64,000 nucleotides of DNA from Bacteriovoracaceae bacterium. Lineage in GTDB: Bacteria > Bdellovibrionota > Bacteriovoracia > Bacteriovoracales > Bacteriovoracaceae. Under the pieces are notes generated by a model, which made no database searches, was not told where the DNA came from, and saw only the letters and a list, made by a program, of their open reading frames with translations. Shown in pieces: positions 1 to 64,000 of the stretch. The stretch covers positions 43,451 to 107,450 of the forward strand of contig JBFGZE010000002.1 of assembly GCA_041586955.1 (NCBI GenBank). Direction: 5' to 3'. Position numbers and translations under genes: made by a program. Positions within the stretch are counted from its first letter, which is position 1. Each line of letters opens with the position of its first letter.

Positions 1-27
1 TTATTTTATCTAAAAAGGAAAGAAAGA

Positions 28-702
28 ATGAGCAAAGTGCTATTGGTTGAAGATGACGTTAATCTTGGAGACTCTTTAAAGGACTTTTTAACAAGAGAAG
101 GGTTTTCGGTAACTCTATGCCGGACTCTGAAAAAAGCTGTGGATGTTGATATCAATCCATTGGAATTAATTATTTTAGATTGGATGCTACCCGATGGGCA
201 GGGGATCGATTTTTTAAAAGAAATACGAGGAAAGGGGAGTGACCTTCCTATTATAATGCTTACTGCACGTACCGATTTAATTGATAAGGTTTTAGGATTA
301 GAGTCTGGTGCCAACGATTACTTAACAAAACCCTTTGAGCCCCGTGAGCTATTAGCGAGAATTCGTGTCCAATTAAGAGATCAAGCTATTGGGAAAAAGA
401 GCGATGTTGACGACCGCATTAACCTAGGCCAGCTCATTATCGATCTTGAAAGGCGTGAGGTGAGGTTTGATAATGAAAAAGTCGAATTGACGAAAATGGA
501 GTTTGACTTTTTAAGGCTCTTGGCCGAATCTCCTAATCGTGCTTTTTCAAGGGAAGAAATTCTCAATAAGGTATGGGGCTATAATAATTTTCCGACGACT
601 CGTACCGTTGATACACATGTCTTACAATTGCGTCAGAAATTAAAAGATGAATTAATAGAAACAGTGCGTGGAGTTGGCTATCGTCTGCGCTTTGGAGATT
701 AA
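28..702 (+). CDS. OmpR/PhoB-family two-component response regulator
   Basis: Receiver motifs LLVEDD, LDWMLP, MLTA, GANDYLTKPF; winged-helix C-terminus (RTVDTHV...ETVRGVGY). Confidence 0.95.
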   Translation: MSKVLLVEDDVNLGDSLKDFLTREGFSVTLCRTLKKAVDVDINPLELIILDWMLPDGQGIDFLKEIRGKGSDLPIIMLTARTDLIDKVLGLESGANDYLTKPFEPRELLARIRVQLRDQAIGKKSDVDDRINLGQLIIDLERREVRFDNEKVELTKMEFDFLRLLAESPNRAFSREEILNKVWGYNNFPTTRTVDTHVLQLRQKLKDELIETVRGVGYRLRFGD

Positions 703-704
703 TC

Positions 705-1910
705 ATGACTCTTTCTCTCCCCATCGGTATTTTAAAAGATAAGGCCCGAGGCCCTCAAAATCATTTTGAGTATTTTGCTAAAGACTTTGAAGAGACACCC
801 CATGGGCTTCTACCCGGTGCTTGGATTAAGTTAATTCATCGCAAGAAAGAATACCTTGGGACATTTAATGCTTTTTCACAAAATCAGATTATCTGCCGAA
901 CCATGGGGGCCTTTCCTCATGGGGATTGGGTGACTGAGGAAGAGTTGGCCACTTCTTTTATTGAAACGCGTATCCAATTAGCGGTTCAAAAGAGATTTAC
1001 CTGGCGTGACTTTGATCGTGGTTGTCGTCTTATTTATGGTGCCAGTGACGGATTACCAGGCCTTATTGTTGATCTCTATCAAAATGCCGCTCTCATTCAA
1101 ATTCATAGTGCTGGTTTAGATCGTTTTAGAGAAAAAATAAAACTTGCCATTGAAAAACATATTCAAGCAAAAGCGGTTTTTTTAGATGATCCGAAATTGC
1201 GGGAAATTGAGGGGTTGCCACAATTTCCTGGAGATGATTTACCATCCTTTATCGAAGTTTATGAAAATGGGTGTCTTTTTAAATTAGAACAAGATATTTG
1301 GCAAAAGATTGGTTTTTATTATGACCATCGCTTTAATCGTAAGCGATTAAAAATGATTTTAAGCGAACTTAATTTTAAAGGGGAAACCGCTCTCGACTTA
1401 TTTTCTTATGTCGGTGCTTGGGGGTTTACTCTTTTAAAAGAAAAATTTATTAATCGCGTGGACTTTATTGATCAGGCGCATCTTGGGCCGACATTTATAG
1501 AAAATGCTAAACTCAATGGTTGTCTGAAACAGGCCCATTTCCATCGACAAGATGTTTTTTCTTATTTGGTTAAGGCCCATAAAGAGGGGCAGCGCTATTC
1601 ACTTATTATTTCAGACCCTCCTGCATTTTCAAAAACTAAAAAAAATAGAGAAAAAGCACTCCATGGTTATCGTAAATTGGCCAAAAATTGTCTTAAATTG
1701 ATTACTGATGAGGGGGGGGTTTTTGTCATGGCATCCTGTACCCATGGGGTCAGTAATGAGGATTTAGATCGACTGGTACAATTAGAGGCGGTAGACCTTG
1801 GCAGGCAAGTACAATTATTGGATATGGGACTACAAGGGCCAGACCATCCCTTTCAAGGCCTTAGTGGCGGATCTCTCTATATCAAGTCTCTTATTTATCA
1901 AGTCTTTTAA
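705..1910 (+). CDS. rlmI: RlmI/RlmK-type SAM-dependent 23S rRNA methyltransferase
   Basis: SDGLPGLIVDLY, QKIGFYYDHR, LDLFSYVG, DPPAF and ASCT motifs. Confidence 0.8.
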   Translation: MTLSLPIGILKDKARGPQNHFEYFAKDFEETPHGLLPGAWIKLIHRKKEYLGTFNAFSQNQIICRTMGAFPHGDWVTEEELATSFIETRIQLAVQKRFTWRDFDRGCRLIYGASDGLPGLIVDLYQNAALIQIHSAGLDRFREKIKLAIEKHIQAKAVFLDDPKLREIEGLPQFPGDDLPSFIEVYENGCLFKLEQDIWQKIGFYYDHRFNRKRLKMILSELNFKGETALDLFSYVGAWGFTLLKEKFINRVDFIDQAHLGPTFIENAKLNGCLKQAHFHRQDVFSYLVKAHKEGQRYSLIISDPPAFSKTKKNREKALHGYRKLAKNCLKLITDEGGVFVMASCTHGVSNEDLDRLVQLEAVDLGRQVQLLDMGLQGPDHPFQGLSGGSLYIKSLIYQVF

Positions 1911-1919
1911 TATGATCCT

Positions 1920-2666
1920 TTAAAGAGGCATTGAGCGATAATCGACATGTACTAATTTCCATAATTGAATTCGATGGGCCAGGGACATATCCTTAAAGCG
2001 GACACCTATACCACTGGGGAGCTGAGATTTTCCACCTCCTCCAAATCGGACTATTTCGGCTTCCATCGCTAATTCTCGTTCTTCAAGACCTAAATAGATT
2101 TTTAAGGAACTACCAGCTTCATTGGCGCTTAGCTGAATATTGGTATCAGCTTGGTCCTCTCCGATTGTCGATAAAAAGGCACCTGTACTGGAAATATCCA
2201 CAGTTCTGGCCAGCTGAGGTTTGCCATCTATTTCCAACCATACTGGTAGCGAAAGCTGTCGTCTCTTTGCCGGTTTCCACCATTGAAGGTGTGGATTTCT
2301 TAAGGCCTTCATTGAATCTTTTTGAAATACTCCGAGGCAGAAAACGGAAAAAAATAGGCCAGATATAGCGGCCTGCATACCTGAATAATCAGTTCCAAAG
2401 CGGTAGACAAGAAAATTATTAACAATCACTAACAAAACGGAAAGAGGTAAAGTAAAAAATAAGGCTTTATGGGCCTGGGCACTTAAGACAGCATTAATTA
2501 AACAAATGGTGATGACTGCCCAATTGGTGAGGGTTATTTTTTGGAGGACCATTGGCCAATCTTGGGGCCCGTGATTATAGAGTGCCATAATTTGGATGGG
2601 AATAGATAAGGCCACCATCACAAACACTAACGCAAATAATGTTAAAATAAACGGTCTCTTTCTCAT
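1920..2666 (-). CDS. Multi-pass membrane protein with C-terminal PilZ (c-di-GMP-binding) domain
   Basis: About four hydrophobic helices, then KRRQL, DISSTGA and GIGVRF PilZ motifs. Confidence 0.8.
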   Translation of the reverse strand: MRKRPFILTLFALVFVMVALSIPIQIMALYNHGPQDWPMVLQKITLTNWAVITICLINAVLSAQAHKALFFTLPLSVLLVIVNNFLVYRFGTDYSGMQAAISGLFFSVFCLGVFQKDSMKALRNPHLQWWKPAKRRQLSLPVWLEIDGKPQLARTVDISSTGAFLSTIGEDQADTNIQLSANEAGSSLKIYLGLEERELAMEAEIVRFGGGGKSQLPSGIGVRFKDMSLAHRIQLWKLVHVDYRSMPL

Positions 2667-2675
2667 AAAACTCTC

Positions 2676-3788
2676 TCATAAATGGGAAAAATGGTAGCAA
2701 TAACTTTGAATATTGCGCACGTATTTTTTCGCCTCTTTTAGTTTGGGCGCGTCTAACCAATTGCTTCCCAATTTTTTAATACTTTTTTTCACTCTGAAGG
2801 CGCCACTATTATAGCTCGCTAAGATAATTTTAGACTTTTCTTTCTCTGGATTTGGTAGATAATTTGTTACGACGTTGCGATTTTTCTTTTTCGCCCAATA
2901 CTTTTTGAGATAATGAATATAATTTGCGCCACCGCGAATTGAGTATTCATTATTAAGACGCCATTCATTAGTTTCATTGATTTGGCCGGCCCGAATAAGG
3001 GACTTGATTCGAAAGCTTCCCATCTTATTAATTTTTGGATAACGCGGCCAATGGGGATATTTTTCAATAATATGCTGTTCTGCCAAGGGTGTTACTTGTG
3101 TGAGTCCAATCGCCTTTGCCCAGCTGACGGCCATGGGGTTAAAGCTTGATTCTTGGGCGACTAATCCTGCCATTAGACTGGGGTTCAGATTTTCATCACG
3201 TGAAACAGTGGTTATTGTCTGAATCGTTTCATCTGGTGGATTGAAAGTTCCTGTGGAAACGAGAGGTCCAAAATTATCAATTGAGCATTCAGGGTTTTTA
3301 TACTCGGTTAAGAATCCATCCTCCATTTTGCTCGGACGGTAATGCACTAATAGTTCAGAGTCTTGATCAATTTTATATTTAAAAAAGCGAAAGCTATAGG
3401 TAATCGTATTTTTATCTTGGTCGATAGTGCTCTTAGCATGTCTTAAAAATTCATGAGTCATATCTTTTTTATCAAAAAAGATTTGAATTTGATGGTCAAA
3501 AGGAATGCCTGATGGGTCAAATATTGTAATCTTAAAATGATGAGACCGATGCCATAATTTACGGGAAGGAAAGAAATGAATTTGTGGTTCAAGTCCCGTT
3601 TCGTTTTGAGCATTCATTATGGCCGTTGGAAGGTGGCCAATTTCCATTCCTGCATCGGTCGGTGGATTAAATACATCAATTGCACCGAATGGGCTTATGG
3701 GGCCCGCGCAGCTAGTAAAAACAACAATGATAATGAATACAGGCCATGGTATAGTTGACACCACAACTCCTTTATTATGCCTAAGCAT
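2676..3788 (-). CDS. Lytic transglycosylase (SLT domain) lipoprotein
   Basis: Lipobox FTSC; AQESSFNP, AIGLTQV and ASYNSG motifs. True start is probably a GTG near 3761-3764 after AAGGAG. Confidence 0.85.
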   Translation of the reverse strand: MLRHNKGVVVSTIPWPVFIIIVVFTSCAGPISPFGAIDVFNPPTDAGMEIGHLPTAIMNAQNETGLEPQIHFFPSRKLWHRSHHFKITIFDPSGIPFDHQIQIFFDKKDMTHEFLRHAKSTIDQDKNTITYSFRFFKYKIDQDSELLVHYRPSKMEDGFLTEYKNPECSIDNFGPLVSTGTFNPPDETIQTITTVSRDENLNPSLMAGLVAQESSFNPMAVSWAKAIGLTQVTPLAEQHIIEKYPHWPRYPKINKMGSFRIKSLIRAGQINETNEWRLNNEYSIRGGANYIHYLKKYWAKKKNRNVVTNYLPNPEKEKSKIILASYNSGAFRVKKSIKKLGSNWLDAPKLKEAKKYVRNIQSYCYHFSHL

Positions 3789-4123
3789 AGATAAAGGTTA
3801 AGACTCCCAGGTATAGCTAACGTTCAGAAAAGAAATCTTAGTTACTCCTAGTTTAAAGGCGCACAGCGTTGCGAGCAATAACCTTTATTTTATAAGTCTA
3901 TAGATCGCCAAATAAAGCTTTTATTAACGAGCTAACTGTTTGATAATAAAGCTAAGTTATAAACAAAAAAAATGAATAGCGCGCTCGTTTTTTGACAAAA
4001 AGAGGGCCAAATTCTGCCCTCTATCCGTGGCGCTTTGTCTTTACTGAATAATTGTTGTCTGTGTAAACGTACTTTTCAATACTTACCTGACTTCATATAA
4101 TAAAATTAAAAGAGAGGGTAATA

Positions 4124-4513
4124 ATGACTCAAAAGAAGAAACCAACCAATGGTGAACTCGCGATCCGTACTTTGGCCATGCCGGCCGATACCAATCCTGA
4201 TGGGGATATTTTTGGCGGTTGGCTTTTATCCCAAATGGATATAGCTGGAGGGATTGTCACGAAGAAATTGACTCATGGAAGAACTGTGACAGTCGCTGTG
4301 GATTCCATGACATTTCACTTGCCCGTTTACGTCGGTGATGTTTGTTGTTGTTATGTGGAATGCCTTAAAATAGGGAGAACTTCTGTTCAGGTAAAAGTTG
4401 AGGCCTGGTGTATCCGTCAGTATAGTACCGAAAGGGTTCTCGTAACCGAGGGGATTTTTACTTATGTGGCGATTGATGATGATAAGAAACCTCGTGTGAT
4501 TAATAAGTCATAG
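4124..4513 (+). CDS. yciA: Acyl-CoA thioesterase (hotdog fold, YciA-like)
   Basis: MPADTNPDGDIFGGWLLSQMDIAG signature. Confidence 0.92.
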   Translation: MTQKKKPTNGELAIRTLAMPADTNPDGDIFGGWLLSQMDIAGGIVTKKLTHGRTVTVAVDSMTFHLPVYVGDVCCCYVECLKIGRTSVQVKVEAWCIRQYSTERVLVTEGIFTYVAIDDDKKPRVINKS

Positions 4514-4519
4514 AAATAA

Positions 4520-5239
4520 ATGGTGGTAGGAATGAATGGTGTTGAGTTTCGTGGAATTTCCCATTTCTATGGGCATAATAAGGCGGTGGATCAGGTCAAT
4601 TTTTCTCTGGCCAAAGGCCATATTTTCGCCTTGCTCGGACCTAACGGCGCTGGCAAAACAACATTGATCAAAATTTTAATCGGATTATTAAAACCCACCC
4701 AAGGAGAATGCTTCGTATGGGGCCAACCGGCAGGAGAGTTTTCCCATCGAAAAAGGTTGGCCTATTTACCGGAAAAATTTAATTTTTATCCCTTTTATAC
4801 TATTGAGAAGGCCTTGACCTTTATCGGCCGCTTGAGAGGCGTTACGACAGAAGAAATGTCCGAGCGATTAGATTTCGCCTGTGATAAATTTCAAGTTCAA
4901 GATATCAGAACAAAGAAATTACAGGAGTTATCCAAAGGCCAATTGCAACGAGTTGGTCTTGCCAGTTTATTAATGGGCGAGGCCGACCTTTATTTATTAG
5001 ATGAGCCTTTCTCGGGTTTAGACCCCATTGCTATCCGTCTGGTTAAGGATGCTCTTAAAGATTTGGGAAAACAGGGTAAAACCATTTTTGTGAATACTCA
5101 TCTTATCAATGAGGCCCAAACATTTGTGGATTCATTTGCAGTTCTTTATAAAGGCCAATTAATGGCACAAAAGGAATTAAGTGATCTGACGAATGGCGAA
5201 AGTATTGAAGACTTTTTTATGGATACAATTAAGGGATAA
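4520..5239 (+). CDS. ABC transporter ATP-binding protein
   Basis: Walker A GPNGAGKTT, LSKGQ signature, Walker B LLDEP. Confidence 0.93.
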   Translation: MVVGMNGVEFRGISHFYGHNKAVDQVNFSLAKGHIFALLGPNGAGKTTLIKILIGLLKPTQGECFVWGQPAGEFSHRKRLAYLPEKFNFYPFYTIEKALTFIGRLRGVTTEEMSERLDFACDKFQVQDIRTKKLQELSKGQLQRVGLASLLMGEADLYLLDEPFSGLDPIAIRLVKDALKDLGKQGKTIFVNTHLINEAQTFVDSFAVLYKGQLMAQKELSDLTNGESIEDFFMDTIKG

Positions 5240-5241
5240 TT

Positions 5242-6057
5242 ATGAAGTATATTTTATTAAACACCATACTTAAGGAGTACCGCTCAAAAACCTTAATTCT
5301 TTTTTCAATTTTAACAATGATCATTCTTCTTTTGGCAAATTCTCTTTTAGGTCTTGTCAAAGAGTCTTTCGATGGCGCTTTTTCGCCCGAAACTATGGGG
5401 GAGACATCAATTGGCATCTTCTTATGGATGATTGGGCTTTGGGGGCATTTTTTGAGCATTTATATTGGCTCTCGTCTTTTACCGACTGATATTGATGGCA
5501 AAATAACTCATTTCCTTTTATCACTACCTCTGCGTCCTTTTGATTACCTGGTTGGTCGATTATTAGGCGGTGTAAGTATCGTCTACTTCTTTTATGGTCT
5601 TTCTATTTTATTAGCATCTCTATTATTCTCCCTGACTCTTAAAATTCCATTGTTCAGTTTTGCGGCCTTAGGGGCCATTTTTTCTATGGGATTTACCTCT
5701 CTGGCGCTTATTTCCCTATCGATGACTTTTTCTCTATTTCTTGGGAGGATGGGAAGTTTTATTACCATGGTCTTTTTATTATTTGGAATCTGGATAAGTC
5801 GGTTTTCTGAACCTATTATATGGGAGAACTTTACTTCTGGTGCTATCTTTGAATGGCAGGGGATATGGAATATTATCAAAACTTTTGCCTTTCTTCTTTT
5901 GCCCCATTTAGATGTATGGGAGGCCTGGAACCGCCACTTGCTTCTTAATGGTGAATTTAATTTTTCTCTGGGCCTAGAATCTGTTCATATTTTAATGGTA
6001 CTGGGACTATGGTTCCTCTTGCTCCTTAAAATATTTCCGGCAAGGGTCAGGAGTTAA
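5242..6057 (+). CDS. ABC-2-type exporter permease
   Basis: About six TM helices, LLSLPLRP...YLVGR loop motif, 2 bp after the ATPase gene. Confidence 0.85.
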   Translation: MKYILLNTILKEYRSKTLILFSILTMIILLLANSLLGLVKESFDGAFSPETMGETSIGIFLWMIGLWGHFLSIYIGSRLLPTDIDGKITHFLLSLPLRPFDYLVGRLLGGVSIVYFFYGLSILLASLLFSLTLKIPLFSFAALGAIFSMGFTSLALISLSMTFSLFLGRMGSFITMVFLLFGIWISRFSEPIIWENFTSGAIFEWQGIWNIIKTFAFLLLPHLDVWEAWNRHLLLNGEFNFSLGLESVHILMVLGLWFLLLLKIFPARVRS

Positions 6058-6062
6058 AAAAA

Positions 6063-6902
6063 TTAGGGTATAAGAAAAGAGGCAAAAAGTGGATTATGAT
6101 CTGAGCCTCCGTCGGCCTCTTCGACATGAGATGCTGCTAAGGTCATGCCTTTATAGAGAATATGATCTAGTGCACGGCCAAAGTACTTTGTTCTTATGTC
6201 AGGTGAAAAGCGAGCTTGCTTGAGACTTGCTTCTCTTGCCATTTTGATTAAGGCCTTTGACCGATTGGCCCGCCAAGTATTAAAATCACCTGCAAAAATA
6301 ATAGGTCCGGTATGTTTTTTGACCTTGTCAAAAAGAATTACCATTTGTGCTTTCCACGAATCAAATTTAACAAAGTTAATAGCATGAACATTAATTACTA
6401 ATAATTTTTGCGCTCTATTTTTTAAAGAGTAGGTACTTAAAAGTGCCATTTTTGGTGTTTTGAAAATTGGTTCAGTGACGGGCGCGCGCAATGGTATCAC
6501 TTGTGCGCTCTTCGCCTTTGCAGCGGTTGCGACCCCTGTTTTTTCATTCGTGTCTTCAAAAGTAAAGGAGTAGGCAAAAAAGGTTTCAAAATTACGATCG
6601 CTGAAAAGTTCATAAAAAGATGGGGTCGTGATTGTTTCTTGTAAAATGAGAATGTTTTGTTGACCTACAATTTGTTGGTATTTAGAGTTAAAGTTATCGC
6701 CCTCCATCTTATAGATATTCCACACCATTATATTAAGATTAAGTGGTAAAGATTTATTTGAGGTGTTGCTAACCCTCTCCAAGCTATTGGCGATACTGGG
6801 GACTTTAATTCGATAGATACTACGTTCACCCGCCGTAGTTGTAAGGGTAAAAATCAATAATAAAATAGAAAACAGTGATAAATTAATTTTTTTCATATTC
6901 AT
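6063..6902 (-). CDS. Secreted endonuclease/exonuclease/phosphatase (EEP, YafD-like)
   Basis: Signal peptide; WNIYK, LQE, NVHAINF, GDFNTW, LDHI and SDHNP motifs. Confidence 0.88.
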   Translation of the reverse strand: MNMKKINLSLFSILLLIFTLTTTAGERSIYRIKVPSIANSLERVSNTSNKSLPLNLNIMVWNIYKMEGDNFNSKYQQIVGQQNILILQETITTPSFYELFSDRNFETFFAYSFTFEDTNEKTGVATAAKAKSAQVIPLRAPVTEPIFKTPKMALLSTYSLKNRAQKLLVINVHAINFVKFDSWKAQMVILFDKVKKHTGPIIFAGDFNTWRANRSKALIKMAREASLKQARFSPDIRTKYFGRALDHILYKGMTLAASHVEEADGGSDHNPLFASFLIP

Positions 6903-6924
6903 AATCGTATCTATTTACCCTATA

Positions 6925-7914
6925 ATGATGAGAAGGGCGTTTTTGAAAAGGTGCCAATGGTTTTTTATGAAAGCAAATTTAGAAGAAATTGGCCACGACT
7001 ACTTTAATAAACCTCTAAAAGAGGTGGAATTAAAATCAATTGTTCAGGTACTTCCTAACACGCCCGTGCCACAGGCGATCAAAATGATGAAGGATGGTGG
7101 TATTGGGGCGATTTTCATTTCCGAAAATGACCGATTATTAGGGGTTCTTTCTGAGGCGGACCTCCTTTATAAAATGCAACCTGGCAAAGATTGGACTGAG
7201 AAGCTAGTCCAAGAAGTGATGACTGTTAACCCTCTTTCGGTTGATATAGAGCAACATAATTTATCTCATTGTATGCAACTTTGCAGCCGCTATAGAATTC
7301 ATCATCTGCCGGTATTAAAAAATGGAAGCCCTCTCTACATGATTTCAATTCTAGATATTATGGGCCTTATCCGCGAAATTTTTCCTAAGAGTATTAAAGA
7401 GAAGGGTGTCGTTGATGAATTAATAAAGTTTGATGTTGAAGCTTGTATTGAAGGTTTTGATTTACCAGCGAAAAGTAAAGGTCAAGTTTCGGGTCGTCTA
7501 TTTTTGACCCCACTTAAGCGCCTGGTTTATAATCAACCTATTTTTTTAGATCATCAAGTACCTCTCAGCGAGGTGATGTTAACCTTGCAGGGGAAGAAGC
7601 GAGGTACCTGTCTTATAATGGAGTATGAAACTCGATTGAAGGGAGTTGTCACCGAGAGAGACCTCTTGTTTAAACTTTTTGAAGATGCCCCTGACCGCTT
7701 TAATCCAGGGTTGGAAGTCAAAGATTTTATGGCCCCAACTCCCCATTTATTTTTTACTAAAAATCACTTTGCTCATGCCATTAATTATATGGTCGAAAAT
7801 GGGCATGGCACTATTATTCTAGTTGATAAAGACAATTTTCCAGTAGGTCTTGTCAGTCATCTTGAGATTTTCCAATTCATTACCGACTATATTTTTGCCA
7901 AAGATAAAGCTTAG
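6925..7914 (+). CDS. Tandem CBS-domain protein (two CBS pairs)
   Basis: LLGVLSEADL, HHLPV, LKGVVTERDL and PVGLVS repeats. Start may be the ATG near 6968. Confidence 0.85.
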   Translation: MMRRAFLKRCQWFFMKANLEEIGHDYFNKPLKEVELKSIVQVLPNTPVPQAIKMMKDGGIGAIFISENDRLLGVLSEADLLYKMQPGKDWTEKLVQEVMTVNPLSVDIEQHNLSHCMQLCSRYRIHHLPVLKNGSPLYMISILDIMGLIREIFPKSIKEKGVVDELIKFDVEACIEGFDLPAKSKGQVSGRLFLTPLKRLVYNQPIFLDHQVPLSEVMLTLQGKKRGTCLIMEYETRLKGVVTERDLLFKLFEDAPDRFNPGLEVKDFMAPTPHLFFTKNHFAHAINYMVENGHGTIILVDKDNFPVGLVSHLEIFQFITDYIFAKDKA

Positions 7915-8086
7915 GGGAGCGGTGGCAACCTGGCGCAACTTGTCTTTGCAACCTTGGCCCTATAAAAAGGGCGTGAATAAGGCCTTTCACCAATCCACTC
8001 AGGTCCATTTCGATAATGAGAGCAGAATCTTTTTTTTGAGGCCGGGCACGAAAATTAACATTTAAAAAAGTGCTATGGAATGACAT
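7880..8086 (-). CDS. Small hypothetical protein (68 aa), divergent from the HTH regulator
   Basis: ATG at 8086 preceded by a strong RBS (CAGGAGG). Its 3' end overlaps the CBS gene convergently. Confidence 0.45.
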   Translation of the reverse strand: MSFHSTFLNVNFRARPQKKDSALIIEMDLSGLVKGLIHALFIGPRLQRQVAPGCHRSPKLYLWQKYSR

Positions 8087-8135
8087 TTGACCCTCCTGGG
8101 ATATATGTATTAATTGGTCAAGTCTTAGCTCTAAC

Positions 8136-8960
8136 TTGAACCCCAAGCAATACAATGATAGAAAGTATCAAAAAATGGTACTTTTTATGAAAAATGGCCC
8201 CACTTATTCATTATTAATTAAAGAACTCAAGAACATTCTCAAGAAGAAAGGGATTAAATACTCCCAATTGGCCGACCAGCTAAAGATGAGCGAATCTTCT
8301 GTAAAACGCTTGATGACGGCCGTTGATGGCCCGTTCTCTAAAATTGAAGCGATCTGTGAAGTGGCCGGCCTCTCATTTTTTGATTTAGTGGCCTTCTGTA
8401 AAGAAGAGAGGGCCATTAATTTTGTTTTGACGGCAGAACAAGAACGGTTCTTTTCCCATAACACCCATTATTTTTATTTTTTCCACCTTTTGCATGAAGA
8501 GAACTTCACCATTAAGCAAATCATGGAACGTTATCAGCTGAATCAACATTCTATTTCGCAATATCTAAAAAAATTAGAAGAATTAGGGCTTCTTGAGCGC
8601 CATCCGGGCGATAAGGTTAAAATTTTAGGTGAGGGTCGTATTACCTTTTCTGAAATTAATGATTTGGGCCGCTCGCTAATCAAATCATCGATGCATAATT
8701 TTGCAGAAGTGACATCCAACTTTGATGAACTAAAACGGAAGGCCGCAGGGAAAGAGCTGCATTTTGCTTTTGGTGAATATTATATGCGCCATGAAACTGC
8801 CGATCATTTTATCCAAGATTTGCGGAAAATTGAGGCGCAAATGGATGTGGCCAGCAGTCGAGAGGTTAAAGTCTATGAACCCCACGAACTGGATTTCTAT
8901 ACAAGTGTGGTGAGTTTTCTTCCTATGCGTTTCTATTATGAAGATTTACCGAATCTTTAA
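8136..8960 (+). CDS. Cro/C1-type HTH transcriptional regulator with a second HTH-like region
   Basis: LKKKGIKYSQLADQLKMSESSVKRL; later YLKKLEELGLLE. Start is probably a later ATG. Confidence 0.8.
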   Translation: MNPKQYNDRKYQKMVLFMKNGPTYSLLIKELKNILKKKGIKYSQLADQLKMSESSVKRLMTAVDGPFSKIEAICEVAGLSFFDLVAFCKEERAINFVLTAEQERFFSHNTHYFYFFHLLHEENFTIKQIMERYQLNQHSISQYLKKLEELGLLERHPGDKVKILGEGRITFSEINDLGRSLIKSSMHNFAEVTSNFDELKRKAAGKELHFAFGEYYMRHETADHFIQDLRKIEAQMDVASSREVKVYEPHELDFYTSVVSFLPMRFYYEDLPNL

Positions 8961-9110
8961 CTATGAGCGTTATTTCTTGCGTTATTTTAACAAGTTAAAT
9001 CGATTGAACAATAATGGTTTGACGCAATTTTTACAAAAGTTGGGTGGTTTAATTGACGGAATTGAATAGGTAACCTAAAGAGTTCTTAACAATAAATATC
9101 GAGGAATTTT

Positions 9111-10487
9111 ATGAACTTAGCTGGCGCCTTACTTGTCTTCCTTTTGGCCACCCCCATTGTACTGGCCAATAATAACAATATTATTCAATCAACTGATAAA
9201 AGTTTTTATATTGAAAAGTTTTATTATGAAGATTTTGTTTATTCACAAGGAAAAAAAACGGAATTAGGTGATCAAGTTGAGTTGGACGTCGCTTTTCGGT
9301 ATCAATATAGCAGCTCTACTTTTGCACGCATTCGCTTTGAAACAATACCTGAAGACAATCGCTTTAATAATAAAACGTCTAAGTTTGAGTTATTGGCCGG
9401 TCACCAATATGAAAATCTTAACTTTCAATTAGACCTGGAATTGGATGTCAATAATAGTTCAAGTGGAGGTCAAACACTTGGTCTCGATCTTGATAGTGAA
9501 TATACTCGTCTTCAATGGCAATTGAATAATAAAGTGTCCCTTTCATTCTACCCCTTTAATTTTGATGGAGAAGTTGGTCACAAATTCAATACATGGGACG
9601 TAACACGAATTAATTATATTAGTGGTGCCCCCTCGACCGTTTCAGAAACCCAAGGGACAAATAGTATTGTCAATAAAACGATTCCTGGCCTGGAATTAAA
9701 ATATCAATTTAATGACAGTTGGTCGGCCAATGTCGGACTTGGTGTAGCATCCTATTTATATCCAGCTAATGGTGACTTCGACATCCAAAATTTTCCAACT
9801 GCTACTCGCTGGGAAAGAAAGGAAGACTTTGGCCATAAACTTGGTGTTCAATACAAAAAAGAAAACCTAAAGTTGTCGGTTGATTACGTGGGCCATAGCG
9901 AGCCAAAAGAAACAGGAGCGCTTTTGGAAAATGCTTGGTCGGTCTATGGCATCGGTCGAACGTCACAGGTGTTAATTGAAGGTGAGTTTACGTTTACGAA
10001 AAACGGAAAGGAGGCCTGGGATATTGCCCGCGGGAGCGATTGGTTTAATAATACGACTACACCATTTATGCCTATTTATGCTGATTACGATGGGAATAGA
10101 CAAAATTGGCTAGGCCAAAGTGATTATGCCATAAGCACTAAAATTGGATACGAATGGTCTAAATCTACAACTCCTTATGTCACCCTTCGCTATCAAGGAA
10201 AAAACTTTATTTTTAGAGATGAAGAGTCGGCCCACCGTTTAAGAACCGCCGATGAGTCTCAATCTCATGGTGGTCTGATTCGCACGGGCCTTGGGACTTA
10301 TTTAAAATATGGAAACTTTACGGTCAATCCAGAATTAGAATATCGTAATGCAAAAAATCCAGTTTTCACCAACGCAGCTGATGAGGTTAGTAGTCAGCGG
10401 CTTCTGGGTAACTTCAAAAAGACAGATTACTTAATTACTTTATTTTTAACCTATGATTTCGATGGTCGAATGATCTTTGCTCCTTAG
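9111..10487 (+). CDS. Putative outer-membrane beta-barrel protein
   Basis: Sec signal peptide, many alternating aromatic beta-strands, near-terminal LFLTYDF strand; RBS GAGGA. Confidence 0.7.
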   Translation: MNLAGALLVFLLATPIVLANNNNIIQSTDKSFYIEKFYYEDFVYSQGKKTELGDQVELDVAFRYQYSSSTFARIRFETIPEDNRFNNKTSKFELLAGHQYENLNFQLDLELDVNNSSSGGQTLGLDLDSEYTRLQWQLNNKVSLSFYPFNFDGEVGHKFNTWDVTRINYISGAPSTVSETQGTNSIVNKTIPGLELKYQFNDSWSANVGLGVASYLYPANGDFDIQNFPTATRWERKEDFGHKLGVQYKKENLKLSVDYVGHSEPKETGALLENAWSVYGIGRTSQVLIEGEFTFTKNGKEAWDIARGSDWFNNTTTPFMPIYADYDGNRQNWLGQSDYAISTKIGYEWSKSTTPYVTLRYQGKNFIFRDEESAHRLRTADESQSHGGLIRTGLGTYLKYGNFTVNPELEYRNAKNPVFTNAADEVSSQRLLGNFKKTDYLITLFLTYDFDGRMIFAP

Positions 10488-10504
10488 TGGGCCAAGGGGA
10501 TAAT

Positions 10505-12040
10505 GTGAATAGATTGATAAATATTTTGACACTTCTTTTTCTTCTTACCGCCCTAAGTGCTTGTGGAGATAAAAGTGAAACCTTAATTAAGGATATCAAT
10601 TCTAAAAAGGTGGAAGAGGCCATTTCTAAAATGGATGAAATTCAAACATCTATAGCAGAAGGCCAATTATTAGGGCGTACGAGTCGCAATGATAAAAGAA
10701 AAATTAATGAGACCCTGAAACAATTAAAAATCAATTTGATGGCACTCGACCTTAACCCATTAGACCATAAGGCCCTTGAGAGAATAGTCCGGCATTTGCG
10801 GTTTTTTGAAACGAAGATATTATCAGAAAGAGATATTCCACGGTTAAACGCCTTAGTCGATATCGTTCGCCAAGAGGCATCCCGTTATGCAGGTCTTCAG
10901 GGCACTAGTTTGGCGCAGGTCCCATGGCCTTTATATAATTATGGATTTTCGCGCGGGATTGAACCCTTTGGAGTTTATTCAGATGGGAATAATTGGGAGC
11001 GCCGCTATTCACAAGATAGATCCTCAGCAAATGTCAGAAATGGAGGCAGAGATGGAGAGTCTTGGCTATTGACCCCCACATTTAACCTTGCTGGTGTTGA
11101 TAACCCTATTCTTAGTATTAAGCATCTTCTCATGATTGATGATAATAATCGCAGTCGAGTTCCTTTAAATATGGGGAAAATCCTTAGTGATGCCTTTAAA
11201 GTTATGGTCACAACTAACTTTAAGGAGGGGCCACAAAGTCTCGACAATAATTTATGGGAGGAGCTAACTTTAGATCGTCTTCCAAGTGGTAGAGATTTTC
11301 ATAGTCTAACCTCTTCAGTATCATTAAAAAAATACCGCGGGCATAATGTCACGATTGCCTTTATTCTAAAAACAAATACCAAAGAAATTGGTAATCATTT
11401 TTTGACTTGGCAAATAGAGCGACTGCGAATATTAGGCGCCGCCGATAAAATGACTTACTCCCCCCGTCAAAAACCTTTTAACCCTGATGATGAAGATGAT
11501 CTTGGTAAAGAAGTTCTACATTGGTCTTTTCGAGAGAAAGGAATGGGCAACCTCCAGCAGACGGCCTTGTCGGGTACTCCTGGAGCATTTTCCTATAATG
11601 AGGGCCGAGGTTGTGCCATTATTAGTCCTAATCGAGAGAAGCTATTCGGAAAACAATTATTATATACCGGAATTTTGGATTTAACGGTGGTTAAAGAAGC
11701 TGCCATGCGTGTTCATCAGACGATTAATTTTTATACGGAAGAGGCCAAAAAACATGATTTGATTAGTATTAAGATCGCTGAAGTCGTCGAAGGGGTAGAG
11801 GTTAGTGATCTTAATTGGTTAGAAATACCATTTAAGAGAACTCCCGATGGAAGCGGATGGAATAGCATGAAGTCCGAATGGGTCAAGTTGCCAACTGCCC
11901 TCCAAGGAAAAAAGGTACGGCTTGGGTTCTTTTATGAATCATTGAAGCAAACCTCTGATGATGGCAAAGTCACTGATTTTTTTCCCGCATGGCAAATTTA
12001 TGACTTTTGGGTCAATGATTTAACTGGAGTCGAATTGTGA
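10505..12040 (+). CDS. Lipoprotein with helical stalk and two repeated beta-sandwich (DUF5017/cleaved-adhesin-like) domains
   Basis: GTG at 10505 after AAGGGGA; lipobox LSAC; repeats ESWLLTPTFNL...VTIAF...WQIE and LLYTGILDL...VRLGFFY...WQIYD. Confidence 0.65.
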   Translation: MNRLINILTLLFLLTALSACGDKSETLIKDINSKKVEEAISKMDEIQTSIAEGQLLGRTSRNDKRKINETLKQLKINLMALDLNPLDHKALERIVRHLRFFETKILSERDIPRLNALVDIVRQEASRYAGLQGTSLAQVPWPLYNYGFSRGIEPFGVYSDGNNWERRYSQDRSSANVRNGGRDGESWLLTPTFNLAGVDNPILSIKHLLMIDDNNRSRVPLNMGKILSDAFKVMVTTNFKEGPQSLDNNLWEELTLDRLPSGRDFHSLTSSVSLKKYRGHNVTIAFILKTNTKEIGNHFLTWQIERLRILGAADKMTYSPRQKPFNPDDEDDLGKEVLHWSFREKGMGNLQQTALSGTPGAFSYNEGRGCAIISPNREKLFGKQLLYTGILDLTVVKEAAMRVHQTINFYTEEAKKHDLISIKIAEVVEGVEVSDLNWLEIPFKRTPDGSGWNSMKSEWVKLPTALQGKKVRLGFFYESLKQTSDDGKVTDFFPAWQIYDFWVNDLTGVEL

Positions 12041-14535
12041 GAAAGGTTTTCTTTTTAGGACTTTTACTCCTGATTGGCTGTGGTAAAGAATCCTATCGTT
12101 TGGACAATGGGGAATACCTCGTTTCTGCCGATAAAAAATATGAAGGTTCAACCACAGCTGGAAACCTAATTACGACCGCAATCAAAGAAGTCCATCAATT
12201 GGACATGGTTTTTTACCCAAGTGATTTTCTTAATGAGTCACTTAATGGATTGGTTCGTCCCAATCTGACTCCTCGTGAAATTACTGAACTGAAAAAGTTA
12301 TTTCCTACTGCCACCAAAGATCAATTCATGGTTGGTACGATGAAAGGGAAAGATATAAAGAAGTTTGTTATCGGCCGCTCAAATGATACTTATCGTGCCG
12401 ATTTGCAGGTGGCGGGGCTTCGCTATCATATTCACACTGTCGGTGGAGTTAGGCAATATGCCTATTTTAATAGGCCTGAAGGTTTAGAGTTTGAGGACAA
12501 TGAGTATTATAATGTGGCCATTTCTCATTATTTTTATTTTTCAGGTCAAACTTTTCCCTCCTATAAGTACCGCAATAGCTTTAGTCATTCATTTAATTTT
12601 TCCTCGACCATTATATCGGCACGCGATTCATTAGAAACTTATTTGAAGACGATTAAAAATCTTCCCTATCTCAAAGAAATTCGCGCTAAATATACAAGCT
12701 TTATTAAAGGTGATGCCGGAGCTGTCAAAATCTATCAGATCCAAGGAGAATCACATCGCAGCCCCTTATTAGGGAAGAGAGTCACGACAAGTGGTATTGT
12801 GACCGCTTTTGGTTCAGTGGATTGGTACCCTGGTGGAATGGATATTATCATTCAAGATAAAAATGGGGATGGTAATGACCATACTTCTGATGCCGTACAT
12901 ATTCACGTTGATAATAAGGCCTTAAATATTCAATTAGGAGATCATATCTCCGTTACCGGAGTGGTTTATGAAGAAATGATGGGAAATGGGCTTGGTAAGA
13001 CTTCCATCAGAGAAGTGATTAAACTAAGCACAATTTCTTCAGGCAATGCCTTACCGGCACCAGTCATTTTGGGGATGCGAGGCAGGCCTATCCCGGATTT
13101 TAAAATTTCATCTTTTATAGGAGATTTGAATTTCAAACCCAACCTTTCACTTTTTGAAGGGATTGATTTTTACGAATCATTAGAGGGCATGCGAATTGAA
13201 ATTAATAATCCCGCGGTTGTCGGATTTCGTGGTGGTAAAGAAGAATATGAAGGGCAACGGCCAAAAGGTCATTTAAGCCTCTATCTGGTACCCGATTCAA
13301 AAGCTCGCCACGATGGACGTACATTGCCTGGCGGGATAATCATCGGTGAGAAAGGTGAGGATTACAATCCTGAAATTATTCAATTATCAGCTAGTCATTT
13401 AAGCCGAGGGATTAATACTGAAACGATTTTTAATATTGGTGATATTTTAGAGGGTGCTATTGTTGGCAATATGAGCTTTGAGAAAAATATTTTCGGTGGT
13501 GGTGATTATACGATGGTCCTACCTCTGGCACAAAAGGCCTTGGGCCATGAATTTAAGGGGCGCGGTCTTGTTCCTCTCTCTAGTCGACCTAAGACGGCCC
13601 TCGTCAGCTCAAAAGATCATCTGACGGTGGCCAGTTTTAATGTGGAAAACTTGGCCGGGAACCAACCTCTTCGTATCAAGGAGATTGGGCGTTCGATTAA
13701 AACTAATTTGAAATGTCCAGATATCGTCAACTTAGTCGAGATTCAGGATAATAATGGTGTTTCTTTAAATGGTGGCCCTGATGCTCAATTAACTCTTGAA
13801 AAATTAATTAAAAAAATCAAATGTGGTGTCAATGTAGAGTATAAATCAATCAATATCGATCCTCTTAATCATAGTGAAGGGGGCCAGCCCGGCGGAAATA
13901 TTCGCGTTTCGATGATTTATAACGCCAAACGCGTGGGTTTTTCTCCGAGAGGGCAATCAGGGGCACTGGAGGAAACTCGTGTCGGCCCTGATGGAAGTCT
14001 TAATATCAACCCTGGACGAGTTTTCCCTGGTAGTGATGCTTTTAATCGCACACGAAAAAGCCTTGTCGTAGAGTTTACATTTAAAGGTGAAAAAGTACTT
14101 CTTATTGGAAATCATTTTAATTCTAAATTAGGAGACACTAGTTTTTGGTCAGCACAACAGCCACCTCGCTCACGGTCTGAAGTAAGACGTGTACCTGTTG
14201 CCGAAAAGGTTAATGAATTCGTTCGTATCTTAAATCAACGGAACCCGAAGGCGAATATTATTGTGCTTGGAGACTTCAATGCCCTTGTTCACGAGGCATC
14301 GATGAGGGTTTTGGCCGGTAATGAACTTTATAATTTGATGACTTATAAGAACCTTGTTGATCCTAAGGATCGCTATACCACTAATCATAATGGAAATTCC
14401 CAGCCTCTGGATTATATCTTTGTGAATGGTAATTTAATTAATAAGTCACCAGAATTTGAAATCCTGCATATTAATTCCGATTTTATGGGGCGATTATCAG
14501 ATCATGACCCAATTATTGGGCGATTTAAATTTTAA
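12037..14535 (+). CDS. Extracellular lipoprotein nuclease: 5'-nucleotidase C-terminal-like domain + YhcR-type OB fold + EEP domain
   Basis: Lipobox LIGC; GNLITTA and LQVAGLRY; IYQIQG...SPLLGKRV; ESLEGMR; SFNVENL, EIQD, NHFNSK, GDFN, LDYI, SDHDP. Confidence 0.85.
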   Translation: MRKVFFLGLLLLIGCGKESYRLDNGEYLVSADKKYEGSTTAGNLITTAIKEVHQLDMVFYPSDFLNESLNGLVRPNLTPREITELKKLFPTATKDQFMVGTMKGKDIKKFVIGRSNDTYRADLQVAGLRYHIHTVGGVRQYAYFNRPEGLEFEDNEYYNVAISHYFYFSGQTFPSYKYRNSFSHSFNFSSTIISARDSLETYLKTIKNLPYLKEIRAKYTSFIKGDAGAVKIYQIQGESHRSPLLGKRVTTSGIVTAFGSVDWYPGGMDIIIQDKNGDGNDHTSDAVHIHVDNKALNIQLGDHISVTGVVYEEMMGNGLGKTSIREVIKLSTISSGNALPAPVILGMRGRPIPDFKISSFIGDLNFKPNLSLFEGIDFYESLEGMRIEINNPAVVGFRGGKEEYEGQRPKGHLSLYLVPDSKARHDGRTLPGGIIIGEKGEDYNPEIIQLSASHLSRGINTETIFNIGDILEGAIVGNMSFEKNIFGGGDYTMVLPLAQKALGHEFKGRGLVPLSSRPKTALVSSKDHLTVASFNVENLAGNQPLRIKEIGRSIKTNLKCPDIVNLVEIQDNNGVSLNGGPDAQLTLEKLIKKIKCGVNVEYKSINIDPLNHSEGGQPGGNIRVSMIYNAKRVGFSPRGQSGALEETRVGPDGSLNINPGRVFPGSDAFNRTRKSLVVEFTFKGEKVLLIGNHFNSKLGDTSFWSAQQPPRSRSEVRRVPVAEKVNEFVRILNQRNPKANIIVLGDFNALVHEASMRVLAGNELYNLMTYKNLVDPKDRYTTNHNGNSQPLDYIFVNGNLINKSPEFEILHINSDFMGRLSDHDPIIGRFKF

Positions 14536-14553
14536 GAATGTATATTTTATATC

Positions 14554-14581
14554 AAAAAAAAGGCCCTCAAAAGAGGGCCTT
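14554..14581 (-). terminator. Intrinsic terminator between the convergent nuclease and FKBP genes
   Basis: AAGGCCCTC-AAAA-GAGGGCCTT hairpin with an A-tract on the left (U-tail on the minus strand). Confidence 0.8.
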
Positions 14582-14586
14582 CGTCA

Positions 14587-15204
14587 TTATGACTGAACTT
14601 TAACTAATTCGATCTTAAAAAGAAGCGTGGAGTTTGGTCCGATTTGCGGCCCAGCACCTTGTGCGCCGTAGGCCAAGTTTGAAGGGATCGCCAATTCAAA
14701 AATATCACCTTCTTTCATTAATTGGAGGGCTTCGGTCCAACCAGGTATAACTCCACTTACGGGAAATGTTGTGGGCTCGCCTCTGCGGTAAGAAGAGTCA
14801 AAAACAGTCCCATCAATTAACGTTCCCTCATAATGGGCCTCCACTGAGCATTCAGTGGTTGGTGTTTTACCTGTTCCAGATTGAATAACTTTATACTGAA
14901 GGCCACTGGCAGTGACTTGAACGCCTTCTTTTTCTTTATTTTGAGCTAAGAAAGATGCACCAGCTTGCTCGTTGGCCGCACCTGAAGCGGCAGCCGCTTC
15001 TTGTTGTTTCGCCTGCATTTCCATTTGGAAGGCCTGCATGATTGTTTGAGTTTCTTCAGGACTAATAAGTCCTGGTTCGCCCAAGGTCGCTGATTTAACA
15101 GCAGCAGTAAAAATTTCTGTATTGATTTCCAAACCTTGAGCGACAAAGTCACCGCCGATTTGACGACCGATTATATAACTAATCTTATCGACTTGAGTTT
15201 CCAT
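14587..15204 (-). CDS. FKBP-type peptidyl-prolyl isomerase (FklB/Mip-like)
   Basis: KISYIIG dimerisation N-domain; HYEGTLIDGTVFDSS, VIPGWTEAL, LAYG. Confidence 0.95.
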   Translation of the reverse strand: METQVDKISYIIGRQIGGDFVAQGLEINTEIFTAAVKSATLGEPGLISPEETQTIMQAFQMEMQAKQQEAAAASGAANEQAGASFLAQNKEKEGVQVTASGLQYKVIQSGTGKTPTTECSVEAHYEGTLIDGTVFDSSYRRGEPTTFPVSGVIPGWTEALQLMKEGDIFELAIPSNLAYGAQGAGPQIGPNSTLLFKIELVKVQS

Positions 15205-15511
15205 GAATAACCTCTTGCGTTAAACGATTTAAAGTGAAGTTTCAATATAGGAAAAGGTCATAAAGTTGACAATGTTTTATAGGGTAATAGGGCCTATTTG
15301 ATAAATAAAAGGGGTTTTTCGCGTTTAAATTGATCTTTTTCGGTGGAAGCTCGTTCATCGTAGTGGAAATAAGGCGAGGAAGTCGTAGATCGCCAGTGGC
15401 GATTTTACATTGGCCGAGCCTTTTAGTTTATCTACATCTAGGTGCGGCATACTCGGCAAGTGTATGATATAATAATGACCAATTAATTTACTTATTTGTT
15501 TGAGGTCGTGA

Positions 15512-16135
15512 ATGGATTCATCATTAATTCAAAATCTTTTTAATTTTATTACTAATAATATTTTTATCATTATCTATGTTTTTGCCGCGATTGAGATATA
15601 CCTGGTCATCAATATCTTTTTTATGATGAAAAAGCATGAATTGGTTCTTACGGATGTATCAGATAATCTTTTAAAAGGATTTAGCGACGCCCCTGACCGT
15701 GACTCGAACCAGACTACTCATGAACGAATTGAAGCGGCCTTGGACTTTATCCACTATAAAATTTCAATGGGATCAGAATATAAAAAGGAATTTGTCGCCA
15801 ATGCGGGCAATATTAGCAAACGAGCATTTTATGGCCGGCATTATAAAATTGAAATATTTGCCAGTGTGATGTCGACATTAGTTCAGGTTTTTCCTCTTCT
15901 TGGAATTTTGGGAACAATTTTGGCGATCGCTCAAACGGCTTTTCAATCGGGCGGGCAAATTGATGTCTCTTCGCTGTCCAATGCTTTTGTCTTGGCGATG
16001 GATACCACCATACTTGGTATTACCTTTTCCATTATTTTTATGGTCATTGAGAGTACTTTTCAGCCAAAAATTGAAAGGGTGATCAATGAAAGTTCTGATT
16101 ACCGAGACCTGGTCTCTAAAATCAATTTATCTTAA
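15512..16135 (+). CDS. MotA/TolQ/ExbB proton-channel family protein
   Basis: FPLLGILGTI and AMDTTILG TM motifs; three TM segments. Confidence 0.85.
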   Translation: MDSSLIQNLFNFITNNIFIIIYVFAAIEIYLVINIFFMMKKHELVLTDVSDNLLKGFSDAPDRDSNQTTHERIEAALDFIHYKISMGSEYKKEFVANAGNISKRAFYGRHYKIEIFASVMSTLVQVFPLLGILGTILAIAQTAFQSGGQIDVSSLSNAFVLAMDTTILGITFSIIFMVIESTFQPKIERVINESSDYRDLVSKINLS

Positions 16136-16148
16136 GGATTAAGAGATA

Positions 16149-16733
16149 ATGAGACCTACTAGAGTTTATAAAAAAACAAAAAAAACCACAGTCCAACTAA
16201 CATCTTTATTAGATCTCCTATTTGTGATGATTTTTGTCTCGTTAATTCAGCAAAAATCTGCGGCACCTATCAAAGTAGAAACCGTCGCTGAAAAAAAAGT
16301 GGTGGAACAAGAAGTTCCACCCGTTGCTAAGCCGATCATTAAACCAACTGCAAAACCTATCTCCACTCCAGCACCTATTAAACCGACTCGCTATACAGTG
16401 CGTGCGACATTTAATTTTTATGGCACGCCCAATAATAAGGCCTTACCTCGTGGTTCTTATGTCATGCAAGGGCAATTTGATGAGAAGACCAGGAAATTGC
16501 AATTGGGAGGGAGTCACTGGATTGAGAGACCGAAGCATTATGATATGGTTCCGCTTTCAGGAGAAATTAATACTGCTAATAACGAATTTAGAGGCCGTAT
16601 CGAATTTCAAGGTTGCCAGGAATTTACATTGAAAAAAGTTGCTCAATCTGGTGACAAGGCCATTAGTGGATCCTGGAAGGGAGAGTACTCCTGTTCGCAA
16701 GGCCCTACTGGATTGACTCTAACGATTGAATAA
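16149..16733 (+). CDS. ExbD-like TM anchor + Pro-rich linker + atypical beta-rich domain
   Basis: LTSLLDLLFVMIF (conserved Asp), PPVAKPIIKPTAKPISTPAPIKP, Cys-containing beta domain. Confidence 0.65.
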   Translation: MRPTRVYKKTKKTTVQLTSLLDLLFVMIFVSLIQQKSAAPIKVETVAEKKVVEQEVPPVAKPIIKPTAKPISTPAPIKPTRYTVRATFNFYGTPNNKALPRGSYVMQGQFDEKTRKLQLGGSHWIERPKHYDMVPLSGEINTANNEFRGRIEFQGCQEFTLKKVAQSGDKAISGSWKGEYSCSQGPTGLTLTIE

Positions 16734-16749
16734 ACCTTTCAAATGTTAT

Positions 16750-16778
16750 CGATGGTATTATAATACCATCGTTTTTTT
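16750..16778 (+). terminator. Perfect 22-bp palindrome followed by T7 (terminator and/or operator)
   Basis: CGATGGTATTATAATACCATCG then TTTTTTT. Confidence 0.6.
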
Positions 16779-16793
16779 ATACGGAGCAAACGC

Positions 16794-17597
16794 ATGAATA
16801 TCGCAATTTTTGGAGGCACTCACGGTAATGAGCCATTAGGCATTGAAGTGATCAAAACTTTAGAAAAAAATGGCCCTCATCAAACGAATCATTCCTTTCA
16901 AACATTTCTCGGAAACCCTAAGGCCTATGAACTGCAAAAACGTTTTGTCGATTGCGACCTCAATCGCTGCTTTGGCGTTAATGGCCGCTCCCATGGTTAT
17001 GAACAAAAACGTTCACAAGAATTGGTTCAACAGGTTGCAGGGAAGTTTGATTTTGTGGTCGATATTCATACCACCACAAGTAATATGGGAATGACCATTA
17101 TTCTCACTCAAACAGATGAGCGGACGCGTAAGGTGGCCGCCTTTTTGAAAAAAAAATACCCTAAATTGATTTTGATCGAAACCATTAAAACAGACGAAGA
17201 ATGCTGTTATATTTGTAATATGGCGCCTAGTGGTTTTATTTTCGAATTTGGTGCTGTTGCCAATAATGTGATCCGCTTTGATCACTTCAAAATAGTCTAT
17301 AATATGGTTTTAGATATTCTTAACTTCAATGAAACTGATGAGATCGATTTATCTCAAGTTGAATATTTCAAATCTTATGAAGATATCAAGTTTCCGGATG
17401 GTTATTATATACACCCTGAAAGAGAAGGAAATGACTTTATGCCTGTGGCCCCTGGTCAGCCGCTTTTTATCAATTTTTCTGGGGAGGTTTTGAATCATGA
17501 AGGCGATGAAACGATATACCCCATGTTTATCAACGAGGCCGCGTATCAAAACGAGCGCCTTGCCATGACTCTTTCTAGGAAAAAGATTGGTTTTTAA
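16794..17597 (+). CDS. Aspartoacylase (AstE/AspA family, M14 zinc hydrolase)
   Basis: GGTHGNE, DLNR, DIHTTTSNMG and FINEAAY motifs. Confidence 0.9.
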   Translation: MNIAIFGGTHGNEPLGIEVIKTLEKNGPHQTNHSFQTFLGNPKAYELQKRFVDCDLNRCFGVNGRSHGYEQKRSQELVQQVAGKFDFVVDIHTTTSNMGMTIILTQTDERTRKVAAFLKKKYPKLILIETIKTDEECCYICNMAPSGFIFEFGAVANNVIRFDHFKIVYNMVLDILNFNETDEIDLSQVEYFKSYEDIKFPDGYYIHPEREGNDFMPVAPGQPLFINFSGEVLNHEGDETIYPMFINEAAYQNERLAMTLSRKKIGF

Positions 17598-18741
17598 GGT
17601 TTTCGACCGCTGCTTTTAAGACCTCATCCTTTTTAGCAAAACAAAAGCGGATAAGATGTTCACCTCGCTCTGGCACTTGGTAAAAAGGAGAGACGGGGAT
17701 GGCGACCACTTTTTGTGCGACAATTAATTGGGTGCAAAAATCGACATCTTTTTGCCCGGCTGGTAATTGGCAGATGATAAAATAGCTACCCTGAGGTCTA
17801 ATAGGGTTATAATTTAAAATCTTTAATTGTTGGAAAAGGTAATCCCTTTTTTTCTGATAAAAGGTAGAGAGCTCTGTCCTATACTGAGGTAATGACTCCA
17901 GGGCCTTGGCCGTGGCGTATTGGGCGGGATGATTGACACAGAAGGTATTAAATTGGTGAACCATGGTGAAGGCATTGATCAATTTCTCAGGGCCGATCAT
18001 CCACCCAATTTTAAGGCCGGTCACCCCCATCGTTTTTCCAATACTTGAAATAGTGACCACGCGTTCTCGCATCCCCGGTAGGCCGGCCAGTGGAATATGG
18101 GGGATATTGTCATAGGTCAGGAATTCATAAACTTCATCACTAATAATATAAAGATCGTGTTTGATTGCTAAGTCGGCGATGATTTGCAATTCCTCAGGGC
18201 CAAAAACTCGCCCTGTGGGGTTATGGGGGTTATTCCAATAGATAAACTTAGTTTTAGGTCCGATGAGTTCTTCAATCGCAGCAGCTTCAATAGCAAATTC
18301 CGGCGCCTTTAATTCTACACAACGAGGAACCGCTTGGGCCATTAGAATATTCGCCATATAACTATCGTAAAAGGGTTCAAAAAGCAGTACTTCGTCACCA
18401 GGATTGAGAAGCGCCATCGCCGCAAGAAAAAGTGCCTCAGTCGCGCCATTTGTAATTAAAACTTCCTTATCAGCATTATAATCAAGGCCGTAAAAATCCT
18501 TCATTTGTTGAATTAGTTGATGGCGTAATATCGCCGCGCCTTTGGCGGGAGCATATTGACGGGAATGTAAAGGGGCGCTGGATTTTGAGGCCTCTGATAA
18601 GGCCTCAAGCATAAAAGGGGGGCCATCAAAGTCCGGAAACCCTTGACCTAAATTGATTGCCTGATGATTATTGGCCAATTGGGTCATTGTTGAAAAAATA
18701 CTGGGAGTAAATTGCTCAATAGTAGTATTAAGAGATTTCAT
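17575..18741 (-). CDS. PLP-dependent class I/II aminotransferase (YbdL-like)
   Basis: AINLGQGFPDFD, NNPHNPTG, SDEVY, SIGKT...TGLKIGW, IRFCFAK. Confidence 0.92.
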   Translation of the reverse strand: MKSLNTTIEQFTPSIFSTMTQLANNHQAINLGQGFPDFDGPPFMLEALSEASKSSAPLHSRQYAPAKGAAILRHQLIQQMKDFYGLDYNADKEVLITNGATEALFLAAMALLNPGDEVLLFEPFYDSYMANILMAQAVPRCVELKAPEFAIEAAAIEELIGPKTKFIYWNNPHNPTGRVFGPEELQIIADLAIKHDLYIISDEVYEFLTYDNIPHIPLAGLPGMRERVVTISSIGKTMGVTGLKIGWMIGPEKLINAFTMVHQFNTFCVNHPAQYATAKALESLPQYRTELSTFYQKKRDYLFQQLKILNYNPIRPQGSYFIICQLPAGQKDVDFCTQLIVAQKVVAIPVSPFYQVPERGEHLIRFCFAKKDEVLKAAVENLKNQSFS

Positions 18742-18828
18742 AATAGTATATGGCCTTTGTGGTGACTTTCGCTCCTGTATTGTTTTTGTTAGACTCTATC
18801 TTGTCAAGTGTGTGTAAACGAGGTGTAT

Positions 18829-19656
18829 ATGACTCAATCGAAAACAGATTTCCCCTACCTTCATGGCTTCGATGACCAAGAACAGCAAAGGCTTCGTTAT
18901 CAGGCCGAATTAAGCGAATTTACAATCTTCGAAAAAATTAACTTTTCAGATGCGAAGAATATCTTAGAAGTGGGATGTGGCGTCGGTGCTCAATCTGAGA
19001 TTCTTTTGCGGCGTTTCCCTAAGATTCACTTGACGGGGATAGATCTCTCAGAGAGACAATTGGCCTCATGTCGTCGCCATCTTGATGAGTTGGGTTTTGC
19101 TAAAGGCCGATATGAGATAAAAAGAATGGATGCCCATCGCTTGGACTATAAGGCCCATGAGTTTGATGGTGCTTTTCTCTGTTGGGTATTAGAGCATATG
19201 CCTAATCCTCTTCAAGTATTATCCGAAGTGAGACGTGTTTTGCGACCTGGTGGTCAAATTGTAGTCAATGAAGTAATGAATAGCTCCTTTTTTCTCGACC
19301 CTTACTCACCCAATGTTTGGCAATATTGGATGGCCTTTAATGATTTTCAAAATGAAATAGGTGGAGATCCCTTTATCGGGATGAAACTAGGTAATATGCT
19401 CTTATCACTTGGTTTTCGTGATATCGAAACGGATATCAAGGCCTGGCATTTTGATAATCGTGCTCCTGAGAAGCGCCGGAGCTTTATTGAATTCTGGTCT
19501 GAGCTCTTATTGAGCGCAAGCGAGCAATTGATTAAAAGTGGAAAAGTCACTAAAGAAGTTGTGGCGGCGGCCAAAGAGGAACTTAACACTGTTGTGGGTG
19601 ATCCCAATGCGGTCTTTCATTATAGCTTTATGCAAACTAGGGCGCGCGTATTTTAG
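18829..19656 (+). CDS. Class I SAM-dependent methyltransferase
   Basis: LEVGCGVG, GIDLS, VLRPGG; ATG at 18829 after GAGG. Confidence 0.9.
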   Translation: MTQSKTDFPYLHGFDDQEQQRLRYQAELSEFTIFEKINFSDAKNILEVGCGVGAQSEILLRRFPKIHLTGIDLSERQLASCRRHLDELGFAKGRYEIKRMDAHRLDYKAHEFDGAFLCWVLEHMPNPLQVLSEVRRVLRPGGQIVVNEVMNSSFFLDPYSPNVWQYWMAFNDFQNEIGGDPFIGMKLGNMLLSLGFRDIETDIKAWHFDNRAPEKRRSFIEFWSELLLSASEQLIKSGKVTKEVVAAAKEELNTVVGDPNAVFHYSFMQTRARVF

Positions 19657-19772
19657 ATAGCTTCTCTCAATTAGATTTTTTTCAACAGAGCTCACGGCCA
19701 GCGACTATTTTACAAAAAGTTTTTGGCCATGATGATTTTCTATCACCTCAAGAAGAAATTATAAATTGTGTA

Positions 19773-21218
19773 ATGAAGGGGCAGGATGCTTTGGTGCTGA
19801 TGCCAACAGGAAGTGGGAAATCACTTTGTTACCAGATCCCCGCCCTCGCCCGGGAGGGGATGGGGATTGTGATTAGTCCACTTATTAGTTTAATGGGAGA
19901 TCAAGTTCAAAAACTACATGGCCTTGGCGTGCGCGCCCATTTTCTTAATTCCTCCTTGAAAAAGAGTGACGAAGAAGAAATCACACAGGCAATACTGGAC
20001 GGAGAAGTCGGGCTCCTCTATATGTCCCCTGAAAGGTTTTGCAAACCAGCGATTTTATCCCTTCTTAAAAAAGTTAAAATTTCATTGATTGCTGTGGATG
20101 AGGTTCATTGCCTCTCTGTTTGGGGTCATGACTTTAGACCTGATTACCGTCATATGTGTCTGCATCTTAAAAATTTTGACCAGGTACCTAAAATGGCCCT
20201 CACGGCCACGGCAGGGCCTGAAACTCAGAGTGATATTATCAAGGCCTTGGGTTTAAAAAAGGCGCAGGTTTTCAAAACTCCTTTAAGTCGCCCTTATCTG
20301 CAATTAACAATGAGGGAGCGTCGCCTTAAAGATTATGATGATTTAATAAAGGAAGTAAGAGCGCGTAAGGATAAAGCTGGAATTATCTATGCCCAGACAC
20401 GCAAGGAATGTAATGCGATCTATCGCCTCCTTAAAAAGGAATTAAAAATACCCATGGGGATTTATCATGGGGGATTAGCAATGAAGTCGCGTGAGGCCGC
20501 CCAGGATAAGTTTATTAAGGGGAAATATTCTCTTATGGTGGCGACCTTGGCCTTTGGTATGGGAATTGATAAAAGAAATGTGCGGTTTGTTTTTCATTAT
20601 GGCATGCCTAAAAATTGTGAAAATTATTATCAGGAAACAGGACGGGCAGGCCGGGACCGCGAGGCCAGCGAGTGTATTCTTTGGTATCACGGCCGAGACA
20701 TTGTTATTCATAAATTATTAGCGAGAAAGGGGAGGGGCAAGCGCCATCCCCAATACGCCATGGAAGTTCGCAAAATCGAACGGATGGCAAGTTTGTGTCG
20801 TGGCCCCTTTTGCCGGGAACGGGTTATTATTAATTTACTGGGTGAGCATGGTGAGAATTGTGGCCAATGCGACAATTGCCTTTCTACCCCTGATATCATT
20901 CGGCAAACATTTGAAAACGATTTTATGGGGGTCTTACGCCTTCTTATCTATTTTAAGGGCAAGGTCGGTATTGATAAATTTATCAAAGTTCTCCAGGGGA
21001 TTATAGACCAGAATGCCCGCCAAAAAGGACTTTTTAATATCGAATATTTTGGAATTTGGAGTGACCATAAAAAAAATGAGGTCTATCATCGCTTTTATTT
21101 AATGGAGCAATTATCGCTCATTAAATTTGTTGATCGCAGTATTACACTCGGCCCCCAGGCCTTAGACTGGGTTCTTCATAATCAAAAAGAGAAGGCGCAA
21201 GCGCCCGCTCTCTTATAA
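19773..21218 (+). CDS. recQ: RecQ-family DNA helicase (no HRDC domain; coding region appears to extend upstream of this ATG)
   Basis: MPTGSGKSLCYQ, DEVHC...WGHDFRP, TATA, AFGMGIDK, QETGRAGRD, CGQCDNC. Confidence 0.93.
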   Translation: MKGQDALVLMPTGSGKSLCYQIPALAREGMGIVISPLISLMGDQVQKLHGLGVRAHFLNSSLKKSDEEEITQAILDGEVGLLYMSPERFCKPAILSLLKKVKISLIAVDEVHCLSVWGHDFRPDYRHMCLHLKNFDQVPKMALTATAGPETQSDIIKALGLKKAQVFKTPLSRPYLQLTMRERRLKDYDDLIKEVRARKDKAGIIYAQTRKECNAIYRLLKKELKIPMGIYHGGLAMKSREAAQDKFIKGKYSLMVATLAFGMGIDKRNVRFVFHYGMPKNCENYYQETGRAGRDREASECILWYHGRDIVIHKLLARKGRGKRHPQYAMEVRKIERMASLCRGPFCRERVIINLLGEHGENCGQCDNCLSTPDIIRQTFENDFMGVLRLLIYFKGKVGIDKFIKVLQGIIDQNARQKGLFNIEYFGIWSDHKKNEVYHRFYLMEQLSLIKFVDRSITLGPQALDWVLHNQKEKAQAPALL

Positions 21219-23132
21219 TTTTCCTTTTTCAGAGAAGAAGTTAAGTGGTTGTCTGACGTCCACAACACCGCCACCTTTAGGTCGTGGAAAATTGATTGAA
21301 CGTAAGACACGTGTCATGCAACCACTTCCTCGTTTGGAGAAACGTGACCTCTTGGTTTTTATACCAACTTTGGAGACCTTACCACTACCAAGAATTCTAA
21401 ACTTCAGATCGACGACACCTTTAACGGCTTCATTTATCTCTAGTTCTTGTTGGTAACAATGTTGGAATTGAGGAATATATTCGCGTAGGATACGGCGTAA
21501 GAGTTCAGGGTCCATAGAACCGAGAACAACCGTTTTGGCACTGGAAAAGGCGGTATTGATACCTTTTTTACCGGCCACACCTTTAAGTCCTGTCGATGAA
21601 TCGTAATTTCCAGAAAAATCCTGGCCTAAGGTACTGACATTACCCGAAACCTTTGACTTAAAATTCCCTTGAGCGCTATTACTGGCGGCGAAGCCTTTTG
21701 CTGAACCGGTTGTCGCTGAGCGCGTTTTCATATTGCTATTGGTTAAGCTTTTATTGGCCTTAAATAATGAGCTGTATTTATTATTTAACTTAAGCTTATA
21801 GGCCTTCACTTTAGGTGCTTTCGTCACCTTAGGTGCTGGCGCAGGTTTGGTTTGGGACTTTTTGGCCACCTGTTTCTTCTTTGTCACCTTTTGCGTTTTC
21901 TTTGGCGTCTTAGGAGTCTTTTTGGCCATTTTAGGTTGCTTTTTAGATTGGTTATTCTTTTTAATACCCTGATCTTTACTTTCTTTTTCCGCTACAGAGG
22001 ATGATTTTTTATCCGACGGTTTTTCCGTTTTTGTGGCCTTCTTTCGATAAATGACGGCGATCTTTTTCTCGGGTTCGGGTTTAGTGATATCTACAAAGAG
22101 TAGTAAAAGCATAAGGCCCATCACAATTCCAAAAACCTTACCGGCCTCTTTACGAAAGCGGTGGTCTGGTTGAAAGAAAGGACTGACCTTAAGATGGGGC
22201 GGGCAATCCACGGTTTTAATCATGATTTGCAAGGTGCCAACCTTATACATCCATAAATCATCTAGGCGATAAGTTGACTGGCTATTTCCTTGAAAAGGGC
22301 AGGTGCCATTATTACTAATATTTGAACATTCCAGACCTGGAATTTCAAAAAGAGTAACTCCCTCAGCTGAAACCTTAACAAAGGGTAAACGATCTTCAGA
22401 TTCGAGTGCTTCAAAAAGAAGAGTATTTCTTTTTTTGACTGTCGCTGAAAGGTGAGTGGTTTTATTTTTATTGAGGGGGATGTAATCTACTGAAAGAATT
22501 GTTCCCATAGAGATGACAGTGACTTCAATTGCTTTGCCATCGCTCGCTTTTATAATATCCTTAATTTCATCTTCTGGATTTTCAACGACATCAATGAATT
22601 CTTCAGTGTCAATGATATTTTCAAAGGCATGAATTGTACTAGAAGTGGTGTACCAAGATTCATCGAATTTAATATCGCAATATTCCCCATCAATGACGAC
22701 AAGACCGGGATGGGGGGGGAGTTCATCAGGTAACTCGGTGATATAATCCTCGGCAACCTTTTCAACTTTCCCTTTATCCTGATCGATAAATTGTAGGGGT
22801 TGATCGTAGGTGCTTTCTTCAATTGATAACTCAGTGGTACCAAAATGAATTTTATCACCACCGGAGAAATAAGACTGAGATGTTCTTTGACCATTAATAT
22901 AAACACCATTATCACTACCAAGATCGATAACTTTACCGCCTTCTTCATCCATAATGATGAAGGCATGGTAATGCGAAATATGAGGATTATCGATAACAAT
23001 ATCACAATGTTCGGCACGACCAACCAATAACTTTTTCTTATCGAGTAAGAATTGGTTTTTTAGCTCACCTTGATGGTAATGAACGAGGCGAAATATTGTT
23101 AACGCGTTCTTAGAAATAGCTAATGGTTTCAC
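21213..23132 (-). CDS. FHA + TM + Lys/Pro-rich linker + AgmX/PglI (TonB-C-like) domain protein, GltG-like
   Basis: FHA motif GRAEHCDI...SHYHA...DLGSDNG; one TM; C-terminal CYQQEL...FPRPKGGGVV. GTG start at 23132 is inferred. Confidence 0.8.
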   Translation of the reverse strand: MKPLAISKNALTIFRLVHYHQGELKNQFLLDKKKLLVGRAEHCDIVIDNPHISHYHAFIIMDEEGGKVIDLGSDNGVYINGQRTSQSYFSGGDKIHFGTTELSIEESTYDQPLQFIDQDKGKVEKVAEDYITELPDELPPHPGLVVIDGEYCDIKFDESWYTTSSTIHAFENIIDTEEFIDVVENPEDEIKDIIKASDGKAIEVTVISMGTILSVDYIPLNKNKTTHLSATVKKRNTLLFEALESEDRLPFVKVSAEGVTLFEIPGLECSNISNNGTCPFQGNSQSTYRLDDLWMYKVGTLQIMIKTVDCPPHLKVSPFFQPDHRFRKEAGKVFGIVMGLMLLLLFVDITKPEPEKKIAVIYRKKATKTEKPSDKKSSSVAEKESKDQGIKKNNQSKKQPKMAKKTPKTPKKTQKVTKKKQVAKKSQTKPAPAPKVTKAPKVKAYKLKLNNKYSSLFKANKSLTNSNMKTRSATTGSAKGFAASNSAQGNFKSKVSGNVSTLGQDFSGNYDSSTGLKGVAGKKGINTAFSSAKTVVLGSMDPELLRRILREYIPQFQHCYQQELEINEAVKGVVDLKFRILGSGKVSKVGIKTKRSRFSKRGSGCMTRVLRSINFPRPKGGGVVDVRQPLNFFSEKGKL

Positions 23133-23148
23133 GACCAATACTCTCTCA

Positions 23149-24027
23149 TTAACTACCTTTAACCTTCTTGTTAGATGGTGTCCGGTATTTTTTGCGAGTC
23201 TCAATTTCCTTCATACGTTCAACAATTAGACCCATTAGGTGTTTACTTGGTACTCTTAAGGACATAATAAAAGTATTATTTTGATCCTTTAATATACTTT
23301 TCGCATTATTTAATTTTCCTAGATGGAATAAAACGAGAGCATAATGATAAGCGATATCTTCACGCTTTTGACCCCGTACATCTATTTTATTAAAATACTT
23401 TTCTGCCAGTGTAAGATTATTTTCAAATAAGGCGATTGTTCCTAGACTGGCGAGAATATCGGGGTCTTTTTGATCGACGTTTAAGATATTTTCAAGGTAC
23501 TGCTTCGCGCTTCTTAAAAGGCCAAATTTAATCTGCAACTGGGCGAGATTGAATTTTGGAGTGAGGGCGGATGGATTGTGGGTGATTGCTTGCTTAAAGG
23601 ATTTTTTCGCTTCAACATAATTTCGCAACTTCATATGGACGAGCCCCATATTATTAGAAATCATTGCCTTCGTTTGACCGCCTGAGGGTCTGGTTAATGC
23701 CATTTGGTAAAAATAAATGGCCTTTGGAAGGCGATGACCTAAATAATAGCAAGTTCCAAGCGCATTCCAATAGGAGGCCATCGTTTCATTGCCATTTAAA
23801 GATCTTTTAAGGATAACTAGGCCCTTGGGAACCTGTCCCCCGTGGCATTTTGCCAAGGCCTTTTCAACCTTGTTTTTGCTCTTTGCGAGTATTGCCAATT
23901 TTTGGTTATTCCAACGTAAATAACTCTCGCTTTTAAGAGCATCGGCAACTATACCTTCACGGCGCTTAATTTGATAACTACCACAGCTCGTTAATAATAA
24001 TAGTAGGACAATGGAGAAATTTCTCAT
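23149..24027 (-). CDS. TPR lipoprotein, GltE-like
   Basis: Lipobox LTSC; TPRs (YWNALGTCY, NNMGLVH, FNLAQL); operon context. Confidence 0.75.
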   Translation of the reverse strand: MRNFSIVLLLLLTSCGSYQIKRREGIVADALKSESYLRWNNQKLAILAKSKNKVEKALAKCHGGQVPKGLVILKRSLNGNETMASYWNALGTCYYLGHRLPKAIYFYQMALTRPSGGQTKAMISNNMGLVHMKLRNYVEAKKSFKQAITHNPSALTPKFNLAQLQIKFGLLRSAKQYLENILNVDQKDPDILASLGTIALFENNLTLAEKYFNKIDVRGQKREDIAYHYALVLFHLGKLNNAKSILKDQNNTFIMSLRVPSKHLMGLIVERMKEIETRKKYRTPSNKKVKGS

Positions 24028-26966
24028 CGTCGTTCTCCTCGTTGATCCATTGTTATGACCAACTTTTTAGCGGGGTATCGATAGTAGCTGCTGTTAACGT
24101 TCTGACGAGTTTTAAGAAAATGATTATTATATATACTCAAAATTTCGTTTTTATCGAGAATGGAAAATGCGGTTTGATGGTATTTATTGACTTGTCCTTT
24201 AAAGTTTTGAGTGAGGCCATTCATTTGGGTTTTGAACGCCACCACATACTCTTTAGGCATTCCCTTAGGAGTAAGGCCATCAATTGCGCTGATTACTTTA
24301 TTATAGGCCGTAATCAGGTGATGATAGGTGCCAACTACAATATTAGGTTCACCACTCTTGATCAATATCTCAGCACGGGAGGTGAATGTTTGAGTATTGG
24401 AAAGAATACGCTCTAACTCGGTATTAAATCTTTTTTCATCAAATTTTGGGCCTGAGGTAAGGGAAGGCGCAAATTGAGTAACATCATGTTTAGAGAAGTT
24501 CTCAAAGTCTAAAATACTGGACATCATAGGGATGCCTTTATTCTTAGAACGCAGTTTTGAAAAAATATTAGTGACTGTCTTTTTTAACCCTTCCTTTTGC
24601 TCCATCACTGTATCCCAATAAATAGCGACCAGGTCAGTGTTAAGCTTATCTCTAAGCTTTGGGTTTTCCTTATTTTGAATAAAGAAGTCAAAATAATCAG
24701 GATATTTCTTATTGACCATAAAATGGGCCATCATTTGCTTGGCAAGGGTTGTCTGAGTTTCTTTTTTGATTTTGCATTGGTTGGCCGTTTGAAGGAGACG
24801 GTTGGCCTCCTTAAAGTTGTTTTCAACTAAATTAATATGAATGGAATGTTGAAAAAACTCCGTCTTTAATTTGAAATCCTTTTGACAAAATTTAGTATAA
24901 AGAGTGGTCGTCAAAAGGGATGATACTTTAAAGTTTTGCAACTGCACCATTCGTTGAGAAATCGTCCAATATTTAGGCATTAATTTAAGGATTTCCTTCT
25001 CCTCAAAATGATGAAGAGATCTGGCCATCCACTGATAAGACAATTTTGTCAGTTTTTGTTCGAGATAAAGGGTACCTATATTATAGGCGGATTGGGCCTT
25101 TACCTTTGCCGGATATTTTGGATGTTTATAAAGCTTAGCATAGCCAGCAATAGCTTCTTTTTTCTTTCCTTGGCTATCAAGCTTTTGATATTCATTAAAA
25201 AGTAGACTGACCAAAACGAGGGTAGCTTTTTCAATATAATCTTTGTCAAAGTTAAGAAAGCCGCTATCTAGCTTGGCAATCCAAGCAGCGAGTTTTGTAA
25301 TATTCTTACTCTTAATATAATTATCAATGACACCAATGAGCATACCGCGCTGGATCTTTTGGTCCTTGGGGTAATTGGCAATATATTTATTAAGAACCTT
25401 TAAAGAATTTTTAACTTTTGTTTTCTTGACATAAATATTAAATAACTTGCGGTAAATGACTTGCGAACGGGGATCTTTTGGCCATAGGTTTAAGTGGGTT
25501 GAATAGCTATAGGTTGTGTAGTAATAGCGCTCTTTTGGGCCCAATTGCTGAATAGCTTCCAAGGAAGCGAGAAGTGCATCCATCGTTTGACGCGCTAGCG
25601 CCAGTTGCTTAAGTTCTTTCCCTTTAACTTCAATAATTGGTTTTTTCTTTAATTTAAGAACTCTTTTCGTAATTTCCATTGAGGTTTTATATTTAGGTAG
25701 GGCATCCTTGAAACGCTTTAAAGAGTAATAGGTTTCCCCTTGGTAAAAGCGATAAAGGTTTTCTCTAGGCCTATCAATTGAAGAGAGTATGTCAAAATAA
25801 CTGATAATTCTATTAAGTCTCTCCTCGGAATAGGTCGCTTCAAACTTATTCACATCCTTTGAGATTTGAACTTGGAGAAATCCGACCATATCTTTCATTT
25901 TTTCAGTGGCCTCAAAAAGCTTCTCTTTATCGAGCTTGGAATTTTGAGAAAGCGTGAGAATGTCCTGTGATGTTGTAAAGTGGTATTCGTAATATTTCAT
26001 ATTGCGATAGATCTCTAATTTCGCTAAATGAACATCTAATTGATTATTTGGTTTTTTATGTTTTTTTGCATTTTGAAGTGCTTCGCCGAGAATAAATTGG
26101 GCCTTTTTAATCTTCCCCTTATCGGCGGTTTTTTTTGCCATTTTGATGAGATACTCAGTAGGGATATTGACATGTTTTAAATAAAAATTTACCCCTTCAT
26201 CAAATCGATCTGCTAAAACGTAAAAAAATCCTATGGCATTAAGGACCTGGTCTTTAACATCAATATATTTTTTTTGATGACTTAATTTAAACGCTGTTCG
26301 CATTGCCCCGATGGCCTTATCTACTTCTTTTGTCTTGAGGTAGCACCAGGACATATTGAGATAATGTTTAGATAACCATTCATCTCTTGTTCTTTTGACG
26401 ATATCTTCGTAATAACCAATGGCCTGCTGGTATTTTTTGTCATTATAATAATGCTCGGCCAATGCTGTTTTAATAAAATGAACAATTTTATCGTAAGGGC
26501 CTGTATGAGAGAGCGCTCTTTTTAAATAATGTTCGGTGCGATTATCCATTCCGTAGTCACGGGAATTGAGCGCCAAGGTATAAAAAATATCGGCATTATA
26601 GCGAAAACGAGGGAATTTTTTGACGATGGTGAGAGCATCTCGTTTTGTTTTTTGGTAAAGAGATAACGTCTCCTTAAAGTACTGCCGCTTGGGGCCAGTG
26701 ACCTTGCCCTTTGCTGCGAGTTCAATGAATTTGATATTCTCTTTTTCACGAATAAGTTTAAGCTTTTCCGACTGCAATTCCACCAAGCGGTAACGCAGTT
26801 TAGGGCCCAGATCTTTCATTTTGCGTATTGTCTTTATTTCTTTTTCAATCATCTTATAAAGTTTTGACCATTTTGCTTTCGCAGCGTTATTCTTCTTTGC
26901 GGCCAAGGTTTGGCCACAAAGAAAAAGCGAAATTAAAATAGTTAAAACTTTAAAAAAATTCATCAA
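24024..26966 (-). CDS. Large periplasmic TPR protein, GltD/AgmU-like
   Basis: Signal peptide, 980 aa helical with TPRs (ALAEHYY, WCYLK, GETYY); operon context. Confidence 0.72.
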   Translation of the reverse strand: MMNFFKVLTILISLFLCGQTLAAKKNNAAKAKWSKLYKMIEKEIKTIRKMKDLGPKLRYRLVELQSEKLKLIREKENIKFIELAAKGKVTGPKRQYFKETLSLYQKTKRDALTIVKKFPRFRYNADIFYTLALNSRDYGMDNRTEHYLKRALSHTGPYDKIVHFIKTALAEHYYNDKKYQQAIGYYEDIVKRTRDEWLSKHYLNMSWCYLKTKEVDKAIGAMRTAFKLSHQKKYIDVKDQVLNAIGFFYVLADRFDEGVNFYLKHVNIPTEYLIKMAKKTADKGKIKKAQFILGEALQNAKKHKKPNNQLDVHLAKLEIYRNMKYYEYHFTTSQDILTLSQNSKLDKEKLFEATEKMKDMVGFLQVQISKDVNKFEATYSEERLNRIISYFDILSSIDRPRENLYRFYQGETYYSLKRFKDALPKYKTSMEITKRVLKLKKKPIIEVKGKELKQLALARQTMDALLASLEAIQQLGPKERYYYTTYSYSTHLNLWPKDPRSQVIYRKLFNIYVKKTKVKNSLKVLNKYIANYPKDQKIQRGMLIGVIDNYIKSKNITKLAAWIAKLDSGFLNFDKDYIEKATLVLVSLLFNEYQKLDSQGKKKEAIAGYAKLYKHPKYPAKVKAQSAYNIGTLYLEQKLTKLSYQWMARSLHHFEEKEILKLMPKYWTISQRMVQLQNFKVSSLLTTTLYTKFCQKDFKLKTEFFQHSIHINLVENNFKEANRLLQTANQCKIKKETQTTLAKQMMAHFMVNKKYPDYFDFFIQNKENPKLRDKLNTDLVAIYWDTVMEQKEGLKKTVTNIFSKLRSKNKGIPMMSSILDFENFSKHDVTQFAPSLTSGPKFDEKRFNTELERILSNTQTFTSRAEILIKSGEPNIVVGTYHHLITAYNKVISAIDGLTPKGMPKEYVVAFKTQMNGLTQNFKGQVNKYHQTAFSILDKNEILSIYNNHFLKTRQNVNSSYYRYPAKKLVITMDQRGERR

Positions 26967-27466
26967 TGATTTCCCTGCACAATAAACTTAAACTGTGGAA
27001 AACCTGCAATGGCCGCAGTATGCATTACTTTTTGCATAACTTCGTAAGGCAAGTTTTGATCTATAACGAGGTTAACGTTTTTATTATAGAGCTCCTTAAT
27101 CTTGCCATCCGCTGAAGGTTTTCGATTAATTGCACCCTTCTTTTTCTCTTCTTCTTTATAGGAAATGAGGCCATCATATAGTGATTCAATTTTTTCGCCT
27201 CCGCCACTCATGACACCTATCGGCTTGTTATTGATAAAAATTTTGCGATTTTTGTTCACTTGGACAATAATGGCGTGATTTCCAAGGGTTTCAGACTTAG
27301 AATTGGGTAAATCTAGGCCTTTTACCACATCGACAGTCAAATCTGAGGCATTATAGCTTTTGAGAAGAAAAACCAACAAAATGACGAGGATATCAAGTAA
27401 TGACGTGATATCTATCTCCATTGGTTCACTCTTTTTACGAATAGATTTAAATTTTTTTTGTCTCAT
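26963..27466 (-). CDS. ExbD/TolR-family protein (AglS-like)
   Basis: DITSLLDILVILLVFLLKSY; DQNLPYEVMQKVMHT. Confidence 0.88.
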   Translation of the reverse strand: MRQKKFKSIRKKSEPMEIDITSLLDILVILLVFLLKSYNASDLTVDVVKGLDLPNSKSETLGNHAIIVQVNKNRKIFINNKPIGVMSGGGEKIESLYDGLISYKEEEKKKGAINRKPSADGKIKELYNKNVNLVIDQNLPYEVMQKVMHTAAIAGFPQFKFIVQGNH

Positions 27467-27475
27467 ATCTCACTC

Positions 27476-27994
27476 CTAAATGAGTGTTTCAAAAATAATT
27501 TGGTTAAAGAGAGTTCGGGTTTGAATCGTTTCACCTTTGTCATTTTTAGCGACAATCATCGCTTCTTCGCGGTTTATTTCTTTAACGGCGTCCATAACTT
27601 TCACAATTTTTTTATATTTGATTCCTGATTTTGGCCTAATAATGACCGAAGACTCACTGACATGTTTTTCTTTTAAACCACGTAATGCTGATTTGATGGC
27701 CGTATAATTATATTCACCTTCTTTATTGAGGTTAATATTTTTATAAACTTTTCCATCAAGACCGGTGCGAATGAGGATTTGGTCTAATTGAACTTCTACC
27801 ACTAAATTGAGAGGATCTTTTTTAGGTGGTTTATCATCACTGACCAATTTTACAGCGGGGGCATCGGACCCTATCTCATGGATATTTAAGAACTGGGCCG
27901 ACATCAATAAGAAAAAAATGAAGATAAAGACCGCATCCAAAATAGGAATAATATTCGGCCTACATACAACTTTTTTCTTTTTAAAGCTTCTCAT
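27476..27994 (-). CDS. ExbD/TolR-family protein (AglQ-like)
   Basis: PNIIPILDAVFIFIFFLL; YKKIVKVMDA. Confidence 0.88.
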   Translation of the reverse strand: MRSFKKKKVVCRPNIIPILDAVFIFIFFLLMSAQFLNIHEIGSDAPAVKLVSDDKPPKKDPLNLVVEVQLDQILIRTGLDGKVYKNINLNKEGEYNYTAIKSALRGLKEKHVSESSVIIRPKSGIKYKKIVKVMDAVKEINREEAMIVAKNDKGETIQTRTLFNQIIFETLI

Positions 27995-28041
27995 GATTTC
28001 CTCACACGTCTCATTTTTTTCAAAAACTGCTTATATTAATC

Positions 28042-28734
28042 TTAAGCGGCATCTGATTTAGTTTGTGGAACAGCAGGTTTTTTTGTTCCTAATAAGTCAA
28101 TCAACTTCACTGCAAATGCTTCGACATCGCCCATGATTTTATCTGACTTACTGGTGAGAATGGCGTGAATAACCATAATACTAATAGCTGAAATGAGGCC
28201 AAGTGCAGTGGTGTTCATCGCCTTTGAAATACCAAGGGCAAGAAGTTTTGCCTTACTCGCGGGGTCGGCCGTAGCGACAGCGGCAAATGATTGAATAAGG
28301 CCGTATATTGTTCCTAGTAATCCAATTAAGGTAGAGACATTGGCAATAAGCCCTAAATAGCCCATACGCTTTTCTACTTTTGGAACGACTTCAAGCATGG
28401 AGGCCTCAACGGCATCTTGTATTTGTTCTTTGGTTTGGTTGGCCCTTTTTAATCCCGATTTCATGACCATGGGGAGTAACGCTTTACTATCTGAGCAGGT
28501 CTGAATGGCGGTTTGCACATCATTTTTTAGAACATGCTTTTTAATATTAGACATTAGGCTAGTGCCGTCCACGTCATAAGAAAACAGAGTTTTAAAACGC
28601 TCTAAGGCGATTGCTAGGCCCATGGCCCAGATAGCGAGTATGATCCACATAAAGATCCCACCCTCGTCCATAAAAATGGCCATCGATTGAATAAATGACG
28701 TGTCTTGTGCAACTTGTGCGATTTCGTTTTCCAT
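28042..28734 (-). CDS. MotA/TolQ/ExbB-family protein (AglR-like)
   Basis: GGIFMW, STLIGLLGTIYGLI, GISKAMNTTALGL. Confidence 0.92.
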   Translation of the reverse strand: MENEIAQVAQDTSFIQSMAIFMDEGGIFMWIILAIWAMGLAIALERFKTLFSYDVDGTSLMSNIKKHVLKNDVQTAIQTCSDSKALLPMVMKSGLKRANQTKEQIQDAVEASMLEVVPKVEKRMGYLGLIANVSTLIGLLGTIYGLIQSFAAVATADPASKAKLLALGISKAMNTTALGLISAISIMVIHAILTSKSDKIMGDVEAFAVKLIDLLGTKKPAVPQTKSDAA

Positions 28735-28772
28735 ATCTGTCTCCTCTCAAATAATAGAAATAATTTGAATAA

Positions 28773-28801
28773 CGTGTCGGAAAAGGAAGATTAAACCTTG
28801 A
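28773..28801 (-). promoter_or_regulatory. Candidate sigma-28 (FliA)-like promoter upstream of the AglR-like gene
   Basis: Minus strand TCAAG-N15-TCCGACAC. Confidence 0.4.
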
Positions 28802-28805
28802 GAAA

Positions 28806-29066
28806 TTACCTCAGTGTTTTAATATCTCTCTTAACCTCCGAGTTAAAATCGTCTCGGTCTAATAGGTTACGATTAAATCTTTTTCGCTCACGTTCCATAA
28901 CAGATAAATCGCCGGGGGCTATAATATTACCTTTAATCTCTAAGTTTCCGAGATCAAAGGACTCATGCTTTTTATATTTAAAAACGACATTTTTTTTATC
29001 TTGGGCATTAATTCCACTTGATACGAATAGGGTCATTAAAATAAGTTTTATTAATAAGTTTTTCAT
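28806..29066 (-). CDS. Small exported protein, GltF/CglF-like
   Basis: Signal peptide; YKKHESFDLGNLEIKG...P...R..F...R.DF pattern typical of GltF. Confidence 0.7.
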   Translation of the reverse strand: MKNLLIKLILMTLFVSSGINAQDKKNVVFKYKKHESFDLGNLEIKGNIIAPGDLSVMERERKRFNRNLLDRDDFNSEVKRDIKTLR

Positions 29067-29074
29067 TATGTTCC

Positions 29075-30505
29075 TTATTTTTTGTCGGTCTTAACTTCTT
29101 GGCAATTGGATTTTAGCCCAAAGGAGAAGTCTCCTAGCTCATCCGCCCAAAATTCGCCATTATACATATAAAAATGCTGGTCGATTGTGCGATTGACGTT
29201 ACTGATATCACCACGACTGCGATCTGAAACTAATTCCTTATTTCTATAAATGAGATCCCTTTTATTAGACATGATCTCTAGTTTGATATTAAACATTTCA
29301 TAACTATTCTTATGGATATCATTTATAAAAGAAAACATTTGTTTTTTTACATAATGATTTAAATGTTTAGTCCGCCAGTTCAATGTTTCTCTAATTGATG
29401 CCGCTAAATATTTAACTAGTGGCGTTTTCTTTCTCTTTTTTAAAAATTTATATTCATTTTTTAGTTTCTTATAATTCACAAGATCTAAATTAAATTTGAT
29501 TTGCTTGCGTATTTGTGTGATTAAGTTACGAATAAATGGGTTTGCTTTTTCGTTTTGGTCGATAGGAGTTAGCATCAGTTTCAGAAAATAAGTATGCGAG
29601 TCCTTATGTTTTAAAAGAATATTTTTTAAATGCTTACTACGGTTTTTATAAACCCCGTAATAATTATTCACCACCTTTAAGGTATCTTGATAAAGACACA
29701 TTTTAAAATAAGAAAGAGCGGAGAGTACTTCTCCTTCCGGCATGAAATAACTTGATAGAAGTGGTGACTTGTAGGTAACTAGTACTCCTAGAGCACGGTT
29801 ATAGTCTCTCATATAATAATAGGCCCATGCCTTTTCAAGGAGAATATATGGCCAGCGATAGCTCGTTTTTGGTATTTCTTCATAATGGTGAACAGATTTT
29901 TTATATTTTCTAATCTTAAAATACATACGAGCTATGTGGATATAGCAGGACTCTTTTATAATCGTGTAATAACGTTTTAACTTGACGTTGTTGGCCTTGT
30001 TTTCGAAATGCTTGGCCGATTTAATACAAGACTTATAAGCTTTGATAGCGTTTTTATCTTTGTTAATAATATTAAGACTGGCCCCTAAAATCATGAGAGA
30101 TTCTGGTGAGAAACGATGCCTTTTACCTGGTTTTCTTAAAGCGTGTGCTGCTTCTTTATATCGTCCGTCATTAAAATATTTAAGTCCTAAAATAAAGTTT
30201 AAGGCCTTTGAGTGACGTCCTTTTAATATATTTTCATCGAGACCTGTAAAGCTTAAAGTACCCGTTTTTAAAATTAAGGTCACGAGGCGCTTTTCCATAT
30301 TTTTATTAATAGGTTTACCTGAAATAATTACTTTTTTTGCAAACTCAGCTGCTGAGAAATAATATTTTGAACGCATAAGCTCATACATGATTTTGTCAGC
30401 ATTTTTTTCACTGTTAGCTTTAAAGTATTTATTGGCCTTTGCTAACGAGGCATAACTTATTGGCGTGAGTAGAAAAGTAAATAGCAATATCATCAATTTG
30501 TTCAT
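29075..30505 (-). CDS. TPR protein, GltC-like
   Basis: Signal peptide; LLEKAWAYY, ALGVLVT, C-terminal GEFWADELG motif. Confidence 0.78.
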   Translation of the reverse strand: MNKLMILLFTFLLTPISYASLAKANKYFKANSEKNADKIMYELMRSKYYFSAAEFAKKVIISGKPINKNMEKRLVTLILKTGTLSFTGLDENILKGRHSKALNFILGLKYFNDGRYKEAAHALRKPGKRHRFSPESLMILGASLNIINKDKNAIKAYKSCIKSAKHFENKANNVKLKRYYTIIKESCYIHIARMYFKIRKYKKSVHHYEEIPKTSYRWPYILLEKAWAYYYMRDYNRALGVLVTYKSPLLSSYFMPEGEVLSALSYFKMCLYQDTLKVVNNYYGVYKNRSKHLKNILLKHKDSHTYFLKLMLTPIDQNEKANPFIRNLITQIRKQIKFNLDLVNYKKLKNEYKFLKKRKKTPLVKYLAASIRETLNWRTKHLNHYVKKQMFSFINDIHKNSYEMFNIKLEIMSNKRDLIYRNKELVSDRSRGDISNVNRTIDQHFYMYNGEFWADELGDFSFGLKSNCQEVKTDKK

Positions 30506-30516
30506 ATATTGTGCCT

Positions 30517-31239
30517 CTAGAAACTCATCCCAATAGAAAGAATCACATCTGAATTACTTCTCCACTCATCGGCAGCAGATTGTCCTGGTACGCTTGGCCC
30601 AGGAGCTTTATACATGGCCCTTTGGTAATCGACATCTAAATGGAAGCTTGGGGTCACGTGAACACGAAGACCTGTTTTTAAGATCGTACCAGTATAACTT
30701 TCTTCATTATAGGTATCGGCGGTGGAAACATTTGAGACTGTCAGCGCATTTGACTCTGTCGCTAACTTTGTTAATCCTAGGCCAAAATTCCAATCAAAGT
30801 ATATAATTTTATTAAAAGTATTTATTTTACCGTAAAATGGAGAGTAAATAGCTAAAGCAGATATTTGACTTTTCATACGGCGGATAAAGGGGATAGACTG
30901 ATTAATAGATTGAATACTTTGAAAAGCTTCATTATTTGATGTTGAATATTTATTATAACCAACTTCGAATGCCCATTCTTCATTGAAATAATAACCAGCA
31001 CTTCCTTTTAACCCCTTGGTTGATTGGAACTCGCCGGTTATCCCCATTAAATACCCACCGTTTATATAAAAGGAATCGGCCTTTTTAAAAACTTTGTTTT
31101 GAAGAACATAAACAGATTTGTCTGGGTCTAGCCATAGGAAATCATAGAGGTCTTTTTCACTTGAAAACGAGGAAACCGACGCTGCGAGAAGCAGCATCGG
31201 AAGGAAACACTTTTTAAATAGCTTAACATTTATGCACAT
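30517..31239 (-). CDS. Outer-membrane beta-barrel, GltA/GltB-like
   Basis: VYVLQNK, YSPFYGK, terminal IGMSF. ATG overlaps the upstream stop (TAATG). Confidence 0.78.
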   Translation of the reverse strand: MCINVKLFKKCFLPMLLLAASVSSFSSEKDLYDFLWLDPDKSVYVLQNKVFKKADSFYINGGYLMGITGEFQSTKGLKGSAGYYFNEEWAFEVGYNKYSTSNNEAFQSIQSINQSIPFIRRMKSQISALAIYSPFYGKINTFNKIIYFDWNFGLGLTKLATESNALTVSNVSTADTYNEESYTGTILKTGLRVHVTPSFHLDVDYQRAMYKAPGPSVPGQSAADEWRSNSDVILSIGMSF

Positions 31240-32411
31240 TAGTTGGCTCCAGGACAATAATCGTACTCGATCTTGATTTGTGACCCCTTGTCAGGGACTG
31301 AGTTTTGGTCAAATTTGATAAGACGTGACGAGCTAATGTAATCATATCCGCTGGTCTGATCGACACTATCCACCGAAACTTCGATTGTTGAAACAATAGG
31401 ACTTTTAGCAAGAGCAAAGCTGTCTACCAGCTCTAAAATTGCGATACCCATATTACTTAAAGTTGTATAGAAGTCTTGATGGATACTTGATGTTGTTCCA
31501 CCGGTTAAGTCGGAAACTGATTTATATCTATAACCGATATACTTTTCTGCGATATTATATTCTGGAGTTTGGACAATGGAGTGAACTTTAACCATGCCCT
31601 CATTTTTCTTTAATGATTTGAAGTAATTAGCGTAAGCTATAGACGTTTCAAGGGAATGATCTTCTTCATCTGAAACGTAAACAACAACAAGGTAGGCGTC
31701 AGGTCTTAAAAAGCTACTTGCATGTTTTTGCAAAAATGATTTGGAAGTTTGAAGACCTTTTTCATTACCACTTCCTCTAACGCCGACCTTGATCCAACTT
31801 TTAAAGGTATTGATGAACTGCTGTTCATCTTCTTTTGCTTTTACTGAGGTGAGAGCTGTTAAGTTACCAATAACGTTACCGTTATATTCTGAACGGCCAT
31901 CAGTTGTTGTGATACCCATTTTAAAATCTATATCTCTTGTAATAAATTCATTAATGAATGCATCAAAGTTGCGAGCAAGATCTTCCTGTTCATCGCCCAT
32001 GGAACCGGAGTTATCCATGACCCAGATAATATCAACTTTACTACTGGTCATATTTTGAGTGAAGTTTTCTACTTTATGCATAAGGCTTGAAGCATCACAT
32101 GATATTTGTGTTTGGCCTTGATTTTGATCTGGTGTTTGCCCAGGCATTGAAGTCGAACCTTGACCAGGTAATGACGTTGAACCTTGGCCAGGCAATGATG
32201 TTGAACCCTGGCCAGGAATGTTACCTGGTCTTTCTGGAGTCATAATGCCTTCTTGGGTGTCAGGGTCATCACTTAGTCTTTGTTCCTCTGGAACACCATA
32301 GCCTTCAAGATACTCTTTTTGGTAAAACTCTGCATCTTGGCAGGAGTTTAAAGTTAGTCCTAGCAACGAAGTCAGCATTGCGACTTTAATAGATTGATGA
32401 AAAGATTTCAT
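31239..32411 (-). CDS. vWA-domain lipoprotein (CglB-like adhesin candidate)
   Basis: Lipobox LNSC; MIDAS motif DIIWVMDNSGSM, GITTTD, VSDEED. Confidence 0.8.
   Translation of the reverse strand: MKSFHQSIKVAMLTSLLGLTLNSCQDAEFYQKEYLEGYGVPEEQRLSDDPDTQEGIMTPERPGNIPGQGSTSLPGQGSTSLPGQGSTSMPGQTPDQNQGQTQISCDASSLMHKVENFTQNMTSSKVDIIWVMDNSGSMGDEQEDLARNFDAFINEFITRDIDFKMGITTTDGRSEYNGNVIGNLTALTSVKAKEDEQQFINTFKSWIKVGVRGSGNEKGLQTSKSFLQKHASSFLRPDAYLVVVYVSDEEDHSLETSIAYANYFKSLKKNEGMVKVHSIVQTPEYNIAEKYIGYRYKSVSDLTGGTTSSIHQDFYTTLSNMGIAILELVDSFALAKSPIVSTIEVSVDSVDQTSGYDYISSSRLIKFDQNSVPDKGSQIKIEYDYCPGAN
32136..32216 (-). repeat. Degenerate 24-bp coding tandem repeat (PGQGSTS[L/M] x3)
   Basis: Protein reads PGQGSTSL PGQGSTSL PGQGSTSM PGQ; copies differ at synonymous positions. 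Confidence 0.9.
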
Positions 32412-32632
32412 AGAGAGGTTCCAAATGCTGTTTTATCCAAAACCTAATAAATCGTAATAGAATTCATACAATTTATATTTGAATAAACAACCATTTTTGG
32501 ATTTTGGGAGCAACAAACGTACCTGTAGAAAAAACGTACCGTACAAAAACCAAAAAAAAAATCTGATCAATTCTGATCAAGTTACTCCTAATTTAGCACA
32601 ATCAAGAATTATTTGAAGTAAGTGATCATATG

Positions 32633-32661
32633 GGGATCGGTTTTTTGCGAGTTTAACTTTA
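32633..32661 (-). promoter_or_regulatory. Candidate sigma-28-like promoter of the gliding operon
   Basis: Minus strand TAAAG-N15-ACCGATCC. Confidence 0.4.
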
Positions 32662-32806
32662 AAGATAAAGACTTACAGACGATAAAAAAAAAATTACCAA
32701 GAAATTAAATTTGATAAAAAAGCGCCATTTTTTTTTGGCGAAGACGGGGCGGTTTAATAATTTCAAACAATTAACTCTGTGAACCTTACTGCCTTATTCT
32801 TTACTT

Positions 32807-35578
32807 TTAATAAATAAATCGAAGGGAGTCGAGATTCATTTCCGCTCGATCAATATATGCTAGGAGATCAGCTTGTTTGGATTTTAATTTCACAATATCG
32901 CTTGTGGAGTCTAGTGGGTTGACTCTCTGTAGATATTCTAAACGATCGGCTTCGAAATTAAGCTTGAGGTTAACTTGCTTCTTCGCATCTAGAATTATGT
33001 TTTCAAATTTGACCTCTGCTATGGAGGAGGCCTTCTTGAGTAAGGTTTTTAACCTTTCTTTGCCTATCTTGGTAACGATCATGCGAATTTCTTTACTTGC
33101 ATCAACTAAGGCGCTGTCTAATTTTTCTTTAGCAAATTTTTCACTAAAGTCGTCGGCCTCTAGATTGATCAGAACTCTTAATGTTTGGGGGGGGAGGAAT
33201 CTTTCAATCTCTAATGCTTTTGGCGCGACACTGGAAATTAGGAAAAAAATTTCAATGAAAGGTTTTGGTTTCCCCGCTTTTGCCCGGGTTGTGACGGTCG
33301 CGTTGCCAAATTCTCCACCCATGATTAATTCCATCACACCCTGAACTAATGGATGATCCCAAGTCATAAATGTAATTTCTTCTTTTTCAAGGGCCTTTTG
33401 CCGCGAGCAAGTATAGGTGAAACCGGCAGCCGGTAGGTTAGGGAATGAGGGGACATACATATTATCCCCCGGTTTGATATAGTAACAATCGTCGCCCAAT
33501 TCCTCTAAGTCGACACCGAAATTATTAAAAACTGATTCGAGGTACTTTTGTAGTTCATCTGATTCATCAATTCTCTTAATCGCATCAACGATTTCTTGGG
33601 CATCATCCTTTCTAAAGGAATTAAGCTCGATAAGAATGTCGCGGCCAGACTCTAAATCTTGGGATATCTTTAAATAGCTCTCCTGGCACCTTAAAAGTAA
33701 TTTATTCAATTCACTATTATTATCTTTAAGTAAAGCTTCAACATTTGAAAAGCTAGCGTTTAATTCTTCTTGAAAAAGGTCTAGTACTTTCATTCCACCA
33801 TTCATCGTTTTTTTGAAGGCGTTTAAGGAATCATGATAAAATCGAAAGAGGATTTCTTCCCAACTATTTTTAAGATATGGTACATGAATATGGATATCTC
33901 TATTTTGGCCAATACGATCTAATCGTCCAATTCTTTGTTCCAAGAGGTCTGGTGTCGATGGTAAATCAAATAGCACTAATTGGTTGGAAAATTCAAAGTT
34001 TCGCCCTTCACTGCCAATTTCTGAGCAGAGTAAAATTGGCGCCCCTTCTGGGTCTGAGAAATAGGCCGCTTGTCTATCTCTTGCTAATAAAGAAAGATCA
34101 CTATGAAATAAGGCGATCTTGGCCGGGCCGTAGCTGCGCAAGAGGTCTTTTTCAATTTGGAGTACTTTTTCCTTTGACTGACAAATTAAGAGAATTTTTT
34201 CTTTGGGATTAGATTTTAAAAACTCGATGAGCCATATTAAACGCAATTGATATGATGAACTTGTAAAATGCTCGTCAGGGGCATAATTGACATAATTTAT
34301 TTCTTCGTCTGAGGATTCACCCAAAGGAATAGGGTGAAGAAAGCGCTCAGGAAAGAAGTTATATGTCTTACACATAACGGCCCGGGTATTTCTAAAATAA
34401 ATTCTTCCCGTTCCATGTCGGTCAATTAAAGAATTGAGAATTTCATCATCGTTGGTTTCTTCTATTCCAATTTTATCTAAAATTGCTCGGTCAGCAGCAT
34501 CAAGTGGAACTTTCTCAACAAGCTTTTTTCCAACCAATGCCATGTCATTTAATACATCATGGTCTTTGATGAACTTTTGGTAGTCAAAGAAATGGTCAGG
34601 ATCTATGAGTTTAAGTCTGGCGAAATGACCTTCAAGGCCAAACATTTCAGGTGTTGCCGTTAATAAAAGGAGGCCCTTGATATGACTCCCTAATTGTTCG
34701 ATATTTCGGTAGGTCTCACTGGGATTACCTTCGCTATACTCCATTCTATGAGCTTCATCGACTACTAATAAGTCAAACTTAGCGTCGAGAATATTTTGTT
34801 TTACTTTTTCAGAAGAGTTAATTAATTGAATACTCGTAATAACAAAATTATTTTCATCAAAGGGATTGGTTTGATTATTTAGGGTATCAGATTCTGATAT
34901 TACGGTAAAAGATAAGTTATACTTCCTATACATTTCTAAAAACCATTGGAAGCATAAAGCATTGGGTAAAACAATCAAGACTCTTTCAATTCTATTCGTA
35001 ATTAAAAGTTTATGGATAATGAGTCCCGCTTCAATAGTTTTTCCAAGACCAACTTCATCTGCCAGTAGTACACGTGGATGAATGCGTTTTACTATTTCAT
35101 TCACTAAGTATAATTGGTGGTGAATGAGGCCTATTCGCGCCCCAATCAGGCCATAATAAGGGTTAGAGCTGAGCCAGGTTTTAAGTTTGATTGTCTGATA
35201 TCGTAAATTAAAGAGTTCTTGTGAATCCGTTCCAAGGTTGAGTAGCTTTTCTTCCGGGCGATGAAAGTTGATAGAATCTAAAAGGTCGCATTCCTTGAAG
35301 GCCTGATTGATATCTTGGCCGACATAAATAATAAGGCCATCATCATCTTCTATAGTCTGACTCACAATAAATTTTACTTGATTGTTCGAAACGACTTCAT
35401 CACCAATTTCAAATAAAATTCGTTTTAATGGCGCTGTTTTTTTACCATATCGCCTTTGCTCACCGCATGCAGGGTAGGAAACAACCAATGTTTTATCTTC
35501 AATTTTTACTACCAAACCAAGCCCTAATTCGGGCTCGGCAACACTCATATAACGTTGACCAATAATTAGATTTTTCAT
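32807..35578 (-). CDS. rapA: RNA polymerase-associated SNF2 ATPase RapA (HepA)
   Basis: GQRYMSVAEPELGLG N-terminus, LADEVGLGKT, DEAH, SEIGSEGRNF, EQRIGRLDRIGQ. Confidence 0.95.
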   Translation of the reverse strand: MKNLIIGQRYMSVAEPELGLGLVVKIEDKTLVVSYPACGEQRRYGKKTAPLKRILFEIGDEVVSNNQVKFIVSQTIEDDDGLIIYVGQDINQAFKECDLLDSINFHRPEEKLLNLGTDSQELFNLRYQTIKLKTWLSSNPYYGLIGARIGLIHHQLYLVNEIVKRIHPRVLLADEVGLGKTIEAGLIIHKLLITNRIERVLIVLPNALCFQWFLEMYRKYNLSFTVISESDTLNNQTNPFDENNFVITSIQLINSSEKVKQNILDAKFDLLVVDEAHRMEYSEGNPSETYRNIEQLGSHIKGLLLLTATPEMFGLEGHFARLKLIDPDHFFDYQKFIKDHDVLNDMALVGKKLVEKVPLDAADRAILDKIGIEETNDDEILNSLIDRHGTGRIYFRNTRAVMCKTYNFFPERFLHPIPLGESSDEEINYVNYAPDEHFTSSSYQLRLIWLIEFLKSNPKEKILLICQSKEKVLQIEKDLLRSYGPAKIALFHSDLSLLARDRQAAYFSDPEGAPILLCSEIGSEGRNFEFSNQLVLFDLPSTPDLLEQRIGRLDRIGQNRDIHIHVPYLKNSWEEILFRFYHDSLNAFKKTMNGGMKVLDLFQEELNASFSNVEALLKDNNSELNKLLLRCQESYLKISQDLESGRDILIELNSFRKDDAQEIVDAIKRIDESDELQKYLESVFNNFGVDLEELGDDCYYIKPGDNMYVPSFPNLPAAGFTYTCSRQKALEKEEITFMTWDHPLVQGVMELIMGGEFGNATVTTRAKAGKPKPFIEIFFLISSVAPKALEIERFLPPQTLRVLINLEADDFSEKFAKEKLDSALVDASKEIRMIVTKIGKERLKTLLKKASSIAEVKFENIILDAKKQVNLKLNFEADRLEYLQRVNPLDSTSDIVKLKSKQADLLAYIDRAEMNLDSLRFIY

Positions 35579-35679
35579 GCCAATATTATAATAGATTCAC
35601 TATATTTTGTCTTGGCCCCATATAAGGAATTCCTCACGAAGGCCCATTTTGAACAGAAAAAAGACATGGGAAATTGATT

Positions 35680-36345
35680 TCAAGGGATAAGTTCTTTTAA
35701 TTTTTCGAGAATTGGCCTTTTTAAACGATGGCCCTCATCTTCAATTAAATAAAAATTACCCGTAAAATGGTCGCGTTTTTGCCATAATAAAAAGCGCTCA
35801 TGGGATAATTGAGGGTCCACCATCATATCTAACTCTCCATTAATGGCATTTACTTCAATACTGGCACCCGAAAAAGAGGGAATAAGGTCGAAGCGATAGG
35901 AGGCATTAATGGCAGTTATTTTATGGATTGATAAACTTTTGTCGATGAGAAAGGGGGCGAGGTAGCCTCCTTGAGAATAACCAATAATATGTAAGGGTAA
36001 TTGGTCATCAAAGGATAAAAGCAATTGGCGCAATAAAAGCGCTGGAGTTTTATAATCAATAAGATAGCGATCTTCTTTGGCGTCGTAGAAATACCAGGCG
36101 TATCCCTTGATCAGGTCATTTTCACTTTTCTCAAGTGGAAAGCGGCCTAAAAGCGGGAAGGGCCCGTTTGGGGCAATAATATGGGTATTGCGATTAAAGA
36201 GTGGGGCACAGTGATTCATCATAAAGGCGGCCTTTTGCCCAAAGCCGTGCAATAGTAAAACTCGGTACTGGCAGTTCTCTTTCTCATTTTTTTCAAAATA
36301 AGTCAGTGGTATTTCGGTGCTAAGTAACTTTGTCTTTATTGTCAT
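35680..36345 (-). CDS. Alpha/beta hydrolase (phospholipase/carboxylesterase-like)
   Basis: LLHGFGQ, GYSQGG nucleophile elbow, GELD, EGH. Confidence 0.85.
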   Translation of the reverse strand: MTIKTKLLSTEIPLTYFEKNEKENCQYRVLLLHGFGQKAAFMMNHCAPLFNRNTHIIAPNGPFPLLGRFPLEKSENDLIKGYAWYFYDAKEDRYLIDYKTPALLLRQLLLSFDDQLPLHIIGYSQGGYLAPFLIDKSLSIHKITAINASYRFDLIPSFSGASIEVNAINGELDMMVDPQLSHERFLLWQKRDHFTGNFYLIEDEGHRLKRPILEKLKELIP

Positions 36346-36980
36346 GATACAGGGATGCTAAAGAGAGCACATAAGGTCCACGTCACTATCGCCGTGATCA
36401 AGGGAATGGTGAGATTATCATCTATTTTAATAGGTAACATTTCAAACCCCGATATGATTGTCGCGCTAATAAAGGCAAATATAGCAACCTTAAAATCTAA
36501 AAGGTTGGCCGAATAATAAACAAAGAGGACGATGAAGAAATGAGATAAAAAGAAGGCCGTGGAGCCCTCGATACTTTTATGCTCGACGATATGGTGTTTA
36601 CCAAAGCGAATACCAATAATTGCTGATAAGGGATCACTAATTCCAAGGGTGTAAATGGCGATGACTGCCGGTAATTTAGGGAAGGTTATAATAGTGAGAA
36701 GAATTCCCATAATAAAGGGAATGCCGGCAGATTCTTTTAATTGCTCCTCTGCACGATATATGTTTTTGATCATGGGAGCGATTTTTTGTGCCAAAGCGGG
36801 ATAATTAATTCGAAATTGTTCAAGAACATAAACAATTGAGGCACAAAGCCCCAAAATGGTAATGGATTGGGTATGAGTTAAAAGGTATCGATAGACGGTT
36901 CCCACCAAAACCCCCATGCAGCAATGAAAAAAGCGTCGTGCCCATTGTAGGTCCTTACGTGTCGCCTTTAATTCTTCCAT
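36342..36980 (-). CDS. CTP-dependent diacylglycerol/polyprenol (dolichol/phytol) kinase family
   Basis: RRFFH, DPLSAIIG, KSIEGS and DDNLTIP motifs; multi-TM. Confidence 0.85.
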   Translation of the reverse strand: MEELKATRKDLQWARRFFHCCMGVLVGTVYRYLLTHTQSITILGLCASIVYVLEQFRINYPALAQKIAPMIKNIYRAEEQLKESAGIPFIMGILLTIITFPKLPAVIAIYTLGISDPLSAIIGIRFGKHHIVEHKSIEGSTAFFLSHFFIVLFVYYSANLLDFKVAIFAFISATIISGFEMLPIKIDDNLTIPLITAIVTWTLCALFSIPVS

Positions 36981-37082
36981 TTATACCCTCCTCGGCATAA
37001 TTGATTTATCGGTTGGGTCAGGGCACTGTCTTGGGGTATAATTGTAGTAGAAGAACATTTTTCCATATTTTAGGATGATTTC

Positions 37083-37226
37083 ATGACGCCAAAAAAATTG
37101 TCTCAAGTATTTTCAATTATCTCCTGCCTTGCCAAGAATGGGGCAACACCCGAGGAAATCTCTTGGTTAAGACGGGAGATAGACCAGTATATCAGAGGGC
37201 TTTTTGGTAATCGCATCGATCAATAA
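37083..37226 (+). CDS. Possible small protein (47 aa), absent from the ORF track
   Basis: MTPKKLSQVFSIISCLAKNGATPEEISWLRREIDQYIRGLFGNRIDQ; AGGA upstream; fills the intergenic gap. Confidence 0.4.
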   Translation: MTPKKLSQVFSIISCLAKNGATPEEISWLRREIDQYIRGLFGNRIDQ

Positions 37227-37236
37227 AAGCAGGCCA

Positions 37237-37623
37237 TTAAAGGCCCTGTTCAAGTATATCTCTTTCTGTATTGAGATTGCGCTGGTTGGCCGCTTTAGCA
37301 TCAAACTTATCCCCATAACGGGCCTTCAATTTCTTTAGATTGGTATCCATGATCTGTTCAAAAGGGAGGTCCAGTGCGTCTGCCATTATTGCTAGATACC
37401 AGAAAATATCGCCCATCTCTTCCGCTAAATTAACGCGATCAATGTCTTTACCGTAAAAAATATGCTTTTTAAGGTTGTCGAGAATTTCACCGGCCTCAGT
37501 AGAAAGACCAATACCACTATGAAGTAGCCTTAAAGTCTCATCTTTAGAAACTCGCTCTCCCATGGCGGTGAAATTTGTTGACTCTGTTGTTGTCGCGCCA
37601 TCAATATAAACTCTTGAATCCAT
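37237..37623 (-). CDS. MazG-like nucleoside triphosphate pyrophosphohydrolase
   Basis: GLSTEAGEI, EEMGDIFWY, NLKKLKARY. Confidence 0.88.
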   Translation of the reverse strand: MDSRVYIDGATTTESTNFTAMGERVSKDETLRLLHSGIGLSTEAGEILDNLKKHIFYGKDIDRVNLAEEMGDIFWYLAIMADALDLPFEQIMDTNLKKLKARYGDKFDAKAANQRNLNTERDILEQGL

Positions 37624-37641
37624 AAGTTCTCCTATCCTTAT

Positions 37642-38604
37642 TTAGACCTCATAACCCTTCGTCGAGGGACGAACGATACGAGAATAAAGGGTTAAATTTT
37701 TATCAAAAATAAAACGTAATAATAATTTAGTCCATGATTGATGAGCGTAAAGTTCATCGTAAAATTCAGGTGCCATCGCTTTGAGTTTGGGTAAGTGAAT
37801 CCAAGGAACTTTAAAGAGATCATGGTGCTCATTATGGTAGCCAATATTGAAATTGATCTTGTTTAAGATGCCATAATAGGAATAGGTTTCTTGATCTTCT
37901 TTAAAAAGATAATGCTCTTGAATCCAGCGCGCTCCAACGGGGTGTAAACCAACAGCGAAGAAAGTTGAAAGCAGAAGATAGCCGAGCGCCTGAGGTCCTC
38001 CCCACCAATAAATGAGAGTATTAAAAGCGATGACAGCGACAAAATTAATTATTAACCATAGGTCGATTAGACTGCCTTTTTTGAGGCGCATGGGGCGTAC
38101 CGCTTCAACAGCAAGAAACCCAAGAAACCAAATAATTTTACGGAAAGGTGAACGACCAACCCATTGGGCCTCTTTATGAAAGGCCATATCTGCATCATAA
38201 TCATATTCTGACATATGCGCATGGTGGATAATATGGAAAGTTCGAAAGCCAATAGCACTGGGAAAACCTTGCGCCAAATTGCAAATAATACCAAGAATCC
38301 GATTATTATTTTTGCCTTTGACAATGAGATCGTGGGCCGCCTCATGCATCATTGCAAAGAGTCCATGATTCATAATGGCGCCAATGAGGAAAGACGCCAA
38401 TAAAACCCATCCCCAGGAGAGGTCATTAAGACCTAAGTATAAGGCAATGGCGACTTGAATAGCGGTCCATACTAGAATATAGAGAGCAGACAGGGGATAG
38501 GGTCCCATTAATTCTCTCACTTCGGGGTACTTTTTAACAATCTCTCGACCGCGGGCAACATGGGGATTGGGGTCGGTGGTAAATCTAAACTGGTCCTTAC
38601 GCAT
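37642..38604 (-). CDS. Membrane desaturase, sphingolipid delta-4 desaturase (DES1/DEGS)-like
   Basis: His boxes HEAAH, HIIHH, HNEHH; N-terminal PHVARGREIVKKYPEVRELMG; QETYSYYG. ATG at 38604 after GAGGA. Confidence 0.82.
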   Translation of the reverse strand: MRKDQFRFTTDPNPHVARGREIVKKYPEVRELMGPYPLSALYILVWTAIQVAIALYLGLNDLSWGWVLLASFLIGAIMNHGLFAMMHEAAHDLIVKGKNNNRILGIICNLAQGFPSAIGFRTFHIIHHAHMSEYDYDADMAFHKEAQWVGRSPFRKIIWFLGFLAVEAVRPMRLKKGSLIDLWLIINFVAVIAFNTLIYWWGGPQALGYLLLSTFFAVGLHPVGARWIQEHYLFKEDQETYSYYGILNKINFNIGYHNEHHDLFKVPWIHLPKLKAMAPEFYDELYAHQSWTKLLLRFIFDKNLTLYSRIVRPSTKGYEV

Positions 38605-38694
38605 GGACAATTCCTCTAGGATTAAGCAAAATATGCAGCGAAATGAAAGGTTATATAATGCCAAAGGCCAGATGGCCAAACACAGGTCGTCACT

Positions 38695-39675
38695 ATGTCA
38701 CACATTCTTCTTAAAAAACGTTATCAATTAGAGTATTGCCGGGATACAAGGCCAAGCGTCTCTCTCGGTCCTCATGATCTGCATATACAAACCTATTACT
38801 CTGGGCTTAATTTTGCCGATGTGATGATGTATATGGGCCTTTATCCGGATGCACCGAGTTATCCTTTTGTTCCCGGGTATGAATTCAGCGGCAAGGTTTT
38901 GGCCGTTGGTAGTCAAGTTGTCGGCTTTAAAGAAGGGGATGAAGTCATGGGGGGGCGTCAATTCGGTGCGATGGCCGAGGAAATTACAGTCGCCGCTTCC
39001 CACTGTCTTGTTTTACCCAATAGTCATACTTTGGCCGAGGGAGCAGGCTCTCTTGTCAGTTTTCTCACGGCCTTTATTGCTCTTGAAGAAATGGCGCGCC
39101 TACGGCCAGGTGAGAAATGTTTGGTGGATTGTGCTTCTGGTTCGTTGGGAGTTATGCTTGGCCATTATGCTAGGAAATTTGATTTAACCATGACTGGCCT
39201 CACTTCAAGTCCTTATAAAAAAGGTCTAATTGAGGAAAGAGGAATGCTCGCCTTAACCTTTGAAGAATGGCATCAAACCACAGATCAATATGACATTATT
39301 ATTAATACTAGAGGTGGCAAATTCCTCAAAGATAATTATAAACGCTTGGCGCCTATGGGGAGAATGATTGCCCTAGGCGCGAGCTCTTTTTTTCAAGGGC
39401 ACCGCCTTAATCCTATTACCCTTTTAAAGGGGCTCTTCCAAACGCCTCGTTTCGGCGCTATTCCATTGATGAATGATAATCGCATCGTTGGCGGTCTTAA
39501 TGTTTTACATCTGTTTAACAACCAGGAGCTCATCACCCGGGCCTTAGATGCCTTTCGCCTTTGGGCGCCAAAACCTGTCATTGATGTTATAATACCAGCG
39601 GCTCAGGGGCAAAAGGCCTATGACCGCCTTTTGAATAAAGAAAGTGCCGGTAAGATTCTTCTTCAATGGAGGTAG
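38695..39675 (+). CDS. MDR-superfamily oxidoreductase, VAT-1/quinone oxidoreductase-like
   Basis: GLNFADVM...GLYP, VPGYEFSG, GKILL. Confidence 0.85.
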   Translation: MSHILLKKRYQLEYCRDTRPSVSLGPHDLHIQTYYSGLNFADVMMYMGLYPDAPSYPFVPGYEFSGKVLAVGSQVVGFKEGDEVMGGRQFGAMAEEITVAASHCLVLPNSHTLAEGAGSLVSFLTAFIALEEMARLRPGEKCLVDCASGSLGVMLGHYARKFDLTMTGLTSSPYKKGLIEERGMLALTFEEWHQTTDQYDIIINTRGGKFLKDNYKRLAPMGRMIALGASSFFQGHRLNPITLLKGLFQTPRFGAIPLMNDNRIVGGLNVLHLFNNQELITRALDAFRLWAPKPVIDVIIPAAQGQKAYDRLLNKESAGKILLQWR

Positions 39676-39678
39676 AAA

Positions 39679-40350
39679 ATGTGCTTTTCTTTGAAGGTTA
39701 TTCGCGATCTCAATACGTTAGCGAATCAATTTTCCGCCAAAATTGACCGGCAGGCCTTTCAACAATTCCATCACTTAGGCCAGTCGATGGCCAAGACGTT
39801 TAAGGCCCCGGATGCCCAAAACCGCATTTTTCCCAATTATTTTTCTCCCATTATTACCATGCAGCAAGGGCAGAAAATTATTAGACCGATGCGCTATCGG
39901 TTACGACCGGCCGGTAGTCCGAAAGAGGTTCCGGCCAAATATAATCTTTTTAATGCCCGTCGGGACTCTCTATGGACTCGCCAAAGCTGGAAGACGTTAT
40001 TAGGTCATAATCATGGGCTGATTGTTTTTGAGGAATTTTATGAATGGGTGCCAGGGGAGTCTGGAAAGTCCAAATTGGTTTCCTTTCGGCCAAAAGACCG
40101 GGAATTTATGTGGGCCCCCTGTCTCTTTGATTATTGGCAGGAACCGCAAAAAAAATATGGTTTTTATTCATTTGCGATTATTACCGATCGGCCGAATCCT
40201 GAAATTGTAGAACATGGCCATGAGCGGTGTCCGCTTTTTTTAAAGCGTGAACGGATCGAAGAATGGTTGCAATGGCAGGGGGATCATGCGGGCCTAGATG
40301 AGCTTTTTAATGCCCAAGAGAATGTGTATTATCAATGCCAGGATCAATAA
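39679..40350 (+). CDS. SOS response-associated peptidase (SRAP, YedK/HMCES family)
   Basis: N-terminal MC, FNARRD, FYEW, FAIIT, HERCP. Confidence 0.85.
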   Translation: MCFSLKVIRDLNTLANQFSAKIDRQAFQQFHHLGQSMAKTFKAPDAQNRIFPNYFSPIITMQQGQKIIRPMRYRLRPAGSPKEVPAKYNLFNARRDSLWTRQSWKTLLGHNHGLIVFEEFYEWVPGESGKSKLVSFRPKDREFMWAPCLFDYWQEPQKKYGFYSFAIITDRPNPEIVEHGHERCPLFLKRERIEEWLQWQGDHAGLDELFNAQENVYYQCQDQ

Positions 40351-40407
40351 GAACTAGAATTTTGCCCTCTCCCTTGGTAAATATAGCGCCTAACAAAAAT
40401 GAGGTAA

Positions 40408-42096
40408 ATGGTGAAAAAAACGTTTTTAGAGATTATGGCGCTCGAGGCCAAAAATTATCAGGGTCTTGATCAAATCCACCAATTGATTCAAACTGATGCT
40501 GAGTTGGTTAATATTCCCTACCAGCCGCTTTATCTTGCCATAAAAAGTCTTAATAGCGATGAAGTCGCTAAAATACTACCTCGTTTGAGTATTGAGCAAA
40601 GACAAACTTTTCGCGACTTAGATCTTTGGTCGCGAGATAACATCGATGCTAATGCTTTTAATTTCTGGATCCAGGCTTACGAAGGGTGTCAAGAGGAATT
40701 CATCCGTTTTGAAATGGCACAGTCCCCTGAATTCCTTTTATTCCTTAAGGCCCGTATCAATATATGGACCTTTGATGTTGAAGAACCGCTTTACCCTGAT
40801 CATGATTTCTATTTTTTAACCGATGATAGTTTATTATTAATTGAATATGATGAGACCTTTGAATACGCGCATGAAGTGCGGGAATTGATTCGCCAATTAT
40901 ATGGCACATGGGGCGTGGAAAAGGCATATACTTTTCTCTTTAAAATGGTATCAACCTCTTACCTGCAATTAGAAGAAAACGAATACACCTTAAAGAAAGA
41001 GCGGTTGCGCGATTTTGGTTTTGTTGATTATCATGAGGCACTTAATGTCGATACCGCGTTTGCTAATATTGCTGTCATGGATAATTATTTGCAAAAAAAA
41101 GTTAAGTCCACTGGAGAAATTGACCGCGTTTCCCACAATCAAATTCTCGACTCCACTAGTTTACGGCCCTATGAGGCCCTAGGTGATATTGAAAAAGAAT
41201 TGGCCCTCCTTGAAGATGAAAAGCGACAAGAGTTTTTACAATTTAATTTTATGCGATTGGTGAACGCTGGCCTGGCCTTAAATGAAGCGCTTAAAGCGGG
41301 AAGCCTAGCGGTTTCTCGAGTCGGTGAGCTCACTCGAAGCCTTCTCGAATTAGGTTTTGATTATATTAAGTCCCAATCTTATGGGCAGGGTCTCGAAGAG
41401 GGGATTTTTTCAAAATATGAATTTACTGATATCTACCGGGTAGGTGTCACGTTGGTGCGTAGTGAATTGCGTAAGGTTAAAAAAGCACTTAGCTCCCATC
41501 AATTTGATGGTGAGGACGAGGCCTTTCTAGGAGAGTATTGGGTTGAGTTTATTCAAAATAGCTTTTTACGGCCTTCTCGTTTCCGGCCAGATCTGGCCGA
41601 CAAGGCAAAACTATTAAATTCCATGATCGTTTATACTCCGTGGGCCGTCCAATGCCAGCTTTTGATTGAACAAATGCCTTTTATCTCCTCTATGCGAACA
41701 TCTTTTAGTGAATTGAAAAATAATGGTCGTTTACAGGATGAGTATTATCTTAATTATCAAGTTCCCGAAATAGATTTTGAATCGATTCTCTTATCCAGTT
41801 TTATCAATCACTTTTTGGGGCATTTTGAGAAGCACAAAGGGGAAAAACTGGGGCTTAAAGTTGATGAGATCAAAGAATTTTTAATTGCGATTGGAGCTGA
41901 TAGCGGCAAGCTCACTATAACTGATGAGTTGAGGGAAAAGAGGGATCAGTTTTTAACTTCTTTTGGCATGGATCAAAAAAGCATCTTTCAGGATTATTTA
42001 AATACAATTCTTACGCGGCATCTCGATGGCTATGATTTAAGCGAAATGAGTGATGACGATTTTAAGCATATGGGTGGACCTATTCTTCTGGTTTGA
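40408..42096 (+). CDS. Conserved hypothetical protein (DUF6178-like)
   Basis: DLDLW and RLRDFGFVDY patterns recalled from the deltaproteobacterial DUF6178 family; acidic and helical. Confidence 0.5.
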   Translation: MVKKTFLEIMALEAKNYQGLDQIHQLIQTDAELVNIPYQPLYLAIKSLNSDEVAKILPRLSIEQRQTFRDLDLWSRDNIDANAFNFWIQAYEGCQEEFIRFEMAQSPEFLLFLKARINIWTFDVEEPLYPDHDFYFLTDDSLLLIEYDETFEYAHEVRELIRQLYGTWGVEKAYTFLFKMVSTSYLQLEENEYTLKKERLRDFGFVDYHEALNVDTAFANIAVMDNYLQKKVKSTGEIDRVSHNQILDSTSLRPYEALGDIEKELALLEDEKRQEFLQFNFMRLVNAGLALNEALKAGSLAVSRVGELTRSLLELGFDYIKSQSYGQGLEEGIFSKYEFTDIYRVGVTLVRSELRKVKKALSSHQFDGEDEAFLGEYWVEFIQNSFLRPSRFRPDLADKAKLLNSMIVYTPWAVQCQLLIEQMPFISSMRTSFSELKNNGRLQDEYYLNYQVPEIDFESILLSSFINHFLGHFEKHKGEKLGLKVDEIKEFLIAIGADSGKLTITDELREKRDQFLTSFGMDQKSIFQDYLNTILTRHLDGYDLSEMSDDDFKHMGGPILLV

Positions 42097-42454
42097 GCCC
42101 AAAGGCCTGGTTAAAAATGACTGATACGCGCCGTTGAAAAGGGGCCTGAGGTCCACTTAAATGGGTGAGAATTTCTTTTTCGAGTTTTAACATATAATTT
42201 CTTTGTTCCTCGATCAGCTCCATGAGTTGAGGGTTCTCTTCATGGATTTTCACTCTATTAGCGAAAAAATCATGGAGAAGAGCAAGACGGGTATTTTCCG
42301 TTTCCAAAAAGGTATAGAGATCGTAACTATCATTACTGCGGCGAGAATCCATTGCTTGGAGTTCCGGATTGCCCTCAAAGACTAAATCAACGACATCTTC
42401 AAAGCCCTTGAGTTCTTTGATTTGACCATTTGTTAATTTAATTTTTTTGCTCAT
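42080..42454 (-). CDS. Hypothetical protein
   Basis: 124 aa ORF with 4-bp overlap to the upstream gene. Confidence 0.6.
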   Translation of the reverse strand: MSKKIKLTNGQIKELKGFEDVVDLVFEGNPELQAMDSRRSNDSYDLYTFLETENTRLALLHDFFANRVKIHEENPQLMELIEEQRNYMLKLEKEILTHLSGPQAPFQRRVSVIFNQAFGLKPEE

Positions 42455-42963
42455 GCTTTTACCTTGGCCTTGAGTTTATTTAATAATTGCTCTAAAAAAG
42501 CATTATAGGTGGTCATTTCTTTTAATTCCTTTTGAAGAGGGCGAATAGTTTCTAAATATTTTAATTGCTCTTCGATATTGAGATTGGCCAATTTTTTTGC
42601 CTGTACATTAGTTTTGTTTAAAAGGCTTTTTTCTTTTGCCTTTAGGCGCTTTGTTTTGCGCTGAAAATGACCTGGCAATTGAGAGCGCGAGGGTATAAGC
42701 GTTAAAAAGGAAAACTCTTTGAGGTGAGGAGTGATAACATAAAAAGGATAGGGGAAGGGGGTGTATTGTCCCTTCCGTTCCAAACAGTCGCTAATGGTAG
42801 TTAAGACATTAACAATTTCATTAGCGGGGACTTTGTGAAGGTCGACAAAGTAAGGGTGCTCTTGTGGGACTTTGTTTTTCATGGCAACCTCAATCTGATC
42901 AGGGTTTAGACCAAAAAACTCAAGTTCTTCTAAGATAGGGGCGCGCATTTTTTCTCCTTTCAT
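42451..42963 (-). CDS. Hypothetical protein with C-terminal coiled coil
   Basis: 170 aa ORF; AAGGAG precedes the second ATG. Confidence 0.6.
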   Translation of the reverse strand: MKGEKMRAPILEELEFFGLNPDQIEVAMKNKVPQEHPYFVDLHKVPANEIVNVLTTISDCLERKGQYTPFPYPFYVITPHLKEFSFLTLIPSRSQLPGHFQRKTKRLKAKEKSLLNKTNVQAKKLANLNIEEQLKYLETIRPLQKELKEMTTYNAFLEQLLNKLKAKVKA

Positions 42964-43015
42964 TTATTATACTTGAAATTTTGCTCATATTGCTGCTTTT
43001 CGCTAAAATAAGAGA

Positions 43016-43687
43016 ATGATTAATTTTCGTTATGTAGATATACCACGTGTGATCCTTCCCCTATTAAAGTCTAACATGACTTCTACAGGGCCTCTCTTTC
43101 TCAAGCTACCTCATTATTTTAAAGAGAATGCCTTTCTTAGTTATTTGGCAGAAACAAAATTATCCGATTTGGATGATCAAGGAAGACCGGAAAAAATGGT
43201 CACTTCTATTGGCTGGCTGGGACTGCGTAATCGTTTAATTCGCCACTTTTTGGAGGAGAAATATCCAGAATTAGAGAAATTACCGATGGCCGAAGAATGG
43301 CCTTTAAAATTTGCAATGAAAGCAGATGATTATAGTTTACCTGGTTATTCTCGCGGGCTTTTATTGGGCCTTTACTTTTATATTGATGGCCTTAATCAAG
43401 GCCTGGAGTATCAAATGACTGATCTCGTTCCTCCCTCTATTTTTGAATTAATGGATCAAATGAATGGCCGCAAACCTGAAGTGGACTGGCTTATATTGAT
43501 TCTCCTTCATTTGAATGAATTTTTGGGGCCTCAAAAACTGGAAAGCTTGATTCAGGCGGGAATGGGCTTCAATAAAATTCATTCACAATTATCTTTTGAG
43601 GACCAGGAAACGATGGCCAGAAATTTGCTTAAATATGGCGCCTCCATAGGGGAGAAGGATTTTTTTCACAGTGAGGTCATATTATGA
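43016..43687 (+). CDS. Hypothetical helical protein (weakly HDOD-like)
   Basis: MVTSIGWLGLRNRL resembles the HDOD AVxxLGxxxLR helix; coupled to the downstream ATPase. Confidence 0.5.
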   Translation: MINFRYVDIPRVILPLLKSNMTSTGPLFLKLPHYFKENAFLSYLAETKLSDLDDQGRPEKMVTSIGWLGLRNRLIRHFLEEKYPELEKLPMAEEWPLKFAMKADDYSLPGYSRGLLLGLYFYIDGLNQGLEYQMTDLVPPSIFELMDQMNGRKPEVDWLILILLHLNEFLGPQKLESLIQAGMGFNKIHSQLSFEDQETMARNLLKYGASIGEKDFFHSEVIL

Positions 43688-44733
43688 TGGGGACGAGCGA
43701 GAATTTGATGTGGAAATTATTGGAAGACCTCAACCAGAAAAAAGGTGTCACTGAAATAGTCGTTAATCATGAAGACCGGGTCTTTGTCGAAATTAATGGC
43801 AAGTTCATTCAATTAAATTACCAACTCACGACTAATGATATTTATGAATTTATTGAAGAGGTTGCGGAGTATAATCAAAAAATATTTAATCGTGATCATC
43901 CACTTTTTAATGGAACTTTACCTGACGGCTCACGTATCAACGCCGTTTGCGAGCCCTATGCCAGTGAAGGGCCAGTGGTAACCATTCGTAAATATTTATT
44001 GCGCTCTTATACACTTGACCAAAATCCAGGTATTTTTGGTCTCACAGAGAAATGGGGCCCTTTTATTAAGGCGATGATTAAAGGCCATTTTAATATTATT
44101 GTGGCCGGAGCTACGGGGTGTGGGAAAACTACTTTACTTAACCTTCTTTTGCAGCTCATCCCTCCTAATGAGCGCTTGATTCTTATTGAAGATACGGAAG
44201 AAATTAATATTAAGCACCCTAATTCAGTAAAGCTTTTGACCCAAATGAATAATACTAATGGGCAGTCATCAACTGGCGCCAAAGAATTGATACGGCATTC
44301 ATTGCGCATGAGACCAGATCGTATTATTGTAGGTGAGGTTCGCGGAGCGGAGCTTTATGACCTTTTTCAAGTAATGATGACAGGACATGAAGGATCCATG
44401 ACCACGATTCATGCCAATAATGCACGCGAGGTCTTATTTCGCATGGAAAGCCTTTTTATGATGGGCAGTGAGCATGAAATCCCCGTCCCGGTGATTCGAC
44501 GGTATTTGACAAGTGCTGTTCACTTTATCATCTACCTGAATCGAGATAAAGAGGGGAATCGCTTTATCGAGGAAATTATTGAATTGGGTGGTATGGAAGA
44601 TGGAAATTATCTCACCCAAAGTTTAGCGAAAGGTGATGCTCAGGGCCTAAAAACCACAGGAAATGTCAGCCAATATATGGACCGACTTTCCAAAGCAGGC
44701 GGTTTACCTCGCAATTATTTCTTAGAGGATTAA
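43684..44733 (+). CDS. cpaF: CpaF/TadA/VirB11-family secretion ATPase
   Basis: LPDGSRIN, TIRK, GATGCGKTT, IEDTEE, LRMRPDRIIVGEVRG, TGHEGSMTTIHAN. Confidence 0.9.
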   Translation: MMGTSENLMWKLLEDLNQKKGVTEIVVNHEDRVFVEINGKFIQLNYQLTTNDIYEFIEEVAEYNQKIFNRDHPLFNGTLPDGSRINAVCEPYASEGPVVTIRKYLLRSYTLDQNPGIFGLTEKWGPFIKAMIKGHFNIIVAGATGCGKTTLLNLLLQLIPPNERLILIEDTEEINIKHPNSVKLLTQMNNTNGQSSTGAKELIRHSLRMRPDRIIVGEVRGAELYDLFQVMMTGHEGSMTTIHANNAREVLFRMESLFMMGSEHEIPVPVIRRYLTSAVHFIIYLNRDKEGNRFIEEIIELGGMEDGNYLTQSLAKGDAQGLKTTGNVSQYMDRLSKAGGLPRNYFLED

Positions 44734-44735
44734 CC

Positions 44736-45365
44736 ATGGTTGAATATATTATTGGAAATAACCCTGATGGCCGCATTATAAATAAGGCGAAATTGCTATT
44801 AGAAAGAGGCGAGTTGATTATTTTCCCCTCTGATACCAATTGGGTGATGGCGTGTAATCCTTTCTCTAAGAAGGGAGTCGATGCTTTTTATCGCGCTCGG
44901 AAAAAAGATCAAAAAAAACATTTCAGTCTCTTCATTAATAATTGGTCACAGGCCCAAGAAGTGGCCTATATTAGCGATTCTCATTTTCGTCTTTTAAAGA
45001 ATAAAGTACCAGGCCATTATACTTTTATTTTTAAGGCCACTAAAAAAATCACGAAGGCCTTAAAGGCCTCTCACGTTGATCACCAAGTGGGCATTCGTTT
45101 TGCACCTGGTAAGCTAATCAATCATCTTTTAAATGATCAAGTCTTGATGGCCGGCCATATTGATCCAGATGAGCTTGGCCTTGAAGATGCTGATAGTATT
45201 TACGGACTATTACTTGAAGAGCAATTTAGAAGTTCCGTAAAAATGATTCTAGACCCTGGAGAGTATGACTTTGTTGGACCTTCAACCATTATCGATTTTT
45301 GTAATGAAGAGAGTCCCTTTCTCGTGCGAGAAGGGGCCGGAAGCATTGCTCCCTTTGGTCTTTAA
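44736..45365 (+). CDS. Sua5/YciO/YrdC-family protein (YciO-like)
   Basis: FPSDT, PGHYTFI, VGIR, PSTIID, REGAG. Confidence 0.88.
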   Translation: MVEYIIGNNPDGRIINKAKLLLERGELIIFPSDTNWVMACNPFSKKGVDAFYRARKKDQKKHFSLFINNWSQAQEVAYISDSHFRLLKNKVPGHYTFIFKATKKITKALKASHVDHQVGIRFAPGKLINHLLNDQVLMAGHIDPDELGLEDADSIYGLLLEEQFRSSVKMILDPGEYDFVGPSTIIDFCNEESPFLVREGAGSIAPFGL

Positions 45366-45405
45366 GTCGCAGGTTTATTTTATTTAAAGTGATTCGGCCT
45401 TAAAG

Positions 45406-46293
45406 CTAGAGATTCATAAATTCAAGGTTGATCCTGTCTTTCGTTTTTCCTTCGAGATAGCCGAGTTCGTATTTATTTAGAGCATCCCGAATGGCACCAT
45501 TTTTAACCAACAATAGAAATGTCTCCTTCTCATTAAAACTCAAAGAACGAAACTTTTTAATCGCTTCTAAAGCAAAATAAACTGGAAAATCTCGCCAAAC
45601 AAAAATTTCTCGATTGAATAATTCTCTGGCCAGCTCAATCACTTTTTCTGGGGCATTATCCTCTTTTATTGGAATTCCTAAGTGTCGATATGCTTCCCGG
45701 GTATAAAACCAACTTGACCTACGGCTCCCCCAAACATTTTGGGCAACAGGCAAATCCTTAGATATTTGGAGAATCGTCTTACCATATCTCACATCGCCTT
45801 GATAGCTAGACATCGTTACTGAAAAATAAACAAATCGGTGGGCTCCGTATATCGTTTCTTCATCTTGGGCAACATACTGTTTTCTCACTTGTGTAATGGC
45901 ATGCTCATTTCTTTTCTCTACAGAAAGAAGACCGTTGGACTGGATAATATACGGAATTGCATCCACAGAAGTGCGATGCTCTAATATTGGCTCAAGATCT
46001 AAAACGGCATTTTTTATCTTTAATTCATCGGAGGTTAGTTGACCGAGTTCTGCAATTAAGTTTGATATATTGTCGGCAGATTTTTTCGCAATAAATTGCG
46101 AGGAGTAGGTGGTTAAATTTGAGTCAACTGATGGAGTTTGTAGTGCAGACCTATTGAGAATAGGCATCATCAGATCGAGACAATTGTGCGGTCCACTAGC
46201 GTTTGTTGTTGATACGGAAATTAATGCTAAAAACAAAATAAAAGAATTGATAAATAACTTTCTACTCATTGTCATGATCTCTTGTTTTTTCAT
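45406..46293 (-). CDS. Secreted hypothetical protein, putative ADP-ribosyltransferase (DarT-like) fold
   Basis: Signal peptide; EHRT...IIQSNGLLS, FVYFS, YG and C-terminal LE...DRINLEF. Confidence 0.5.
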   Translation of the reverse strand: MKKQEIMTMSRKLFINSFILFLALISVSTTNASGPHNCLDLMMPILNRSALQTPSVDSNLTTYSSQFIAKKSADNISNLIAELGQLTSDELKIKNAVLDLEPILEHRTSVDAIPYIIQSNGLLSVEKRNEHAITQVRKQYVAQDEETIYGAHRFVYFSVTMSSYQGDVRYGKTILQISKDLPVAQNVWGSRRSSWFYTREAYRHLGIPIKEDNAPEKVIELARELFNREIFVWRDFPVYFALEAIKKFRSLSFNEKETFLLLVKNGAIRDALNKYELGYLEGKTKDRINLEFMNL

Positions 46294-46755
46294 TTGTCAC
46301 TTTCCCTAAGGCCGGATGGGCCTAAACGACAGCTGGCCTTAATATAATCTTTGTCTACTCATTTGAGATTCACTGGCCGGGTTTTGTGTCAGTATTAATA
46401 ATATTAATGGATATTAGTACAAAGTAGCACTCGTCTCATGGTGATTTCCCACAAATTACATACCTGTTAAAAAACTGACATATATAAAAGGCCTTTAAAA
46501 TGGAAATAAATGAATACATTTTAACAACTTAGTTTTTTCTACTCTGATTAATGTTTAAGAGTTGAAGGTTAAGCCTAACCATTACAAAACCTTCAATATC
46601 TTGGCATGGTGGCGTTTCGAGTTCCTTTATTATTCACCTAGGTCGTTCGTATTACAAAGAGCTCACAATCGACTAGAAACTAAACATTGTCTAAGTTTTT
46701 TCATGGGGGAAGCTTTCTATCATATGGTATTTAGGTGAATCGTATTAAATATTAT

Positions 46756-46771
46756 TGGCCTCTCCATTGCA
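46756..46771 (+). promoter_or_regulatory. Candidate sigma-54 promoter
   Basis: TGGCCTCTCCATTGCA (GG-N10-GC), about 40 bp before the ATG at 46811. Confidence 0.45.
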
Positions 46772-46810
46772 GCAGAATAAGAACTATTATCAAGAGATTT
46801 GGAGGGTGAA

Positions 46811-47488
46811 ATGAAAAATTTAATCCTAATCACATTAATGGCCATTTTATCTTTCAATATTGCAGGCCTTGAATCTCAGAATGGCCTTGAACAAATTTGT
46901 GGACCTACGGCCTATGATGCTTATGTTGGACTCCGACATAGCTTAGCAATAGAAAGCTCTCGCTTAAACGACATGAAATATGAAGCACATCACGAGGAAA
47001 TCAAGAAAGCAATTGCTACCATAAAAAATGATTTAAAATTTTATACAGAGGAAAAGCAAAAGGAATTATTGGCCGACAATTATAAAAAAATGGCCGCTTG
47101 TGAAAAATTAAAGCAGTCAAAAAAAGAAAAAGAATTTATGATGGAAGAGAAGATGGAGGAGCGGTATTGTGGTAATACCGGTTATGATGAGTATATTTTT
47201 CTCATTCACTCTAAAGAAATTGAACAAGCACGTTTAAAAGATTTGAAATATCAGCGTCACCATGAAGATCTGCGTAAAATGATTGCTCGTATTGATAAAA
47301 AGCTTGAGAATTATACAAAAGAGAAGCTTGAGCTTTTACTCGTTCAAAATAATACTCAATTTAAAGCATGCCTAGAGTACCGGCAAAAAAAGGCCTCAAC
47401 AATTGCAGCGGGCGCTCGTCAGGAGAAAGAGTTGCTATTTGAAAAGAGCTCGCATGTTGACTTCCATAATACTTCTTTTCACAAATAA
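46811..47488 (+). CDS. Secreted helical protein with an internal two-fold repeat
   Basis: GGAGG RBS, signal peptide, two CG..YD.Y...HS..IE..RL.D.KY..HHE...ACxE/K units. Confidence 0.75.
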   Translation: MKNLILITLMAILSFNIAGLESQNGLEQICGPTAYDAYVGLRHSLAIESSRLNDMKYEAHHEEIKKAIATIKNDLKFYTEEKQKELLADNYKKMAACEKLKQSKKEKEFMMEEKMEERYCGNTGYDEYIFLIHSKEIEQARLKDLKYQRHHEDLRKMIARIDKKLENYTKEKLELLLVQNNTQFKACLEYRQKKASTIAAGARQEKELLFEKSSHVDFHNTSFHK

Positions 47489-47556
47489 TGATATTTTTAT
47501 AAAATCTATTTCATATATCTAAAATTGATTTATAATCAATAAAAAAGGTAGATTTT

Positions 47557-48003
47557 ATGACCATTAAATGGACCTTACTCATATTGATCAATTTTATCCT
47601 CTCGTCTTGCCTGACGGGGGCCCTTATCGGTGGTGGTGCCGCGGCCTTAACTGCTGTGGTTATTGATAAGGCCAAAAAAAATGAAAAATCAGAGCAAAAA
47701 AGACCACCAAAGAACGTCGCATCAAAGCTGGCACCTATTAAAGCAGCTTCAACCACCAAAATGACTCGCTATGATGAGCGACGCACAGGTATTTTTATTA
47801 CCTTAACAGAAAATTATGGCGCTGGTGAAAAGGTCGTTAATCGCTGTGCCGTAAAAGCACTTTCGATGATGGCCTGGTGGGATGGCGAGCGTTCGATCTA
47901 TCCCAAACAAATAAAAGAAAATGTCTTTCAAGGTTATGGCGAGGATGTCATCAAGAAGGCCTATGTTTATAATTCTCAGCATGATTGCCAACAGAACTGG
48001 TAG
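47557..48003 (+). CDS. Hypothetical lipoprotein with glycine-zipper-like segment
   Basis: Lipobox LSSC followed by GALIGGGAAAL. Confidence 0.65.
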   Translation: MTIKWTLLILINFILSSCLTGALIGGGAAALTAVVIDKAKKNEKSEQKRPPKNVASKLAPIKAASTTKMTRYDERRTGIFITLTENYGAGEKVVNRCAVKALSMMAWWDGERSIYPKQIKENVFQGYGEDVIKKAYVYNSQHDCQQNW

Positions 48004-48081
48004 GGGAATGATTCTTTTTTTAATTTAGCGGTCGGCTTCAAGTAAATAAAATAATTGCATCAAAAAAATTTGAAAGAGTTC

Positions 48082-48996
48082 TTATTTTTTCATCTGCTGT
48101 GCCAATTGTGCCGCCACTTTGGCATTATTTAAAATTAAGGCGATATTACTTTCCAGTGATTTTCCACCAGTTAATTCTTTCACTTTTGCGAGAAGGAAAG
48201 GAGTTATCTCTTTGCCTTTAATTCCTTTTTTTGTGGCCTGGGCCAAGGCCTCATCAATTCCCTTCTCCATGACATTTGGATCGAGACTATTTGCTTGTGG
48301 TACCGGGTTGGTGAGAAGCGCTCCGCCACGATTGGAAATAGTCCATTTGATGGTGAGGGTCTCTGCTACAGACTTTAGATCATTAAAACAATGATCCACC
48401 CGATATTGGCCTTCGCGAGTATAAAAAAGAGGGAGCTTTTTAGTTTGGTAACCCCATACAGGAACCCCTTTTGTTTCGAGATATTCTAGAGTTTTGGGGA
48501 CATCGAGAATGGCCTTAATCCCAGCGCAAATGACACAGACTGGAGTTTGTGCCAATTCTTCAAGATCCGCCGAAATATCAAAATTAAGTTCGGCGCCTCG
48601 ATGGACTCCTCCAATACCGCCCGTAGCGAAAACTTTAATGCCCACAATTTCACAAATCATCATTGTCGCCGCAACCGTCGTGGCACCCATCTTTTTTTGC
48701 GACAAAATGACTGAAAGGTCGCGCCGAGAAACCTTTTCTACTTGAGAAGGGCCCGCCTGTGCTAAGATCTGGATTTGCTTTTCAGACATACCGACTAAAA
48801 CTTTACCATCCATTAGGCATATGGTGGCAGGAGTCGCGCCATTATTGCGCACCATTTGCTCTACCTGCTTAGCGGTTTCATAATTTTGTGGGTAAGGCAT
48901 GCCATGAGAAATAATAGTCGACTCTAAAGCGACAATGGGAAGGTTGTTGGCGAAAGCTTCTTTAACTTCTTGAGAGAAATGGATAAAAGGGAGCAT
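48082..48996 (-). CDS. psuG: Pseudouridine-5'-phosphate glycosidase
   Basis: VALESTIISHGMPYP, KVSRRD, ATTVAAT, FATGGIGGVHRG, DISADL, ITPFLL. Confidence 0.95.
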   Translation of the reverse strand: MLPFIHFSQEVKEAFANNLPIVALESTIISHGMPYPQNYETAKQVEQMVRNNGATPATICLMDGKVLVGMSEKQIQILAQAGPSQVEKVSRRDLSVILSQKKMGATTVAATMMICEIVGIKVFATGGIGGVHRGAELNFDISADLEELAQTPVCVICAGIKAILDVPKTLEYLETKGVPVWGYQTKKLPLFYTREGQYRVDHCFNDLKSVAETLTIKWTISNRGGALLTNPVPQANSLDPNVMEKGIDEALAQATKKGIKGKEITPFLLAKVKELTGGKSLESNIALILNNAKVAAQLAQQMKK

Positions 48997-49127
48997 CTAT
49001 TGTGTCCTAGTCGTTGCTTAAGATTTAAATTCTTTTCCACTTTTTTTTTATGGAAAAAGAGTGGTCAGATCGGTGTTTTTAATCTGGAAAACAATAAGGA
49101 TTATATCGCGAAAAGGGAAGTCCGTTG

Positions 49128-49310
49128 AAAAAAAAAGAGGGAGTCTCGTAATTAAGACCCCCTCTTTTAAAACGACATGTTTGGTTTGAACGGCTTCAAA
49201 CCAGGAAGGAGGACGGGTAAGGAAAAAATAGGCTGGAAGAGCAAAATATTGAATGGCCCCGTCTGGCCTCTCAATATTTTGTGTGTGGGAGAAAAAATAT
49301 CTTTCTCTTA
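49128..49310 (-). ncRNA. Candidate structured sRNA or cis-regulatory leader ending in an intrinsic terminator
   Basis: Four consecutive hairpins; the last has a minus-strand G-U pair and U9 tail; no ORF. Confidence 0.5.
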
Positions 49311-49464
49311 AACCCTGTTATCAGTATGACGGATTAGGCCTTAAAAATTGTCAAGAGAATGTCAGCTTCTGTTCAAATATGCGCAAGAAAGCGTGGTGCG
49401 CTGAGTAGGCCAGGCATACAATTGGACAAGAATAGTCAGTCGCTAATCTTTTGACTATAATGGT

Positions 49465-50577
49465 GTGATGAAAAAATTAAACCCTATAAAGCGAATTCTA
49501 CTCGGCCCAGGCCCTAGTGATGTTTCTCCCGATGTCTTACAGGCATTGTCTCTGCCGACCTTGGGGCATTTGGACCCACAATTTATCACCATTATGGATG
49601 ATATTAAAAGACTTTTGCAATATGCCTTTCAAACTAAAAACCGTTTGACCTTGCCCATTTCAGCTCCGGGTTCTGCCGGAATGGAAGCGTGTTTTGTGAA
49701 CTTACTTGAACCTGGTGATAAAGTGGTGGTCTGTATCAATGGGGTATTTGGCAAACGCATGGTGGAAAATGCCGTGCGCATTGGTGCTATACCAATAATC
49801 GTTGATCATGAATGGGGTCAACCTGTTGATCCTCAAAAGGTTCGCCAGGCCCTCTCTCAAAATAAGGGAGTTAAGGCCTTGGCGTTTGTTCATGCGGAGA
49901 CGTCAACCGGCGTGTTAAGTGATGTAAAAGCTCTTTGTGCTCTGGCCTGTGAGTTTAATGTTCTTTCTATTGTGGACACCGTGACGGCCCTTGGGGGATC
50001 GCCCCTTAAAGTAGACGAGTGGCATATTGATGCCACTTATTCAGGTTCCCAAAAATGCCTTTCCTGTGTACCAGGCCTATCTCCGGTATCCTTTAGTGAT
50101 CGTGCGGTGGAGGTTATTTCTAGGCGTCGCACGAAAGTTCAAAGTTGGTTTCTCGACCTTAATTTAGTGATGGAATATTGGGGTCAGAACAAAAAGCGTT
50201 CTTATCATCATACTGCGCCGGTAAACTCTCTCTATGCTCTTTATGAATCCCTACGACTCTTAAAGGAAGAGGGACTTGAAAATTCTTGGCGCCGTCATCA
50301 CGAGAATTACCTTCTTTTAAAAAGTGAATTGACCTCACTTGGTCTCGAATTTTTTGTGGCAGAAGAATTTCGCTTGCCGCAATTAAATGCCATCAAAATT
50401 CCCGAGGGGGTGAATGAGGGGCTTATTCGCTCAAGGCTCCTTAGTGAATTTAATATTGAGATTGGCGCAGGTCTTGGCCCTTTGGCCGGTCAAGTATGGC
50501 GTATTGGCCTGATGGGAGCATCGTCTAAACGAGAAAATATTGAATTATTAATCAAGGCCCTCGGCCAATGTCTCTAA
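49465..50577 (+). CDS. Alanine-glyoxylate/serine-pyruvate aminotransferase (class V PLP)
   Basis: LLGPGPS, HAETSTG, VDTV, GSQKCL, YHHTAP, WRIGLMG. Confidence 0.93.
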   Translation: MMKKLNPIKRILLGPGPSDVSPDVLQALSLPTLGHLDPQFITIMDDIKRLLQYAFQTKNRLTLPISAPGSAGMEACFVNLLEPGDKVVVCINGVFGKRMVENAVRIGAIPIIVDHEWGQPVDPQKVRQALSQNKGVKALAFVHAETSTGVLSDVKALCALACEFNVLSIVDTVTALGGSPLKVDEWHIDATYSGSQKCLSCVPGLSPVSFSDRAVEVISRRRTKVQSWFLDLNLVMEYWGQNKKRSYHHTAPVNSLYALYESLRLLKEEGLENSWRRHHENYLLLKSELTSLGLEFFVAEEFRLPQLNAIKIPEGVNEGLIRSRLLSEFNIEIGAGLGPLAGQVWRIGLMGASSKRENIELLIKALGQCL

Positions 50578-50797
50578 TGGCCTAGTCAAGGCCCTTCATT
50601 TTTTTGAATTACTCACAACGTCTAGATTCTTTTTTTTATTTATGCTAAATATCCATAAAAAATAAAGGTTTTATGATAATCTGTGTGGTTATCTCTCAAT
50701 AGTTCTTTAATTTTGGTCCTTTTTTCAAATAGTTCGTTAGTTTTTTGTGTCTCTATATTTTATGTTTTTCAAAACTACTTAATAAGGAGAGTTTAAA

Positions 50798-51412
50798 ATG
50801 AATGGATTAAAAAAAGTCTTTTGTATTCCCTTTTGTCTTTTATTAATTCTCGGATTTACGCTTCCAGAAGCCTATGCGGATGATATTCGTCTAGGTGTTC
50901 CTGGATATGGTGGAACAGGCTGTCCGGCCGGTACCGCTTCGGCAACATTAAGTCCTGATCGTAAATCATTAAGTATTTTATTTGATGAATATGTAGTGGC
51001 AGCAGGTGGTAGTTTACCAAGTCGAGTTGGTCGCAAGACTTGTAATATCGCCATACCTGTCCATATTCCCCAAGGCTTTTCCTTATCAATCGTTGATGTC
51101 GATTATCGAGGGTATCTTTTCTTACCTCGTGGCGCGACTGCTCGTTTCAATGTGGAGTATTTTTTCGCTGGTATCAGAGGACCTCGTTATTCAACAAGTT
51201 TTAGAGGGTTTTCTGATCGCAATTATCTCCTCGATAATACCCTTGGCCTGGCCACTTTAGTGTGGTCACGTTGTGGTGATGACGTCAATTTAAGAGTCAA
51301 TTCTAGTATGGTGGTTCTCAATTACAATCGGGCCACTGAGGCGATGGCGACAGTAGATACAGCGGACTTTAAAGCGGGGATTATTTATCGCCTTGCTTGG
51401 AAAAGATGTTAA
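50798..51412 (+). CDS. Secreted DUF4360-family protein
   Basis: Signal peptide; YGGTGCPAGT, LFDEY, RKTCNI, DYRG; RBS AAGGAG. Confidence 0.8.
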   Translation: MNGLKKVFCIPFCLLLILGFTLPEAYADDIRLGVPGYGGTGCPAGTASATLSPDRKSLSILFDEYVVAAGGSLPSRVGRKTCNIAIPVHIPQGFSLSIVDVDYRGYLFLPRGATARFNVEYFFAGIRGPRYSTSFRGFSDRNYLLDNTLGLATLVWSRCGDDVNLRVNSSMVVLNYNRATEAMATVDTADFKAGIIYRLAWKRC

Positions 51413-51423
51413 GGAGCAATCCT

Positions 51424-52173
51424 ATGAATCGTCCATTAATGACAAAATTTAACCATAAGGCGGGGAGATTTTTCCCCCGCCTTTTTATCATTTGTATCAG
51501 CTTGTTTTTTCCAAGTGAGATCATATTGGCACAAGGAGATTTTCAATTTGATCGAGTCATATTGCGAGGAACAGGTTGCCCTGCTGGGAGTACCAGCACG
51601 ATCTTAACACCAGATAAAAAAACCATTACGGTTTTATTCGATGCTTTTTCCGTCGAGGTCCCTCAATTTGATGGTGATAATGATAATGAAGAGATCTCCG
51701 ATGAGCACCCCCAAGCGGCACGACGCAGTGACAAAGAGGTAGATCATAAAGTTTGTCATATGATTTTAACCAGTAAGCTGCCTGTCAATTATAACCTTAA
51801 ATCTTTGGATGTCAGTATGGATATGCGTGGGTACTCATTTGCCAACAAGGGAGTTAAGCTGGCCTTTAAAAGCTTTTTCCAAAACTTTGAGGGCCTTGTC
51901 CGCTCTAGGGCCAAAAAGAAGACGTTGGTGATGAAAAAATGGGGAGGTGAAGTTGATGAGAATTGGACGATTTCCAATCGTATTAAAATACCCATTAATT
52001 CCAAATGCGCTCATATTACGGAACGGGCCATTAAAATTAATTACACCAATGTGCTTAAGGCCCAAATGCAAAAGAGAAATGTGAGTAATCTCCGTTCAGG
52101 ATTATTATCGATGGACTCGTCTGACATTGTTGGCCAATTAAAGTTTAAATTTAATATCTTTCCTTGTTCTTGA
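51424..52173 (+). CDS. Secreted DUF4360-family paralogue
   Basis: RGTGCPAGS, VLFDAF, KVCHM, DMRG; ATG at 51424 after AAGGAG. Confidence 0.7.
   Translation: MNRPLMTKFNHKAGRFFPRLFIICISLFFPSEIILAQGDFQFDRVILRGTGCPAGSTSTILTPDKKTITVLFDAFSVEVPQFDGDNDNEEISDEHPQAARRSDKEVDHKVCHMILTSKLPVNYNLKSLDVSMDMRGYSFANKGVKLAFKSFFQNFEGLVRSRAKKKTLVMKKWGGEVDENWTISNRIKIPINSKCAHITERAIKINYTNVLKAQMQKRNVSNLRSGLLSMDSSDIVGQLKFKFNIFPCS
51457..51486 (+). terminator. Intrinsic terminator-like hairpin inside the 5' end of the second DUF4360 gene
   Basis: AAGGCGGGG-loop-CCCCGCCTT running into a T-tract. Confidence 0.6.
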
Positions 52174-52346
52174 TTAATTTATGCTCAGGCATTGAGTTAA
52201 GAATAATTAATTCTTAGAGGGAATGTCTAAAGCCCCATTATTAAGTACTTTCGGGATGTGCGCCACTTCTGTCGTTCCCGGTTAGTTATTAAATTAAAAA
52301 AAAATGATAACTTTATTTTAAAATTATTATTTTTTATGGGGATTTA

Positions 52347-52907
52347 TTGTCAATGTGGATATTGTTTATATTATTAGTTACTTTTTCCTGTCATAGTAAT
52401 TCTAGTTTGGTGGTAAAAGATCTAAAACGGATTAAAGGAAATGTCTTTCCTAAGGTGAGAAAGTTATTATTCAAAGATTTAGGGCCAACTCTTCAGAAGA
52501 TAGCATTGGATAATGGTTGTTCTCTTGGTCAGTCCCCGGATCGTGAGTCAAAATGTGCTAAAGAAAAGCTGTGGTTTCTTGAGGTTTCAGTTTCCATCCA
52601 TAATGCCAAACTCCTTTATCTTCATGAGAATTGTTGTCACCAAAAAAATTATACGCATTGCATGGATAATGTAACTTTTGATCACGCTCAATCATTCAAT
52701 ATCGAGACTGATTTTATTGGATTTAATGAAAATAATTTTTCTTTTTTTCAGGATCAGAAAAAGGTAGATCACCTTATTGGTCGTGAAGGTAATCAGGTCC
52801 TAAAGGTGAAAAGAGATGGCGAGTTTGAAGTCTATACGCTAGGGGCCTTTCGTAATTTCAATAAAGTCATATTTAATAGGGGAGAGGTCAGTATAAGGGT
52901 TTTTTAA
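52347..52907 (+). CDS. Hypothetical exported protein or lipoprotein
   Basis: Hydrophobic N-terminus ending TFSC; Cys-rich. Confidence 0.55.
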   Translation: MSMWILFILLVTFSCHSNSSLVVKDLKRIKGNVFPKVRKLLFKDLGPTLQKIALDNGCSLGQSPDRESKCAKEKLWFLEVSVSIHNAKLLYLHENCCHQKNYTHCMDNVTFDHAQSFNIETDFIGFNENNFSFFQDQKKVDHLIGREGNQVLKVKRDGEFEVYTLGAFRNFNKVIFNRGEVSIRVF

Positions 52908-52910
52908 TTT

Positions 52911-53291
52911 TTATTTTTTGTTCTGACGACGAGAGAAAATATTCAACCGTAAAATCTCATCGTCCAATATACTTTGAGCAAAAAGAGCTGTGTAGATGGC
53001 AAAGATCGCCGTTCCTGTGAGCATTAAAAAGATTCCTAAGATTTTACCAGCAGGTGTCACTGGAATGATATCACCGTAGCCGACAGCTGTCGCTGTTGAA
53101 TAACCCCACCAAGCGGCGTCCAAAAAAGTATGAACAGCATTATTGATTTCCATTTCTAAATGGTAAAAAGCAGCGGAAAAAGCGAGGATGAGAAGATTGG
53201 CAAGAACTGTGATGAGTATGAACGACATATTCGTCACTAAGTTGAATAAGACTTTATTAAAGCGAATGCCACTGGAAATAACTGTTTTCAC
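52911..53291 (-). CDS. Minimal 2-TM potassium channel (KcsA-like pore, no gating domain)
   Basis: DAAWW, TAVGYGD selectivity filter, PVTPAGK. Confidence 0.88.
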   Translation of the reverse strand: MKTVISSGIRFNKVLFNLVTNMSFILITVLANLLILAFSAAFYHLEMEINNAVHTFLDAAWWGYSTATAVGYGDIIPVTPAGKILGIFLMLTGTAIFAIYTALFAQSILDDEILRLNIFSRRQNKK

Positions 53292-53355
53292 CCTTTTCTA
53301 TCCTTGTTGTGATTGACCTACGCTATCATGGTGTTAATTTGGCGACAAGGATCGT

Positions 53356-54120
53356 TTAAGCGGGATTTTCGGAATCGAAAAATTGAGTTTCGACACCAAA
53401 ATGATCACCTATTAATTTCATTAACGATAATATTCCCCATTTTTCAGTAGCGTGATGGCCACCGGCAAACATGTGAATGCCAGACTCTTGTGATTCGTGC
53501 CAATTATGTTCACTCATTTCGCCAGTACAATAAGCGTCGAGGTTTTCTTTAAGAGCATAAACCCACTCGTTGTTAGCACCACCCGTAATGATACCCATAC
53601 TTTTTATCGGTCTAGAATTGGGGCTGGCGTGTAAGACTTTGCGTCCAAGGACCACTTCCATGCGCTTTAAAAGGTGATCAGGCCCAATGGGTGGTTCAAA
53701 GACACCCTTGACTCCAGTTGGCATTCCTTTGTGATCTCCAAAAGGGAGGAGCTGCTTCATATCTAATAAATGGGCCAAAGACGCGGCATTGCCGTGAGGT
53801 ATATGTGCATCTAGGGGGAGGTGAAAACCCCAAAGATTAATATCATTCTTAATAAGAGGGGCCACGCGTTGGTAAAAGGAGCCCGTTATTGTACGTGTAC
53901 CGTGAAATTTCCAAAAAAGGCCATGGTGAACAATCAGCCCTTGGGCCTTGTATTGAATCGCTCGTTGAATCGATTCTTTTGTCGCAGAAACAGCAAAGGC
54001 CAAACGCTTAATTTGAGTTTGACCTTCTATTTGTAACCCATTGGGTCCGTAATCTTGCCACTCATGAGGCCCTAAAGTAGTTTCTAGAAATTGATTGAGC
54101 GACTCACGCGTCACATTCAT
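53356..54120 (-). CDS. Nif3-like dinuclear metal-centre protein (YbgI)
   Basis: DYGPNGLQIEG, VHHGLFW, HLPLDAH, TGE, GHHATE. Confidence 0.93.
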   Translation of the reverse strand: MNVTRESLNQFLETTLGPHEWQDYGPNGLQIEGQTQIKRLAFAVSATKESIQRAIQYKAQGLIVHHGLFWKFHGTRTITGSFYQRVAPLIKNDINLWGFHLPLDAHIPHGNAASLAHLLDMKQLLPFGDHKGMPTGVKGVFEPPIGPDHLLKRMEVVLGRKVLHASPNSRPIKSMGIITGGANNEWVYALKENLDAYCTGEMSEHNWHESQESGIHMFAGGHHATEKWGILSLMKLIGDHFGVETQFFDSENPA

Positions 54121-55152
54121 TTAGACCTCGAGATTGAATGATTCATAATCGTTTAATTGTTTTTCCTTTAAAGATTGGCGTAAGCGGTCAACGGTTTGAT
54201 GGAGTTCTTCATGATGAGGAGCGAGGGTGAGGGCATGGCCAAATTCCTCGAGCGCCTGTTCATATTTTTTGAGAACGATATAGGCCCGACCACTATTGAT
54301 ATAGGGGTATTCACGGTTTTGGTAATGAGTGGCCTTTTTTGCCATATCAAACCATTTAAGGCTTTCGTTAACTTCGCCATCATTGAGAAGATAGGTCCCT
54401 AGATCATTATAAGGAGGGCCATAGGAGGGGTCCTTTTTTATGGCCTTTAGGCAAAAAGATTTGGCCAGGGTAATATCGTCTTTTAGAGCGCAGGTCCAGC
54501 CAACAAGAGTGTAGGCTTCGGCCGTCTCCTTAAGGTTTAAGGCCTTGTCGAAAGATTCTTTGGCATTACTATAATCTTTGGCCATAATTGCGTGATGACC
54601 TTCCTTAATCCATTCTCGGTGGCGCTTTTCTCGTTGTTCTTTAAGGCAACCGGTGAGAGTGATTTGCTCGATATTCCAATTGGCAGCATTGAAAACATAA
54701 AGAGGGACTTCTTCGTGGTCCTCAAAACGCTCGTGTGCCCAAAGGCTACGTGGTAATTGGATTTCCACATCCTGCTCATCTAGCCATAAATGCATTTTGT
54801 AGGCGTATTGATAGTTGAGGTTGAGCACCTGGCAGAGGAAATCTATTTTCTGTTGACCTTCAAATTGAGCAATACAAAGTGTACGTACCAATTGTAAGAG
54901 ATTAAGGCCTTCTTCCCAGATGATATCCATGTCCTTTTTATAGACCCGGTCAAGGGAGTGCATGGGTTTGGAAAAGAGACGCTGGTCTAAAAGCAGGTGG
55001 AAATTATCCAGCCAGGCATGGCCGTGTTTAATGGGAGTTGGCCAATTCTTGGCCGACAAAACATCGACAACAGCATGATGGATACGATCTAAATAATCGT
55101 GTAAATTCCACCACTCGTTGAGACATAATTGTTTGAGATTATGATCATTCAT
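54121..55152 (-). CDS. TPR-containing protein
   Basis: C-terminal TPRs (AEAYTLVGW, PYNDLGTY, PYINSGRAY). Confidence 0.8.
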   Translation of the reverse strand: MNDHNLKQLCLNEWWNLHDYLDRIHHAVVDVLSAKNWPTPIKHGHAWLDNFHLLLDQRLFSKPMHSLDRVYKKDMDIIWEEGLNLLQLVRTLCIAQFEGQQKIDFLCQVLNLNYQYAYKMHLWLDEQDVEIQLPRSLWAHERFEDHEEVPLYVFNAANWNIEQITLTGCLKEQREKRHREWIKEGHHAIMAKDYSNAKESFDKALNLKETAEAYTLVGWTCALKDDITLAKSFCLKAIKKDPSYGPPYNDLGTYLLNDGEVNESLKWFDMAKKATHYQNREYPYINSGRAYIVLKKYEQALEEFGHALTLAPHHEELHQTVDRLRQSLKEKQLNDYESFNLEV

Positions 55153-55219
55153 CCGTGATTCTATCCTATTTGTCTTCCTGACAATATTCTAAATTTTCAA
55201 TTGGGATGTGGCAAGGCTC

Positions 55220-55354
55220 CTATGACTGTCTTAGAATCCAGATGAGGGCCAAAAATAAAGAGAAACTCCAAGTGATATAGATCACGTGAACACCAATCGC
55301 CTTATAGGGACTGACTTGAGAGAGAATGCGATACTTGGGACTTGTGATTTTCAT
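55220..55354 (-). CDS. Small single-TM protein (44 aa), absent from the ORF track
   Basis: AAGGAG RBS; MKITSPKYRILSQVSPYKAIGVHVIYITWSFSLFLALIWILRQS. Confidence 0.6.
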   Translation of the reverse strand: MKITSPKYRILSQVSPYKAIGVHVIYITWSFSLFLALIWILRQS

Positions 55355-55593
55355 ACCATCTCCTTGGTGGTGATTCATCCCCTAAAGATCCAAGATTCAT
55401 GCCAACAGTAAGAAGATAAAAGGCGCTAAATAGGGGTCAATAAGACCTTTTGGGCCAATCTGGGCCGGCAGATAGTGTGAAAATGGCCCTATTGCGTAAA
55501 TTTCACCTCTCACATTGAATGCGTAGCGTTGCCTTGTTAAATTTAATGGGTTATTACTTTTAAGCAGATATTAGACAATTTGGTGGAGCTATA

Positions 55594-56541
55594 ATGCCTT
55601 TTATTGTTAAAAAAACTCTTTTTTCCCTTTTTATCATTTCTTCTATCGCGGGGGCCGAAATTGATAGTTTCACAACCCGTTTTTACCCTTTAGAAGACAT
55701 GACTGTTGAAATCAATGAGGTCGCGAATCGTTATTTAAAAATAGGGATCAAGAATGCCAATTTAAAGGACCATAAAAAAGGAAAACATTGCAGTAAAAAA
55801 TATTTATATAAACAATTGCGTAAATTATTCCGTAATCATGTCTTTGGCGAGTTTACCAATGCCATCAATAATGACCCAAGTATTGATCGCCATACCATTC
55901 CTTTTCATCATTCAATTTTTAGAAAATTTTATCCTTGGGAATCTATTATTCAAGGTGGCCTTTCTCGTATTAAAGACCCTTCGGCCAAGCTTTATAAAGT
56001 TAATGGTGTCTTCATCGGTTCTGATAAATTTGAGCATTTTTTAGGGTCTGGTTTTGACTATTTTCAAAATGTTTATCTTAAAGGGAAATCTCTCGCCTCA
56101 GTTTTGAAAAAAGGCCATAAGATTGAAGGTGGGATTATGGGTAGCACTACTACTGGTGTTTACGCATGGGCGGATATCGTCGCCAATTATAATGGTATGC
56201 GCTTTTGGAATCAAATGTTAATGACGGGGGAGGATCTATTAGACCCTAACTTTAAAGTGGGTCCCTATATCAGTTGTGGCCAAGATGGTTGGCAGGCCGC
56301 TAATCCTATCGATTTTTCAGATTATGTGGATGATGCTTTTGATGAGGGGATTAATTGTTCATGGTTTCGCACAAAGAGTTTAACTCGTAAAATTAAATAT
56401 CAAATGAAACGTATTTCAATTAAAACCGGGAAGACTGTCACCTGCCCCATGGATCCTCAAAAATTAAAAGATATGGTTGATAAATATAAGGATCTTCCGG
56501 TTAAGATTATTAATACAAAAGGGCAGAGGGCCTATAAATAA
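55594..56541 (+). CDS. Secreted hypothetical protein with DKxxHF / DxxANxxG motifs
   Basis: Signal peptide; SDKFEHF, DIVANYNG; several Cys. Confidence 0.65.
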   Translation: MPFIVKKTLFSLFIISSIAGAEIDSFTTRFYPLEDMTVEINEVANRYLKIGIKNANLKDHKKGKHCSKKYLYKQLRKLFRNHVFGEFTNAINNDPSIDRHTIPFHHSIFRKFYPWESIIQGGLSRIKDPSAKLYKVNGVFIGSDKFEHFLGSGFDYFQNVYLKGKSLASVLKKGHKIEGGIMGSTTTGVYAWADIVANYNGMRFWNQMLMTGEDLLDPNFKVGPYISCGQDGWQAANPIDFSDYVDDAFDEGINCSWFRTKSLTRKIKYQMKRISIKTGKTVTCPMDPQKLKDMVDKYKDLPVKIINTKGQRAYK

Positions 56542-56573
56542 CGAGAATTTGTCTCTTTTCAAAATCTCCGGTA

Positions 56574-57041
56574 TTGCTTACCCTTTGTACAGGAGTTTCC
56601 ATGGCCCAGCAATTTCATTTTGATCTTCTCATTACTGAGAAACATCTCGACACCTTTGGGCATGTCAATAATGCCACTTATTTGCAAATTTATGAAGAGG
56701 CACGTTGGGACTTTGTGACCGACCGTGGTTTCGGTCTTAAAGAGGTTCAAAAGAATCAGCTTGGGCCGGTGATCCTCTCCTTGGAATTGCAATTTAAGAG
56801 GGAAATTTGCAATCGAGAAGTTATTCATATTACCAGCCAATATCAGGGCATGCATAACCATTTAGTGAGTAATATTCATCAGGAAATGATTAATGCTGAT
56901 GGCAAAGTCTGCTCAACCCTTGATCTTAAGATTGCTCTTTTCGACTTGCAAGCGCGTAAAATTTTACGGCCAACCCAGGCCTGGTTCGAGGCACTTGGCC
57001 TGACGGGACAAGAAATTATTGATCTTCAAAAAGACGTTTAA
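56574..57041 (+). CDS. Acyl-CoA thioesterase (4HBT/YbgC-like)
   Basis: LDTFGHVNNATYLQIYEEAR. Start is probably the ATG at 56601. Confidence 0.88.
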   Translation: MLTLCTGVSMAQQFHFDLLITEKHLDTFGHVNNATYLQIYEEARWDFVTDRGFGLKEVQKNQLGPVILSLELQFKREICNREVIHITSQYQGMHNHLVSNIHQEMINADGKVCSTLDLKIALFDLQARKILRPTQAWFEALGLTGQEIIDLQKDV

Positions 57042-58902
57042 GGCCTGATTGTAGGTAGCGCTTGGAAATGATATTCCAAATACTGGAACCATTTTTTTTG
57101 ACAATATCGTTGTCTTTATATTGATATTTTTTATCCATAAAGTTTTGAACGCGGCCCTTTTGAGCAGAGTTGTTATTACCTCCAAAGTCAAATTGAAAGT
57201 CTGACTTGTTAGAGGATTTTACCGTAAGGCCTTTGCCACCACTGGCCGATAATGATTGGCCGATCCCGGTCTTCTTAGTGATTTTTTCTAAGGCCTTCTT
57301 AAGAGCGCCATTGGTCGGTCTGGAATTTTTGGCCAATTGTGGTAGAGCAGGGCCAGCAACACTTTTAAATCCCTTGGACTTTTGGGCCTTCTTGATAAAA
57401 CCTTTTAGCATTTCTCTATTAAATATAATTGGTTTGAGTCCCTTGGATTTGCGTTTTTCATTGACTTTATTCCAAAGTACGCGAGCGGCCTTATTGTGTT
57501 GGTCGGCAAGGCCTGCTATTTGTGCTTGGCCCAATTTCTCAAGGCCACTGATACCCTCCGTGGCTAGATTCATCATGGCACCTGTTTTTGCCAAATTGGC
57601 GGCACCACCTAAATTCACATTGGTATTATAGGGGGCCTTATAACAGGCATTTTGACCAGTTTTTTTATCTTTAACCTTTCTGCATTTGCAATCAGCATCA
57701 AATTGCTGATTAAGGGTAAGGCAACCTGTGCGAGGTCCATTTTTAGTGTTGCTATAATCGGAGGCGTTGGCAATATACTTATGATCGTCCTGGGCCCAGA
57801 GCTTATGGCAAATACCGCTATTGGTGCGGTTATTATTTTTTTGTCCATTATCGTTATAGCAATAGCAACGAGGATTATTATAATTATTGCGGCCGTCTGG
57901 ACAAAGTCCTGCAATCGATTCTTCAAATGATGCCATAACTTCATCGATTTGATTAATATTTGACTTAGATTCCTTTTCTTGACTCGCGGCTGCAGATCTC
58001 AATTGGCCTGTGAGCCCTAGTGCCACCCCACTGGCGATGGCAATAGCAGGGGAGTTGGAAAGAGTGATTCCCATCGACGTTAATTTTTCCTTTGTTGAGG
58101 CGGCACCCTCTATGCCAGTTCCGGTAGGAGAGGCGCTGTCAGCGATGCCCTCGGTTTCAGGTTCTACTTCAGTGTCAGCAGTACAGGGAGTGAGAAAGGT
58201 CACCATTGGCATCATTTCTAGAGCGGCGGTGGTTAATGAAGCGGCATATCCTGCCATTAACAACATATAGGTCAATTTCCTTTGCTTTGCGACCTTGGCC
58301 ACTGTCGATTGCTCGTCCTTTAAATAGAGAAAGGCTTTTTGTTGAGCGGCATGGGAATCCATACCGACCGCTTCGTCTTGGTATTTACCAGACAAATTCT
58401 TTAATTGTTTTTTTGTTTGTGAGGTGGTGTAGAGGTGGGCAAGAACATGGACAGCACTAGTCCCCATAAAAATTTTGCGTGATAAGCAGGTCCCGCCACT
58501 TGTCGCACCTTTTTTGGCCAGGAAGAGGAGTGTGCCATAGGCCCCTGCTAACACCGCCTGAGGGGCACCACCTTTTAATTTTCCTTGGCCTTCTCCGTGG
58601 GAGACCCCTGTATGTTTATTGGCCAGATCTTGGTGGCATTTTGCTCGGGTCTGGTCATTGGCAAGGCCATCGCAATTCAGATAATCTTGGCGTGCGGAAA
58701 CCGCTTCTTTTTTATTTAAGCAGCGATTTAATTCGCATAGCCATTCTTTGGATGGCGACTTTTGACAAATTTCTTTTTTCTGAGCGAGGTCGGGATCATT
58801 CGAGTAAGAGCAATTGGCCGCCTTTAAAGAGCTCGGCAGGAACACCCATAAGGCGATCATTAAAAAAAATTGCGTATGGCCTAAAATTACATGATTTTTC
58901 AT
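57016..58902 (-). CDS. Large secreted Cys-rich protein with internal hydrophobic helices
   Basis: Signal peptide, Cys clusters, Gly/Ala-rich hydrophobic segments, C-terminal SIWNIISKRY. Confidence 0.7.
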   Translation of the reverse strand: MKNHVILGHTQFFLMIALWVFLPSSLKAANCSYSNDPDLAQKKEICQKSPSKEWLCELNRCLNKKEAVSARQDYLNCDGLANDQTRAKCHQDLANKHTGVSHGEGQGKLKGGAPQAVLAGAYGTLLFLAKKGATSGGTCLSRKIFMGTSAVHVLAHLYTTSQTKKQLKNLSGKYQDEAVGMDSHAAQQKAFLYLKDEQSTVAKVAKQRKLTYMLLMAGYAASLTTAALEMMPMVTFLTPCTADTEVEPETEGIADSASPTGTGIEGAASTKEKLTSMGITLSNSPAIAIASGVALGLTGQLRSAAASQEKESKSNINQIDEVMASFEESIAGLCPDGRNNYNNPRCYCYNDNGQKNNNRTNSGICHKLWAQDDHKYIANASDYSNTKNGPRTGCLTLNQQFDADCKCRKVKDKKTGQNACYKAPYNTNVNLGGAANLAKTGAMMNLATEGISGLEKLGQAQIAGLADQHNKAARVLWNKVNEKRKSKGLKPIIFNREMLKGFIKKAQKSKGFKSVAGPALPQLAKNSRPTNGALKKALEKITKKTGIGQSLSASGGKGLTVKSSNKSDFQFDFGGNNNSAQKGRVQNFMDKKYQYKDNDIVKKNGSSIWNIISKRYLQSGLKRLFEDQ

Positions 58903-59011
58903 TGCTACTCTAGTATACCTCTCTTGGGGCAGGGAGCGTTAAAGATTGCCTTTCTTGTCTTTTAAAAACAATAAAATCACTGTAAAAACAATGAGTTAAC
59001 ATCGTTCTGGG

Positions 59012-59680
59012 GTGAGGGTTATAAGCAAAATGCACTTCTTTTCTGCCTCTTTTATTAGTCAACTAAGGCCTTTCATTTTTGGCGCTCTTTTGGCGCTTAA
59101 TCTAAGTAGTTATGGTGCTTTACCAGAGCTGAAAATAGGTGATGTTTTGTTGATTAGTATGCCCTGTTATGAATGCCGATTGATTGAAGAGGAAACTGAT
59201 GGCCCCTTTAGTCATTCAAGTATAATTATTGACAAAAAAAATGGCCAGTATATTGTCGCTCAATCTCTAGGTGACACTCACACCCTGCCACTCAAGAAAT
59301 GGCTCACCTTATCCAGGCCCAATGGGCCATTGGCCATTATGCGTTCTTGGGAAGGCCAAAGCTGGGATAGTGATTTAGTTTTGAAAATGCGCCAGTATTA
59401 TCAAAATAAGTTACATGGCCTGGCCTTTGACCCCTATTTTCTTTGGAATAATACTGACCATCAAGGTTTGGAGTTGCTCTACTGCTCAGAAATGATTACT
59501 AAATTATTAAATCATATCTTAAAAAATCCCATTGAAGTGAGACCTATGGATTTTTCACTCCATGGAGAGGCGTGGAGCCGCTTTTTACCACTTGGGATTC
59601 CTCAGGGACTTCCTGGAACCAATCCTAATACCTTCTTTCATTCAAAACGTTTCCAGCAAATATTTTACGGGCAAATTTGA
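59012..59680 (+). CDS. Permuted papain-like NlpC/P60 enzyme (YiiX/YebB-like)
   Basis: GDVL, FSHSSI and YCSEMI, with His before Cys. Confidence 0.8.
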   Translation: MRVISKMHFFSASFISQLRPFIFGALLALNLSSYGALPELKIGDVLLISMPCYECRLIEEETDGPFSHSSIIIDKKNGQYIVAQSLGDTHTLPLKKWLTLSRPNGPLAIMRSWEGQSWDSDLVLKMRQYYQNKLHGLAFDPYFLWNNTDHQGLELLYCSEMITKLLNHILKNPIEVRPMDFSLHGEAWSRFLPLGIPQGLPGTNPNTFFHSKRFQQIFYGQI

Positions 59681-59711
59681 TAGCCTCTGATTTTTTTCAT
59701 ACAATAACTGG

Positions 59712-60389
59712 ATGGAAAAAGAAATTCTCAGGGATCGAGAAGTATTTAGCGCCCACCCTTCATTGAGGGAATTTTGGTTTTTTGCCAAAGATTTACCTCT
59801 CTTCCCAGAAGTCGGAAAAATTCCTTTAACTTTATTGGAATTAGGCTGTGGCAACGGAAGTCTATTTGAAGGTCTTCCTCCCATTGAAGCTAGAAATATG
59901 GTTATTTCTGCCTTGGACGTGAGTCCAAATGCGATTGAGTTTTGTCAAAAAGAAGGCAAGCGCGGCATTCACTATTTTCAAGATGATATTCGCTTTCTCA
60001 ATTACCCCCAAGGCTTTGATCTGATTCTAGATGCACATTGCTTGCATTGCTTAAGGAATGAAGGGGAAGTGAAATTGGCCTTGGGAAATATTTATCGTTA
60101 CCTCAATCCGGGTGGACTTTGTTTAATTGAGACAATGGTCACCCACGATGATTTTTTTCCAGAAGAAGAAGCCGACTATGATGAGTCCACAGGGTGTTAT
60201 TCTGTCCGCAAACGACCAACTCGCTTTATCAAAGACTCTGGATGGTGGGAAAAGATTATTCCCTGGCTAGGCCTGGAAATAGTTTATTTAAAAATAGAAG
60301 ATAAAAAAATGATCCCCTTTCCAGGTCGAGAGAGCTCCTTGGTTTGGGACCCCGATGTCATGCGGATATTATTCCGCAAAAAATCCTAG
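59712..60389 (+). CDS. Class I SAM-dependent methyltransferase
   Basis: LELGCGNG, LDVSPNAI, FDLILDAHCLH, LNPGG. Confidence 0.88.
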   Translation: MEKEILRDREVFSAHPSLREFWFFAKDLPLFPEVGKIPLTLLELGCGNGSLFEGLPPIEARNMVISALDVSPNAIEFCQKEGKRGIHYFQDDIRFLNYPQGFDLILDAHCLHCLRNEGEVKLALGNIYRYLNPGGLCLIETMVTHDDFFPEEEADYDESTGCYSVRKRPTRFIKDSGWWEKIIPWLGLEIVYLKIEDKKMIPFPGRESSLVWDPDVMRILFRKKS

Positions 60390-60400
60390 GTGGAAAAAGT

Positions 60401-61279
60401 ATGGAATCGTTTAGCATGGCCTTTAAGTCCTTTTGGTACTACCTTTCATTTCCCCTTTTTGAAATAAGTGGCAATAGAATATCTCTTCTCTCCTTACTGA
60501 TGGCCATGGTGGTTTTATTCACTGCCATCAAATTGGCGAAGATTGTCGAAAAGATGATTGGCCGGGTATTAGAGGATAAGGAAATTGATCGCGGGGTCAA
60601 GGGCTCTATCGAGCGAATTGGCCGTTATATTGTGATGCTCTCAGGTGTTTTAGTCAGTTTAGATACTGTTGGTATCAGCTTGTCTTCTCTCGCCGCAATT
60701 TCCGCAGTTTTAATGGTTGGTATTGGTTTTGGCCTGCAAAACGTCACTTTAAATTTTATATCGGGCCTTATTATTTTATTAGAAAGACCTATAAAAGTAG
60801 GGGATATGGTCGAATTGGAAGGAGTGAGTGGCCGGGTTCATGATATCCGTGCCCGATCGACATTAATTCACACTCGTGATGATATTGCCATCATCGTGCC
60901 TAATTCCAAATTTATATCTGAACAAGTCATTAATCAAAGCTTTTCTGGCGAGCATATTCGCCTCCATATGGAAGTTGGCGTGTCCTACGGAAGTGATGTG
61001 AGTCAAGTGGTGAGTGTGCTTAAAGACGCTGCGGATAGACATCGTCAGGTTTTAAAAAACCCTGCCCCCAACGTTATCATGAATAATTTTGGTGACTCAA
61101 GCCTGGACTTTAAATTATTGATTTGGGTTAGAGATAATTGGAATAGTGATGTCATCCTTTCTGATTTGAGGCTCCATATTTTAGAGCTTTTTCGAGAGCA
61201 TGATATTCAGATCCCTTACCCACAAAGAGATATTCACGTTTTTCGCAATTCTTCTGGTGAATTACCACCAGTCGTCTAA
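60401..61279 (+). CDS. mscS: Small-conductance mechanosensitive channel (MscS family)
   Basis: GIGFGLQ, NFISGLIILLERPIKVGD, IIVPNS, FGDSSLDF, IPYPQRD. Confidence 0.9.
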   Translation: MESFSMAFKSFWYYLSFPLFEISGNRISLLSLLMAMVVLFTAIKLAKIVEKMIGRVLEDKEIDRGVKGSIERIGRYIVMLSGVLVSLDTVGISLSSLAAISAVLMVGIGFGLQNVTLNFISGLIILLERPIKVGDMVELEGVSGRVHDIRARSTLIHTRDDIAIIVPNSKFISEQVINQSFSGEHIRLHMEVGVSYGSDVSQVVSVLKDAADRHRQVLKNPAPNVIMNNFGDSSLDFKLLIWVRDNWNSDVILSDLRLHILELFREHDIQIPYPQRDIHVFRNSSGELPPVV

Positions 61280-62008
61280 CTCCTCTGGGGCATTTAAAAA
61301 ACATTCGAAATAGGCCTCCTTGCCACTTAAACGGAGAGAGGTCACTATTCCGTCCTCTATATCGAGTGCTATTAGGCCTTCGGCCGTTTTGAGGCCAAGC
61401 CCAACTTCATGATAGATGACCTCTCCACGATTGAGGTAACTTTTAATGATTTTTGGAGATGGCGATCTTTGGTGGCCCATGGGTAATGGTAAAATGTGGG
61501 CAAATTGATCTTCATCTTCACGATAATGAATCATCTTCCAATAACTTCCATTTTCACCGTCTACTTGCATTAAGCGCAATCGTTCGATTCCACCACCTTG
61601 AATTTTAAGATGAATATTTTCAAAATAAATTTCCGGATGCTTTTTAAGTGGGTGGTGTTTTTCGAGAAAATAGGGGATGAGAGCGGGGAGGCGTTCTTTT
61701 AATTGGGGATCAAAGCGACCATGCTTTTGACAATCCTCCAGGACCTCCTGCAAAGTGGGGATCGCAATTGCGGGTAACCCTGATTGCGTGCTGGCATAAA
61801 TTGATTTTTTTTTTGAGAGCTTGGGCGCCTTAATTATTTGAGGAGGTGCTTGGGCCACCTTAGTACGGCCAGTAGAATAAGGGGATGGTACGGGGACATG
61901 TTTTTTAGGAGAGTTCGGTATGAACTCTTCTCGTTGACCAATAAAATAGATGATGAGGACCAGGGCCAGAGCAAGTAGAGTGGCCTGGAACCATTGCCAT
62001 TTTTTCAT
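61262..62008 (-). CDS. Hypothetical membrane-anchored protein
   Basis: MKKWQW + TM + Pro-rich linker. The longer ORF-track start crosses a terminator, so the ATG at 62008 is preferred. Confidence 0.6.
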   Translation of the reverse strand: MKKWQWFQATLLALALVLIIYFIGQREEFIPNSPKKHVPVPSPYSTGRTKVAQAPPQIIKAPKLSKKKSIYASTQSGLPAIAIPTLQEVLEDCQKHGRFDPQLKERLPALIPYFLEKHHPLKKHPEIYFENIHLKIQGGGIERLRLMQVDGENGSYWKMIHYREDEDQFAHILPLPMGHQRSPSPKIIKSYLNRGEVIYHEVGLGLKTAEGLIALDIEDGIVTSLRLSGKEAYFECFLNAPEELDDWW

Positions 62009-62044
62009 GGGCCCAGCATAGAGAAATTCCGGATTCAATTCAAG

Positions 62045-62079
62045 AAAAAAAGGTCCCTTGGACAAGGGACCTTTTTTTT
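62045..62079. terminator. Bidirectional intrinsic terminator
   Basis: A-tract, AGGTCCCTTG-GA-CAAGGGACCT, T-tract. Confidence 0.85.
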
Positions 62080-62156
62080 GGGGTGGAATAGATAGTTCTT
62101 TTATTAAAATCATTTGAGGGTGATTTTAATTGGGGCGATAGGTGGGCCTATTCAGT

Positions 62157-62450
62157 TTATTTAGTCTTGTGTTTTATTGTTGATTGCTTAACCAAAAGAT
62201 AGGCAATTTCAATTTGATCAATCATTTGACCATTTTTTAATTCTATTGGTTGTTTTTTTAATAAGGATCTCTTTGCACCTTTGAGGTCGGTCTTGGTGAA
62301 CTTTTCACCGAGGTAGGTTTCTATTCCTAGTAATTGGGAGCTGGCCGTTATTTGATCCTTGTTAATACGTATAACCTTTTCAAATGGTGCTGCTGCAAAA
62401 ATACTATTGGTTAATAAAATCATCATAATCCATACAATCATTCTCTTCAT
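62157..62450 (-). CDS. Small secreted hypothetical protein
   Basis: AGGAG RBS before the ATG at 62450; signal peptide ending IFA-A. Confidence 0.65.
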   Translation of the reverse strand: MKRMIVWIMMILLTNSIFAAAPFEKVIRINKDQITASSQLLGIETYLGEKFTKTDLKGAKRSLLKKQPIELKNGQMIDQIEIAYLLVKQSTIKHKTK

Positions 62451-62539
62451 AGGAACACTCCTGTTCAATATCGCCTTAAATGATCCATGGCATCGGTCCG
62501 TGTCGGAAATCCTTTCCAGCTTTTATTCACCTCTTAAGA

Positions 62540-62555
62540 AGCAAGGATAATGCCA
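62540..62555 (-). promoter_or_regulatory. Candidate sigma-54 promoter
   Basis: Minus strand TGGCATTATCCTTGCT, near-consensus -24/-12. Confidence 0.55.
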
Positions 62556-62739
62556 GGTTAAATAATAGGCATGTTTTTGATTATTGGTCGGTTTTAGGAA
62601 ATATTTAGGGTGCATGGTGTCAGTTAGCACCCTTAAAGGAGGTGTCAAAGTAGGTCATTTTAAATCTGACTCGCGTATTATAGATTTGTGAAAGCGAGGA
62701 GGACGAGATAAAATAACGTTCCCAAAAAGGAGTTTATTA

Positions 62740-64000
62740 ATGGGGCAAGGGCTTGGAAATCGTTACACTCAGCAAATAGAAAGATCCGTTATGAAGGATT
62801 TATTGGCCATCGCCCGCGGTGATCGGGCCGCAGATCTTCTCATTACAAATGTTAATGTTATGGACTTGGTTAATGGTGAAATGGTGAAAACCACGATCGC
62901 TATTGGTCACCATATTATTGCAGGTGTCGGACCTCAATATGCTAAGCAAGACGCCAAGCGTGTCATCGATGCTAAAGGCAAGGTGGCGGTTCCTGGGTTT
63001 ATCGATGGCCATTTGCATATTGAATCGAGCATGATGCACCCTTTTGAATTTGAGCGATTGACTTTACCTTTGGGCACGACCTCTCTTATTTGTGACCCTC
63101 ATGAAATTACCAATGTCATGGGAGATAAAGGTTTTTCCTGGTTTTTGCGTTGTGCGGAGCTGGCGAAACAAAATCAGTTTATTCAAGTGTCTAGTTGTGT
63201 CCCGGCCTTACCTGGCTTTGAAACCAATGGTGCGGATTTCGAATTAAAAAATATGAAGGCCTATCGTGATCATGACCATGTTCTAGGCCTCGCTGAAATG
63301 ATGAACTTTCCGGGGGTCATTAATGGTAACGATGAGGTTTTAGATAAGGTTGAGGCCTTTCATGATTTAAATCTTGATGGGCATTGCCCATTAGTACAGG
63401 GCCGCGACCTCGACGCCTACCTCATTGCTGGAATTCAAAATTGTCACGAAACAATCACCTATGAGGAAGGTAAAGAGAAATTACAAAAAGGAATGGGCCT
63501 GATCATTCGTGAAGGCTCTGTCGCGAAAAATCTTGATACCTTGGCGCCATTGGTGACTGAATTTAATTCACCCCAATGTCTACTTTGTACTGATGATCGC
63601 AACCCCTTTGAAATTTTTCATGAAGGCCATATTAATTATTTGGTCAAAAAGTTGATTCGCGATATTAAACTACCATTACATGTCGCCTATCGCTTATCGA
63701 GTTATTCAGCGGCCAAGCATTTTGGCCTACGGCGGCTAGGCCTTATCGCTCCCGGAAAACAGGCCGATATTGTTCTCTTGGATGACGCGAGGGAGGTGGT
63801 CATTGCCGATGTTCTTATTCGCGGTGAATTGGTGAGCGAATTAGAATTAAAAAAAGAATTACCCGATAAATTAGAGCAATCAATGCCTCCCATGGAAAAT
63901 ACTATGAAGCGGCGTGAGGTTGCTGGACAGGATTTGGCGCTGACCTTAGATCCTGGTGCTTATAAATGTATTCAAATTGTGCCCGGTGAGATTATTACCG
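62740..64000 (+). CDS. ade: Adenine deaminase (amidohydrolase type), runs off the window end
   Basis: Manual translation: ADLLITN, PGFIDGHLHIESS, DPHEITNV, SSCVPA, LAEMMNFPGV, DGHCP, IREGS, CTDDR; RBS AAGGAG. Confidence 0.93.
   Translation, partial: MGQGLGNRYTQQIERSVMKDLLAIARGDRAADLLITNVNVMDLVNGEMVKTTIAIGHHIIAGVGPQYAKQDAKRVIDAKGKVAVPGFIDGHLHIESSMMHPFEFERLTLPLGTTSLICDPHEITNVMGDKGFSWFLRCAELAKQNQFIQVSSCVPALPGFETNGADFELKNMKAYRDHDHVLGLAEMMNFPGVINGNDEVLDKVEAFHDLNLDGHCPLVQGRDLDAYLIAGIQNCHETITYEEGKEKLQKGMGLIIREGSVAKNLDTLAPLVTEFNSPQCLLCTDDRNPFEIFHEGHINYLVKKLIRDIKLPLHVAYRLSSYSAAKHFGLRRLGLIAPGKQADIVLLDDAREVVIADVLIRGELVSELELKKELPDKLEQSMPPMENTMKRREVAGQDLALTLDPGAYKCIQIVPGEIIT

Follow-up and report, generated by a model that had tools for sequence, protein, structure and literature searches.

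Three co-oriented genes on the plus strand, at positions 9111-14535 of the window (the whole 64,000-nucleotide stretch that was analysed) and ordered barrel, lipoprotein, nuclease (Table 1), are a self-contained envelope nuclease module, whose most likely role is the degradation of nucleic acid at the envelope. The best reading, with a probability that falls a little short of even, is an outer-membrane module for nucleic-acid scavenging that would bind its substrate, cut it and import the products; here we infer surface exposure of both lipoproteins, a ligand for gene 2 and product import by the barrel. The tight coupling of the genes claimed in the original prediction was confirmed directly in the sequence: a 17-bp gap (10488-10504) separates genes 1 and 2, whereas genes 2 and 3 overlap by the 4 bp GTGA (12037-12040). 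The start of gene 2 was taken to be the GTG at 10505, preceded by a Shine-Dalgarno-like AAGGGG run; a longer alternative ORF is also open from 10487. The host of the cassette is a marine predatory bacterium, and literature searches found no description of such a cassette in predatory bacteria.

Table 1. Features of the cassette and its flanks, with positions in the window
Feature	Positions	Strand	Description
Gene 1	9111..10487	+	458 aa; signal-peptide outer-membrane beta-barrel, predicted to be porin-like and plug-less; no named family
Gene 2	10505..12040	+	511 aa lipoprotein (Cys20); modelled helix bundle and two jelly-roll domains
Gene 2 helix bundle	10604..10897	+	aa 34-131; common to relatives with one, two or three modules
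Gene 2 jelly roll 1	10925..11461	+	aa 141-319; choice-of-anchor-J / MAM / CBM-like
Gene 2 jelly roll 2	11507..12019	+	aa 335-505; cleaved-adhesin / CBM-like; absent from short relatives
Gene 3	12037..14535	+	832 aa lipoprotein (Cys15) nuclease
Gene 3 5'-nucleotidase C-terminal (substrate-binding) domain	12124..12549	+	aa 30-171; metallophosphatase half missing
Gene 3 OB-fold region	12724..13611	+	aa 230 to about 525; equivalent to SpnA OB3-OB4
Gene 3 EEP (DNase I-like) nuclease domain	13633..14505	+	aa 533-823; PF03372, PF19580
Conserved upstream motif, TTTTTACAAA ... TAATTG	9028..9055	+	Candidate promoter/operator, 83 nt before barrel start
G+C-rich hairpin	14559..14582	.	10-pair stem, between convergent nuclease and FKBP genes

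In the scavenging mechanism, gene 3 would act as an SpnA/ExeM/Xds-type DNase that depends on Mg2+, is anchored by lipid and cuts DNA, and possibly RNA, beside the cell; its 5'-nucleotidase-C domain and OB folds would retain either the substrate or the freed nucleotide. Gene 2 would be a lipid-anchored accessory protein whose jelly rolls, one to three in number, keep the polymer, or its carrier matrix or the prey surface, near the enzyme. Gene 1 would form a plug-less, TonB-independent, porin-like channel dedicated to the nuclease, most likely admitting nucleotides or short oligonucleotides to the periplasm. It is possible, if doubtful, that barrel, lipoprotein and nuclease form a single outer-membrane machine. 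Such a machine would capture nucleic acid from prey or the environment and, after cleavage, pass nucleotides or short oligonucleotides directly through the barrel, which would then be a TonB-independent channel of a new family. If so, the machine would parallel the SusCD-like Ddb system but need no energy, and it would be a candidate for the outer-membrane step by which Bdellovibrio-like predators take up nucleoside monophosphates intact. Such uptake has reportedly been known since the 1970s-80s (Rittenberg and Langley 1975; Ruby et al. 1985; both cited in PMC13689555), without an identified channel.

Barrel and nuclease are strictly linked. A nuclease gene lies downstream of the barrel gene on the same strand in 57/62 related loci; the remaining five end less than 400 bp from the barrel, and all 57 loci with enough downstream DNA have the nuclease. 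Both genes are found in the same 32 of 401 sampled Bdellovibrionota genomes and, in 31 of these 32, on one contig, 2-4 kb apart. In 48 of the 52 complete cassettes, a single long ORF (306-884 aa) occupies the space between them, and nearly all of these ORFs encode a Cys after a hydrophobic stretch. Thus, co-occurrence of the three genes in relatives, which had been proposed as a check, was indeed observed. By contrast, no flanking ORF is common to more than two of the 62 loci. Among the 401 sampled genomes, the cassette was not found in several large families of the phylum (0/57, 0/34 and 0/20), and its patchy distribution implies that it is not a core predation function.

Gene 1 was originally described as a signal-peptide beta-barrel without an obvious TonB plug, and modeling agrees with this. 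Its N-terminus is signal-peptide-like, ending in VLA ahead of NNNN, and the AF2 model is a barrel (pLDDT 79.7, pTM 0.81), with beta strands spanning residues 31-449 and low-confidence loops at 82-89, 306-319 and 422-429; the DSSP string has 21 elements, an odd number, so it does not fix the strand count. Because the strands begin at residue 31, there is no room for a plug, and the Pfam search detected no Plug or TonB-receptor (TonB_dep_Rec) domain in gene 1 or 31 of its relatives. The best structural matches of the model are porins (maltoporin, Z 16.4; PorB, 16.0; OprP, 15.5), compared with only about Z 10 for TonB-dependent receptors. A total of 154 relatives was collected at E <= 0.001. Gene 1 is modeled as a plug-less porin-like barrel outside the named families. 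Membership in OprP/O, OprD, LamB or the general porins was considered and rejected, as searches of Pfam, NCBIfam and PDB sequences gave no match for gene 1. It shares with maltoporin, OprP, OprD/Occ, chitoporin and MOMP the lack of a plug and a similar size (Z 14-16.4 over 256-299 aligned residues), a resemblance which indicates only how gene 1 may work. Unlike these porins, it has strongly conserved inter-strand loops and an obligate genetic linkage to two lipoproteins.

Indeed, most of the 43 invariant columns in the barrel family fall in long inter-strand loops (e.g. 362-389, SAHxLR...SHGG; 147-166, PFNFDGEVG), which is unusual in a simple diffusion porin and would suit the docking of proteins. 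This conservation is consistent with an alternative that we consider unlikely, namely, that the barrel is a dedicated translocon or anchor bringing the two lipoproteins to the surface or holding them there, like Slam/type 11 secretion or the LptD-LptE pair, while the nuclease, serving in matrix penetration or prey digestion, attacks extracellular DNA or that of the prey, and its products are taken up by other routes. A barrel exposing or anchoring the lipoproteins would explain the obligate barrel-nuclease pair, with its perfect co-occurrence, at least as well as a channel would. Moreover, nearly all loci encode both partners as lipoproteins, which would need a surface route, and the helix bundle of gene 2 is constant while the number of jelly rolls varies. 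However, the barrel has no periplasmic domain, its nearest folds are diffusion porins, and scanning its alignment members against Pfam gave no match to DUF560/Slam, Omp85 or any other family of translocons. We know of no lipoprotein-export barrel of the size and shape of gene 1. The more specific assignment to Slam or type 11 secretion barrels was rejected, since Pfam gave no DUF560 match in 31 barrel relatives and no domain precedes the first strand.

Gene 2 carries an LSAC lipobox (Cys20), and its AF2 model (pLDDT 88.3) contains the two beta-sandwich repeats that had been proposed for this lipoprotein, preceded by an additional N-terminal helix bundle (helices 34-51, 61-83, 88-103 and 111-131) with a pI of 9.6. 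Exhaustive HMMER searches yielded 150 relatives at E <= 0.001, whereas a word-based search gave gene 2 alone. Alignments with these relatives extend from about residue 5 to about residue 320, and a short homologue (G009) of 316 aa has a single module. Jelly roll 1 matches the choice-of-anchor J model NF038128 over aa 227-296 (E 2.4e-6, 27.8 bits, below the cut-off of 30), and its structural matches (VIA) include a chondroitinase CBM (Z 13.8), an ephrin-receptor LBD (13.3) and MAM (12.9). Jelly roll 2 is similar to the Kgp K1 cleaved-adhesin domain 4itc (VIA; Z 12.8, rmsd 3.2, 145 aligned). The suggested resemblance to DUF5017 and cleaved-adhesin modules is thus supported at the level of the family: NF038128 is matched by 22/30 relatives (best 1.3e-22) and PF16409 (DUF5017) by 10/30 (best 4e-10), whereas the Pfam scan gave no DUF5017 match in the window's own gene 2. 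DUF5689 (PF18942) was not matched by gene 2, nor by its 30 relatives at E <= 0.01. Assignment to the M949_1556 family lipoproteins (NF052645) was rejected: the best relative reaches 87.9 bits against a cut-off of 475, and the five of 30 relatives that match at E <= 0.001 do so only at profile positions about 286-457, which correspond to the shared jelly roll. The jelly rolls resemble mostly glycan-binding modules (CBM22, CBM4, MAM, ephrin LBD) and no DNA-binding fold is found among the structural matches of gene 2, so its ligand could be a polysaccharide.

The orientation of the two lipoproteins bears on a second, rather improbable alternative, in which both sit on the periplasmic leaflet, the barrel admits fragments or oligonucleotides produced by other secreted nucleases, and gene 3 completes the degradation of these on the periplasmic side, similar to the action near the cell that was proposed for membrane-bound ExeM. 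Lol sorting in its default form, as established for E. coli, would leave both cassette lipoproteins facing the periplasm. S or G, rather than D, predominates at residue +2 after the lipid-modified Cys, and by the E. coli rule, which may not hold in Bdellovibrionota, a non-D residue implies sorting to the inner leaflet of the outer membrane. In addition, nothing in the cassette was identified as machinery for surface export. ExeM itself was reported almost exclusively in the cytoplasmic-membrane fraction, with none in the medium or supernatants of that study (PMC6085458). On the other hand, a porin-sized barrel lets small solutes through, not polymers, and MAM/CBM/cleaved-adhesin-type modules, like those of gene 2, typically occur in proteins that are secreted or surface-located. 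Furthermore, the positions +3 and +4 from the Cys are often acidic (D in 12/42 and 17/40), a pattern resembling the lipoprotein export signal described for Bacteroidota (10.1101/2025.03.18.642099), although this signal is unproven outside that group.

Gene 3 fits its original description as a lipoprotein nuclease with an intact EEP active site, having an LIGC lipobox (Cys15) and all catalytic residues. The N-terminal match to the 5'-nucleotidase-C family PF02872 (E 2.1e-7, 31.6 bits, cut-off 23.6) recurs in 47/48 N-terminal domains of cassette nucleases. Downstream, aa 230-831 align continuously with residues 1-562 of the solved SpnA fragment 9sf9_A (phmmer, E 3.7e-77), reported to contain OB3, OB4 and the nuclease domain (PMC13601614). 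The ExeM/NucH models also match, NF033681 with E 3e-35 and NF033680 at aa 227-314, yet membership in this family was rejected, as the scores (122.1 and 50.4 bits) are far under the cut-offs (300 and 1300). Seven SpnA residues named for Mg2+, catalysis and substrate binding, E592, R696, H716, D767, N769, D810 and D842, of which R696 and N769 bind substrate (PMC13601614), correspond to E568, R673, H693, D746, N748, D792 and D822 of gene 3; these and H823 are invariant in 46/46 cassette nucleases. The C-terminus extends nine residues beyond the SDHDP motif, with no hydrophobic tail. The alternative that gene 3 does not attack nucleic acid but is a phosphodiesterase or phosphatase of the EEP family with some other substrate in the envelope or prey (e.g. 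a lipid head group or sugar phosphate), with gene 2 as a glycan binder, is hardly credible: the gene 2 modules are carbohydrate-binding-module-like and the EEP superfamily also holds sphingomyelinases and inositol phosphatases, but the best and sole solved relative is a DNase, SpnA, aligned over 600 residues including the OB folds, the substrate-binding pair is kept, the ExeM/NucH models match and relatives carry the source annotation 'predicted extracellular nuclease'.

Gene 3 shares with SpnA of Streptococcus pyogenes (PDB 9SF8/9SF9; PMC13601614) the OB3-OB4-nuclease core, the named residues and a tether to the cell envelope. SpnA, however, has an LPXTG anchor to the Gram-positive wall and two further N-terminal OB domains, whereas gene 3 has a lipid anchor, a 5'-nucleotidase-C domain and, unlike SpnA, a dedicated barrel and accessory lipoprotein. 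Similarly, ExeM (Shewanella), Xds (Vibrio cholerae) and NucH (Aeromonas) (NF033681/NF033680, COG2374) are cell-associated and have an EEP nuclease after an OB-like region. To our knowledge, ExeM and Xds have not been described with a dedicated barrel. Nucleases of the ExeM type are reported to have roles in eDNA use and biofilm (PMC6085458; PMC6746945). ExeM has an N-terminal lamin-tail domain and a C-terminal GlyGly-CTERM anchor (PMC6085458), whereas gene 3 has a lipobox and PF02872 instead, with no lamin-tail (LTD) match in Pfam and no GlyGly-CTERM.

The closest analogue of the whole cassette is the Bacteroidales DNA-utilisation locus ddbABCDEF, with a TonB-dependent transporter, although the cassette uses different parts. 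The ddb locus encodes SPII nucleases and SPII binding proteins together with an outer-membrane transporter, and DNA depletion is reported to depend on it (10.1101/2025.03.18.642099). Both loci combine a lipid-anchored nuclease, an outer-membrane barrel and a lipid-anchored non-catalytic protein, as judged for the cassette from sequence and models. By contrast, gene 1 (458 aa) is predicted to have a plug-less, porin-like fold and not that of a TonB-dependent transporter such as DdbC; gene 2 and its relatives lack the DUF5689 match of DdbD; gene 3, unlike the ddb nucleases, is a 5'-nucleotidase-C/OB/EEP fusion; and the cassette has three genes rather than six, in Bdellovibrionota rather than Bacteroidales. 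In Riemerella anatipestifer, a choice-of-anchor-J / DUF5689 / DUF5017-superfamily protein and an outer-membrane protein (RA0C_RS04915/04920) are reported to be needed for natural transformation (PMC8459023), and the choice-of-anchor J and DUF5017 types are those that recur among gene 2 relatives. The link between such modules and Bacteroidota DNA loci, suggested in the original prediction, is in print for this Riemerella protein (PMC8459023), and a bioRxiv preprint reports a PUL-like locus for DNA utilisation (10.1101/2025.03.18.642099).

Outside the three genes, the salvage genes mentioned earlier are only partly confirmed for the window and do not belong to the module: psuG (48082-48996) and the MazG-like gene at 37237-37623 lie 23-34 kb from the cassette, whereas no ade-like gene was matched at E <= 1e-6 among the 54 ORFs scanned. 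Likewise, the claim that the cassette is closed by a terminator is only partly right, because the hairpin exists but has no U-tract on the plus strand; its T-run is solely on the minus-strand side, which makes it a terminator of the convergent FKBP gene. Upstream of the barrel, the 8-mer TTTTACAA is found in 17/59 upstream regions of barrel genes, compared with a maximum of 8 in 20 shuffles, and the aligned copies in Bacteriovoracaceae-type loci read GGAATTTTTACAAT-N11-14-AATTGC, which makes this motif a candidate promoter or operator.

Window positions 9111–14535 are filled by three plus-strand ORFs, encoding a barrel (gene 1), an accessory lipoprotein (gene 2) and a nuclease (gene 3). The make-up of this cassette is solid: gene 3 encodes a predicted envelope-anchored DNase that includes domains for holding its substrate, gene 2 an accessory lipoprotein bearing ligand-binding modules and gene 1 a dedicated barrel of porin-like type, the three putatively transcribed as one unit; its function as a whole is what we infer. 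The source assembly comprises 3.46 Mb, is 88% complete and contributes the window as its contig 2. The listed sequencing runs that contain this DNA are three DNA runs, all from a single marine-metagenome study, and no RNA run. The tight coupling read from the sequence in the original prediction stands: 17 bp separate the TAG of gene 1 from the start of gene 2, best read as a GTG with an AAGGGG run five bases before it, and the start of gene 3 overlaps the gene 2 stop. The N-terminus of gene 1, MNLAGALLVFLLATPIVLA|NNNN, resembles a signal peptide. The cassette was also said to be closed by a terminator, and a hairpin is indeed present after gene 3; with the T-run lying to its minus-strand side, it reads clearly as the terminator of the FKBP gene but only as a U-less hairpin on the side of the cassette. 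Upstream of gene 1, a conserved element, GGAATTTTTACAAT followed 11–14 nt on by (A/T)ATTGC, is shared with related loci L004–L032 and L048, where it lies 70–140 nt before the barrel start, and is conserved although the proteins are only ~50% identical. TTTTACAA occurs in 17 of 59 barrel upstream regions, compared with at most 8 across 20 shuffles. This element could be a candidate promoter of non-sigma-70 type or an operator.

Features of the cassette and its surroundings (window coordinates)
Feature	Position	Strand	Description
Small EEP-family protein	6063–6902	−	279 aa; PF03372, E 5e-12; 2 kb upstream of cassette
HTH regulator	8136–8960		upstream of cassette
Conserved upstream element	9028–9055		precedes barrel gene
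Gene 1, barrel	9111–10487	+	458-aa ORF, signal-peptide-like N-terminus
Gene 2, accessory lipoprotein	start 10505	+	lipobox LSAC, Cys20
Gene 3, nuclease	start 12037	+	GTG of GTGA; lipobox LIGC, Cys15
Hairpin	14559–14582		G+C-rich, 10-pair stem; between gene 3 and convergent FKBP-type isomerase gene
ExbB-like gene, then membrane-protein gene	15512–16733	+	just downstream of cassette
ExbB-ExbD-ExbD cluster	23149–28734	−	larger, with long TPR proteins; 9 kb further on
Two adjacent DUF4360 genes	50798–52173	+	second matches only start of family profile

A scan for barrel relatives, using one genome per species, yielded 62 loci, all but two titled Bdellovibrionota-type (Bacteriovoracia, Oligoflexia, ‘Bdellovibrionales’); names attached to the relatives point to Bacteriovoracaceae and Halobacteriovoraceae. 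At 57 of the 62 loci, tblastn places the nuclease downstream of the barrel in the same orientation, while the other five stop at the barrel or no more than 400 bp past it; gene 2-like sequence lies between barrel and nuclease in 52. One long ORF of 306–884 aa spans the barrel–nuclease gap in 48 of 52 complete cassettes, a length range that fits a shared helix bundle followed by one to three jelly rolls, and in the other four gene 2-like sequence is still present by tblastn. In the 19 kb around the cassette in the window, no further ORF is common to more than two of the 62 loci. Relative to the genome G009, the window shows identities of 56% (barrel), 24% (gene 2) and 49% (nuclease). Furthermore, in an even phylum sample of 401 genomes, in which counts of kin are not independent, the barrel profile matches 32 genomes and the nuclease, at E ≤ 1e-10, exactly the same 32; both genes are on one contig, 2–4 kb apart, in 31 of these carriers and on two contigs in one fragmented assembly. 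Co-occurrence of the three genes in relatives, which had been set as a check on the original prediction, is thus what these counts reveal: barrel and nuclease are only ever found together in the 401-genome sample, and the cassette is an accessory, single-copy, self-contained module. Carriers make up 21 of 100 genomes in the window's own family and 8/27, 1/53 and 1/9 in three others, and the cassette was not found in the remaining families sampled (e.g. 0/57, 0/34, 0/20). Among cultured strains, Bacteriovorax sp. DB6_IX has the whole cassette (locus L016) and Seq25_V has relatives of the barrel and the nuclease (P0063 and P0299). A complete cassette with a barrel 55% identical is also present at L009, on a 2.0-Mb contig titled Sulfitobacter sp. 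MAG, an alphaproteobacterium; every other locus with a title is of Bdellovibrionota type, and the title is probably a mislabelling, not evidence of gene transfer.

By sequence, the barrel falls outside all named families. Gene 1 has no Pfam or NCBIfam family match, none of the 31 barrel family members matches the porin, plug, Omp85 or DUF560 families in a Pfam scan, and the recurrent Pfam matches are all weak (e.g. PagL in 3/31, E 0.0017 or worse). The family profile has no match among PDB sequences, and all that the ESM Atlas returned were generic outer-membrane clusters without names (Spirochaetota, YgjJ, Msp). We modeled the barrel with AlphaFold2 from the 31-sequence alignment (pLDDT 79.7, pTM 0.81); the model is nearly all beta over residues 31–449. 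Foldseek retrieved outer-membrane barrels only, with low TM-scores of 0.3–0.44, and a second, Foldseek-independent structure search placed porins at the top: maltoporin (Z 16.4, rmsd 4.0, 295 aligned), PorB (Z 16.0), OprP (Z 15.5), MOMP (Z 15.2) and Occ/OprD members (about Z 15), with TonB-dependent receptors reaching no more than about Z 10. Matches at Z 14–16 are effectively tied, so the barrel cannot be assigned to one specific porin family. The longest structural alignments are to 18-strand barrels and DSSP assigns 21 strand elements, and the predicted strand number is therefore roughly 18–20, not fixable to one value. The model has no space left for a plug, which bears out at the level of prediction the proposed lack of an obvious TonB plug. 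Most of the 43 invariant columns are in long inter-strand loops (e.g. P148-N150-V155-G156 and S373-A374-L377-R378...S385-H386-G387-G388), an unusual trait for a porin; by the usual topology rule these loops would face outward. A predicted complex of barrel and gene 2 scored 0.14 (mark 0.32) and counts neither for nor against binding. One barrel gene (G363:C4:101602-102909) contains an in-frame TAA next to an intact nuclease and may represent a pseudogene or a sequencing error.

Gene 2 is fast-evolving. A word-indexed homologue search found only the protein itself, a sensitivity limit, since exhaustive HMMER recovered 150 representatives at E ≤ 0.001, 49 of them at E ≤ 1e-30. Its model (pLDDT 88.3) has three parts, a four-helix bundle (aa 34–131) and two jelly rolls (aa 141–319 and 335–505). 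Jelly roll 1 is closest to a chondroitinase CBM (Z 13.8), ephrin-receptor ligand-binding domains (Z 13.3) and MAM domains (Z 12.9), jelly roll 2 matches the K1 cleaved-adhesin domain of Lys-gingipain (Z 12.8), and both together match a CBM22 tandem (Z 11.3; Foldseek E 8e-11). The window's gene 2 scores 27.8 bits for choice-of-anchor J, narrowly under the cut-off of 30; 22 of 30 relatives match this family and 10 of 30 match DUF5017. Consequently, the DUF5017/cleaved-adhesin resemblance stated in the original prediction holds for the family and for the fold. DUF5017 itself has no match in the window's own genome, with a positive control in Bacteroides thetaiotaomicron. Gene 2 was judged not to belong to the M949_1556 lipoprotein family, whose matches reflect the shared jelly roll only and lie far under the cut-off. 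Such folds have glycan or protein ligands in most solved cases. The helix bundle (pI 9.6) and jelly roll 1 (pI 9.5) are basic, a weak hint that gene 2 may bind DNA.

Gene 3 matches 5_nucleotid_C at aa 30–171 (E 2e-7, above cut-off) and EEP families at aa 533–826 in Pfam, and the ExeM/NucH models in NCBIfam well under their cut-offs; the metallophosphatase half, the lamin-tail domain and the C-terminal anchor are absent. Among 48 family members, 47 show a match to the 5'-nucleotidase-C domain, an assignment to PF02872 that comes from Pfam only: against the PDB, the N-domain as a single sequence retrieved designed Kelch proteins only, and its 48-sequence profile gave one chance-level match and reached no solved 5'-nucleotidase. 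By sequence, a single relative has a solved structure: SpnA, Streptococcus pyogenes nuclease A (9SF8/9SF9), with a continuous alignment over gene 3 aa 230–831 (E 3.7e-77); the SpnA structure comprises OB3, OB4 and the nuclease domain (PMC13601614). Residues assigned there to a Mg2+ role (E592), catalysis (H716, D767, D810) and substrate (R696, N769), and the further named D842, correspond in gene 3 to E568, H693, D746, D792, R673, N748 and D822. All seven are invariant across 46 aligned cassette nucleases, in agreement with the intact EEP active site first noted. The nuclease is a relative of SpnA, ExeM and Xds but represents a distinct subfamily, set apart by scores below cut-offs, a different N-terminus and a different anchor. 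A search with residues 1–530 found 372 proteins at E ≤ 0.001, and every organism name among the 120 matches listed is Bacteriovoracaceae, Halobacteriovoraceae or Bdellovibrionales. The matches listed include the source names ‘5'-nucleotidase C-terminal domain-containing protein’ and ‘predicted extracellular nuclease’, so the enzyme class is already recognised by annotation pipelines; the architecture of gene 3 and its partners are not known to have been described. In one clade (loci L025, L026, L027, L031 and L048; relatives' genomes G188, G203, G238, G265, G334, G385 and G403) the nuclease reaches 893–1123 aa and its alignment to gene 3 breaks near residue 500, which indicates a domain probably inserted after the OB region and ahead of the EEP domain.

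The most economical reading is import, as first proposed: nucleic acid would be bound and cleaved at the cell surface, and small products would pass inward through the barrel. By analogy, the cassette may work like a PUL-type locus such as Ddb, the Bacteroidales ddbABCDEF DNA-utilisation locus, although the defining features of Ddb, a TonB-dependent transporter and a DUF5689 partner, are missing. Ddb (bioRxiv 10.1101/2025.03.18.642099) and the related Riemerella transformation genes (PMC8459023) show that lipid-anchored nucleases, an outer-membrane barrel and lipid-anchored binding proteins constitute a real route for handling external DNA. Our preference for import is tentative, because a barrel whose role is to expose or anchor the lipoproteins, an explanation we regard as rather unlikely, would account no less well for the strict barrel–nuclease pairing and the conserved loops. 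A periplasmic location of both lipoproteins, where they would complete the breakdown of incoming fragments, is improbable; a point in its favour is that ExeM was found membrane-bound and absent from the medium (PMC6085458). After the lipid-modified Cys of genes 2 and 3, at 40–42 loci, position +2 is mostly S/G and D is common at +3/+4 (CSDK, CGD), a weak hint of surface export; the pattern resembles the Bacteroidota lipoprotein export signal quoted in the Ddb preprint (10.1101/2025.03.18.642099), which may not hold in Bdellovibrionota. The nuclease inventory of HD100 lists only two EEP proteins, both cytoplasmic and ExoIII-type (PMC3593177). Literature searches found no description of the cassette in predatory bacteria, as the original prediction had supposed.

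Predatory Bdellovibrionota feed on prey macromolecules, and we know of no route by which the breakdown products of nucleic acids cross the predator's outer membrane. The cassette, compact, strictly linked and present in cultured strains, is a well-defined module and a testable candidate for this step, and in it a barrel family without a name is paired with an enzyme whose chemistry is known, which provides a handle on barrel function. If import is true, the bind-cut-import logic of a ‘polymer-utilisation locus’ would have emerged beyond the Bacteroidota, a porin taking the place of the TonB-dependent transporter. Should the barrel serve to expose lipoproteins, it would represent a new surface-lipoprotein route.

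Two neighbours were rejected as parts of the system: the HTH regulator, which is unlike the gene upstream in G009 and common to only 2 of 62 loci, and the ExbB-like pair as an energy source, shared by 0 of 62 loci and adjoining a barrel without a plug. Neither Exb cluster of the window is conserved beside the cassette elsewhere. ORFs resembling the small EEP-family protein lie close to the cassette at two of the 62 loci, and the window also carries the DUF4360 gene pair.

Follow-up and report, generated by a model that had tools for sequence, protein, structure and literature searches.

Ion-driven 5:2 motors power flagella, TonB-dependent uptake, Tol-Pal, gliding, type IX secretion, and Zorya phage defence. 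Recent surveys emphasize that the output is unknown for many divergent members of the motor family (PMC12505986; PMC12204202, section 8). The published idea closest to the locus described here is that of the TPH-vWA proteins with TolQ-like partners (Mol Biol Evol 2025, PMC12204202, section 8). There, a TolQ/ExbB-like gene has no adjacent tolR or exbD, and in its partner an Asp-bearing transpore helix is joined to a periplasmic domain not seen in ExbD proteins. This partner was proposed to transduce force itself, inside the pentamer. The TPH-vWA genes mostly occur as heterologous pairs and are found mainly in Proteobacteria and Verrucomicrobia (PMC12204202).

Here, we describe a two-gene locus, A-B, in a window of 64,000 nucleotides (the whole stretch of DNA analyzed) from a Bacteriovoracaceae bacterium. 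A-B would be a small, clean case of an axle subunit that has traded the usual periplasmic domain for a tether and a binding barrel. Because it is small and its axle domain has been swapped, it should be tractable for studying how motors of this kind come to serve new targets and whether force can be transmitted by the axle alone.

A-B is a stand-alone two-gene locus

Gene A (15512..16135, + strand; 207 aa) was assigned to the MotA/TolQ/ExbB family from its open reading frame and its match to Pfam PF01618, and encodes a putative pentameric channel subunit. Gene B (16149..16733, + strand; 194 aa), defined by its open reading frame, its homologues, and its position directly 3' of A, encodes a partner made of a helix, a tether, and a barrel. 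The two genes are separated by 13 bp, as originally predicted, and together form a module of 401 residues. An intergenic region of 307 bp (15205..15511, + strand) lies 5' of A, which is divergent from an FKBP gene. A consensus search of its + strand for sigma-70-like sites came up empty, with counts equal to the shuffled expectation, and a scan of 15150-16900 against Rfam (E<=1) gave no match within it. The sole Rfam match in the scanned stretch, RefA5 on the minus strand inside B, scored 27.5 bits, far short of the gathering score (91), and was taken as chance. A terminator-like hairpin with a 9-pair stem followed by a T run (TTTTTTTATA; 16750..16781, + strand) is located just 3' of B; it is a consensus match only, and the scan found 2 such sites versus 1.5 expected by chance. 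A single marine-metagenome study has three DNA runs that contain the locus, whole or in part, and no RNA run was listed as containing it.

The genes flanking A-B encode an FKBP isomerase, an AstE/aspartoacylase-like enzyme, an aminotransferase, a methyltransferase, and a RecQ-like helicase. The earlier observation that no TonB, TolA, or flagellar gene is adjacent was therefore upheld, and a survey of neighborhoods in other genomes likewise found that the pair stands alone. A was located directly upstream of B in 49 out of 50 related loci, and the 50th ends at a contig edge. No third conserved neighbor was found, with no other gene cluster occurring in more than 6 of 51 neighborhoods, and the recurrent neighbors were unrelated housekeeping genes. 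Across a phylum sample of 301 genomes, the identical 19 genomes carried A and the barrel, always adjacent and in single copy. The pair was present in 17 of the 67 sampled genomes of its own family, a patchy distribution that marks it as an accessory module. A homologue is also on record in a culturable species, Halobacteriovorax sp. JY17. A sequence-word search for relatives of A gave 328 matches, and the 120 listed were all at least 67% identical. The two genes form a unit that is conserved among marine predatory bacteria.

Gene A encodes a putative channel-type subunit

The protein encoded by A matched the Pfam MotA_ExbB model (PF01618) over residues 111-193 with an E-value of 5.5e-11 and 42.8 bits (cut-off 22.9), which bears out its original description as a compact MotA/ExbB homologue. 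When the whole genome was scanned, A scored 43.6 bits and was the weakest of the 10 MotA_ExbB matches above the Pfam cut-off; an eleventh match, at 21.6 bits, fell below it. Alignment with the nine other MotA/ExbB-type open reading frames of the same genome using hhalign gave a Prob of 96.7 and an E-value of 4.5e-10 over 184 columns. Homologues of A are named 'biopolymer transport protein ExbB/TolQ' in public records, and 29 of 30 neighbor clusters in the protein atlas carry PF01618. A did not reach the cut-off of any NCBIfam equivalog, the sole match being TIGR02805 exbB2 (26.3 versus 135.35 bits). Searches of solved structures by HMMER, using A alone or the A family profile, found no ExbB, TolQ, or MotA chain. 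The only matches in these searches, which also included a B profile, were Cmr5 (E 0.063) and a capsid protein (E 4.2); both involved low-complexity linker only and were not meaningful.

A has the three-helix topology of ExbB/TolQ with Thr in the two pore-lining helices. Hydrophobic segment 1 (approximately residues 11-40; 15542..15631, + strand) was located by a Kyte-Doolittle scan. It is followed by a predicted cytoplasmic loop (approximately residues 41-112; 15632..15847, + strand), delimited in an alignment of 27 family members, and then by hydrophobic segments 2 and 3 (approximately residues 113-144 and 157-183; 15848..16060, + strand), delimited by the alignment and a hydrophobicity scan. 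The first 13 residues contain no K or R, and K and R come after segment 1, including 12 in the predicted loop; this charge pattern fits an N-out topology. Segments 2 and 3 contain the motifs FPLLGILGTILAIAQT (T135) and AFVLAMDTTILGI (T165, T166), respectively, both invariant in the 27 sequences. In the hhalign alignment, the two motifs lie opposite 'GLlGTv' and 'AL.tTa.Gl' in the consensus of the ExbB/TolQ/MotA paralogues of the genome. T135, T165, and T166 are putative equivalents of E. coli ExbB or TolQ residues.

A also gave a weak PADLOC match to ZorA2 (E 7.6e-5), restricted to the MotA-like profile positions 38-130 of 505, as would be seen if A-B were a Zorya-like anti-phage module with a ZorA/ZorB-type motor. 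We give this reading almost no credence. B had no PADLOC match, A at its short length has no long C-terminal tail, and no ZorC/D-like or other defence genes are conserved nearby among the housekeeping neighbors.

Gene B combines an Asp-bearing membrane helix with a Lys/Pro-rich tether

B gave no match to Pfam or NCBIfam at E<=1, which means that it fits neither of the expected models, ExbD or OmpA. It was not among the 11 open reading frames matched in a genome-wide PF02472 scan, and the Pfam search found no OmpA-like (PF00691), TonB_C, or vWA domain in it. We identified 259 B homologues of similar length. B has a single hydrophobic segment, residues 13-35 (16185..16253, + strand), of which residues 17-33 were modelled as a helix, and we denote it the ExbD/TolR-like 'transpore' helix. 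Its sequence, LTSLLDLLFVMIFVSL, contains no His. Asp22 (codon 16212-16214, + strand) is D in 134 of 139 aligned B-family members, in agreement with the Asp-bearing transmembrane segment first proposed. The first 16 residues include 6 K/R and no D/E, which fits an N-in orientation. As in ExbD/TolR, the protein has one N-in helix in the membrane, and this helix bears a conserved Asp. A one-to-one hhalign comparison with the 11 ExbD paralogues of the genome gave a Prob of 82 and an E-value of 1e-5 over 33 columns, covering residues 3-35 only. For example, paralogues read 'DITSLLDILVILLVFLL' where B reads 'QLTSLLDLLFVMIFVSL'.

The helix is followed by a Lys/Pro/Val/Thr-rich linker, residues 36-80 (16254..16388, + strand), which was modelled with a pLDDT of 63-67 and is gapped in the family alignment. 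Across the family, the linker is 24-57 aa long (median 37.5) and consists of 24.4% K and 18.2% P, a length and composition in line with the TonB-like, Pro-rich spacer noted at the outset.

The periplasmic domain of B is a small eight-stranded barrel

AlphaFold2 modelled residues 81-193 of B as an eight-stranded up-and-down beta-barrel with a pLDDT of approximately 98. The strands span residues 81-93, 102-111, 116-126, 136-140, 146-151, 158-166, 174-182, and 185-193. The original prediction of a beta-rich domain that is neither ExbD-C nor OmpA agrees with this model and with the lack of a Pfam match, and comparison of the model using Foldseek also indicated that the fold is not a standard ExbD or OmpA fold. 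We divided the barrel into three parts by reference to the commoner, canonical form of the same domain described below. The body, residues 81-166 (16389..16646, + strand), consists of six strands equivalent to canonical strands 3-8 and holds C156. A loop, residues 167-173 (16647..16667, + strand), joins the canonical C- and N-termini, as judged from the strand lists and alignments. The terminal hairpin GxWxGxYxCxQGxTGLTLTI, residues 174-193 followed by E194 (16668..16730, + strand), is equivalent to canonical strands 1-2 and holds C182. G174, W176, G178, Y180, C182, Q184, and G185 of the hairpin are invariant in the 139 B-family sequences, and both Cys residues of the barrel are invariant in 139/139. 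Judging by the strand register, from which the geometry was deduced, C156 and C182 probably form a disulfide that staples the barrel.

The best Foldseek match for the barrel was 5o1r_B (E 8.5e-4). VIA-align matched it to small up-and-down eight-stranded barrels with Z of 7-10, and the top matches included the transmembrane barrels of OmpW, OprF, and OmpA (Z 9-10). De novo designed soluble barrels of approximately 110 residues matched equally well (Z 10.0, TMt up to 0.75). The barrel is similar at the fold level to the NHBA C-domain, the fHbp/TbpB barrels, YceI/BcnB, nitrobindin, avidins, and the de novo barrels, but its identity to these is just 4-16%, and the similarity implies no common function. 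As Z values of 7-10 are common for generic barrels, the fold matches give no ligand for the B barrel. The best protein-atlas score for the barrel, 0.84, was to unnamed clusters and is at chance level. The nearest clusters with a name, those of OAA lectin, avidin, and DUF5991, scored 0.75-0.79, also at chance level, and were set aside.

The barrel is a circular permutant of a widespread unnamed domain

Compared with the commoner form of this domain, the B barrel is a circular permutant, shifted by one hairpin. Both of the motif strings given in the original prediction are present in B, with the body motif (residues 86-161) first and the hairpin motif (residues 174-191) after it. In a phmmer search, the part of B at residues ~165-193 was found immediately N-terminal of the match to residues ~83-165 in most distant relatives (149 representatives listed). 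We then determined the order of hairpin (H) and body (B) HMM matches in 151 representative relatives. The order was HB in 83, HBHB in 23, and BH, as in B and its orthologues, in 22; the remaining 23 had rarer or incomplete patterns or no qualifying stretch. This accords with the circular permutation that had been proposed. The permutation is defined relative to the wider domain family; within the set of B's own orthologues, the strand order is that of B throughout. A profile built from 44 proteins of canonical order matched the window twice, with profile positions 61-147 matching 16392-16652 (E 6.2e-31) and profile positions 28-58 matching afterwards, at 16644-16736 (E 1.3e-8).

The canonical-order domain was also modelled by AlphaFold2 as an eight-strand barrel. 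The two forms share the W.G.Y.C.QG hairpin and the F.F / G..M.G / W..P..Y.MV.L.G / C..F.L residues of the body. In the 44 canonical-order sequences, the Cys of the hairpin never varies, and at least 90% of them retain the Cys of the last strand. Among the proteins examined, fusion to an Asp transpore helix was found only with the permuted form. The domain is widespread: 1327 representative clusters matched B at E<=1e-3, and the great majority of the 150 matches listed were via the barrel. No Pfam or NCBIfam model for the GxWxGxYxCxQG barrel was found in the copies searched, and we consider it an extracytoplasmic domain worthy of a name. In its canonical form it is accompanied by a signal peptide or by Pkinase, SLH, PKD, Sel1, TPR, PG_binding_1, OmpA, or peptidase domains, which marks it as an extracytoplasmic module.

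On the Ser/Thr protein kinases P0142 and P0154 and a Streptomyces plasmid kinase, the canonical barrel may act as an extracellular sensor domain. These kinases, together with the divergence of A from its family, would suit a system that is not an energy transducer at all. B would then be anchored in the membrane and act as a periplasmic sensor or binding protein, and A would be a degenerate channel-like chaperone, with signalling or scaffolding in place of ion-driven movement. We consider this quite improbable, as conservation in both proteins is highest at the residues of the putative ion path (Asp22 in 134/139 sequences; T135, T165, and T166 invariant). In addition, A is more conserved than B, with 62-85% versus 39-58% identity across loci, which is unlike a decayed channel.

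The existence of tandem-repeat (HBHB) forms suggests a route to the permutation, and the permutant most likely arose from a tandem duplicate that was later trimmed at both ends. To examine the relationships, we put hairpin and body back into the canonical order and constructed a tree of 162 barrel units over 109 columns. P0164, P0174, and P0183 were omitted as ambiguous proteins (N-truncated or long). All 21 permuted units fell in one clade of 25 with a support of 0.78, a placement that may be biased by the unit-cutting HMMs, which were built from the B family. P0186, P0226, P0227, and P0230, which have the canonical order, nested in this clade on long or weakly supported branches. Owing to these nested units, the tree does no more than suggest a single origin of the permutation.

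The same tandem forms (23/151), and the outer-membrane proteins among the top structural matches, would also be expected if B held not a true permutant but either a truncated tandem-repeat remnant unable to fold alone or a barrel embedded in the outer membrane. This is very improbable. The modelled barrel closes with eight strands within residues 81-193, and the canonical form does likewise; soluble designs match as well as the membrane barrels do; and the strand order has been kept under selection in the 259 homologues. Moreover, the canonical domain is found in SLH-domain proteins and in the Streptomyces kinase, and the organisms that encode these lack an outer membrane. The B barrel is therefore a natural and well-supported case of circular permutation in which tandem intermediates are still extant.

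A proposed mechanism for the A-B complex

Taken together, A-B is probably an ion-driven complex of the inner membrane, complete in itself and of the MotAB/ExbBD/TolQR type, in which B supplies the axle, a TonB-like tether, and a binding barrel. Five A subunits would presumably ring two B helices, with A forming the channel ring through its conserved Thr-bearing helices 2 and 3 and B providing the central Asp22 helix. Unlike ExbD, TolR, and MotB, B runs on from this helix into a Lys/Pro-rich, TonB-like tether of 24-57 residues. The tether ends in the small soluble eight-stranded barrel, a circular permutant (strand order 3-4-5-6-7-8-1-2) of the widespread extracytoplasmic domain, which would serve as the periplasmic binding end and either hold, or pull and turn on, a cell-wall or outer-membrane component. 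With a tether and a gripping barrel on an Asp22 helix, B would be an axle, as ExbD is, and would also reach outwards in the manner of TonB/TolA. Homology and synteny suggest proton coupling and are the basis on which A-B may be called a 'pmf-driven stator'. Counting against a motor, B resembles ExbD over only 33 residues, and the Pfam ExbD model fails. A complex prediction of four copies of A with two copies of B residues 1-45 gave a score of 0.10 (mark 0.32), in a run without controls and below the 5:2 stoichiometry, and speaks neither for nor against binding.

The predicted cytoplasmic loop of A is conserved as strongly as the channel helices, so that the output might lie on the cytoplasmic side instead. 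It has an acidic motif (H42, D48, N52, L53, G56, D59, P61, D62, D64, and S65) that is invariant in 27 sequences and recalls the charged rotor-contact loop of MotA. The same complex could thus work through this loop on an unlinked partner, with the barrel as a static anchor to peptidoglycan or a fixed envelope element, in the way that the OmpA-like domain of MotB is such an anchor. The association of the canonical barrel with the wall-associated SLH, PG_binding_1, and OmpA domains is consistent with this, but we consider it unlikely: there is no conserved third gene near A-B, the cytoplasmic part of A is just ~70 residues and has no known domain in Pfam, and no peptidoglycan-binding motif was identified in the barrel. 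A tether of 24-57 residues suits a transducer that reaches and binds equally well.

We tentatively propose a further step, which is possible although the odds are against it. A-B could be a minimal envelope machine of two proteins, unique to the predatory Bacteriovoracia, in which the 5:2 axle is itself a force transducer that spans the periplasm without TonB or TolA. The barrel would be a 'hand' gripping a target in the outer membrane or wall, during prey attack or when the envelope is remodelled. Rotation or pull would then reach the barrel through the Lys/Pro tether. The permutation would be functional: it shifts the attachment of the tether from the disulfide-closed seam at canonical strand 1 to strand 3. 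The conserved disulfide would staple an internal hairpin and force would meet a different, unstapled seam, so that the shift could tune how the barrel resists or yields under load.

Comparison of A-B with known systems

A-B shares several features with the ExbB-ExbD and TolQ-TolR pairs. A has the same three helices, Pfam domain, and Thr positions, B has the same N-in helix and Asp position, and the genes follow each other in the same order with tight spacing. However, B has its own Pro/Lys tether and lacks the ExbD/TolR periplasmic domain (no PF02472 match), no TonB or TolA gene lies beside A-B, and A is far below the ExbB equivalog cut-off. In common with TonB and TolA, B has the arrangement of a helix, an extended Pro/Lys-rich linker, and a small globular C-terminal domain. 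The helices of TonB and TolA carry a His-containing SHLS-type motif (PMC12204202), whereas the B helix has Asp rather than His/SHLS and B has no TonB_C-type domain; the B helix is therefore expected inside the ring and not at its edge. MotA-MotB and PomAB belong to the same superfamily of ion motors with an Asp helix in a ring, but the B model has no OmpA-like domain or plug helix, A is short (207 aa) without a large torque-generating cytoplasmic domain, and flagellar genes are not near. The secreted GxWxGxYxCxQG barrel has the same conserved residues, both Cys, and the eight-strand fold, and its strand order is rotated in B by one hairpin.

In a search of literature titles and abstracts, none described an ExbB-like gene of Bacteriovoracia whose partner is an Asp-helix/beta-barrel protein; the supplements of PMC12204202 might list related architectures. 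The original prediction had called the system undescribed. This requires qualification, as an Asp helix joined to a foreign domain has a precedent in TPH-vWA (PMC12204202), and A-B resembles that system in having a TolQ-like gene without tolR/exbD and an Asp transpore helix partner. The barrel version is nevertheless different. The periplasmic domain is a vWA domain in TPH-vWA, but in B, where the Pfam scan found no vWA, it is a permuted eight-stranded barrel. The partner genes are mostly paired there and single in A-B, and TPH-vWA is found mainly in Proteobacteria and Verrucomicrobia, whereas A-B is found in Bacteriovoracia.

A two-gene locus with a MotA/TolQ/ExbB-family protein and an Asp-helix partner

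The original prediction described two same-strand open reading frames separated by 13 bp, with no TonB, TolA or flagellar gene adjoining, and both points were confirmed. Gene A (15512-16135, + strand) encodes 207 aa and gene B (16149-16733, + strand) encodes 194 aa; just past B is a terminator-like hairpin ending in a T run (16750-16781). A divergent FKBP-type isomerase gene lies upstream (14587-15204, minus strand), and the genes 3' of the pair encode an AstE/aspartoacylase-like protein, an aminotransferase, a methyltransferase and a RecQ-like helicase. The window covers positions 43451-107450 of contig C2; the genome comprises 3.46 Mb in 194 contigs and is 88% complete. Relatives of A and B are named Bacteriovoracaceae or Halobacteriovoraceae, and the sequencing runs listed as containing the A-B stretch come from one marine-metagenome study only. 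Another terminator-like hairpin, on the minus strand inside B (16261-16321), overlaps an Rfam RefA5 match that stays below threshold (27.5 bits; gathering score 91), a coincidence that is probably due to chance. Three genes in a row at 9111-14535 (+ strand) may together provide this predator with secreted nucleases: the first two, of 458 aa and 517 aa, have no Pfam match, the 517-aa protein having a lipoprotein-like N-terminus, and the third, of 832 aa, has 5'-nucleotidase C-terminal and endonuclease/exonuclease/phosphatase domains.

A belongs to the MotA/TolQ/ExbB family but lies outside every named equivalog. It matched Pfam MotA_ExbB above the curated cut-off (residues 111-193, E 5.5e-11) and reached no NCBIfam equivalog (exbB2, 26 bits versus a cut-off of 135). 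Ten proteins of the genome pass the MotA_ExbB cut-off, of which A scores lowest, and an eleventh match falls under it. With HMMER, neither A nor its family profile matched any solved ExbB, TolQ or MotA chain; profile-profile comparison with the nine other paralogues of the genome aligned 184 columns (Prob 96.7, E 4.5e-10). The invariant motifs FPLLGILGT(135)ILAIAQT and AFVLAMDT(165)T(166)ILGI align onto the Thr-bearing consensus of these paralogues. Hydropathy indicates three segments (about 11-40, 113-144 and 157-183), the charge pattern is compatible with the N-out topology of ExbB/TolQ, and homologues in public records are named 'biopolymer transport protein ExbB/TolQ'.

B, named 'hypothetical protein' in public records, had no Pfam, NCBIfam or PADLOC match. 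Its basic N-terminus (six K/R within residues 1-16) precedes a single membrane helix at residues 17-33 in the AlphaFold2 model, with the sequence LTSLLD(22)LLFVMIFVSL. Of 139 aligned family members, 134 retain Asp22; the others are fragments or helix-less forms. A low-confidence linker rich in Lys, Pro, Val and Thr follows, varying from 24 to 57 residues in the family (median 37.5). When compared with the eleven ExbD paralogues of the genome, B aligned only over residues 3-35 (hhalign Prob 82, E 1e-5), and several of these paralogues are nearly identical to its helix (e.g. DITSLLDILVILLVFLL). B and ExbD/TolR thus have the Asp 'transpore' helix alone in common. B is outside the ExbD/TolR, MotB and TonB/TolA families because it lacks their defining domains.

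A circularly permuted barrel from an unnamed domain family

AlphaFold2 modeled B residues 81-193 as eight beta-strands (pLDDT about 98), and Foldseek and VIA-align grouped residues 78-194 with small eight-stranded up-and-down barrels. The fold neighbors were the NHBA C-domain (E 8.5e-4), fHbp, TbpB, nitrobindin, YceI/BcnB and avidins. At 4-16% identity, these matches are a likeness at the level of fold and carry no functional message. De novo designed barrels (Z 10.0) match it as well as outer-membrane eight-strand barrels do, OmpW among them (Z 10.1). That it is itself an outer-membrane barrel, or a truncated repeat, is highly improbable, since the model closes into eight strands and soluble de novo barrels resemble it equally.

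The Pfam and NCBIfam copies searched contain no model for this domain. An exhaustive HMMER search with B against 1.84 billion representatives returned 1327 proteins at E<=1e-3. Most of the 150 listed matches were unlike B, starting with a signal peptide or lying within larger secreted proteins. The domain co-occurs with Pkinase, FGE-sulfatase, SLH, PKD, Sel1, TPR, ankyrin, PG_binding_1, OmpA, peptidase M4/S8, dockerin and Ig-like domains, and is also found in a 'serine/threonine-protein kinase' of a Streptomyces plasmid. This varied company indicates a promiscuous extracytoplasmic module.

In most listed matches, a GxWxGxYxCxQGxTGLTLTI hairpin directly precedes the body of the barrel (AxFxF…NPxVPxGxYxMxG…LxL…W..xPxGYxMVxLxG…G…C..F.L.R), after which the protein ends. 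The original prediction held that B is circularly permuted relative to this wider family, and three lines of evidence bear this out. First, the phmmer match of B to the listed proteins breaks into two stretches in swapped order. Second, separate hairpin and body HMMs on 151 proteins gave hairpin-body in 83, hairpin-body-hairpin-body in 23 and body-hairpin in 22, the rest being minor or incomplete; a cruder sorting of 150 proteins gave 80 with the hairpin first. Third, in a reciprocal test independent of B, a profile built from 44 canonical-order proteins found B as its sole match in the genome, where the body (profile positions 61-147, E 6.2e-31) comes before the hairpin (profile positions 28-58, E 1.3e-8). 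Strand-by-strand matching of conserved residues gave the order 3-4-5-6-7-8-1-2. A canonical representative, P0169, was also modeled with eight strands (pLDDT about 97) and has small eight-stranded barrels as its best structural neighbors, sharing de novo barrels and nitrobindin with B; the NHBA/fHbp/TbpB group, which heads the Foldseek list of B, is missing among them.

Every B-family sequence (139/139) has both of the conserved cysteines. Among the 44 canonical-order sequences the hairpin cysteine is invariant and the last-strand cysteine occurs in at least 90%. In canonical proteins the two sit at the barrel seam, one on the first strand and one on the last; in B they are on adjacent strands 6' and 7'. 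Judged from the strand register, a disulfide between them is likely.

Tandem forms with two or three hairpin-body units are common, so a permutant could have arisen in the classical way, by duplication and later loss of both outer ends. The Asp helix is absent from four permuted proteins. Of these, P0139 and P0153 begin with signal or lipoprotein-like leaders, P0137 carries a membrane anchor without Asp and a Pro-rich linker, and P0135 is probably truncated. The first three may be steps between secreted and motor-fused forms. In a tree of 162 units (109 columns), all 21 permuted units fell inside one clade of 25 (support 0.78), in which four canonical units are nested on weak branches. This tentatively suggests that the permutation arose once.

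Linkage and distribution of A and B

We examined 50 related loci on contigs from one genome per species, 48 of them named Bacteriovoracia, Bdellovibrio-like or Oligoflexia MAGs and the others one Flavobacteriaceae and one Proteobacteria. An A orthologue (62-85% identical) was directly upstream of B (39-58% identical) in 49 loci; the 50th begins inside B. When all flanking ORFs were clustered, no further gene recurred in over 6 of the 51 neighborhoods. The recurrent flanking genes (isocitrate dehydrogenase, sulfate permease, inositol monophosphatase, epimerase, glycosyltransferase, AcrB, GreA, PilZ and FHA) are unrelated. A 248-aa PilZ-domain protein is encoded a few genes 3' of the pair in five neighborhoods (L013, L029, L031, L046 and L047), too infrequently to count as linked.

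Of 301 genomes sampled evenly across the phylum, 19 carry A (17 of 67 from its own family, 1 of 18 from a second family, and the genome studied here) and no others do. The canonical-domain profile detected the barrel in the same 19 genomes only, each time adjoining A, so that within this lineage the barrel occurs solely as B. In this sample, A-B is therefore an autonomous, single-copy, accessory module of one lineage. A Zorya-like defense system is scarcely credible: A, at 207 aa, has no long C-terminal tail, B has no PADLOC match, and no ZorC/D-like or other defense gene is conserved around the pair.

Proposed mechanism

Conservation in A and B is highest in the Asp helix and in the pore helices that bear Thr, the features which define the ion path in MotAB, ExbBD and TolQR motors. 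Since an operon-like pair retains them, we interpret A-B as such an ion-driven complex. The barrel could also serve a non-motor sensor or scaffold, which we regard as improbable beside these conserved features. What goes beyond anatomy and linkage we infer: the complex would presumably have 5:2 stoichiometry, and, most economically, B would be axle and transducer at once. In place of a dimerizing ExbD/TolR or OmpA-like domain, B has a TonB-like Lys/Pro tether with a barrel of binding type at its end. Driven by ion flow, the B helices would rotate or cycle inside the ring of A, and the tether would relay this motion to the wall or outer-membrane component that the barrel grips. Polyproline-II geometry gives about 0.3 nm per residue; an extended tether would span roughly 7-17 nm, far enough for the wall and perhaps for the outer membrane as well.

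The main rival starts from the predicted ~70-residue cytoplasmic loop of A, which contains an invariant acidic motif (…DNLLKGFxDAPDxDS…) where no Pfam domain maps. The barrel would then be a static anchor, and the loop would do work on an unlinked partner. This is possible but unlikely, as the loop is small and no third gene is conserved beside the pair; the variable tether suits a reaching transducer and an anchor equally well.

Comparison with known systems

Full-text literature searches found no title or abstract describing the A-B module. The module contributes a natural circular permutation that is well documented, along with a widespread unnamed domain family. The genome has 11 MotA_ExbB and 11 ExbD profile matches, unusually many ion-motor paralogues for its 3.46 Mb, and several ExbD paralogues occur in heterologous pairs (contigs C15, C68, C11 and C2).

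A second, conventional motor cluster lies at 21213-28734 (minus strand). It contains genes for an ExbB-like protein (28042-28734), two ExbD-like proteins (27476-27994 and 26963-27466), two TPR proteins of 979 aa (24024-26966) and 291 aa (23149-24027), and a 662-aa FHA-domain protein (21213-23204). Its layout is that of PVC-group clusters, 'TPR + tolQ-like + two different tolR-like genes' (PMC12204202, section 8), and it recalls Agl-type gliding motors.

For A-B, the nearest described kind is the TPH-vWA transducer, the transpore-helix and vWA partner of TolQ-like genes, whose proposal follows the same logic as our reading of B (PMC12204202, section 8). B differs from it in domain, taxon and copy number, and would act like an ExbD helix fused to a TonB-like reach.
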